Assembly (NCBI GenBank): GCA_049676235.1
Contig: JBAUAY010000389.1
Location: forward strand, 1 to 33,857
Source of the DNA: Streptosporangiaceae bacterium
GTDB taxonomy: Bacteria > Actinomycetota > Actinomycetes > Streptosporangiales > Streptosporangiaceae
Length of the DNA: 33,857 nt
Direction: 5' to 3'
Numbering within the stretch: position 1 is the stretch's first letter; every line of letters starts with the position of its first letter. The notes beneath the pieces were generated by a model that did not search any database, was not told the DNA's origin, and saw nothing but the letters and a program-made list of their open reading frames with translations. The position numbers were made by a program, and so were the translations under genes. This document shows, piece after piece, positions 1-33,857 of this stretch.

Positions 1-530
1 ACATCGGAGGTCCAGTGACCGGCCAGCGCCGGGTGGCCCCGCCAGAAATCCAGGTACGCCTCGGTGCTCGGGAACGTCTGCTCCAGCCGGGCAATGGCCG
101 GGCCTAGGGTCGCATCGAGCACGGCGTCGAGGTCGATGCCCTCCGGCACCGGCAGCGGGAGCCCGCCGTCTACCAGGACGAGCCGGCGCACCAGTTCCGG
201 GTGCGCGTCGCGGGCGAGCAGCGCGACGTACGCGCCCATCGAATGCCCCGCGAGCACCGGTCGTCCGCCGAAATGACGCAGCACCGCCGCCACGTCGCTA
301 GCGTGCCTGTCCAGGCCGTACGGGCCGGGCAGGTCGCGGCTGTGGCCGCGACCGCGCAGGTCAGGCGCGGCCAGCGTCCAGTCGGACGGCATATGTCGCG
401 CGACCCCCTGCCAGGCCATGCCAGAGGCCGTAATTCCGTGTACGGCGACCGCTACGCGTTTGCCTGTACCCCACAGGAGCACTCGCAGGTCCCCGCCGTC
501 TACTGCCACATTTAGCAGTCGGAGTTGCAT
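1..530 (-). CDS. alpha/beta hydrolase, partial (C-terminus runs off the left edge of the window)
   Basis: Not in the ORF track because it is open at the edge. My reverse-strand translation from ATG at 530..528 gives MQLRLLNVAVDGGDLRVLLWGTGKRVAVAVHGITASGMAWQGVA...PVLAGHSMGAYVALLAR...LVLVDGG. It contains an HG oxyanion motif and a GHSMG nucleophile elbow. GGAGGG lies about 6 nt upstream of the ATG. Confidence 0.75.
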   Translation of the reverse strand, partial: MQLRLLNVAVDGGDLRVLLWGTGKRVAVAVHGITASGMAWQGVARHMPSDWTLAAPDLRGRGHSRDLPGPYGLDRHASDVAAVLRHFGGRPVLAGHSMGAYVALLARDAHPELVRRLVLVDGGLPLPVPEGIDLDAVLDATLGPAIARLEQTFPSTEAYLDFWRGHPALAGHWTSD

Positions 531-633
531 GTTTCACCCTCCACGGTCCCGCCGGGTATGACCAGGACCGCCCAATGTATTAAGGCTATTATCCGCCCCG
601 GCGATGATCGCATGATGACAAGTCGCCGATAAA

Positions 634-650
634 GGTTTACCGGTAAAACC
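634..650. promoter_or_regulatory. candidate operator: GGTTTACCGGTAAAACC, containing the perfect 12-bp palindrome TTTACCGGTAAA
   Basis: Palindrome read directly at 636..647 in the divergent intergenic region between the hydrolase (start 530) and the acyl-CoA synthetase (start 711). The 12-mer GGTTTACCGGTA recurs at 12801..12812 in another divergent promoter. Confidence 0.3.
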
Positions 651-710
651 GTGCCATGCTGGACTAGGGATGGAATGCCAGGTAAAACCAGGCTTGGAGG
701 TGAGCGGGTC

Positions 711-2336
711 ATGTCGGCCGCACTTAGTTACTCGTCAGGAGAATCCGCGACGCCGCTGCTGGGCGACACGATCGGCGGCAACTTCGACGCCACGGTACGG
801 GCGTTCGGCGACCGCCAGGCGCTGGTGGACCGGTCGGCCGGGCGTCGGTGGACGTATGCCGAACTCGCGGCTGACGTGGACTCGCTCGCCCTCGGATTGC
901 TCGAGATGGGCATCGCCAAGGGGGACCGGGTCGGCATTTGGGCGCCGAACTGCGCCGAATGGACGCTCACCCAGTACGCGACCGCGAAGATCGGCGCGAT
1001 CCTGGTGAACATCAACCCGGCGTACCGCGCCCGTGAGCTGGAGTTCGTGCTCAACCAGTCAGGCAGCACACTGCTCGTCGCGGCCGAGAAGCTGAAGACC
1101 TCCGACTACGCCGGGATGATCGCCGAGGTGCGGCCGCGCTGCCCGGAACTGAAGAGCGTCGTGCTGCTCGGCAGCCCGAAGTGGCAGGCCGTGCTTGAGA
1201 CCGGGCGCCGTCTGGACCGCGGGGCGCTTGACACCATCGAACTGGACACCGACGACCCCATCAATATCCAGTACACCTCGGGCACCACGGGCTTCCCGAA
1301 GGGCGCGACCCTGTCGCACCACAACATCCTGAACAACGGGTTCTTCGTCGGTGAGCTGTGCAACTACACCGAGGTCGACCGGATCTGCATTCCCGTGCCG
1401 TTCTACCACTGCTTCGGCATGGTCATGGGCAACCTCGCCGCGACCAGCCACGGAGCGTGCATGGTCATCCCCGCGCCGACTTTCGACCCGGTCGCGACGC
1501 TGCAGGCCGTGCAGGCCGAACGCTGTACCTCGCTCTACGGGGTACCCACGATGTTCATCGCCGAGCTGTCCACCCCGGACTTCGCCGACTACGACCTGTC
1601 CAGCCTGCGCACTGGCATCATGGCCGGCTCGCCCTGCCCGGTCGAGGTGATGAAGCAGGTCATCGAGCGGATGTCGATGACCGAGGTGTCGATCTGCTAC
1701 GGGATGACGGAAACCTCGCCGGTGTCCACCCAGACCCGCGCCGACGACTCGCTCGACCGCCGGGTATCCACCGTGGGCCGGGTCGGGCCGCATCTCGAAG
1801 TGAAGGTCATCGGCCCCGAGACAGGCCGGACCGTGCCGCGCGGCACGCCGGGCGAGTTGTGCACCAGGGGGTATTCGGTGATGCTCGGCTACTGGGGACA
1901 GCCGGATAAGACCGCCGAGGCCGTGGACGCGGCGCACTGGATGCACACCGGCGATCTCGCGATCATGGACGCCGACGGGTACCTGGCCATCACCGGCCGG
2001 ATCAAGGACATGGTGATCCGCGGCGGCGAGAACGTCTACCCGCGGGAAATCGAGGAGTTCCTCTACACCCACCCCGACATCCTGGACGCTCAGGTCGTCG
2101 GCGTTCCCGACGCCAAATACGGTGAGGAACTCATGGTCTGGGTGCGCCTGCGCGCGGGTGCCCCAGCGCTGACCGCCGAGTCGCTGCGCGAGTTCTGCGC
2201 CGGCCAGCTGGCGCACTACAAGATCCCGCGGTACGTGCACATCGCCGACGAGTTCCCGATGACGGTGACCGGCAAGGTGCGCAAGGTCGAGATGCGGGAG
2301 CGTTCGGTAGAGATCCTCGGTCTCGACCGCCGGTAG
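711..2336 (+). CDS. AMP-dependent acyl-CoA synthetase/ligase (FadD-type)
   Basis: ORF 651..2336 has the AMP-binding signature [11 protein letters not shown], plus GYWG...TGD and a C-terminal TGKVRK. I prefer ATG 711 (MSAALSYSS...) because GGAGG sits about 10 nt upstream. The track start at 651 is a GTG with no RBS. Confidence 0.9.
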
Positions 2337-2346
2337 GCTTCATGCG

Positions 2347-3342
2347 ATGAAGGTCCTGATCGCGGGGGGCGCCGGGTACATCGGAAGCACGATCGCGTCG
2401 GCTTGCTCCGACGCGGGGATCAGCTCGGTGATCCTGGATAGCCTGGTGACCGGCAGGCGCGAGTTCACGGCGGGCCGCACGTTCTATGCGGGCGATATCG
2501 CCGACGGGCCGCTGATCGATCGCATCTTCGCCGAACATCCCGACATCGACGCCGTTATCCACGGCGCGGCCCTGATCGTGGTGCCGGACTCGGTCGCCGA
2601 CCCGGTGGGCTATTACCGGGCGAACGTCGCGAAGAGCCTGGAATTCGCCGCGCACCTGCTGCGCAACGGCTGCGCCCGGCTGATCTTCAGTTCCTCGGCT
2701 GCCATCTACCGGGCCAGTGAGGACCTCAGCGTCGATGAAGACTCGCCCATCGACCCGCAGAGCCCGTACGCGCGGACCAAGGCGGTGTGCGAGGCGATGT
2801 TCGCCGACATCGCCGCTTCCCAGCCCCTGCGCGTACTGTCCCTGCGGTACTTCAACCCGATCGGCGCGGACCCCAAGATGCGGACGGGGCTGCAGTTGCG
2901 GCAGCCGACGCACGCCCTGGGCAAGATCATCCAGGCGGCCGGAGAAGGCACCCCGTTCCTGATCACCGGGACCGGCTGGCCGACCCGCGATGGTTCGGGC
3001 CTGCGGGATTACATCCATGTCTGGGACCTAGCCACCGCGCACGTGGCCGCGCTCACCCGGTTCGACGCTCTGCCCGGGCCGGTGACGGTCATCAACCTGG
3101 GCAGCGGCACGGGCACCACGGTCCGGGAGCTTCTCGCCGCGTTCAACCGGGTGGCCCACCAGCCCGTCGAGGCGCGTGAGGCCGGCTCGCGGCCCGGTGA
3201 CGTGGCCGGCGCCTACACCCGCATCGGCCGCGCGGAGCGGCTGCTGGGCTGGCGGCCGCAGTACGACATCGCCGAGGGCATCAGGCATTCGCTTCAGTGG
3301 GCGGCGCTCCGCGACGATGTCTTGTCCGGCGAGAGCGCTTAG
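2347..3342 (+). CDS. galE: UDP-glucose 4-epimerase (NAD-dependent epimerase/dehydratase)
   Basis: Has the N-terminal Rossmann motif MKVLIAGGAGYIGS, a catalytic YxxxK (SPYARTK), and LRYFNPIGA, which is typical of GalE. It lies 10 nt downstream of the acyl-CoA synthetase. Confidence 0.88.
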   Translation: MKVLIAGGAGYIGSTIASACSDAGISSVILDSLVTGRREFTAGRTFYAGDIADGPLIDRIFAEHPDIDAVIHGAALIVVPDSVADPVGYYRANVAKSLEFAAHLLRNGCARLIFSSSAAIYRASEDLSVDEDSPIDPQSPYARTKAVCEAMFADIAASQPLRVLSLRYFNPIGADPKMRTGLQLRQPTHALGKIIQAAGEGTPFLITGTGWPTRDGSGLRDYIHVWDLATAHVAALTRFDALPGPVTVINLGSGTGTTVRELLAAFNRVAHQPVEAREAGSRPGDVAGAYTRIGRAERLLGWRPQYDIAEGIRHSLQWAALRDDVLSGESA

Positions 3343-3641
3343 GTTTCCTTGCGCAGCGCGGCCAGCTGGTAGACGGGATCGGGACGGACGCGGCAGCAGG
3401 ATTCAAGCGCGGCCTGATATGTCACCTCAGTAGCTCCGTATATGAGGCGGAAAAGCTCACCGTGGTCATGCATGGTGATGATCGCGAAGTTCTGTGCTGA
3501 AGAGATTGGAAAATGATTGTATTGGCTGATATCGGAGGACAGCGTATGATCGAACAGCTTTGGTAGCCAGCCCCGGCCACCCGCCTCGGGGCTGTGGGGG
3601 AGCGGAGATGGGCCAGAAGCTTTCACGACGTACACCGGCAA
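3339..3641 (-). CDS. hypothetical small ORF in an AT-rich island (start uncertain; internal ATG at 3473)
   Basis: 100-aa ORF with no recognisable family. The middle part uses A/T-ending codons that are atypical for this genome, while the C-terminal 25 codons have a normal GC third position. It may be non-coding. Confidence 0.2.
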   Translation of the reverse strand: MPVYVVKASGPSPLPHSPEAGGRGWLPKLFDHTLSSDISQYNHFPISSAQNFAIITMHDHGELFRLIYGATEVTYQAALESCCRVRPDPVYQLAALRKET

Positions 3642-4594
3642 CGCCTGCTCGGCAGGAAGAACCGTCGTGGCCGGCGGTGGCGAGCACCACGGTGCGTCTA
3701 TGGCTGGAAAGGCACCACTGGTACCCGGCAGGCCGCCGGCGGCGTCTGGTGCTCGTGCTGAGCGCGCTGGTGGCCATGGCCCTGGGGGCCGGCGTGACGC
3801 TAGCCTTCACCCAGCGGGGACCGGCGCCGGCCGCGTCGCCGCCCAGCCGCTCCGCGCAGGGACCAACCGCGCTGCAGGTGGCGGCGGCTGACCGCCACCA
3901 GGCGGCGATGTGGATCGGCCAGCAGGTGGAATCGAGCGCGGTCGTGGGCTGTGACCCGGAGATGTGCAACGAGCTGCAGCAGAGCGGCTTCCCCGCCGGT
4001 CAGCTCAATGAACTGCAGCCGACGGCCCCTGACCCTGAGGGTTCGCTCCTGGTCGTAGCCACGCCGGTGATCCGGAACCAGTTCGGCACCCGGCTGGCCA
4101 GCGTCTACGCGCCGCTGGTGATCGCCAGCTTCGGCTCGGGCGCGGAGCGGGTCGACATCCGTTACGTCGCGCCGGGCGGCACCGCGGCCTTCGAGTCGCG
4201 GCTCGCGGCGGACCTGAAGAACCGCATCGCCGCGGGCGGGCAGCTGCTGACCAACAAGCATGTCCAGGCCTCCCCGGCCGCGCGCCAGGCGCTTGCGGCC
4301 GGACAGGTGGATCCGCGCCTGCTTGTAACGCTTTCGGCACTTGCTCACCAATGGCCACTTCAACTGGTAGCGTTCGATGATCCCTCGCCCGGCGTGAGCT
4401 CGGACGTACCGCTACGCGGCGCTGAAATTGGCGCCGCCGCGTCGGCTGGCTTGCCGGCGATGGTTGTGTTCCTGAGGGCACAGCAAAGCCAGTATGCCCC
4501 GGCGGTGGCCCGCATTACTCAGGACGCGAACGGCCAGTCCGTGGTCACCGTGCGGTACGACGCTCCGGGTCCTATGGGGCTAGGAGGCTCATAG
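3608..4594 (+). CDS. membrane-anchored secreted protein of unknown function
   Basis: ATG 3608 (MGQKLSRR...) is preceded by GGGGGAGCGGAG. There is a single N-terminal TM helix (LVLVLSALVAMALGAGVTLAF) followed by an extracytoplasmic domain of about 260 aa. It sits upstream of the DUF4397/sortase pair. Confidence 0.65.
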   Translation: MGQKLSRRTPATPARQEEPSWPAVASTTVRLWLERHHWYPAGRRRRLVLVLSALVAMALGAGVTLAFTQRGPAPAASPPSRSAQGPTALQVAAADRHQAAMWIGQQVESSAVVGCDPEMCNELQQSGFPAGQLNELQPTAPDPEGSLLVVATPVIRNQFGTRLASVYAPLVIASFGSGAERVDIRYVAPGGTAAFESRLAADLKNRIAAGGQLLTNKHVQASPAARQALAAGQVDPRLLVTLSALAHQWPLQLVAFDDPSPGVSSDVPLRGAEIGAAASAGLPAMVVFLRAQQSQYAPAVARITQDANGQSVVTVRYDAPGPMGLGGS

Positions 4595-4622
4595 AGATTT
4601 AACAGCTTGGGGAGGGATCAAA

Positions 4623-5519
4623 GTGAAGTTTCCGAGAATAACTAGACGAATCACCATGCTGCTGGCCGCCTCGGCCTTGCTGCTTGGTATTCCCGCTGCC
4701 GCCACTGCTTCGGCCGCTTCAGCCGCTTCTGCCACTTCGGGTACCGGCTGGATCAGGCTCGCTCACCTGTCGCCGAACACACCCCCCGTCGACGTTTACC
4801 TCTATTCATTCGGCAATTCCAACGCGCAGATCGTGCTCCACCACGTTTCCTACGGAACGGTCTCGCCCTACGAGGCAGTAACCGCCGGTGACTACAGCGT
4901 GGCCATGCGGGCATCCGGGGCCTCCCCGTCGAGCCAGCCGGTCCTGTCCACCAGCGTGACGGTCAAGGCCGATCACGCCTACACGGTGGCCGGCATGGGA
5001 CCGGAGTCGGGCCTGCGGCTTCAGGTCATAGACGACAGCCTGACCGCGCCAGCGGGTAAGTCCTCGGTGCGGGTGATCCAGGCGTCGCTCAAGCAGCAGG
5101 TCGTGAAGTTCCACTGCAGCTGCGCCCCCGGCGCAGCCGGGGACATCGTGACCAAGGCGTCGTTCGGCTCCGTGAGTCCGTATGCGGCCATCCCGCCGGG
5201 TACCTGGACCATGTCGGCGATCGTCGGAGGCACTACCAAGGCGACCCTGCCCACCACGCTCGTCGCGGGCACCGTCCACACGATGGTGGTGCTCGACGGG
5301 ACCAACGGCCTTGAGATCGTGGACCTGGTGGACGCGGCCGGGGCCGGCCAGCCGCCGGCGGGCGGGGTCACGACCGGGTTCGGCGGCACCGCGAGGCACG
5401 GTCCGGGATCGCCGGTGCCCTGGGTGGCACTCATCGGAGCCGGCGCGCTGATCGCCCTGACGGGCGGTTTCAGGCTGCGCCGCCACGGAATGCGGCGTCA
5501 GCTGAACACCGGGATCTAA
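4623..5519 (+). CDS. DUF4397 domain-containing cell-surface protein with a C-terminal TM anchor
   Basis: GTG start after GGGGAGGG. It has a signal peptide (LLAASALLLGIPAAATASA) and repeated DUF4397-like strands (GWIRLAHLSPNTPPVDVYL; SVRVIQASL...). The C-terminus reads AGGVTTGFGGTA...PWVALIGAGALIALTGGF-RLRRHGMRR. Confidence 0.8.
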   Translation: MKFPRITRRITMLLAASALLLGIPAAATASAASAASATSGTGWIRLAHLSPNTPPVDVYLYSFGNSNAQIVLHHVSYGTVSPYEAVTAGDYSVAMRASGASPSSQPVLSTSVTVKADHAYTVAGMGPESGLRLQVIDDSLTAPAGKSSVRVIQASLKQQVVKFHCSCAPGAAGDIVTKASFGSVSPYAAIPPGTWTMSAIVGGTTKATLPTTLVAGTVHTMVVLDGTNGLEIVDLVDAAGAGQPPAGGVTTGFGGTARHGPGSPVPWVALIGAGALIALTGGFRLRRHGMRRQLNTGI

Positions 5520-5521
5520 GG

Positions 5522-6160
5522 ATGCCGACCCGCAAGCCGGCCGCGATCGTTTTCGCGGCCGGCTTGGTCGTGATCGTGGCCGGAACGGCGGGCCTGCTGC
5601 TGACGCGTCACTCCACCCCGGCCTTGCGGCCGGTCGCGGCCGGGGTGGCCGCGCTGCCCGCGCCCACCGGCCCGATCGCGGCTCCGCCGCAGTCGGCGCA
5701 GCCGGCCCCCGTCGCCAGTCCGGTCTCGCTGACCATTCCGCTGATCGGCGTGAAGACCCAGCTGCTCACGCTGGGCCTGGCCGCTAGGGGCGCGTTGCAG
5801 GTGCCGCCCTTGTCCTCGGCGTCCATCGCGGGCTGGTACACCGGAAGCCCACGGCCCGGCGCGATCGGCTCGGCCATCATCGTGGGCCACATCGACTCGC
5901 AGAGTGGTCCCGGGGTGTTCTTCCGGCTGTCCGAGCTGCGCCGCGGGGACGACGTCTACGTCAAGCGAACCGACGGCTCCACGGCGGAGTTCCGCGTCAC
6001 ATCGGTCCAGAGGTACCTGAAGGACCACTTCCCGACGGCGACGGTGTACGGTCCCACGCCGGACGCGGAGCTTCGCCTGATCACCTGCGGCGGTGCCTTC
6101 GATTCCGCCACCGGCCACTACCTGAGCAACATCGTGGTCTACGCCACCGAGGTGAGCTGA
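5522..6160 (+). CDS. class F sortase
   Basis: Has an N-terminal TM helix, a catalytic His context (AIIVGHID) and a TLxTC-type Cys motif (LRLITCGG). It begins 2 nt after the DUF4397 stop codon. Confidence 0.85.
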   Translation: MPTRKPAAIVFAAGLVVIVAGTAGLLLTRHSTPALRPVAAGVAALPAPTGPIAAPPQSAQPAPVASPVSLTIPLIGVKTQLLTLGLAARGALQVPPLSSASIAGWYTGSPRPGAIGSAIIVGHIDSQSGPGVFFRLSELRRGDDVYVKRTDGSTAEFRVTSVQRYLKDHFPTATVYGPTPDAELRLITCGGAFDSATGHYLSNIVVYATEVS

Positions 6161-6188
6161 GCCCGAGCCAGCATGCCAGGCTAAGACC

Positions 6189-6512
6189 ATGACGCTCCAG
6201 GAGCGGTACGAGGATCTGGTGGACGAGTTCACCGGCGTGGACGGGGTGACGCCGCCCGAGGGCGGCAGCGGGTTCGGCCGCAGCGCGTTGCGCTACCGCC
6301 GGAAGATCTTCGCGATGTTCGTCCGCGGCCAGCTGGTGGTCAAGCTGCCCCGGCCACGCGTGGACGAGCTCGTCGCGGGCGGCCACGGCGAGCGGTTCGA
6401 CGCCAACAAGGGCACGCCGATGAAGGAGTGGTTCAGCCTGGACCCCGAGTCCGCGCTGCCCTGGCCGTCGCTGGCCCGTGAGGCCTTGGACTTCGCCCGG
6501 TCCCCGCGATAA
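6189..6512 (+). CDS. TfoX/Sxy N-terminal domain-like protein (hypothetical)
   Basis: 107 aa. The pattern RKIFAMFVRGQLVVKLPRPRVDELV...GTPMKEWFSL resembles TfoX_N-type small proteins. The assignment is from memory only. Confidence 0.5.
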   Translation: MTLQERYEDLVDEFTGVDGVTPPEGGSGFGRSALRYRRKIFAMFVRGQLVVKLPRPRVDELVAGGHGERFDANKGTPMKEWFSLDPESALPWPSLAREALDFARSPR

Positions 6513-6560
6513 CCACCGGAGCCGGATGACGGGGGGATAGCCTGGATCCCCGGAGGTGTC

Positions 6561-6866
6561 ATGGACCTGGAGGTGGCCGACAATCCGGATAAGGAACGGT
6601 TCGAGATCGTCGCCGACGGCGAGCTAGCCGGGTTTATCCAGTACCACCTGCGCGGCGACGAGATCGCGCTCACGCATACCCAGACCGACGACCGGTACCG
6701 CCGCCAGGGCATCGCCAGCCACCTCGTGCAGTTGAGCCTCGACGCCGTCCGGGATCGGCACCTGGCGGTCCTGCCCTACTGCCCGTTCGTCAGGAACTGG
6801 ATCAGCAGGCACCGCGAGTACGCCGACCTGGTCCCGTCAGATCGGCGCCAGCAGTTCGGCCTGTGA
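6561..6866 (+). CDS. GNAT-family N-acetyltransferase (short YjdJ-type)
   Basis: 101 aa, with GGAGG upstream. The sequence FEI..DGELAGFIQY...I.LTHT.TD..YRRQGIAS.LV...LD..R.....V.P.CPFV is the typical single-domain GNAT-like fold. Confidence 0.8.
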   Translation: MDLEVADNPDKERFEIVADGELAGFIQYHLRGDEIALTHTQTDDRYRRQGIASHLVQLSLDAVRDRHLAVLPYCPFVRNWISRHREYADLVPSDRRQQFGL

Positions 6867-6986
6867 GGTCGGGTCCTCCTCGCTCTGCGGGAGCGGCTCA
6901 TCGCGGCACCGATGACTTTTCGCGTCGGCCTCCGTTACACAGGTGAGAATCGGCGCCGGCCGGTTCGGGAGAAGGAGGGCGAGGAT

Positions 6987-7064
6987 ATGGACTACAACGG
7001 CAACGTCTGGCTCCGGCAAGAAGTCCACCGCGGCCAGGGCCGACGATGGATCGTTCGGACCTGA
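6987..7064 (+). CDS. candidate 25-codon upstream ORF (leader peptide) of the ECF sigma gene
   Basis: ATG 6987 is preceded by AAGGAGGG (6972..6979, 7-nt spacer), the strongest SD in this intergenic region. It encodes MDYNGNVWLRQEVHRGQGRRWIVRT. Third codon positions are mostly G/C. The stop TGA 7062..7064 overlaps sigma ATG 7064 as TGATG. It is too short to appear in the ORF track. Confidence 0.3.
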   Translation: MDYNGNVWLRQEVHRGQGRRWIVRT

Positions 7065-8050
7065 TGAGCACGGACCAGACGGTTCGCGCGGCGCTCACGG
7101 GTGATGGGCCCGCGTTCGCCGCCCTCACCGAACGGCACCGACGCGAGCTACACGTCCACTGCTACCGGATGCTGGCCTCGTTCGACGAGGCCGAGGACGC
7201 GGTGCAGGAGACGTTCCTCAAAGCATGGCGCGGCTGGTCCGGCTTCGACGGCGGTTCGCAGTTCCGCGCGTGGATGTACCGGATCGCCACCAACGTCTGC
7301 CTGGACATGCTGCGACGCAGCTCGCGGCGTACCGCCGGGAGCTCGTTCGCCGAGGTGCCGTGGCTTCAGCCGTACCCGGACCTGCTGCTTGAGGCGGCCG
7401 CGCCGAGCGACGAGCAGCCCGAGGCGGTGGCCATCCGGCGGGAGACGATCTCGCTGGCGTTCCTGGCTGCCCTACAGGTCCTGCCGCCGAGGCAGCGCGC
7501 CGCGCTGATCGCCCGGGATGTGCTCGGCTGGCCCGCCACCGAGACCGCCTCGTCGCTCGGCACCAGCGTCGCTGCGGCCAACAGCGCCCTGCAGCGGGCC
7601 CGGGCGACGATGCAGTCGCACCTGCCTGCCCAGCGCGCCGAGTGGTCCGCGCGGGAGCCGAGCGCCGAAGAACGCGAGCTGGTCGAGCAGTTCATCGAGG
7701 CGCACGAGCGATGCGACGCCGAGGCCGCCATCGCGATCGCGGCCCGGGACATCCGGGTGACCATGCCGCCGCTGCCGTACTGCTTCGACGGGCCGGACGC
7801 GATCAGGCCGCTGATGGCCGACGCGGCCTCGATGGGCGAATGGCGGCTGATCCCGGTGGGCGCCAACCGGATGCCGGCTGCGGCGAGCTACCTGCGCCAG
7901 CCGGGCGACAGCCAGTTCCGCGCGTTCAAACTCGACGTCATGCGCATCGAGGCCGGGCTGATCGCGGAGATCACCACGTTCAACGCGGAGCTTTTCCCGG
8001 CGTTCGGCCTGGATCCGGTCCTGTCAAGCGCGCAGCGGGGCGAGCGATAG
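7046..8050 (+). CDS. ECF RNA polymerase sigma factor with a C-terminal SnoaL/NTF2-like extension (SigG / TIGR02960-like)
   Basis: Region 2 reads HRRELHVHCYRMLASFDEAEDAVQETFLKAW...FRAWMYRIATNVCLDMLR and region 4 reads LPPRQRAALIARDVLGWPATETA. A C-terminal domain of about 130 aa follows. No anti-sigma gene is adjacent. ATG 7064 is an alternative start. Confidence 0.9.
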   Translation: MDRSDLMSTDQTVRAALTGDGPAFAALTERHRRELHVHCYRMLASFDEAEDAVQETFLKAWRGWSGFDGGSQFRAWMYRIATNVCLDMLRRSSRRTAGSSFAEVPWLQPYPDLLLEAAAPSDEQPEAVAIRRETISLAFLAALQVLPPRQRAALIARDVLGWPATETASSLGTSVAAANSALQRARATMQSHLPAQRAEWSAREPSAEERELVEQFIEAHERCDAEAAIAIAARDIRVTMPPLPYCFDGPDAIRPLMADAASMGEWRLIPVGANRMPAAASYLRQPGDSQFRAFKLDVMRIEAGLIAEITTFNAELFPAFGLDPVLSSAQRGER

Positions 8051-8059
8051 CCTGTCCCG

Positions 8060-8788
8060 GTGCTCGAACATGTCACGGCGACGCGGTACGTGACCCCGCT
8101 GCGCGAGGGCGGGTCGCTGCCCGCCATCGTCGAGGCGGACAATCTCGGCACTTACGTGATGAAGTTCCGCGGCGCTGGGCAGGGCCCGCTCGCGCTGGTC
8201 GCCGAGATCATCGCCGGCGAGCTCGCGCGCCGTCTCGGCCTGCGCGTCCCGGAGCTGGTCCTGGCCGACCTCGATCCGCGGATCCCCGGCAGCGAGCCCG
8301 ACCCGGAGATCCAGGACCTGCTGCGCACCAGCGAGGGCTTGAACCTCGGCGTGGACTTCCTGCCCAGCTCGTTCGGCTTCGATCCGCTCGGCTGGACGGC
8401 CAGCCGCGACTTTGCCAGCCAGGTGCTCTGGTTCGACGCGCTGGTGCACAACGTCGACCGCACCTGGCGCAACCCGAACCTCCTGGTCTGGCACCGCGAC
8501 ATCTGGCTCATCGACCACGGCGCCGCGTTGTACTTCCACCACAACTGGCCGCAAAGGGGCCCGGCCGATCCCAAGCGCCCCTTCGACGCGAGCGAGCACG
8601 TGCTGCGCGACCGTGCCACCGCGCTCGCCGACGCCCATGCCGCGCTCGCCCCGCGGGTCACGGAAACCCTGCTCCGGGAGGTGACCGCGCTGGTGCCGCC
8701 CGGGTGGTTCGGCGACCGCGGCGCCGAGGCCTACGTGGAGCACCTCATGCTGCGCGCCCCGATCGTGCCGGAGGTGATCCGCGGATGA
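8060..8788 (+). CDS. HipA-like kinase family protein (HipA_2-type, no HipB partner)
   Basis: 242 aa. It has a kinase-like catalytic loop LVHNVDRTWRNPNLLV and a metal-binding LIDHGAAL, with an N-terminal YVMKFRGAGQG. It starts 9 nt after the sigma stop, and its stop overlaps the next start as ATGA. Confidence 0.75.
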   Translation: MLEHVTATRYVTPLREGGSLPAIVEADNLGTYVMKFRGAGQGPLALVAEIIAGELARRLGLRVPELVLADLDPRIPGSEPDPEIQDLLRTSEGLNLGVDFLPSSFGFDPLGWTASRDFASQVLWFDALVHNVDRTWRNPNLLVWHRDIWLIDHGAALYFHHNWPQRGPADPKRPFDASEHVLRDRATALADAHAALAPRVTETLLREVTALVPPGWFGDRGAEAYVEHLMLRAPIVPEVIRG

Positions 8789-9168
8789 CCCTGCCCAACA
8801 CGGCCGAAGTCTTCGAGTATGCGCTGGTCCGCGTGGTCCCCCGGGTCGAGCGGGGCGAGGCCATCAACGCCGGGGTGATCGTCTATGCGCAGACCTTCCG
8901 GTACTTGTGCGCCCGGATCGAGCTTGATGAGTCCCGGTTGCTCGCCCTCGATCCGGCGGCGGACCTGGACGGGGTGCGGGCCGGGCTGTCGGCGTTCGAG
9001 AAGGCCTGCACCGAGGGCCCGCTGGCCGGCCGGCCGCTCGGCGAGCGGTTCCGCTGGCTCACGGCGCCCAGGTCGACCATCGTCCAGCCCGGTCCGGTGC
9101 ACAGCGGCCTCACCGCCGACCCGGCCGCCGAGCTGACCCACCTCTTCGAGACCCTGGTGCGAATTTGA
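8785..9168 (+). CDS. DUF3037 domain-containing protein
   Basis: This is the last 127 codons of track ORF 7642..9168. MTLPNTAEVFEYALVRVVPRVERGEAINAGVIVY matches the remembered DUF3037 N-terminal signature (Y..lrfvP...rgEf.NvGvi). ATG 8785 overlaps the upstream stop by 4 bp. Confidence 0.78.
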   Translation: MTLPNTAEVFEYALVRVVPRVERGEAINAGVIVYAQTFRYLCARIELDESRLLALDPAADLDGVRAGLSAFEKACTEGPLAGRPLGERFRWLTAPRSTIVQPGPVHSGLTADPAAELTHLFETLVRI

Positions 9169-9965
9169 CCTCCGAGAGCTTTGACCCCGTCGCGTATAAC
9201 CGCGCTGCCTGGGACCGCGAGGTGGACCAGGAAAACGAATGGACCCGGCCTGTCGGGCCCGATGTCATCGCCCGGGCCCGGGCCGGTGACTGGTCGGTGG
9301 TCCTCATCGGCTATGAGCCCGTACCCCGCGACTGGTTTCCCGCTGACCTGGCGGGGACCTCAGTGCTCTGCCTCGCCTCGGGCGGCGGGCAGCAGGGGCC
9401 CGTTCTCGCCGCCGCGGGCGCGAACGTGACCGTGTTCGACAACTCACCCAGGCAACTCGGCCGCGACGAGGAGGTGGCCGCCCGGGACGGCCTGGACCCC
9501 AAGGCCATGACGACCGTGCTCGGTGACATGCGGGATCTGGGTGCCTTCGCCGATGGCCGCTTCGACCTCATCTTCAACCCTGTGTCGAACCTGTTCTGCC
9601 CGGACCTGGCTCCCTTGTGGCGGGAGTGCTTCCGCGTCCTGCGCCCGGCGGGGATATTGCTGGCGGGATTCATGAACCCGGATTTGTACATCTTCGACAT
9701 CGAGGCGCTCGATACGAGACAGGAGTTCGTCGTACGCCACCGGATTCCCTTTTCCACTGCAGAACTGCCCGACGCCGAACGCCGGCGGATCTACGACGAT
9801 GGCCCGATTGAGTACAGCCACACGCTGACGGAGCAGATCGGCGGCCAGCTGGCGGCTGGCTTCACCCTGACTCACCTGGTCGAGGCACCGCACCACGCCG
9901 ACGCCACGGCCCAGTACATGCCCGGATACTTCGCCACCCGTGCCGTCAAGCCATCCGGCGGCTAA
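9165..9965 (+). CDS. class I SAM-dependent methyltransferase
   Basis: Motif I reads VLCLASGGGQQGPVLAAAGANVTVFDNS, and the post-I/II motifs read FDLIFNPVSNLF and LRPAGILL. The TTG start at 9165 overlaps the DUF3037 stop as TTGA. Confidence 0.85.
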   Translation: MTSESFDPVAYNRAAWDREVDQENEWTRPVGPDVIARARAGDWSVVLIGYEPVPRDWFPADLAGTSVLCLASGGGQQGPVLAAAGANVTVFDNSPRQLGRDEEVAARDGLDPKAMTTVLGDMRDLGAFADGRFDLIFNPVSNLFCPDLAPLWRECFRVLRPAGILLAGFMNPDLYIFDIEALDTRQEFVVRHRIPFSTAELPDAERRRIYDDGPIEYSHTLTEQIGGQLAAGFTLTHLVEAPHHADATAQYMPGYFATRAVKPSGG

Positions 9966-10172
9966 GAGAAGACGCCGCGCCCGCTGCCAAGATGGCCGCC
10001 GGTGCGCTGGCCTTCAGGCCGGCCGGACTGGCGGTGACAGCCTGCAGAGCGCAGGAAAGACCAGGGGCTTGCCCTGGCGCAGCGCGGCGAAGCAGGAACC
10101 CGCCCGAAGCCACGCCACGAAGCGGCGTGACAGGCGGGAACCTCCGCCCTTCACTTCACGGCGGAGTGGAAG

Positions 10173-11003
10173 TCAATCCCCGTTGAGTTCGGCGATCGCC
10201 GCCTCGTAGCGGTCGAGCGCGCGCTCTACTGGCCCGCGCGGAGCCGAGGGCAGCCAGTGCACCGCCCGCCGGAACCCGGCCGCCGCATAAGACTCCAGCA
10301 CCTTAGCGTCAGCCGGAACCCCCATGACCATCAACCCGACCGGCCGGTCCGCACGTGAGCGCAGTTCCGCGGCCCGGTCCAAGATGCCGCTCGGGGCATG
10401 GTTCGGGAACCACGCGTCCCCGAACGACAGCACCCGGTCAAGCACGCCCGGCCCGTTACCGCCCACCAGCACCGGCGGGTAGGGCCGCTGCGCGGGCTTC
10501 GGCCAGGACCAGATCCGTTCGAACGAGGCGTACTCGCCCGCGTAGCTCGCCTCGTCAGACGTCCAGATCTCCTTCATGGCCTCGACCCGTTCCCGCAGCA
10601 GATCCATCCGCCGCCGCGGGTCGGTGCCGTGGTTGGCCATCTCCTCCCGGTTCCAGCCCGCGCCGACGCCGAACTCGAACCGCCCGCCAGACAGGTAGTC
10701 CACGCTGGCCACCTCCTTGGCGGTGATGATCGGATCCCGCTCGACGACCAGGCAGATGCCCGAGCCGACCCGCAGCCGCGTGGTCACGGTCAGCGCGGCG
10801 GTGACCGCCACGAACAGATCGAAGGTGTGCGCGTACTTGCGCGGCAGCTCGCGGCCGCCGGGCCACGGCGACTGGCGGTCGGCCGGGATGTGCGTGTGCT
10901 CGGGGAAGAACAGCGACTCGTGCCCGCGCTCCTCGGCCAGCCGCGCCATCTCCGCGGGCGTGATGGCATCGTGGGTCGGGAAGATCGCTACACCGGTATC
11001 CAT
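10173..11003 (-). CDS. LLM-class F420-dependent oxidoreductase (luciferase-like monooxygenase family)
   Basis: MDTGVAIFPTHDAITPAEMARLAEERGHESLFFPEHTHIP is a typical LLM N-terminus. The ORF track extends to GTG 11045, which overlaps the upstream HAD stop as GTGA, so 11045 is an alternative start. Confidence 0.85.
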   Translation of the reverse strand: MDTGVAIFPTHDAITPAEMARLAEERGHESLFFPEHTHIPADRQSPWPGGRELPRKYAHTFDLFVAVTAALTVTTRLRVGSGICLVVERDPIITAKEVASVDYLSGGRFEFGVGAGWNREEMANHGTDPRRRMDLLRERVEAMKEIWTSDEASYAGEYASFERIWSWPKPAQRPYPPVLVGGNGPGVLDRVLSFGDAWFPNHAPSGILDRAAELRSRADRPVGLMVMGVPADAKVLESYAAAGFRRAVHWLPSAPRGPVERALDRYEAAIAELNGD

Positions 11004-11041
11004 GTAGCCAAGCCTAGGCAGGACAAGCTCCGGCCCCAGGA

Positions 11042-11701
11042 TCACCCCGGGAACATGGCCTCGACTTCCGGCAGCGACCGAACCATTCTGGTTCCCGCCG
11101 CCGGCACCTTCCCGTCAAGCTCGCCCCGGACGATCTGTACCGTGCTGATGCCCACGGCTACGCTGCCCGCGCAGTAACCCGGCTGGTCGTCGACAAAAAG
11201 GGCGGCCTCCGCGGTCACCTCCAGCCGGTCAAGCGCGCACCGGAAGATCGCCGCCGCCGGCTTGGCCGCGCCCACCTCACACGACAGGACCAGGGCGTCG
11301 GCAAGCACGTCCACCCCGAGCGATACCAGCAACGGGCGCGTGTTCTCGGTGCAGTTGCTGACGACCGCGATCTTGATGCCGCGGGCCCGGAGCCTGTCGA
11401 GGGACGGGATCACGTCGTCGTACAGGCGTGCGTTCGCGAACAGCAGTTCGGCATCCCGGCGCACCATCTCGGCGACCAGGCCGGCGTGCGCCTGCTGGCC
11501 GGACGCCCGCAGGATCTGGCCGAACGCTTCGGTCTTCGACATCCGCCCGTCGGTCAGCAAGGCCCCGAGCCGGCCGTACTCCGCGTCCCAGACGTCCGCC
11601 GGGATGCCGGCCAGCGTCGGCACTTCCCGCTTGAGTACCGAGAAGTCGCAGGTCACAATGGTGTCGTAGGCGTCCACGAGGCATGCTTCGAGCCGGGCCA
11701 C
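11042..11701 (-). CDS. HAD-family hydrolase (haloacid dehalogenase-like subfamily)
   Basis: Motif I is LVDAYDTIV (DAYxT type), and motif IV is ALFVDDQPGY. The track ORF starts at 11806 but would then overlap the upstream AKR gene by 41 nt. GTG 11701 (VARLEACLVDAYDT) fits the family N-terminus. Confidence 0.75.
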   Translation of the reverse strand: MARLEACLVDAYDTIVTCDFSVLKREVPTLAGIPADVWDAEYGRLGALLTDGRMSKTEAFGQILRASGQQAHAGLVAEMVRRDAELLFANARLYDDVIPSLDRLRARGIKIAVVSNCTENTRPLLVSLGVDVLADALVLSCEVGAAKPAAAIFRCALDRLEVTAEAALFVDDQPGYCAGSVAVGISTVQIVRGELDGKVPAAGTRMVRSLPEVEAMFPG

Positions 11702-11765
11702 ACGATCAGCGTACGGGCCATTGCCCGCGATCGCGCACACCGGTCCTGGCCGCCAGGTCAGCTCG

Positions 11766-12731
11766 TCAGCGCCGCACGCCGATCGCGGCGAGGCGATCGC
11801 GCTCATCTGGCATCAATTGGTCAGCTATGGCGAGAGCTTGCAGGTTGGCGCTGACCTGCTCTGGACGTGTCGCGCCGAACAAGACGGTGGTTACCGACGG
11901 GTTGAGCAGCGCGAAAGCCATTGCGAGGCTGGCCGGGTCCGTATCGACGTCTCGGGCCAGGGCGGCCAGATCCCGGCCCGCCGCCACCGCGGGCGCCACC
12001 CGCGGCTGGTCGAGCATTCCTGCCGCGCGGCCCGCGCCGGGATCCTGATCGTACTTGCCGGTCAGGACGCCGCCCGCCAGCGTGTAAGACGCCACGATCG
12101 CGACGTTACGGGCCGCCGCCAGGCGCTGCATGCCTGGATCTTCGACGATATCCCGCTGCACCAGGCTGTAAGGCGGTTGCGTCGCCGCCGGGCCGGGGAC
12201 GCCCTCGCGGTCGGCGATCTGCCATGCCCGTTCCATCTGCTCCGGGGTCCAGTTCAGCGTTCCCCACGCCCGGGCGGTACCGGCGCGGATCAGCCCGGTG
12301 ATCATGCCGATCGCGTCTTCCAACGCGACGCCGGCCGGCGGCACCTCGGCGTAGATCAGGTCGATGTAGTCGAGGCGCATCCGGGCGAGCGAGCCGGCCA
12401 GTTCCTCGGCTGGTGATTCATCCGGCCAGAACTCCCACCACAGCTTGTTGGACACGATCGTGTCTTCCCGGCGCCAGCCCGCGGCACGGAACAACTCGCC
12501 GAAGACCACTTCCGAGTACCCCGTGGGAATGGGCGCGCGCCCGGTTTCATCGTTATAGCGGGCGTCGTCAAGAAAGGTGATGCCGGCCTCGCGTGCGGTC
12601 TGCATGACGCGGATTCCCTGGTCGCGGCTGATCCGCTCGTAGGTCCGCCAAGATCCGAGCGCCAGGCGGCTGACCGGGATGCCGCTGCTGCCCAGGGACA
12701 CTGTTGGCACGGAGGGCAAGCTCACGCCCAT
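11766..12731 (-). CDS. aldo/keto reductase
   Basis: MGVSLPSVPTVSLGSSGIPVSRLALGSW...ITFLDDARY...RLDYIDLIY is a typical AKR layout. ATG 12731 is preferred over the track start at 12788. Confidence 0.85.
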   Translation of the reverse strand: MGVSLPSVPTVSLGSSGIPVSRLALGSWRTYERISRDQGIRVMQTAREAGITFLDDARYNDETGRAPIPTGYSEVVFGELFRAAGWRREDTIVSNKLWWEFWPDESPAEELAGSLARMRLDYIDLIYAEVPPAGVALEDAIGMITGLIRAGTARAWGTLNWTPEQMERAWQIADREGVPGPAATQPPYSLVQRDIVEDPGMQRLAAARNVAIVASYTLAGGVLTGKYDQDPGAGRAAGMLDQPRVAPAVAAGRDLAALARDVDTDPASLAMAFALLNPSVTTVLFGATRPEQVSANLQALAIADQLMPDERDRLAAIGVRR

Positions 12732-12800
12732 AGCGTAGTCGGCCTGGGCGCTGCGCCCCTCTCTCGACCGGATCACCGCCGAACCCAACTCCGATAGCCT

Positions 12801-12812
12801 GGTTTACCGGTA
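12801..12812. promoter_or_regulatory. second copy of GGTTTACCGGTA (core palindrome TACCGGTA)
   Basis: Read directly in the 160-bp divergent intergenic region between the AKR (start 12731) and the P450 (start 12892). It is identical to the 12-mer at 634..645. Confidence 0.25.
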
Positions 12813-12891
12813 CGCCAGCACCGGACGCCCTAGCCAGACCCCGATGGGCCATGGTGAAGTAAGGAACAGGTTCTAGGGGAAGGCGCCGGGG

Positions 12892-14142
12892 ATGACTGCT
12901 ACCGGGATGGACGGGATAGACCTGTCGGCCAACGAGTTCTGGGGCCTGCCGCTCGCCGAACGGGCGGCTGCCTTTGCCCAGCTGCGCACCGAGCCGCATC
13001 CGCGGTTCTTCGCCGAGCCCGAGGCTCCGTTCGCCGAACCGGGGCCGGGCTACTACGCCCTGGTCCGGCACGCCGATGTGGTCGAGGCGAGTAAGCACGC
13101 CGACGTGTTCTCCTCGGCGGCGGGTGCGACCAGCATCACGGACCTGCCGCTCGAGTTCAACGAGTACTTCGGGTCGATGATCAATATGGACGACCCCAGG
13201 CACGCCCGGCTGCGACGGATCGTCTCCCGGGCGTTCAGCCCGCGGCTGATCGCCAAGTTCGAAGATGACGTGCGGCGTGTGGCTGCGGCCAGCGTCGACG
13301 ACCTGCTGGCCACCGGGCCGTGCGACTACGTGCCGAACGTCGCGGCCAAGCTGCCGCTCAAGATCATCTGCGACATGATGGGCATCCCGGATGATCAGTA
13401 CGACATGGTCCTGGCCAACACCAACATCATCTTGTCCGGGGCCGACCCTGAGTTCATCAGCCAGGATCCCGACCAGGTAGTGCTCCAGATCCTCGGCGCC
13501 GGGCAGGCGCTCGCCGATCTGCTGACCGGCTTGGCCGCCGCCCGCGCCGAGACGCCCGCCGAGGACCTGGTCTCGGCCCTGGTGACCGCGAACATCGACG
13601 GGGAGCAGCTGACCACGGCCGAGCTCGCTTCGTTTTTCATCTTGCTGGTGGTGGCGGGCAACGAGACCACCCGCAACGCGCTCTCGCATGCGCTGATGCT
13701 GTTCACCGAGTTCCCCGAGCAGCGCGCGCTGCTCCTCGCGGACCTGGAGAACCGGCTCCCCGGCGCGGTCGAGGAGATCGTGCGCTACTCCTCGCCGGTC
13801 ATGTTCATGCGCCGGACCCTCACCCGGGACTACGTCATGAACGGGCAGGCCTACCGCAAGGACGACAAGGTGGTGCTGTTCTACTACTCGGCCAACCGGG
13901 ACGAGGCGGTGTTCGCCGATCCCGAGCGCTTCGACATCACCCGGTCGCCGAACCCGCACGTCGGATTCGGCGGCGCCGGGCCACATTACTGCCTAGGCGC
14001 CCACCTGGCCCGCCGCGAGCTCACCGTCGGCCTGCGCGAACTGCTCACCCGTGTCCCCGACATCACAGCTGGCCAGCCGGACCGCCTCCTGTCCAGCTTC
14101 ATCAACGGCGTCAAGCACTTGCCGTGCGAGTTCAGCGGCTGA
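12892..14142 (+). CDS. cytochrome P450 (CYP124/CYP125-clade-like lipid or steroid hydroxylase)
   Basis: Has the heme-binding loop FGGAGPHYCLGAHLARRE, the I-helix LLVVAGNETTRN, and EYFGSMINMDDPRHARLRRIVSRAFSPR. The last motif closely resembles my recollection of mycobacterial CYP124. Confidence 0.9.
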   Translation: MTATGMDGIDLSANEFWGLPLAERAAAFAQLRTEPHPRFFAEPEAPFAEPGPGYYALVRHADVVEASKHADVFSSAAGATSITDLPLEFNEYFGSMINMDDPRHARLRRIVSRAFSPRLIAKFEDDVRRVAAASVDDLLATGPCDYVPNVAAKLPLKIICDMMGIPDDQYDMVLANTNIILSGADPEFISQDPDQVVLQILGAGQALADLLTGLAAARAETPAEDLVSALVTANIDGEQLTTAELASFFILLVVAGNETTRNALSHALMLFTEFPEQRALLLADLENRLPGAVEEIVRYSSPVMFMRRTLTRDYVMNGQAYRKDDKVVLFYYSANRDEAVFADPERFDITRSPNPHVGFGGAGPHYCLGAHLARRELTVGLRELLTRVPDITAGQPDRLLSSFINGVKHLPCEFSG

Positions 14143-14160
14143 GCCAGTAGCTGATCTGAC

Positions 14161-14637
14161 TCAGTCGGTCAAGCCCCGGATCAGGTCGGCGAGCCCGGCG
14201 GGCCAGATAACCTCATCGGTGGCATCCATCTCCGCCAGCGTCCACCAGTGCCACGCCGCGATCCCGTCCGAGACGTGCATGGCAGCCACCTCGCCGAGCT
14301 CGCGGCGGGCTACCGCGACCCGCGCCAGGAACAACCGCTCATGCTGCCGGACGATCGCGCCCGCGTACTCCATGGTCCGCGTCCACTGGTACACCTCGTC
14401 GCCGAGGACCACGTCAGTCCAGCCGGTCTCCTCGGCCAGTTCCCGCCGCGCCCCCGCCGCGTAGTCCTCTCCGTCATCCAGCCCGCCGCCCGGCGTGCAC
14501 CAGTGCCGCCCGTTAGGTGGCACGTCGTCGTACCGGAACAGCAGCACCCGGCCGTCCAGGTCGAGCACGATCACCCGGCCCGCCCGCCGCAACCGCAGCC
14601 GTGACGCGTCTGCGCCGCGGCCGCCGCTTTCCTCCAT
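14161..14637 (-). CDS. NUDIX hydrolase
   Basis: Contains the Nudix box GGGLDDGEDYAAGARRELAEETG. ATG 14637 (MEESGG...) is preferred, and the track start at 14706 is an alternative. Confidence 0.85.
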   Translation of the reverse strand: MEESGGRGADASRLRLRRAGRVIVLDLDGRVLLFRYDDVPPNGRHWCTPGGGLDDGEDYAAGARRELAEETGWTDVVLGDEVYQWTRTMEYAGAIVRQHERLFLARVAVARRELGEVAAMHVSDGIAAWHWWTLAEMDATDEVIWPAGLADLIRGLTD

Positions 14638-14727
14638 AAGCTCATTGTCCCCGGGCTGGCCGGGCAATGCGGTTGGTACGACAAGCGGGAACAGGAATGT
14701 CGGCACCCGCCCCTACCATGGTCCACC

Positions 14728-16200
14728 GTGGCAGATATAAGCCTCACGGCCGGCGTGGTGAGCTTTGACGAGGTCGCCTGGCTGCGCGATAACAGTCCCG
14801 CGTGGCGGCTGCTGCGTGCCGACCACGCGCCGCTGGTGCTCAGCTTCCTGCATCAGGTGTTCGTCACCGAGAACGTCCGGTCGATCCCGGCCGCCGAACT
14901 GGCCAGCCGTCTGGACGATGCGCTGTACGCACTCAACGAGCGCGGCGGCGAGCCGAAGAAGTATCCCAGGCCGGCGAAGGCGTACCTGGACGATTGGGCC
15001 GCGCCGGAGGCCGGCTGGCTGCGCAAGTATTACCCGGAAGGCACCGACGAACCCCATGTCGACGCCACTCCTGCGGTGGAGAAGGCGCTGCAGTGGGTCG
15101 GCAGCCTGAAAGAACGTGAGTTCGTCGGGACCGAGTCGCGGCTCAACACGATCATCGACCTGCTTCGGCAGATCGTCTTTGGCACCGAGCCCGACCCGGA
15201 ACAGCGGATCGCCGAGCTGCGCCGGCAGCGCCAGGAGATTGACGATCAGATCGCCCGCATCGGTGCCGGCGAGCTCGATCTGCTCGACGCCAGCGCGGTC
15301 CGCGACCGTTACCAGCAGTTCTCCGCTACCGCGCGGGAGCTCCTCGCCGATTTCCGCGAGGTGGAGGAGAACTTCAGGAAGCTGGACAGGCAGCTGCGCG
15401 AGAAGATCACCGGCTGGCACGGCGGTAAGGGCGAACTGCTCGATGACGTACTCGGCAGCCGGGAGACAATCGCGGGCTCGGACCAGGGCAAGTCTTTCCA
15501 GGCGTTTTATGACTTCCTGCTGTCGCAGGCGCGGCAAGAGGAGCTGAGCGGCCTGCTGGACAGCGTGCACCAGCTGACGGAGATCAACGGGAGAGATCAG
15601 AGGCTGCGGCATATTCACTACGACTGGCTCGATGCGGCCGAGCGGACCCAGGCGACGGTGCGCCAGTTGTCCGAGCAGCTCCGGCGGTTTCTCGATGACC
15701 AGGTGTGGTTCGAGAACCGCCGGGTGATTGACATCCTGCGCGACATCGAGTCGCACGCACTGGAATTCCGCGAGCTACGAGATGTCCCCGTTTCAATGGA
15801 ACTTGACGCTGCCGTACCGGCCATCCGGCTGCCCATGGAGCGCCCGCTGTACGCTCCAGTGCGAAAGGCGCGCATCGACAGCCAGAACGTTCGGCCCGCC
15901 GACGAGGAAACCGACCCGGCTGCTCTGTTCGAGCAGGTTTACGTGGATCCGGAGCAGCTGCGCGGCTGCGTCAGGCAGGCGCTCCGCCGCGCTCCGCAGG
16001 TCGGTCTGGCCCAGCTCGTGGCCGACTACCCCATCAGGCAGGGCGTCGCGGAGCTCGTCACGTACCTGTCCCTGAAGGACGGCACGTTCGAGCTCGTCTT
16101 CGACGAGCGCCATGATGAGCAGGTGCGCTGGCAGGAGGCGGACGGCCGGGAACGGAAGGTGACCATGCCGCGCGTCACGTTCGTCAGGAGCTCCGGATGA
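14728..16200 (+). CDS. jetA: Wadjet JetA (DUF3375; MksF/kleisin-like subunit)
   Basis: 490 aa. PAWRLLRADHAPLVLSFLHQVFVTENVRSIPAAELASRLDDALY is the characteristic DUF3375 N-terminus. It is the first gene of a four-gene jetABCD order. Confidence 0.88.
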   Translation: MADISLTAGVVSFDEVAWLRDNSPAWRLLRADHAPLVLSFLHQVFVTENVRSIPAAELASRLDDALYALNERGGEPKKYPRPAKAYLDDWAAPEAGWLRKYYPEGTDEPHVDATPAVEKALQWVGSLKEREFVGTESRLNTIIDLLRQIVFGTEPDPEQRIAELRRQRQEIDDQIARIGAGELDLLDASAVRDRYQQFSATARELLADFREVEENFRKLDRQLREKITGWHGGKGELLDDVLGSRETIAGSDQGKSFQAFYDFLLSQARQEELSGLLDSVHQLTEINGRDQRLRHIHYDWLDAAERTQATVRQLSEQLRRFLDDQVWFENRRVIDILRDIESHALEFRELRDVPVSMELDAAVPAIRLPMERPLYAPVRKARIDSQNVRPADEETDPAALFEQVYVDPEQLRGCVRQALRRAPQVGLAQLVADYPIRQGVAELVTYLSLKDGTFELVFDERHDEQVRWQEADGRERKVTMPRVTFVRSSG

Positions 16201-16216
16201 GCGAGCGGGAGACACC

Positions 16217-16831
16217 ATGATTGAGCCGGACCTGTCGCTGACCGTCACCCAGCTGATGAAGGGCGTCGTCTACCGCGACACGCACGAGCGCGCCTGGCGG
16301 CACCTGCTCCAGCTCCAGCCGCAGGTGCGGGACTACGTGGCGGTGCTCGGGCTGCAGGTCGTGGTCGATGAGGCCGAGGGTTACGCGTTCTGCCGCCAGC
16401 GTCCCCCTGATGAGGCGCGTGACGACACCGACCCAGAGAACCCGCTGCCCCGGCTTATCCCGCGCCGTCCGCTGTCCTTTCACGTAAGCCTGCTGCTCGC
16501 ATTGCTCCGTAAGAAACTGGCCGAGTTCGACGCGCAAGGCGGCGACACCAGGCTGATGCTGAGCCGGGACCAGATCGCCGAGATGATGCGGGTATTCCTT
16601 CCGCCGACGAGCAACGAGGTCCGGCTGGCTGACAAGATTGACGCGCACATCGGCAAGGCCGTCGACCTCGGCTTTCTCCGTCCGGCCAAGAATGCCGAGC
16701 CGGTCTATGAAGTTCGCCGGATACTCAAGGCCTTCGTCGACGGCCAGTGGCTCGCCGACTTCGACACCAGGCTCGCCGAATACGCCACGCTACTAGCCGA
16801 CGAACAGGCGCGAGCGGGAGACACACCATGA
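16217..16831 (+). CDS. jetB: Wadjet JetB (DUF4194; MksE-like subunit)
   Basis: 204 aa. LMKGVVYRDTHERAWRHLLQLQPQVRDYVAVLGLQVVVDEAEGYAF is the typical DUF4194 opening. The stop overlaps the jetC ATG as ATGA. Confidence 0.88.
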   Translation: MIEPDLSLTVTQLMKGVVYRDTHERAWRHLLQLQPQVRDYVAVLGLQVVVDEAEGYAFCRQRPPDEARDDTDPENPLPRLIPRRPLSFHVSLLLALLRKKLAEFDAQGGDTRLMLSRDQIAEMMRVFLPPTSNEVRLADKIDAHIGKAVDLGFLRPAKNAEPVYEVRRILKAFVDGQWLADFDTRLAEYATLLADEQARAGDTP

Positions 16832-19800
16832 CCGAGATCCTCAGCGGCTTCCGGCTGACCCGGCTGGAACTGTACAACTGGGGCACGCTCGACCAGCGGG
16901 TCTGGTCGCTGGACGCGAACGCGCGGAACACGCTGCTGACCGGCGACATCGGGTCAGGGAAATCCACCATCGTGGACGCGGTCACCACGCTGCTGCTGCC
17001 GGCCAACCGGATTTCCTACAACAAGGCCGCGGGCGCGGACACCAGGGAGCGGTCGCTGCGCTCTTATGTGCTCGGCTATTTCAAGTCCGAGCGCAACGAG
17101 GTCACCGGGACCACGAAACCGGTCGCACTTCGCGATGGCACGAAGTACAGCGTGATCATCGGCGTATTCGGCAACGAGGGGTACGACGCCACCGTCACCA
17201 TCGCCCAGGTGTTCTGGCTGCGCGGCGCCGACGCCGGCGGTCAGCCGGACCGGTTCTACGTGACCACCGACAAGCCGTTGTCGGTGGCCGTGGATTTCGC
17301 CGACTTCGGCTCTGACCTGGTCGCGCTGCGCAGGCGGCTACGGGCGGGCGGCGCTCAGGTCTACGACAGCTTCCCAGATTATGGCAAGGATTTCCGACGC
17401 CGCCTGGGCATCGAGTCCGAACAGGCGATGGAACTGTTTCATCAGACCGTTTCGATGAAATCAGTGGGTAACCTCACCGACTTCGTCCGCGATCACATGC
17501 TGGAGCCCTTCGACGCCGCGAAATGGACCGCGAATATCGTGGCGCACTTCGAGGACCTCACTAAGGCGCACGAGGCGGTGCAGCGCGCCCGCTCCCAGCT
17601 CACCGCGCTCGGCCCGCTGCTCGCCGAATGTGACACACACGACAAGGTGGTCGCCGAGGTGGCGACGCTGACGGCACAGCGAACCGCGTTGAAGTACTAC
17701 TTCGCCGATCTCAAGGCCGGGCTCGTGGACCGGTTGATGGCCGGTCTTTCTGCCGAACGAACCAGCCTTCACGCTCAGCTAAGCGATTTCGCCACCCGGC
17801 TGAAAGATCTGCGGTCACGGGAACGCTCCCTCGATATCGAACTCGCCGGGCACGGAGGGAACCGGCTCGCCGAAATCGACCGCCTGCTCAAAGAGGGCGA
17901 GGCAGCGTGCCGTGACCGGATGGACCGCGCCGAGCGGTTCGGCCAGCTACTCGCCGAGGCTGGCCTGGATCCGGTCGAGACAGCAGACCACTTCGCCGCC
18001 CGCCGCCACCAGATCGCCGCTGCTCGCGACCGGGCCAGGCAGGATCTCATGGACGCGCAGAACAAGCTCACGGAGGTCGGCTACACGGCCAAGGAGCTCC
18101 GCGACAAGGCAGCCGAGATCAACGCCGAGCTCATCAGCCTGCGCGAGCACCCGAACAACATCCCTAAGCGTCAGCTGGACCTGCGCACCCGGATGTGCCG
18201 GGAGCTCGGGCTTGACACAGACGCACTGCCGTTTCCCGGGGAGCTGATCGCGGTGCGTCCCGAGGAGTCGGACTGGGAGGGCGCGGCGGAACGGCTGCTG
18301 CGCGGTTTCGCGCTGTCCGTGCTTGTCCCCGATCGGCACTACGCCGCGGTGTCCGACTGGATCGACGCCCACCACCTGAAGGCTCGGGTGGTCTACTACC
18401 GGGTCTCCGACCCCGCGCGGGAGGCCCGGATCCCGCCTGCTAGCTGGGCTCCCGGTGCCCTGGCCGCGAAGCTGAACATCAAGGACCACCCGTTCGCTCC
18501 GTGGCTAGAGCGCGAGCTGGCCAGGCGGGCCGACTTCGAGTGTGTCGAGACGATGTCTGAGTTCCGGCGGGCGGCCAAAGCGATCACCAAGGCCGGGCAG
18601 TTCAAGGGGGATCGCGGCAGGCACGAGAAGGACGACAGATCCCGCATCGACGACCGCAGCCAGTACGTGCTCGGCTGGTCTAACGAGCGCAAGCTCGAGG
18701 CCCTGATCCGGCAGGCCACATCGCTGGCAGCTCAGCTCGGCGCGGTCACCGACGAGCAGGCAGCCTACGAAAAGGCGCGCGACGCCGCGATCGACTGCGG
18801 TCAGGTGCTGGCCGGCCTGGCCCAGACCCACGAGTTCGCCGACCTCGACTGGCAGTCCGTCGTCAACCGCACCGAGGAGCTCAAGGCAGAAAAGCGCCAG
18901 CTCGAGGCGGCGTCGGCCGAGCTAGCGCGGCTAAGTGGTGAGCTGAAAACGGTCCGGGAGCAGATCGGTATCGCCGAAGGCGCCCACGGCGAGGTGCAGA
19001 AGCAGCTCGGCGGCGTGGGCGGCCGGATCGAACGCGCGGAGGCCGACCTAGCCGAGGCCAGCGCGACGCTGGCCGAGCCGGGCTGCGAGTCGGCCCGCAC
19101 GCACTTCGCCACGATCGCCGGCCTGCTCAAGCGGTTCGAGCAGGCTCCGCCGGACACCCCCGTCGCCTGCGGCAAAGCCGAGATGGCAGCGAGCGCGGAG
19201 ATCAGCGTGGTCATAGACCGCAGGACCCAGCGTCGCAGCGCCCTCGGCAACAAGATCGTCTCCCTGATGGGGTCGTTCCGCAGCCAGTATCCGGTCGAGA
19301 CCGAGGAGCTTGACGCGGCAGTGGAAGCGGCGGACGGGTACCGGGAGCTGAACCAGCGGCTGACCGATGACGACCTGCCCCGGTTCCAGCAGCAGTTCAA
19401 GACGTACCTGAACCAGAACACCATCCGCGACATCGCCGGCTTCCAGTCCCGGCTGAACAAACAGGCCGACGTGATCAGGGGTCGCATCGCCACCATCAAT
19501 GAATCGCTGGTCGGCGTCGACTACAACCCCGGCAGGTACATCAAGCTCGAGGCACAGCCAACCCCGCATACCGATGTCCGCGAGTTCCGCGCCGACCTGC
19601 GCGCCTGCACCGAGGGCGCGGTGTCGGCGGAGGCCTCTGACCAGTACTCGGAACAGAAGTTCCTGCAGGTCAGCAGGATCATCGAGCGCTTCAGGGGCCG
19701 CGAGGGCCAGACCGACGCGGACCGGAAATGGACCCGGTTCGTTACCGACGTGCGGAACTGGTTCATGTTCAGCGCGTCCGAGCGGTACCGAGAGGACGAC

Positions 19801-20244
19801 ACCGAGTACGAGCATTACGCCGATTCGGCGGGCAAGTCCGGCGGGCAGAAAGAGAAGCTGGCTTACACGATTCTCGCCGCATCGCTGGCTTACCAGTTCA
19901 AGTTGGAGTGGGGGGCGACGAAGTCGCGGACATTCCGGTTCGCGGTCATCGACGAGGCGTTCGGCCGGGGCTCAGACGAGTCGACCAGGTTCGCGCTCGA
20001 GCTGTTCGCTCGGCTTGGCCTGCAGCTCCTGATCGTCACCCCACTGCAGAAGATCCACGTCATCGAGCCGTACGTGTCGGCGGTCGGCTTCGTAGATAAC
20101 CCGACGAGCTGCTACTCCCGGCTGCAGACGCTGACGATCGAGGAGTACCACGCGCGGCGGCTCGCGCACGTGATCGGCCAGCAAGCGACCGCTAGCAGCG
20201 CCCAGGTCATCCCGATGCCAGCCGCTGCCACCGCCGGGAACTGA
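16828..20244 (+). CDS. jetC: Wadjet JetC (SMC-like ABC ATPase; MksB-like)
   Basis: ATG 16828 (MTEILSGFRLTRLELYNWGTL). It has a Walker A motif (GDIGSGKST), a long coiled-coil middle, a signature/Q-loop-type GGQKEKLAYTILAASLAYQF and a Walker B motif (FAVIDEAFGRGSD). It is about 1138 aa. Confidence 0.92.
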   Translation: MTEILSGFRLTRLELYNWGTLDQRVWSLDANARNTLLTGDIGSGKSTIVDAVTTLLLPANRISYNKAAGADTRERSLRSYVLGYFKSERNEVTGTTKPVALRDGTKYSVIIGVFGNEGYDATVTIAQVFWLRGADAGGQPDRFYVTTDKPLSVAVDFADFGSDLVALRRRLRAGGAQVYDSFPDYGKDFRRRLGIESEQAMELFHQTVSMKSVGNLTDFVRDHMLEPFDAAKWTANIVAHFEDLTKAHEAVQRARSQLTALGPLLAECDTHDKVVAEVATLTAQRTALKYYFADLKAGLVDRLMAGLSAERTSLHAQLSDFATRLKDLRSRERSLDIELAGHGGNRLAEIDRLLKEGEAACRDRMDRAERFGQLLAEAGLDPVETADHFAARRHQIAAARDRARQDLMDAQNKLTEVGYTAKELRDKAAEINAELISLREHPNNIPKRQLDLRTRMCRELGLDTDALPFPGELIAVRPEESDWEGAAERLLRGFALSVLVPDRHYAAVSDWIDAHHLKARVVYYRVSDPAREARIPPASWAPGALAAKLNIKDHPFAPWLERELARRADFECVETMSEFRRAAKAITKAGQFKGDRGRHEKDDRSRIDDRSQYVLGWSNERKLEALIRQATSLAAQLGAVTDEQAAYEKARDAAIDCGQVLAGLAQTHEFADLDWQSVVNRTEELKAEKRQLEAASAELARLSGELKTVREQIGIAEGAHGEVQKQLGGVGGRIERAEADLAEASATLAEPGCESARTHFATIAGLLKRFEQAPPDTPVACGKAEMAASAEISVVIDRRTQRRSALGNKIVSLMGSFRSQYPVETEELDAAVEAADGYRELNQRLTDDDLPRFQQQFKTYLNQNTIRDIAGFQSRLNKQADVIRGRIATINESLVGVDYNPGRYIKLEAQPTPHTDVREFRADLRACTEGAVSAEASDQYSEQKFLQVSRIIERFRGREGQTDADRKWTRFVTDVRNWFMFSASERYREDDTEYEHYADSAGKSGGQKEKLAYTILAASLAYQFKLEWGATKSRTFRFAVIDEAFGRGSDESTRFALELFARLGLQLLIVTPLQKIHVIEPYVSAVGFVDNPTSCYSRLQTLTIEEYHARRLAHVIGQQATASSAQVIPMPAAATAGN

Positions 20245-20245
20245 C

Positions 20246-21487
20246 ATGCCTCGTCAGTGGACCCGTCCCGCCGACGTACGCGCCTGGCTGGCCAGGAAAT
20301 GGCAGTCCGGCGCCTTGCTCGCCGCGTTCGCCGAGGGAAGGGATTGGGAACCGCTGGGTGTCCCGCTGCACGGCCCCACGGCCGGGGAGATCGCGGAGCG
20401 GCTCGCCGAGGTGCAGGTGTGGGCGGCCGAGTGGGGCCGGGCCGGCGCAGGCCCGCTGCGCGTGGAGTACAAGACGGTTGGCGGTCGCCAGGTGGGCGCC
20501 AACATGATTCCCTGCCGGGCCTGGATCGACGGCTATGACAGCGCGTGGGACCTGCTCGGCGCGCGCGCGGAAGTACGCAGCTTCAGTTCCCTGGCTCACG
20601 CAACGGCGGAGACCTGTCCCCGGCTCGTCCCATGGCTGACGCGCCGCCCGGTGCAGTTGCTCCGGCTGGCGGACCGTTGGGACAAACTGCTGGCCACCGT
20701 CCGGTGGATCGACGAGCAGCAGTCGCCAGGAATGTACCTGCGGCAGGTCGACGTGCCCGGCGTGGACACCAAGTTCATCGAGCACCACCGCGGTGTGCTC
20801 GGTGAACTGCTCGACCTGCAACTTGCCCCGCACCGGATCGACGCCGACGCGACCGACTTCGCCGGGCGGTACCGGTTCCGCCGCAAGCCGGGCTACGTGC
20901 GGTTCCGCGCGCCGGGTTTCTGCGGCTTCAGCGAGCTTTCCGTGCGCGCCGGCGAGTTCGCCGCGCCGCCACCCGGTACTAGATGGGCATACGTGGTCGA
21001 GAACGAGATCACCTACCTGGCCTTCCCGCTGCCCAGTGGCGCCATCGTCATCTTCGGCGGGGGATACGCCGTCGACGTGCTCGAGCCGCTCGGCTGGCTG
21101 ACGAACCTGGACCTCATCTACTGGGGTGACATCGATACCCACGGGTTCGCGATCCTGAACCGGCTACGGCACCGGTTCAGCCACGCGCGGTCGATGCTGA
21201 TGGACCGCGCGACGTTGCTCGCGCACCGAGACCAGTGGGTGACCGAGCCGCGGCCCGCGGTCGCCCGCCTGGACCTTCTGGACGCCGAGGAAGCGGAGCT
21301 TCACCGCGATCTCGCCGACGGCACACTGGGGCCCTCGGTGCGGCTGGAGCAGGAACGAATCCGCTTCGCCGCTATCGAGCGAGCCGTCGCCTGCCAGCCA
21401 ACCGCCTGCCAGCCAACCGCCTGCCAGCCAACCGCCTGCCAGCCAGCCGCCTGCCCGGCCAGTCCACCGGCTGGCCGGCCCAGCTGA
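20246..21487 (+). CDS. jetD: Wadjet JetD (DUF3322 plus DUF2220 Toprim nuclease; MksG-like) with a repeat tail
   Basis: Starts 1 nt after the jetC stop. The C-terminal Toprim-like motifs read YVVENEITYLAFP and LIYWGDIDTHGFAILNRLR. The last 30 aa or so are ACQPT pentapeptide repeats. Confidence 0.9.
   Translation: MPRQWTRPADVRAWLARKWQSGALLAAFAEGRDWEPLGVPLHGPTAGEIAERLAEVQVWAAEWGRAGAGPLRVEYKTVGGRQVGANMIPCRAWIDGYDSAWDLLGARAEVRSFSSLAHATAETCPRLVPWLTRRPVQLLRLADRWDKLLATVRWIDEQQSPGMYLRQVDVPGVDTKFIEHHRGVLGELLDLQLAPHRIDADATDFAGRYRFRRKPGYVRFRAPGFCGFSELSVRAGEFAAPPPGTRWAYVVENEITYLAFPLPSGAIVIFGGGYAVDVLEPLGWLTNLDLIYWGDIDTHGFAILNRLRHRFSHARSMLMDRATLLAHRDQWVTEPRPAVARLDLLDAEEAELHRDLADGTLGPSVRLEQERIRFAAIERAVACQPTACQPTACQPTACQPAACPASPPAGRPS
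21389..21463 (+). repeat. 15-bp tandem repeat GCCTGCCAGCCAACC, 4 good copies plus 1 degenerate copy, inside the jetD 3' end
   Basis: Read directly. Units lie at 21389, 21404, 21419 and 21434 (the fourth ends AGCC), with a degenerate unit at 21449. The repeat is in frame (5 codons) and encodes ACQPT ACQPT ACQPT ACQPA ACPAS. Confidence 0.9.
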
Positions 21488-21517
21488 CAATTCGGGGCGC
21501 TCGCGCTTCTCCGCGCC

Positions 21518-22792
21518 CTAGAGATCTGCGACGGCCCGGGCCGGATCGGTTTCCGGCGGGCCGCCGGGTTCCCAGTCCTGGCCCGATCGCGCGTACGGAT
21601 ACCAGCGCAGATCCCGGCCGAGACGCAACTGCAGGTGGCCTGCGGTGATCCGGTTGCCCTTGATGGTCTCCGCGACATCAGTCTTGGCGCGCAGCACGGC
21701 CCGGGCCGTCTTCAGCAGCTCGGTGGCATCCGGATCTTCGGTGACCGGATCCCACTCCATGCGCAGTAGTTCCAGGCCGGCCAGGCCGCCGTGCCGCCAG
21801 GCCAGCGCCTGGCGAGCGAGGTCACGTTCACGAATCCCGGAGCGCGCCGCGAGTGCCGTAAACGCCGGCGTGCCCAGGGCCCGGGCAGCGCGGCGGGCAA
21901 GGTCGGCGTCCGGGTCGAGGCTCAGCCAGGCGTCGGCGGACAGGCCGACCGCCATTTCCCAGGCCCGGCTGGCCGCATCCGCGGCTAGCTCCAGCAGGTC
22001 CTCGCGGAGGCCAGAACGCCACGGCGGCGGATCCACCGGTAGTGCGGCGGGGCTTCCAGGCCGCTGGGGCGGCAACGGCACGGCGGGTACCGGCGCCAAC
22101 GATGAGGGCGCGCCGAACGCCGTCCGGGCGTCGACACCCTGGTCGGTGACCGACTGGCCGGCCACCGACGGCACCCCGGTACCGGCCGGGCCGGGCGCTG
22201 TCACTCCCGGCCCGGCCACTTGGCCGGGTGCCGCGCCGCGACGGCGCGCCCGGATCCCGGCCAGCACCTGATCGCGGGTCCGGCCGCGCAGCAGGAACAG
22301 GACGAAGGGATCAGCGTCCAACGTATCGGCGAGCAGGTAACAGGCCGCCGCCGAATGCTTGCACGGATCCGCGTCGTCTGGGCAGCTGCAGCGCGGTCCT
22401 ACCTCGCCGCCACCGGGAAGCAGGTCAAGGCCCGCGCTGGCCGCGTCCTCGGCGATCTCGGGCGGCAGTTCGCCATCAAGCAGCGCTGCCGCGTGGCCGA
22501 GGCGGGCAGAGATGGCGGCGAGCACTCGATCCCATTCGTCATCGGTGAACCGCCGGACCCGGATCCTGACCTCATACGGCTGGGTCTTCCGTCCCCGTAC
22601 CCGGGCCCGTGCCTCGCCCGGCGCCAGCGTCAGGTCGCCGACCGCTCCGGAGCGTGCGTAGTCCCGGCCGCGGGGCAGCCGGTCCGGGTCCAGCCGGGCT
22701 CGCTGCTCCAGCGCCTCTAGCCAGGCCCGCCCCCACCAGGTGCGGCCGAATTCCGGCTGCTCAACGCCTATCCCGGCCGTATTGTCGCTCAT
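21518..22792 (-). CDS. SWIM zinc-finger domain protein (partner of the SNF2 helicase)
   Basis: The real start is ATG 22792 (MSDNTAGIGVEQPEFGRTWWGRAWLEALE), which overlaps the helicase stop as ATGA. The SWIM motif is CSCPDDADPCKH. The longer track ORF (to 23704) is an out-of-frame extension through the helicase gene. Confidence 0.85.
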   Translation of the reverse strand: MSDNTAGIGVEQPEFGRTWWGRAWLEALEQRARLDPDRLPRGRDYARSGAVGDLTLAPGEARARVRGRKTQPYEVRIRVRRFTDDEWDRVLAAISARLGHAAALLDGELPPEIAEDAASAGLDLLPGGGEVGPRCSCPDDADPCKHSAAACYLLADTLDADPFVLFLLRGRTRDQVLAGIRARRRGAAPGQVAGPGVTAPGPAGTGVPSVAGQSVTDQGVDARTAFGAPSSLAPVPAVPLPPQRPGSPAALPVDPPPWRSGLREDLLELAADAASRAWEMAVGLSADAWLSLDPDADLARRAARALGTPAFTALAARSGIRERDLARQALAWRHGGLAGLELLRMEWDPVTEDPDATELLKTARAVLRAKTDVAETIKGNRITAGHLQLRLGRDLRWYPYARSGQDWEPGGPPETDPARAVADL

Positions 22793-25635
22793 GTCGCGGC
22801 TCGCAGGCTGACGAGTTCGGTGAGCTCGGCGTCGGACAGTTCGGCGATCCACCGCTCGCCCGAGCCGATCACCGCGTCGGCGAGATCGCGTTTGGTCTCC
22901 AGTAGGGCGGCGATGCGGTCCTCGAGCGTCCCCTCGGCGATGAGCCGGTGCACCTGCACGGGCCGATCCTGGCCGATCCGGTATGCCCGGTCGGTCGCCT
23001 GATCCTCCACCGCCGGGTTCCACCAGCGGTCGTAGTGCAGCACGTGAGTGGCCCGGGTCAGTGTCAGGCCGGTGCCGCCCGCCTTCAGCGACAGCAGGAA
23101 CACCGGTACTTCGCCGGCCTGGAACCGGGTCACCATCTCCTCCCGGCGCGGCACCGGAACCCCGCCGTGCAGGAACAGCGAGCCGATTCCCCGTGCGTCG
23201 AGGTGCTGCTGCAGGATCGTCGCCATCTGCGTGTACTGGGTGAAGACGAGCATCGATTCGCCGCCGGCCAGTATCACGTCGGTCAGTTCGTCGAACGCGG
23301 TCAGCTTCCCCGACCGGTCGGCCAGCGGCCCCGGCTGCTTGAGGTACTGGGCCGGATGATTGCAGATCTGCTTCAGCGCGGTGAGCAACTTGAACACCAG
23401 ACCGGCCCGCTCGATGCCCTGCCTGGTGGCGATCGCCTCCATCGTCTCGCGGACCATCGCCTCGTACAGCGTGACCTGCTCGGCGGTCAGCGGGACGAAC
23501 AGGTCCGTCTCGGTCTTGCGCGGCAGTTCCGGCGCGATGCCGGGATCGGTCTTCCGACGCCGCAGCAGGAACGGGCGGATGAGGGCGGCGAACCTGGCCG
23601 TCGCCTCGGCGTCGCGGTATCGCTCGACCGGCACGGCCACCCGCCGCGTGAACGCCTCCAGGTGCCCGAGCAGCCCGGGCGTCGTCCAATCGAGGATCGC
23701 CCACAGGTCCGACAGCCGGTTCTCCACCGGCGTTCCGGTCAGCGCGATCCTGGCGGGTGCGGGCACGGCCCGCAGTTCCCGCGCGGTCCGCGACAGAGGG
23801 TTCTTCGCATGCTGAGCCTCGTCGGCGACGACCAGCCCCCAGCCGACCTCCGCGAGCCGCGCCGAGTCGCGCAGCACCACGCCGTAGGTAGCCAGGACGA
23901 TCTCATCGACGGCCAGGTCCTGCAGATGCCGTCCGCCTCCGTGGTACCGACGAACTGGGACATCCGGAGCGAACCGGCGTATCTCGTGCTCCCAGGTGCC
24001 CAGCAGCGACGCCGGGCACACCACAAGCGTGGGACCCGCCTTGGTGTCCCGCCGGTGCAGGTGCAGCGCGATCACCTGGATCGTCTTGCCCAGCCCCATA
24101 TCGTCGGCCAGGCAGCCGCCGAGCCCGGCGTCGCACATCCCGGCCAGCCAGGCCAGGCCCCGCTGCTGATACGGCCGGAGCGTCGCCGTGAGCCCCAGCG
24201 GCGGCTCGACAGGCGCCGGGGCGGACGCAATGCCCGCGACCCGGGCGGCCAGGTCGGAGAGCGGGCCTTCCGCGACCACCGTGACCGTTTCGCCGTCGAT
24301 CTCAGTCGAGCCCGCGAGCACGGCACCGAGGGCCTCGGACGTCCGCATCCGCGTCCGCGGCGCGCGGCGCAGCTTGTCGAGTATCGCCGGATCGAGGATG
24401 ACCCAGCGGCCGCGCAGCCTGATAAGCGGCCGTTTCGCCTCAGCCAGGGCCGCGATCTCGTCAGCGTCGAGCAACGCGCCGTCCAGCGTGAGCTGCCAAC
24501 GGAAATCAAGCAGCGCGTCTAGGCCGAACCCCGCGTCCGTCAGCTTGTCCGGCGCTGGTGTGACGAGCGCCCGCAGTTTGATGCCGTCACCGAGCATGCT
24601 CGACGGCCACAGCACCTCGATGCCAGCGCCCGCCAGCTCTTCGGCGGCCGGGCCAAGCAGGCTGGTGAGCGCGTCGTCGTCGAGGTCGATGACCGACGGG
24701 CTGGCCTGCCACAGCACCTCAGCCAGCGGCGACCATACCGCCGCGCCGCGCCGCAGCGCCAGCAGCAGGTCCGTCTCAGCCTGCGAGCCGAACCTGGCGA
24801 GCACCGTTTCCGGCTGGCTCCACAGAGCGGCGGCGTCGACGATCAGGCTCGGATCGGCGTTGCTGCGCAGCTGCAACACCAGGCGGAATGGTGGCGGGGA
24901 CCCTTCGGACCCTTCGGACCCTTCAAGCCTTTCCGCCGGATCCGCCACCGCCGCGACGGGGTCGTCTTCCGCTGCGGCCACTGCTGAGGCCGGGACAGCC
25001 TCGATCCGCAGGCCGAGACGGGCCCCGGCGGACAGGCCGTCCGTGGTGTCGGCGAGCCACTCCGCGAGATCGCCGACCTGGGTCGGCTCAGCCGAGGCGA
25101 ACGCCGCCGACGTGGTCGTGCGCGGTGCGGCGGGCGAGCGTGCGATTGTGTCGGCGATCGCGTCCCACAGGTCGCGGATCAGCGCATCCGGAGAGCGGAG
25201 CCGCATCGGGCGCGAGCCGGGAACCGCAAGGGCGTGCGCGGTGGGCGGGAACACGGTGGCAAGTTCACGCAGCCAGCTGAGGTCCGCCGGATCGAGCGGC
25301 CCGGCCCGCCAGACGTCCGTGTCATCGGCGCCGGCGGTCGGCAAGAGCCGGCCGCGGGCAACTAGGCCCACGCCCGCGGCAGCGGCCGCCGCCCAGACCC
25401 GGGCGCTGCGCCGCATCGGCCGCCCGGCCTGCTCATCGGGACCGATGGCGAGCAAGGCCGGAAGAGCCTCGGCGAGCGGGATGAGATCAGCCGAGACCAG
25501 GCGCTTGCGTATGCCGTATGTCCCGCCGGGGAAGACCAGCTCCAGCTTGGCGGATCCCGAGCCCTTGCCCCAGAGCGCGAACACGCCTCGCCGGGGAATC
25601 TCGCTCGGCACGAAGACCAGTTCGCCGTCCAGCAC
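22789..25635 (-). CDS. SNF2-family DEAD/DEAH-box helicase (HelZ-like)
   Basis: 948 aa with a GTG start. It has an SNF2-associated region (RWQLTLDGALLDADEIAALAEAKRPLIRLRGRWVILD), motif I (DDMGLGKT), motif II (VVADEAQHAKN) and C-terminal helicase motifs (LSLKAGGTGLTLTRATHVLHYDRWWNPAVEDQATDRAYRIGQ). Confidence 0.92.
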   Translation of the reverse strand: MLDGELVFVPSEIPRRGVFALWGKGSGSAKLELVFPGGTYGIRKRLVSADLIPLAEALPALLAIGPDEQAGRPMRRSARVWAAAAAAGVGLVARGRLLPTAGADDTDVWRAGPLDPADLSWLRELATVFPPTAHALAVPGSRPMRLRSPDALIRDLWDAIADTIARSPAAPRTTTSAAFASAEPTQVGDLAEWLADTTDGLSAGARLGLRIEAVPASAVAAAEDDPVAAVADPAERLEGSEGSEGSPPPFRLVLQLRSNADPSLIVDAAALWSQPETVLARFGSQAETDLLLALRRGAAVWSPLAEVLWQASPSVIDLDDDALTSLLGPAAEELAGAGIEVLWPSSMLGDGIKLRALVTPAPDKLTDAGFGLDALLDFRWQLTLDGALLDADEIAALAEAKRPLIRLRGRWVILDPAILDKLRRAPRTRMRTSEALGAVLAGSTEIDGETVTVVAEGPLSDLAARVAGIASAPAPVEPPLGLTATLRPYQQRGLAWLAGMCDAGLGGCLADDMGLGKTIQVIALHLHRRDTKAGPTLVVCPASLLGTWEHEIRRFAPDVPVRRYHGGGRHLQDLAVDEIVLATYGVVLRDSARLAEVGWGLVVADEAQHAKNPLSRTARELRAVPAPARIALTGTPVENRLSDLWAILDWTTPGLLGHLEAFTRRVAVPVERYRDAEATARFAALIRPFLLRRRKTDPGIAPELPRKTETDLFVPLTAEQVTLYEAMVRETMEAIATRQGIERAGLVFKLLTALKQICNHPAQYLKQPGPLADRSGKLTAFDELTDVILAGGESMLVFTQYTQMATILQQHLDARGIGSLFLHGGVPVPRREEMVTRFQAGEVPVFLLSLKAGGTGLTLTRATHVLHYDRWWNPAVEDQATDRAYRIGQDRPVQVHRLIAEGTLEDRIAALLETKRDLADAVIGSGERWIAELSDAELTELVSLRAAT
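24898..24927 (-). repeat. 9-bp in-frame tandem repeat (3 units) encoding EGS-EGS-EGS in the helicase N-terminal region
   Basis: On the + strand, GGA is followed by CCCTTCGGA, CCCTTCGGA and CCCTTCAAG. The protein reads LEGSEGSEGSPPP. Confidence 0.7.
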
Positions 25636-25800
25636 GGCACCGTACGATACCGGTTCTCCGGCCAGGCCGTCCGGAACTTCCGGTGGGTCCAGTTGATTAG
25701 GAATGACCGGCCGGCCTGGTCTCGCAGATCTTCTTGTTGACCCCTACGATCTGCTGATGGGGGCGACCTCGTACCGTGACCGCAGGCCAGGCAGGGCCGA

Positions 25801-26805
25801 TCAGAGGGACACGGTGGCGCGAATGCTCTCCCGCAGCGAGCTCATGGTGGCCAGCACGGCGCTCGGCTCGTAGCCGCAGTGCGCCATGCAGTTGTCGCAG
25901 CGCGGGTCCTTGCCCCGGCCGAACTTCTCCCACTCGGTCGTCTCGAGCAGTTCGGCGTACGTCTTGGCGTAGCCGTCGGCCAGCAGGTAGCACGGACGCT
26001 GCCAGCCGAGCAGCGAGTAGGAGGGGACGCCCCACGGCGTGCACGCGAAGTCCCGCTTGCCCTCGAGGAAGTCCAGGAACAGCGGTGAGTGGTTCAGCCG
26101 CCACTTCTTCCTGCGCCCCTCCGCGAAGGCGCTGCCGAACAGTTCGCGGGTCTGCTCCACGCCCAGGAACCTGTCCTGGGCGGGGGCCTTCTCGTAGGCA
26201 TAGCCGGGCGAGATCTCCATCCGGTCGACCTTGAGCTCGTCGTTGAGGTAGTTCAGCACGTCGATCACGGTCTGCGGTGAGTCGGTGTTGAAAAACGTGC
26301 TGTTCGTGTAGACCTGGAAACCGGCCGCCTTGGCCTGCTTGATGGCGGCGACGGCCTGGTCGAACACGCCTTCCTTGCTGACCGATTCGTCGTGCCGCTC
26401 GCGCAGCCCGTCGATGTGCACCATCCAGGCGAAGTTCTTCGACGGCGTGAACTTGTGCAGGTGCTTGGGCATCAGCACCGCGTTGGTGCACAGCACCACG
26501 AACTTACGGCGCTTGACCAGTTCGTTGACCATCTCGTGGATCTGCGGGTGCATCAGCGGCTCGCCGCCCGCGAGCGACACCATCGGGGCCCCGCATTCCT
26601 CGACCGCGGCGACGGCCTGCTCCACCGGCATCCGCCGCTTGAGCTCGGAGGCCGGATGCTGGATTTTCCCGCACCCGACGCACTTGAGGTTGCACGCGAA
26701 CAGCGGCTCGACCTCCACGATCATGGGGAACTTCGCCACCCTGCGCAGCTTCATCTTCATCAGATGCGTACCGAGCTTGATCGACAGATGCAACGGCAAG
26801 CCCAT
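25801..26805 (-). CDS. hpnH: adenosyl-hopene transferase-like radical SAM enzyme (HpnH-like)
   Basis: 334 aa. It has the radical-SAM cluster FACNLKCVGCGK, followed by IQHP....RMPV.QAV.AV.E.GAPMVS.AGGEPLMHPQI. The C-terminal DPRCDNCMAHCGYEP matches remembered Streptomyces HpnH almost along its whole length. Confidence 0.88.
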   Translation of the reverse strand: MGLPLHLSIKLGTHLMKMKLRRVAKFPMIVEVEPLFACNLKCVGCGKIQHPASELKRRMPVEQAVAAVEECGAPMVSLAGGEPLMHPQIHEMVNELVKRRKFVVLCTNAVLMPKHLHKFTPSKNFAWMVHIDGLRERHDESVSKEGVFDQAVAAIKQAKAAGFQVYTNSTFFNTDSPQTVIDVLNYLNDELKVDRMEISPGYAYEKAPAQDRFLGVEQTRELFGSAFAEGRRKKWRLNHSPLFLDFLEGKRDFACTPWGVPSYSLLGWQRPCYLLADGYAKTYAELLETTEWEKFGRGKDPRCDNCMAHCGYEPSAVLATMSSLRESIRATVSL

Positions 26806-26874
26806 CGTCTACTCCTGTTCAGCTCGTGCGCACCAGGCCGTGACCCAGTGCACGTTGCGGGCGTTCGGTCTCAT

Positions 26875-26908
26875 ACATACTTTATGTTCGCTACATACAG
26901 CTTGTATG
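26875..26908. promoter_or_regulatory. two adjacent inverted repeats (ACATA-ctt-TATGT and CATACA-gct-TGTATG): candidate TetR operators
   Basis: Read directly at 26875..26887 and 26894..26908, in the AT-enriched 100-bp hpnH/tetR divergent intergenic region. The second repeat overlaps the tetR ATG (26906). Confidence 0.4.
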
Positions 26909-27571
26909 CCCGATAATACATGCGTGACCCCCACCCGTCGAGACGAGCACGTGGCCGACACGCGTCAGGCGCTCGTCGATGCGGCCCGCAGGCTCTTCAC
27001 CGAGCAGGGCTACGCCGCCACCGGCACCGAGGAGATCGTGGCCGCCGCCCGGGTGACGCGTGGCGCGCTCTACCACCACTTCCACGACAAGACCGACCTG
27101 TTCCGCGCCGTCATGGAGCAGATCGCCCGCGAGGTTGCAGAGCACCTCATCGACGCCGAACTCTCCCGGCCGGCCGCCCTGTCACCCGGCCAGTCGACCG
27201 CGCCACCGCCCGCCGACGCCTGGGATGAAGTCCGTGATGGCCTGCGTGCGTTCCTCGACCTGTGCGTCGTCACCGACGACTTCCAGCGCATCGTGCTGGT
27301 GGAGGGACCGGCGGTGCTCGGCCACGAGGCCTGGGACGAGCTAGTGGCCCGGCACGGCTCGAACCTGCTGGCCGAATGGCTGTCCCGCGCGGTCGAGCAG
27401 GGCCGCATCGCGCCGGTGCCGATCCAGCCGCTCACCCGCCTGCTGATCGCGATGATCTCCGAGTCCAGCCTGTACATAGCGCGCGCCGACAACCGCCCCG
27501 CCGCCCGCCAGGCGATGGGCACGGTCCTCGACCGCCTCCTGACCGGCCTCGAACTACCCCGCGAGCGTTAG
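26906..27571 (+). CDS. TetR/AcrR-family transcriptional regulator
   Basis: ATG 26906 (MPDNTCVTPTRRDEH...). The HTH reads ARRLFTEQGYAATGTEEIVAAARVTRGALYHHFHDKTDLF. The first 192 codons of the track ORF (from 26330) are antisense to hpnH. Confidence 0.88.
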   Translation: MPDNTCVTPTRRDEHVADTRQALVDAARRLFTEQGYAATGTEEIVAAARVTRGALYHHFHDKTDLFRAVMEQIAREVAEHLIDAELSRPAALSPGQSTAPPPADAWDEVRDGLRAFLDLCVVTDDFQRIVLVEGPAVLGHEAWDELVARHGSNLLAEWLSRAVEQGRIAPVPIQPLTRLLIAMISESSLYIARADNRPAARQAMGTVLDRLLTGLELPRER

Positions 27572-27927
27572 CCGCCTCCCGCGCCGGACGCCAGACGCGT
27601 AGTAGTAGGACGAGGCTCGTTCGGGTCCCGGTGGCGAAGGTGACGTCCGCGATCACGGTCGTGGTGAGCGAAGTGACGTGTGGTGCGACCGCTGGTGTGT
27701 AGTCCGGCATCGTGGGCCGAAACCCGCGCCGGAAGGGGGGTAAACGTCCACGTTAATGGCCAGCGTTGCCCTTCACCCGAATGGTTGGTTTAAGGGAACT
27801 GCGCTGTAGGGGCGGAAGAGTTTGGTGCGACGGGTGGGGCACTAGCGCGTCTAACCCCGCCGCCACACCCGCCGCGCAGTTCATTACGCTCAATCCCGTG
27901 AGCCGATCACCAAGTCATGAGCCCAGT

Positions 27928-28590
27928 GTGGTGGCCGCGCCAAAGCCACCCGACCTGGTCGTCATCATGCCGGTCAAGGACTGGGTGTGCGCCCGGTGCG
28001 CGGGTACCGGCGACCTGCTGACGATGGACGACGCGGGGCCGCTTTGCATGACCTGCGCCGACCTGGATCACCTGGTCTTCCTCGGCGCGGGCGACGCCGC
28101 GCTGACCCGCAGGGCGAAGAAGGCCAGCGTGCTCTCGGCCGTGGCGGTGCGATGGAGTCGCAGCCGCAAGCGGTACGAGCGGCAGGGCATCCTGGTCGAG
28201 GAACCAGCTCTCGAGCAGGCCGAACAGGAGTGCCTCGCCGATGAGGACGCGAGGATGCGCCGCCGTGAACGAGATCGTGAGCGCCGCGTCGATGAGGACG
28301 TTGAGCTCCAGGTCCGCATGGCGGCGGAAATCGCGCGGCTGTTTCCCCGCTGCCCGCCCGAGCGTGCCGAGGCGATCGCTCGCCATACCGCTCTGCGGGG
28401 CAGCGGCCGAGTCGGCCGTTCGGCGCCCGGCCGCGCTCTCGACGAGCAGGCGATCACTCTGGCCGTGGTGGCCTCGGTCCGCCACCAGGACACTGACTAC
28501 GACTCCCTGCTGATGTCCGGCGTCCCCCGCGACCTCGCCCGCGACCGCATCCGCCCCGACATCGACAGCATCCTCGCCAGCTGGGCGTAG
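27928..28590 (+). CDS. DUF2293 domain-containing protein
   Basis: The C-terminal LFPRCPPERAEAIARHTALRGSGRVGRS...AVVASVRHQDTDYDSLLMSGVPRDLARDRIRPDID is DUF2293-like. The N-terminus has the cysteine motif CARC...CMTC. The start is uncertain (GTG 27928 is preferred; 27766 and 27967 are possible). Confidence 0.72.
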   Translation: MVAAPKPPDLVVIMPVKDWVCARCAGTGDLLTMDDAGPLCMTCADLDHLVFLGAGDAALTRRAKKASVLSAVAVRWSRSRKRYERQGILVEEPALEQAEQECLADEDARMRRRERDRERRVDEDVELQVRMAAEIARLFPRCPPERAEAIARHTALRGSGRVGRSAPGRALDEQAITLAVVASVRHQDTDYDSLLMSGVPRDLARDRIRPDIDSILASWA

Positions 28591-28835
28591 ATCCGCCCGC
28601 CATTTGTCAGTGGCCGGTGCGGGACTGTGTTCACACCGACTGCGACCGCGGATCGTTATCTCCGCTGTCGAAGATGGGAACAAGCTTCGTTCTGTTACTC
28701 CGTTTTACGCAATTGCGTACTGTACAGGCTTGACCAGCTTGACGGGCTGGCCGGTGACTGGGGCCACGGTCCGGAAGTCGTGGTCGTCGTACAGCATGAT
28801 GAGACGCTCGCGTGCGGTCAGGCCACGGTTCCGCC

Positions 28836-29243
28836 TCAGGGAACCGCGCAAGCGACCGCGATGGTAGCCGTGTGCCCGGCGGTGATCTTCGCGGACGAGG
28901 GCGCCGAGCACGGCAGCTCCTGCTCGCTCCCGTCGGATCCGCTGCTTGTCTCGATGGAGGGCGAACGGCCGGAGACCTGGTACGTGCCCGGCGGCAGCCG
29001 TACCGAGAACGTCCCCGAGGTTCCGACCTGGATGGCGACCTGCCGGTGGCCGGCCGCGGTGAAGGTTACTGTGCCAGGGATGGGCCGCTCACCCGGCTGC
29101 TGTCCGCCCGGACCCATTGGGCCGCCTTCCATGACCAGCCTGCCGGCCAGGTGACCTGTCACTGGTGCCTGTCCGCCGGTGGCGGCGCATCCGGCTATCA
29201 GCAGTGCGGCGAGCAGGCAAGCGCAGGTCCGCAGATGGTTCAT
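28836..29243 (-). CDS. secreted lipoprotein with a carboxypeptidase-regulatory-like beta-sandwich
   Basis: The signal peptide carries a lipobox (LLAALLIAGC). GTVTFTAAGHRQVAIQVGTSGTFSVRLPPGTYQV is typical of the CarboxypepD_reg-like fold. Confidence 0.68.
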   Translation of the reverse strand: MNHLRTCACLLAALLIAGCAATGGQAPVTGHLAGRLVMEGGPMGPGGQQPGERPIPGTVTFTAAGHRQVAIQVGTSGTFSVRLPPGTYQVSGRSPSIETSSGSDGSEQELPCSAPSSAKITAGHTATIAVACAVP

Positions 29244-29392
29244 GTTTCCCCCTCATCCCCGTTCACTGGCATTTGGACGCGCCCGCCCGGTTGCCTGGTT
29301 CCCGGTCACATCCCGATCGCCGTTTCCGTCACCCTGGTAATCCGGGCTACCCGCCGGGTAGGGAATCCAGGTCACCAAGGGAGGAGCATCAG

Positions 29393-30064
29393 GTGAAGCT
29401 CACGATCTTCGCGGCCACCGGCGGCATCGGCCGGCAGTTGCTCGAGCAGGCCGTCGCCGCGGGCCACGACGTGACCGCCGTGGTCAGGAACCCGCAGAGC
29501 CTGCCGTCCACGTCGGCGTGCGTCGTCGTCATCGCCGACCTCGCGACTGCGGCCCCGGCGGCGCTTCAGTCCGCGGTTAGCGGGGCCGAAGCGGTTCTCT
29601 CGGCGCTCGGGGCCCGGACGAAGGCCGACGCCGGCGTCGCCTGGAAGGGCACCAAAGCCATAACCGAGGCCATGCAGGCGTCCGGCGTCCGGCGCATCGT
29701 CGTGGTCAGCGCGGCGCCCATCGGCACCGTGCCCTCGCCGTCACGCCCGCACCCGCCCAAGGACGATCCGGGCGACGGGTTCTTCATGAGGCACCTGGCC
29801 AATCCCGTGGTGAAGGCGGCGCTACGCGAGCACTACGCGGACCTGGCCCGGATGGAGGAGGTCCTGCGCGACAGCGACCTGGACTGGACCGTCGTGCGTC
29901 CGCCGAGGCTAACGGACAAGCCAGTGACCGGCACGTACCGAACGGCCTACGGCCAGAACGTCCGCCGCGGCATCTTCGTCTCGCGGGCGGACGTCGCCCA
30001 CTACATTCTCCACGCGCTCGATCAGCCCGAGACGTTCCAGCGAACGGTCGGCATCGCGAACTAA
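29393..30064 (+). CDS. NAD(P)H-binding SDR-type oxidoreductase (flavin reductase/BVR-B-like)
   Basis: GTG 29393 follows GGGAGGAG. The N-terminus reads KLTIFAATGGIGRQLLEQAVAAGHDVTAVVRNP. The upstream part of track ORF 29165.. has no family resemblance. Confidence 0.85.
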   Translation: MKLTIFAATGGIGRQLLEQAVAAGHDVTAVVRNPQSLPSTSACVVVIADLATAAPAALQSAVSGAEAVLSALGARTKADAGVAWKGTKAITEAMQASGVRRIVVVSAAPIGTVPSPSRPHPPKDDPGDGFFMRHLANPVVKAALREHYADLARMEEVLRDSDLDWTVVRPPRLTDKPVTGTYRTAYGQNVRRGIFVSRADVAHYILHALDQPETFQRTVGIAN

Positions 30065-30081
30065 CGTCGTGGCGGCAACTA

Positions 30082-30831
30082 TCAGGAGACCTTCAGCCGC
30101 ACGACGTCTCGGCCCGGTGGTATACCGAACGTCTTCCGGTACTCGCGGCTGAACTGCGACGGGCTCTCGTAGCCAACGAGATAGCCGACCTCCGCCACGT
30201 TCGCCGGCTGGGTCATGAGCAGCGCGCGGGCCTCCTGCAGGCGGATCTGCTTTTGGAACTGGATCGGCGTCATCGACGTTGCGGCGCGGAAATGCCGGTG
30301 AAAGGACGACGCGCTCATGCCGGACAGCTCGGCCAGGTCCGCGATCAGCACGGGTTCGTTGTAGTGCTCGCGGATATAGCGGATCGCGCGGGAGATATGC
30401 GCGAGGCTGCTGTTGGCCAGGCCGATCTGGCGAACCAGTGCGCCCTGGTCGCCGGTGACCAGACGCCAGAGGATCTCCCGCTCCAGGCCGGGTGCGAGCA
30501 CCCGGAGGTCATCTGGGCGATCCAGCAGGCGCAGCAGCCGGACGATCGGATCGAGTAGTTCCGGCGTCGCGTTGCTGACGGCCAAGCCGGAGAAGGCGGG
30601 CGGCTTGGTGGTGCTGACGGTCTCCAGCAGCAACGGCGCGATCGCGGCCGGCTTCAGCGTCATGGTGAAGACGGCGAAGGGCTCCTCCTCGCTGGCCTCG
30701 AGCGCCTGACCTATGACCGGGAGGTCGACCGACACGACGAGGTACTGGCCGGCCCGGTAGTCGTAGGGCACGCCGTTCAGCACCGTGCGCTTGACGCCCT
30801 GACCGACTACCGCCAGCGACGGCTCTGACAT
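30082..30831 (-). CDS. AraC-family transcriptional regulator (AraC_N-type), apparently 5'-truncated
   Basis: The C-terminal HTH reads SSFHRHFRAATSMTPIQFQKQIRLQEARALL...VGYESPSQFSREYRKTFG. AraC_N-like similarity starts only at ...GEPTPPVAVMSEPSLAVVGQGVKR. Roughly 40-50 expected N-terminal residues are missing. The upstream in-frame sequence of the track ORF (to 31092) is antisense to the AKR remnant. Confidence 0.7.
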   Translation of the reverse strand: MSEPSLAVVGQGVKRTVLNGVPYDYRAGQYLVVSVDLPVIGQALEASEEEPFAVFTMTLKPAAIAPLLLETVSTTKPPAFSGLAVSNATPELLDPIVRLLRLLDRPDDLRVLAPGLEREILWRLVTGDQGALVRQIGLANSSLAHISRAIRYIREHYNEPVLIADLAELSGMSASSFHRHFRAATSMTPIQFQKQIRLQEARALLMTQPANVAEVGYLVGYESPSQFSREYRKTFGIPPGRDVVRLKVS

Positions 30832-30876
30832 CACGGCGACCGGAGGGGTGGGCTCGCCCACGCAGGAGATGGACAC

Positions 30877-31743
30877 GACACGGCTGACGTCTACTCCCGG
30901 GGTGAGTCCGAGGAGATCGTCGGCCGGGCCATCAAGGGCCGCCGGGATGATCTTGTCATCGCCACCAAGTTCGGCATGCCGATGGGCGAAGACCCGAACC
31001 ACCGGGGCGGCTCGCGAAGGTGGATCGCGCGCGAGGTGGAGGACAGCCTCCGGCGGCTCGACACCGATTACATCGACCTGTACCAGATGCACCGTCCCGA
31101 CTACGAGACCGAGATCGGCGAGACCATGTCCGCGCTGTCCGACCTAGTCCGGGCCGGCAAGATCCGGGCGTTCGGGTCATCTATGTTCCCGGCGGAGATG
31201 ATCGTCGAGGCGCAGTGGGCGGCGGAGCGGCGGGGATCTTGCCGCTTCCTGACCGAGCAGCCCATGTACTCCATCTTCACCCGCAAGCCGGAGGGGGGCG
31301 TACTCCCGACCGCGCAGCGTTACGGGCTTGGCGTGCTCACCTTCAGCCCGCTTAACGGCGGCTGGCTCTCCGGGCGCGCGAACCTCACCGCGGGTCACCG
31401 GGCCTCGCGTCGCCCCTCCGCCTATGACTCGTCGAATCCGGCCGTTCAGTTGAAGGCCGCCGCACTCGGTAGGCTCACCGCCGTCGCCAACGAGGTGGGG
31501 GTGACGCTGCCTCAGCTTGCGACCGCCTTCGTCCGCGCTCATCCCGCGGTCACGTCGGTCCTGATCGGCCCGCGCACGCAGGAGCACCTCGACGGGCTGC
31601 TATCTGGCGCCGATATCGAGCTGTCCGGCGACATCCTCGATCGCATCGACGAGATCGTCCCGCCCGGAACCGACCTCGACCCCGCGGACAACTACGCGGC
31701 GACACCGCCCGCGCTGGAGAACGCCAGCTTTCGCCGCAGGTAA
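30877..31743 (+). pseudogene. aldo/keto reductase, 5'-truncated remnant (first in-frame ATG at 30976)
   Basis: The in-frame translation upstream of the track ORF reads DTADVYSRGESEEIVGRAIKGRRDDLVIATKFGMPMGE..., which is the AKR catalytic Asp/Tyr motif region. An in-frame TGA lies at about 30827. No AKR-like N-terminal 50 aa exist in any frame, because that DNA encodes AraC on the other strand. Confidence 0.7.
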
Positions 31744-31796
31744 CGGCCCACCGGAAGGCGTACGTTATTTACGGGGCATCGACCGGGAGCCGCGAT

Positions 31797-32903
31797 ATGA
31801 ACGTCTCGCTAGATGAGCACAGGCTTGGCGGGCTGCGCTGGATCGTGCTGCGTGGTCCGGACCGCGCGGCATTCCGGGCGCTCGGGGAACACACGCATGA
31901 TGAGATAGCGGCGCTCACCGCGACGTGGCCGCTGCTGGGCAGGCTGCGCGAGCACGTCTCAAGCCCGCCGGGAAGCGATCGCCTGGCCACTGTGCGCCAG
32001 GCCAGTTCGCTGGGTTTCCCTGAGGTCTGGGCGGAACTAGCCGCGTTCGCCGAAGGGACTGCGCTGCCGTTCGAGGATCTGATGTTGCTGAACTTCCGCG
32101 GCGACATCGGCCAGGTGGCCGGCGGCATCGGATGCAGCGACCTGGCGTGGCGGCGGGAACGGTCGGTCATCGCCCACAACGAGGATGGTGCGCCAGAAAA
32201 CGTCGGGCAGTGCGCCCTGCTCACGTTGGCTCTCGACGGCCTGCCGACCGTGACGGCCTTCTGGTATCCCGGCTTCCTGCCAAGCAACGCGTTTGCCGTG
32301 ACCGGCGACGGGCTGGTGTGGAGCATCGATCACCTCCCGGTCGCTTCGCCCGGCGACGGAGCGGGCCGGCATTTCGTGGGCCGGGGGCTGCAGCGATCGG
32401 CGAGAACGGTCCACCAGGCCATCGACTACCTGTGGACGCACCCTTCGGCGGGCGGGTTCGCTTACACCATCGGCGACCGGACCGGGCGGATCGTCAGCGC
32501 AGAGGCCGCGGCCGGGCGCCTTGCTCTCGTGGAAGTGGGGCCGGGATCGGGTCCGCTGCTGTGGCACACCAATCACGGGCGGTACCTTCCGGGTTCCGAG
32601 CCATCACCGGGGGGCAATAGCGTGGCGCGCGGCGAGACGCTGGGCGCCCTCGCCGTCCCCGCGGAAGATCCCGACCCGGCGTGGTTCCTGCACGTCCTGG
32701 CGGACGCGTCGCTACCGGACGGCGTCCGCTGCGATCCCGCGCCTGGCCACCCGGCCACCACGTTGTGTACCTTCATCGCGGACCTCGCCGCAGGTGAGGC
32801 CGTCATCGCCGCCCGGGACGACCAGCCGGTAGCCATCCCGCTGCGTGATCTGGCGGAAGGAAATCCGCGCCGTCAGCGCCAGCTGGCGAGCACCCGCGAG
32901 TAG
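31797..32903 (+). CDS. C45-family peptidase / acyl-CoA:6-APA acyltransferase-like Ntn hydrolase
   Basis: Has a putative nucleophile context GGIGCSDLAW, followed by VIAHNEDG, GFLPSNAF and LLWHTNH. GGGAG lies upstream of ATG 31797. Confidence 0.78.
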   Translation: MNVSLDEHRLGGLRWIVLRGPDRAAFRALGEHTHDEIAALTATWPLLGRLREHVSSPPGSDRLATVRQASSLGFPEVWAELAAFAEGTALPFEDLMLLNFRGDIGQVAGGIGCSDLAWRRERSVIAHNEDGAPENVGQCALLTLALDGLPTVTAFWYPGFLPSNAFAVTGDGLVWSIDHLPVASPGDGAGRHFVGRGLQRSARTVHQAIDYLWTHPSAGGFAYTIGDRTGRIVSAEAAAGRLALVEVGPGSGPLLWHTNHGRYLPGSEPSPGGNSVARGETLGALAVPAEDPDPAWFLHVLADASLPDGVRCDPAPGHPATTLCTFIADLAAGEAVIAARDDQPVAIPLRDLAEGNPRRQRQLASTRE

Positions 32904-32925
32904 CGAGTCCGGCGGAGCTGAGCGC

Positions 32926-33768
32926 CTAAGCCTCGGCGGCCTTCGCGGCCGCCGCGGAGGAGTTATTCGAGCGGGAGGAGGACTTGCGGCTCCTTGTCCT
33001 GGCGGGCTTCCGTGGTTCTTCGATCAGCTTGACGGTGATATCGGGTCCGCCGGCCTCGACGATCTGAACGCGCTTCGGCAGCATGGCCAGGAACGCCCGG
33101 AAGCTCCGGCACCCGTAGTTGTGCTCGTCAAACGCCGCGTCCAGCGCCAGCATCTTGCTCTTCAGCCCGCCGGCCGTCATCGTCTCGGCGTTAGATTCCT
33201 CGAACGCCCGGACCAGCAGCTGCTCGGCCGTAGCGATGTTGAACGCGGCATTTACCGCAGGCCGCACTTCAGGCTCGACTTCGGCGACCAGCGTGCCCCA
33301 GTACTTGTATTCCGAGCAGACCGAGACCAGCTTCCGGCTGGCGTTCGCCTCCGTCCCGACCCCCACCACCCATTTGCCGAACTCCCGCAGCCGCTGCACC
33401 AGCGGCGAGTAGTCGCCATCCCCGCTGACCAGGACGAACACGCTGATCTCCGGATGCACGATCAGGGTTTCCATGGCATCGACGGCCATCCGGATGTCGG
33501 CAGCGTTCTTGTTCTGGATGCCGACCCGCGCCACCTGGATGAGGTCGACGCCGTTCATCGCGAGGTCATCCTGGTGACTGCCGAAGAGCGTATTGGCCCA
33601 GTCCGCGTAGGCCCGGCGCACCGAAGCGTTGCCGTATCCGCGGCACAACCGGGTCAGTGCCTCGTATGGCGCCGGGTTCGCCTGGTTGGGCAGCTCCTTG
33701 ACCGCGCCGAGGACGAGGTTCTCGAAATCCACGAACACGGCGACCTGCGCGGACCCGTCAGGCTCCAT
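32926..33768 (-). CDS. NYN-domain (LabA-like) putative RNase with a C-terminal OST-HTH/LOTUS domain
   Basis: The NYN motifs are VAVFVDFENL, KNAADIRMAVDAMETL and VLVSGDGDYSPLVQRLREFGK.VVGVG. The C-terminal LOTUS-like region reads LKSKMLALDAAFDEHNYGCRSFRAFLAML. GAGGAG RBS lies upstream of ATG 33768. Confidence 0.86.
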   Translation of the reverse strand: MEPDGSAQVAVFVDFENLVLGAVKELPNQANPAPYEALTRLCRGYGNASVRRAYADWANTLFGSHQDDLAMNGVDLIQVARVGIQNKNAADIRMAVDAMETLIVHPEISVFVLVSGDGDYSPLVQRLREFGKWVVGVGTEANASRKLVSVCSEYKYWGTLVAEVEPEVRPAVNAAFNIATAEQLLVRAFEESNAETMTAGGLKSKMLALDAAFDEHNYGCRSFRAFLAMLPKRVQIVEAGGPDITVKLIEEPRKPARTRSRKSSSRSNNSSAAAAKAAEA

Positions 33769-33857
33769 CGTTCATCTCCTCAGCCGACCTAGCGATCTGT
33801 CGATTCGGTGACCTGGCGATGAAACGTTATCTCAGATCGGCGAGCCGGCCGACCAGC

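What the first reader, a model, noticed from the sequence alone, without database searches (positions are those of the whole stretch)
7046..9965. Tightly coupled operon: ECF sigma, orphan HipA-like kinase, DUF3037 and SAM methyltransferase (candidate undescribed toxin/signalling module)
Seen directly: four same-strand genes with almost no spacing. The sigma stop (8050) and kinase start (8060) are 9 nt apart. The kinase stop and DUF3037 start overlap as ATGA at 8785-8788. The DUF3037 stop and methyltransferase start overlap as TTGA at 9165-9168. The kinase keeps HipA-like catalytic features (NVDRTWRNPN, IDHG) but is short (242 aa). It has no HipB/HTH antitoxin gene next to it, and it is followed by a protein of unknown function (DUF3037). 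The sigma factor has a C-terminal SnoaL-like domain and no anti-sigma factor. From established knowledge, HipA kinases are growth-arresting toxins that phosphorylate aminoacyl-tRNA synthetases, and some ECF groups (ECF43) are activated by Ser/Thr kinase phosphorylation. I infer two possibilities. (a) This is a reverse-order HipA-type toxin-antitoxin or abortive-infection-like pair, with DUF3037 as the neutraliser and the methyltransferase as an accessory. (b) This is a kinase-controlled ECF sigma circuit. I know of no described system with this composition.
Basis: partly seen in the sequence, partly recalled or inferred. Interest (0 to 1): 0.72.

Follow-up and report, generated by a model that had tools for sequence, protein, structure and literature searches.

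The report
HipA-like kinase and DUF3037 gene pair
The core of this cluster is a widespread two-gene module (a short HipA-like kinase plus a DUF3037 protein) whose relatives were recently shown to act as a toxin-neutraliser anti-phage system, while the neighbouring sigma factor and methyltransferase are only local neighbours, so it is a new member of a known kind and not an undescribed system.

Summary
Four same-strand genes lie at the stated coordinates with 9-nt, ATGA and TTGA junctions, and the family assignments hold.

Only two of the four genes form a conserved unit. In 80 genomic loci found through DUF3037, the kinase lies directly upstream in 79, and the two genes overlap in 70 of 78 measured junctions. 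The sigma factor is present in 6 of 80 and the methyltransferase in 4 of 80.

The pair is already described. It is PADLOC candidate PDC-M66, the validated E. coli system DS-6 ("HipAD"), and the HipA/DUF3037 unit of the Retron-Sda1 operon. In those systems, deleting DUF3037 is toxic, and deleting the kinase or mutating its catalytic Asp abolishes phage defence. Profile comparison links the window proteins to DS-6A (97.9%, E 3e-13) and DS-6B (95.6%, E 1e-8). The essential DS-6A D139 aligns with window D133.

Differences: the window partner is a minimal 127-aa DUF3037 without the C-terminal domain of DS-6B. This clade is chromosomal, stably placed within genera, and absent from viral contigs and defence islands.

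Reading (b), kinase control of the sigma factor, is not supported. A Wadjet system lies 5.4 kb downstream.

The parts
8060..8788 (+). HipA_2-family (HipA-like) protein kinase, 242 aa; the presumed toxin or effector of the pair
   Evidence: Pfam HipA_2 at E 8e-13. PADLOC PDC-M66A at E 1.6e-22 over residues 1-223. hhalign against validated DS-6A: 97.9% probability, E 3e-13, 198 columns. Invariant across three phyla: K35, G38-A-G-Q-G42, E49, N131-x-D133-R134-x-x-R137-N138-x-N140, I151-D152-H153-G154. D133 aligns with DS-6A D139, whose mutation abolishes defence. AlphaFold2 model pTM 0.81 with a protein-kinase-like fold; best match is H. pylori CtkA.
8785..9168 (+). Minimal DUF3037 protein, 127 aa; the presumed neutraliser of the kinase, translationally coupled to it by an ATGA overlap
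   Evidence: Pfam DUF3037 at E 8e-41, full length. PADLOC PDC-M66B at E 4e-7, N-terminal 65 residues only. hhalign against DS-6B residues 3-129: 95.6% probability, E 1e-8. The kinase is directly upstream in 79 of 80 loci, and the genes overlap in 70 of 78 junctions. Invariant G86-x-R-F-x-W-L-x-A-P-R-S-T98 and Q101. AlphaFold2 pLDDT 89. No PDB fold match, but four uncharacterised phage proteins match at TM about 0.6.
7046..8050 (+). ECF sigma factor of the TIGR02960 (SigG-like) family with a C-terminal SnoaL-like domain. Probably co-transcribed here, but not a conserved partner of the pair
   Evidence: NCBIfam TIGR02960 at 355 bits and PRK08241 at 372 bits. Pfam Sigma70_r2 and r4_2, with SnoaL_2 just below cut-off. 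Found next to the pair in only 6 of 80 loci. L003 has the same upstream genes without it, and L023 has about 1 kb inserted between the sigma and the kinase.
9165..9965 (+). Class I SAM-dependent methyltransferase, 266 aa. Lineage-specific downstream neighbour, not a conserved partner
   Evidence: Pfam Methyltransf_11 at E 4e-15. Present downstream of the pair in 4 of 80 loci. The TTGA overlap is shared only with L001; L004 and L006 have gaps of 300-600 nt. The PADLOC mad2 match covers only the generic SAM-binding domain.

Best explanation
The functional unit is the two-gene module at 8060-9168. It consists of a short HipA_2-family protein kinase and, translationally coupled to it, a small DUF3037 protein.

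It is a minimal-form homologue of the PDC-M66 / DS-6 ("HipAD") / Retron-Sda1 HipA-DUF3037 system.

Most likely mechanism, inferred by homology: the kinase is a growth-arresting effector that phosphorylates an essential cellular target. That target is unknown, and by analogy with HipA it may be part of the translation machinery. DUF3037 binds the kinase and keeps it inactive. Loss or displacement of DUF3037, for example during phage infection or another stress, frees the kinase.

Shown here: the homology, the obligate synteny and coupling, the conservation of the catalytic residues, and purifying selection.

Inferred: toxicity, neutralisation by direct binding, and any anti-phage role in this organism.

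The ECF sigma gene upstream and the methyltransferase downstream are probably co-transcribed in this genome but do not belong to the module.
For: Family assignment.

Synteny starting from DUF3037: kinase upstream in 79 of 80 loci, overlapping in 70 of 78.

Synteny starting from the kinase: DUF3037 is directly downstream in Pontibacter, in a 7.6-Mb metagenomic contig, in Parabacteroides distasonis and in a Campylobacter temperate phage.

No third gene recurs in more than 13 of 80 loci.

Homology to the validated DS-6A and DS-6B, with the same gene order and 4-nt overlap, and with the essential Asp conserved.

Catalytic motifs are invariant across Actinomycetota, Acidobacteriota and Bacteroidota.

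The two proteins diverge in step (r = 0.88), and dN/dS is 0.1-0.35.

Experiments in the literature: in Retron-Sda1, deleting DUF3037 is toxic and deleting HipA abolishes defence (PMC12548924). In DS-6, the catalytic mutant loses defence and AlphaFold3 predicts an A-B complex (PMC13092281).

Occasional decay of the kinase (L026, L031, L032, L033, L071) or its loss (L080) fits a dispensable accessory module.
Against: The validated systems carry a longer DUF3037 protein: 275 aa with a DUF1829-like, predicted DNA-binding C-terminus in DS-6B, and a DNA-binding-like C-terminus in Sda1. The window protein stops after the DUF3037 domain, and PDC-M66B matches only its first 65 residues.

This minimal clade does not look like typical mobile defence cargo:
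- Its context is stable within each genus, among housekeeping genes.
- No member was found in 2.9 million viral contigs.
- Only 8 of 72,556 plasmid records carry it.
- 149 flanking proteins show no defence or mobile-element enrichment.

Cross-phylum identity of about 50%, with an invariant RFRWLTAPRST motif in the presumed antitoxin, is unusually high for a toxin-antitoxin pair.

No toxicity, binding or phage data exist for this clade. No DNA-binding element for autoregulation was detected in the 127-aa protein.
Confidence: 0.62

Rival explanations
1. The minimal HipA_2/DUF3037 clade is a resident chromosomal kinase-regulator (or kinase-substrate) pair. It would be used for endogenous growth or stress control, or for phosphorylating a small molecule. 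It would not be a poison-antidote or anti-phage system. DUF3037 would be a regulatory subunit or phospho-acceptor, and its invariant RFRWLTAPRST segment is a candidate site.
For: Context is stable and genus-specific among housekeeping genes. The clade is absent from viral contigs and rare on plasmids. The flanks show no defence enrichment. Cross-phylum conservation of both proteins is high. The partner lacks the C-terminal domain of the validated systems. The kinase fold also resembles small-molecule kinases such as FN3K and AmiN at lower rank.
Against: The pair is clearly homologous over full length to DS-6A and over the whole DUF3037 domain to DS-6B, with identical gene order and coupling. 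Pseudogenised or missing kinases in several loci indicate dispensability. Distribution within families appears patchy. A Campylobacter prophage carries a related pair next to its repressor.
Confidence: 0.25
2. One reading: the kinase controls the adjacent ECF sigma factor by phosphorylation, in a kinase-regulated ECF circuit of the ECF43 kind.
For: There are 9 nt between the sigma stop and the kinase start, and no anti-sigma gene is adjacent. Five further close relatives keep the sigma directly or nearly directly upstream.
Against: The sigma is present in only 6 of 80 loci. L003 and L033 keep the same upstream genes without it. No ECF sigma at E <= 1e-5 lies within 6 kb of the pair in the other 74 loci. 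The sigma belongs to TIGR02960. From general knowledge of such ECF groups, its own C-terminal SnoaL-like extension is the usual regulatory element, which explains the missing anti-sigma factor. The pair functions without any sigma factor in E. coli (PMC13092281).
Confidence: 0.04
3. All four genes form one functional system, with the SAM methyltransferase as an accessory or immunity component.
For: The junctions in the window are overlapping or nearly so, and no terminator-like site lies between the genes on the + strand. L001 shares the TTGA junction.
Against: The methyltransferase is present in 4 of 80 loci, with gaps of 300-600 nt in two of them. The sigma and methyltransferase occur together with the pair only in the window and L002. 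The methyltransferase is a generic Methyltransf_11 enzyme with no specific defence model match.
Confidence: 0.07

Closest known systems
DS-6 / HipAD of E. coli (DefensePredictor, PMC13092281; Brenes & Laub 2025, cited there)
   Same: A short HipA-like kinase (249 aa against 242 aa) is followed by a DUF3037 protein with a 4-nt overlap. Profile homology covers the whole kinase and the whole DUF3037 domain. The essential catalytic Asp (D139) is conserved as D133.
   Different: DS-6B is 275 aa and has a C-terminal DUF1829-like region predicted to bind DNA, whereas the window protein is 127 aa and is DUF3037 only. Kinase identity is about 26%. According to those authors, DS-6 came from E. coli accessory and prophage-type regions, whereas the window clade is chromosomal and stably placed.
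PADLOC candidate system PDC-M66 and the HipA/DUF3037 unit of the Retron-Sda1 operon (PMC12548924)
   Same: The kinase matches PDC-M66A at E 1.6e-22 over nearly its full length. DUF3037 matches PDC-M66B. The Sda1 experiments define the toxin-neutraliser logic proposed here.
   Different: The PDC-M66B model is 281 positions long and the window protein matches only positions 4-68. Sda1 has an upstream HTH gene and an associated retron reverse transcriptase and ncRNA, and neither is present here.
Canonical HipBA (E. coli HipA/HipB) and HipBST
   Same: The concept is the same: a protein-kinase-fold toxin held in check by a small partner encoded in the same operon. The Pfam name is also shared (HipA_2, "HipA-like kinase").
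   Different: hhalign detects no similarity to E. coli HipA (1.9% probability). HipA is not among the top 50 fold matches. The kinase is about 200 aa shorter and lacks the HipA N-terminal subdomains. There is no HipB-type HTH antitoxin. The partner is downstream, not upstream. DUF3037 does not resemble HipB, HipS or the HipA N-terminal domain.
H. pylori CtkA (PDB 3akl/3akk) and Fam20/CotH atypical kinases
   Same: These are the best structural neighbours of the kinase model (Foldseek E 4e-4, TM 0.55). They share the atypical protein-kinase-like fold.
   Different: Sequence identity is 12-13% and the TM-score is only moderate. None of them has a DUF3037 partner.

Membership tests
HipA_2-DUF3037 two-gene system (PDC-M66 / DS-6 = HipAD) | Kinase of the HipA_2 / PDC-M66A family | tested here: met
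   Pfam HipA_2 at E 8e-13. PDC-M66A at E 1.6e-22. hhalign against DS-6A: 97.9% probability, E 3e-13.
HipA_2-DUF3037 two-gene system (PDC-M66 / DS-6 = HipAD) | DUF3037-domain protein encoded immediately downstream and coupled to the kinase | tested here: met
   ATGA overlap in the window. The same order holds in 79 of 80 loci, with overlap in 70 of 78. DS-6 has the same 4-nt overlap. hhalign against DS-6B gives E 1e-8.
HipA_2-DUF3037 two-gene system (PDC-M66 / DS-6 = HipAD) | Catalytic Asp required for defence (DS-6A D139) | tested here: met
   It aligns with window D133 in N-V-D-R-T, which is invariant in 54 homologues.
HipA_2-DUF3037 two-gene system (PDC-M66 / DS-6 = HipAD) | Partner protein with a C-terminal extension after DUF3037 (DUF1829-like or DNA-binding; about 275-281 aa) | tested here: not met
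   The window protein is 127 aa and ends with the DUF3037 domain. PDC-M66B matches only profile positions 4-68 of 281. Median length in this clade is 127 aa.
HipA_2-DUF3037 two-gene system (PDC-M66 / DS-6 = HipAD) | Kinase toxic without partner; system protects against phage | not testable with these tools
   This is known only for Sda1 and DS-6 (PMC12548924, PMC13092281).
HipA_2-DUF3037 two-gene system (PDC-M66 / DS-6 = HipAD) | Association with prophages, defence islands or mobile elements | tested here: inconclusive
   Against: no viral-contig members, 8 plasmid records, and housekeeping flanks. For: a Wadjet system lies 5.4 kb downstream in this window, and a distant pair sits in Campylobacter prophages.
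Canonical HipBA type II toxin-antitoxin | HipA_C / HipA_N / Couple_hipA domains, about 440 aa | tested here: not met
   Only HipA_2 is found and the protein is 242 aa. hhalign against E. coli HipA gives 1.9% probability.
Canonical HipBA type II toxin-antitoxin | Upstream HipB (Xre-type HTH) antitoxin | tested here: not met
   The upstream gene is an ECF sigma here and varies elsewhere. The partner lies downstream and has no HTH fold match.
HipBST tripartite system | HipS-like antitoxin resembling the HipA N-terminal subdomain | tested here: not met
   The DUF3037 model has no PDB match (best E 0.7). The DUF3037 profile against HipA gives 0.1% probability.
Kinase-regulated ECF sigma circuit (ECF43-like) | Conserved sigma-kinase synteny | tested here: not met
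   The sigma is next to the pair in 6 of 80 loci.
TIGR02960 (SigG-like) ECF sigma with C-terminal SnoaL-like domain | Full-length match above the curated cut-off | tested here: met
   TIGR02960 scores 355.5 bits against a 264.75-bit cut-off. PRK08241 scores 371.7 bits against 240.

The most novel reading that the evidence does not exclude
The DUF3037-only "minimal" clade is the commonest form of the family. It is shared at about 50% identity by Actinomycetota, Acidobacteriota and Bacteroidota, always chromosomal and never seen on viral contigs.

This clade may not be a phage-defence toxin-antitoxin at all. It could be a resident kinase switch. In that reading, the invariant RFRWLTAPRST segment of DUF3037 acts as a pseudosubstrate or phospho-acceptor that gates the kinase in response to an endogenous signal. 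The prophage-borne HipAD systems, with their longer partners, would then be a derived, weaponised offshoot.
Probability: 0.2. Interest if true: 0.55.

Novelty: new member of a known kind. Interest (0 to 1): 0.27.

Why it matters
The finding adds an actinomycete example of a kinase-DUF3037 module that has only recently been validated. It also shows that the commonest natural form of the module is a minimal DUF3037-only partner, chromosomal and conserved across phyla. That form differs from the two forms tested so far, both of which have longer DUF3037 proteins.

This is useful for whoever works out the kinase target and how DUF3037 neutralises it. The minimal pair is the simplest version for structural and biochemical work.

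It does not reveal a new type of system. The proposed link to ECF sigma regulation does not hold.

Tried and rejected
1. Sequence searches of the kinase and DUF3037, as single sequences and as profiles, against PDB sequences found nothing.

2. I tested whether DUF3037 is a HipS-like or HipA-N-subdomain-like antitoxin. This was rejected: there is no PDB fold match and no profile similarity to E. coli HipA.

3. I tested for canonical HipA membership. This was rejected.

4. I looked for a conserved third partner gene by clustering 905 flanking ORFs from the 80 loci. None recurred.

5. I tested for defence-island enrichment of the flanks. It was not found outside this lineage.

6. A viral-contig scan for the clade gave no confirmed hit.

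7. A literature search for "HipAD" returned unrelated biomedical papers. The primary HipAD paper (Brenes & Laub 2025) is not held, and Payne et al. 2024 does not mention PDC-M66 in its main text.

8. The Retron-Sda1 operon sequence is truncated in the stored supplement, so Sda1 proteins could not be compared directly.

9. The promoter and terminator scan was uninformative for this high-GC region.

10. The PADLOC "mad2" hit of the methyltransferase covers only the generic SAM-binding domain, so I disregarded it.
Full report
**1. Observation.** The four ORFs exist exactly as described.
- The sigma gene is 7046-8050.
- The kinase is 8060-8788, with a GTG start 9 nt after the sigma TAG.
- DUF3037 is 8785-9168, with an ATGA overlap.
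- The methyltransferase is 9165-9965, with a TTG start and a TTGA overlap.

Pfam gives Sigma70_r2 and r4_2 plus a sub-threshold SnoaL_2, HipA_2 (E 8e-13), DUF3037 (E 8e-41) and Methyltransf_11. NCBIfam places the sigma firmly in TIGR02960/PRK08241, the SigG-like ECF type whose model includes the C-terminal domain.

All four genes have host-like third-position GC. All four evolve under purifying selection against their closest relatives, with dN/dS of 0.1-0.35. No terminator-like site separates them on the + strand, so co-transcription in this genome is plausible.

**2. What is conserved.** A scan of 185,579 species-representative genomes with the DUF3037 protein returned 80 loci. They came from Streptosporangiaceae and Trebonia MAGs, Actinomycetospora, Frankia, Micromonospora, Jiangella, and some Acidobacteriota and Bacteroidota.

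A relative of the kinase lies immediately upstream of DUF3037 in 79 of the 80 loci. In 78 measurable junctions the genes overlap in 70, and by exactly 4 nt in 45. The sigma factor is present in 6 of 80 loci and the methyltransferase in 4 of 80.

Further details from these loci:
- L003 has the same upstream genes as the window but no sigma.
- L023 has about 1 kb inserted between the sigma and the kinase.
- The methyltransferase junction differs among its four occurrences.
- Clustering 905 flanking ORFs found no third gene in more than 13 of 80 loci.

Sampling in the other direction gave the same result. Starting from kinases in Pontibacter, in a 7.6-Mb metagenomic contig and in Parabacteroides distasonis, DUF3037 is again directly downstream and overlapping. 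The two proteins diverge in step, with r = 0.88 over 2,628 locus pairs. This correlation is not corrected for shared phylogeny.

The unit is therefore the two-gene pair. The four-gene arrangement is a local gene order in a few close relatives.

**3. What the pair is.** PADLOC models PDC-M66A and PDC-M66B match the kinase (E 1.6e-22) and the N-terminal half of DUF3037 (E 4e-7). Two papers describe the system.

In the Retron-Sda1 operon, HipA-like and DUF3037 genes form a stand-alone defence against phage Bas51. Deleting the kinase abolishes defence, and deleting DUF3037 is toxic. The authors note a strong HipA-DUF3037 association and the PDC-M66 assignment (PMC12548924).

DefensePredictor validated DS-6, which was renamed HipAD after independent discovery by Brenes & Laub 2025. 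It is a HipA-related kinase plus a DUF3037+DUF1829 protein. The authors report a predicted A-B complex and loss of defence in a catalytic mutant (PMC13092281).

I took the DS-6 sequences from that paper's supplement and compared them with profiles of the window's families.
- Kinase family against DS-6A: 97.9% probability, E 3e-13, 198 aligned columns.
- DUF3037 family against DS-6B residues 3-129: 95.6% probability, E 1e-8.
- The mutated DS-6A residue D139 lies in N-A-D-R-T and aligns with window D133 in N-V-D-R-T.
- DS-6 has the same gene order and the same 4-nt overlap.

**4. Anatomy.** Several kinase features are invariant in 54 homologues spanning three phyla:
- K35.
- The G38-A-G-Q-G42 loop.
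- E49.
- The catalytic loop N131-x-D133-R134-x-x-R137-N138-x-N140.
- I151-D152-H153-G154.

The AlphaFold2 model of the kinase (pTM 0.81) has a protein-kinase-like fold. Its nearest solved structures are H. pylori CtkA, Fam20 and CotH. Canonical HipA is not among the top 50 fold matches, and profile comparison with E. coli HipA shows no similarity (1.9% probability). The protein therefore belongs to the separate HipA_2 family and is not HipA proper.

DUF3037 folds confidently (pLDDT 89) into a small alpha/beta domain. It has no PDB neighbour (best E 0.7). Four uncharacterised phage proteins share the fold at TM about 0.6. It resembles neither HipB, nor HipS, nor the HipA N-terminal subdomain. 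Its G-E-R-F-R-W-L-T-A-P-R-S-T segment (residues 86-98) and Q101 are almost invariant.

**5. How this clade differs from the validated systems.** The window partner is 127 aa, DUF3037 only. This minimal form dominates the family. Median length is 127 aa in the loci, and most of the best 150 of about 2,570 clusters at 50% identity are 125-135 aa. The validated systems have partners of about 275 aa with an extra C-terminal domain.

The clade is chromosomal. Its context is stable within each genus but different between genera, and consists of housekeeping genes. Examples are PEP synthase or prolyl oligopeptidase in Actinomycetospora, pirin and Crp in Frankia, and pyrE, argH and gltA in Parabacteroides.

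Other observations point the same way:
- No member was confirmed in 2.9 million viral contigs.
- Only 8 of 72,556 plasmid records carry one.
- 149 non-redundant flanking proteins from 68 loci show no defence or mobile-element enrichment.

Set against this, several loci carry frameshifted, truncated or missing kinases, as expected for a dispensable accessory module. A distant HipA_2 plus DUF3037-N pair sits beside the repressor of Campylobacter temperate phages. In this window, a complete type I Wadjet system lies 5.4 kb downstream.

**6. Mechanism and rivals.** Best-supported explanation (confidence about 0.62): a kinase toxin or effector is held inactive by the co-translated DUF3037 protein and is released on infection or stress. 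This is inferred by homology to Sda1 and DS-6. The kinase target is unknown.

Main rival (about 0.25): in this conserved minimal clade the pair is an endogenous kinase-regulator switch and not a defence toxin-antitoxin.

**7. Verdict.** Reading (a) is right in substance for the core pair, but the pair is already described. The sigma factor and the methyltransferase are bystanders. The finding is a new member of a known kind and of modest interest. The open question is whether the abundant minimal form works like the validated long-partner forms.

Noticed in passing
window 14728-21487 (+): A complete type I Wadjet (JetABCD, MksBEFG-like) anti-plasmid system. JetA1 is 14728-16200 (E 5e-211), JetB1 is 16217-16831 (E 1.5e-90), JetC1 is 16747-20244 (E 0) and JetD1 is 20174-21487 (E 2e-133). 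It lies 5.4 kb downstream of the kinase-DUF3037 pair. A luciferase-like oxidoreductase, a HAD hydrolase, an aldo-keto reductase, a P450 and a NUDIX gene lie in between. JetA is also near the pair in L004.
   Followed up: partly
window 22789-25743 (-): A 984-aa SNF2-family helicase with a DUF3670 domain. It matches the generic SNF2 parts of the PADLOC DpdE and ZorD models at E about 1e-116, but no other Dpd or Zorya components were seen next to it.
   Followed up: partly
L081 2213-4072 (Campylobacter phage vB_CJ12660_3PH123, PP935708.1 6270-8129): A temperate Campylobacter phage encodes three overlapping genes directly after one another: a putative repressor, a 262-aa HipA_2 kinase (E 1e-9) and a 117-aa protein matching the N-terminal half of DUF3037 (E 2e-4, just under the Pfam cut-off). 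This looks like a prophage-borne, three-gene variant of the module.
   Followed up: partly
L026, L031, L032, L033, L071, L080 (genome loci): The kinase is decayed or absent next to an apparently intact DUF3037. It is split into two tblastn segments (suggesting a frameshift) in L026, L031, L032 and L071, truncated to residues 63-152 in L033, and absent in L080. Losing the kinase while keeping the partner is the decay pattern expected if the kinase is the harmful component.
   Followed up: partly
L042, L049, L066, L073, L079 (Frankia/Parafrankia loci), about 3200-4900: In Frankia and Parafrankia, a gene (cluster c9) that looks like a Crp/Fnr-type regulator and a gene (c23) that looks like a pirin sit upstream of the pair in conserved order. 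I identified both by reading their sequences, not by an HMM search. This is another lineage-specific transcription-factor neighbour, comparable to the ECF sigma in the window.
   Followed up: no
window 25801-26808 (-) and 4623-6160 (+): A radical SAM protein with DUF3463 lies at 25801-26808. A DUF4397 protein followed by a sortase lies at 4623-6160, which looks like a sortase-substrate pair. Neither is related to the finding.
   Followed up: no
Bacteroidota homologues P0308, P0314, P0323, P0349: Many HipA_2 kinases in Bacteroidota still carry the name "aminotransferase class I and II" in public records, alongside the newer "HipA family kinase". The older name is apparently propagated and wrong.
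   Followed up: no
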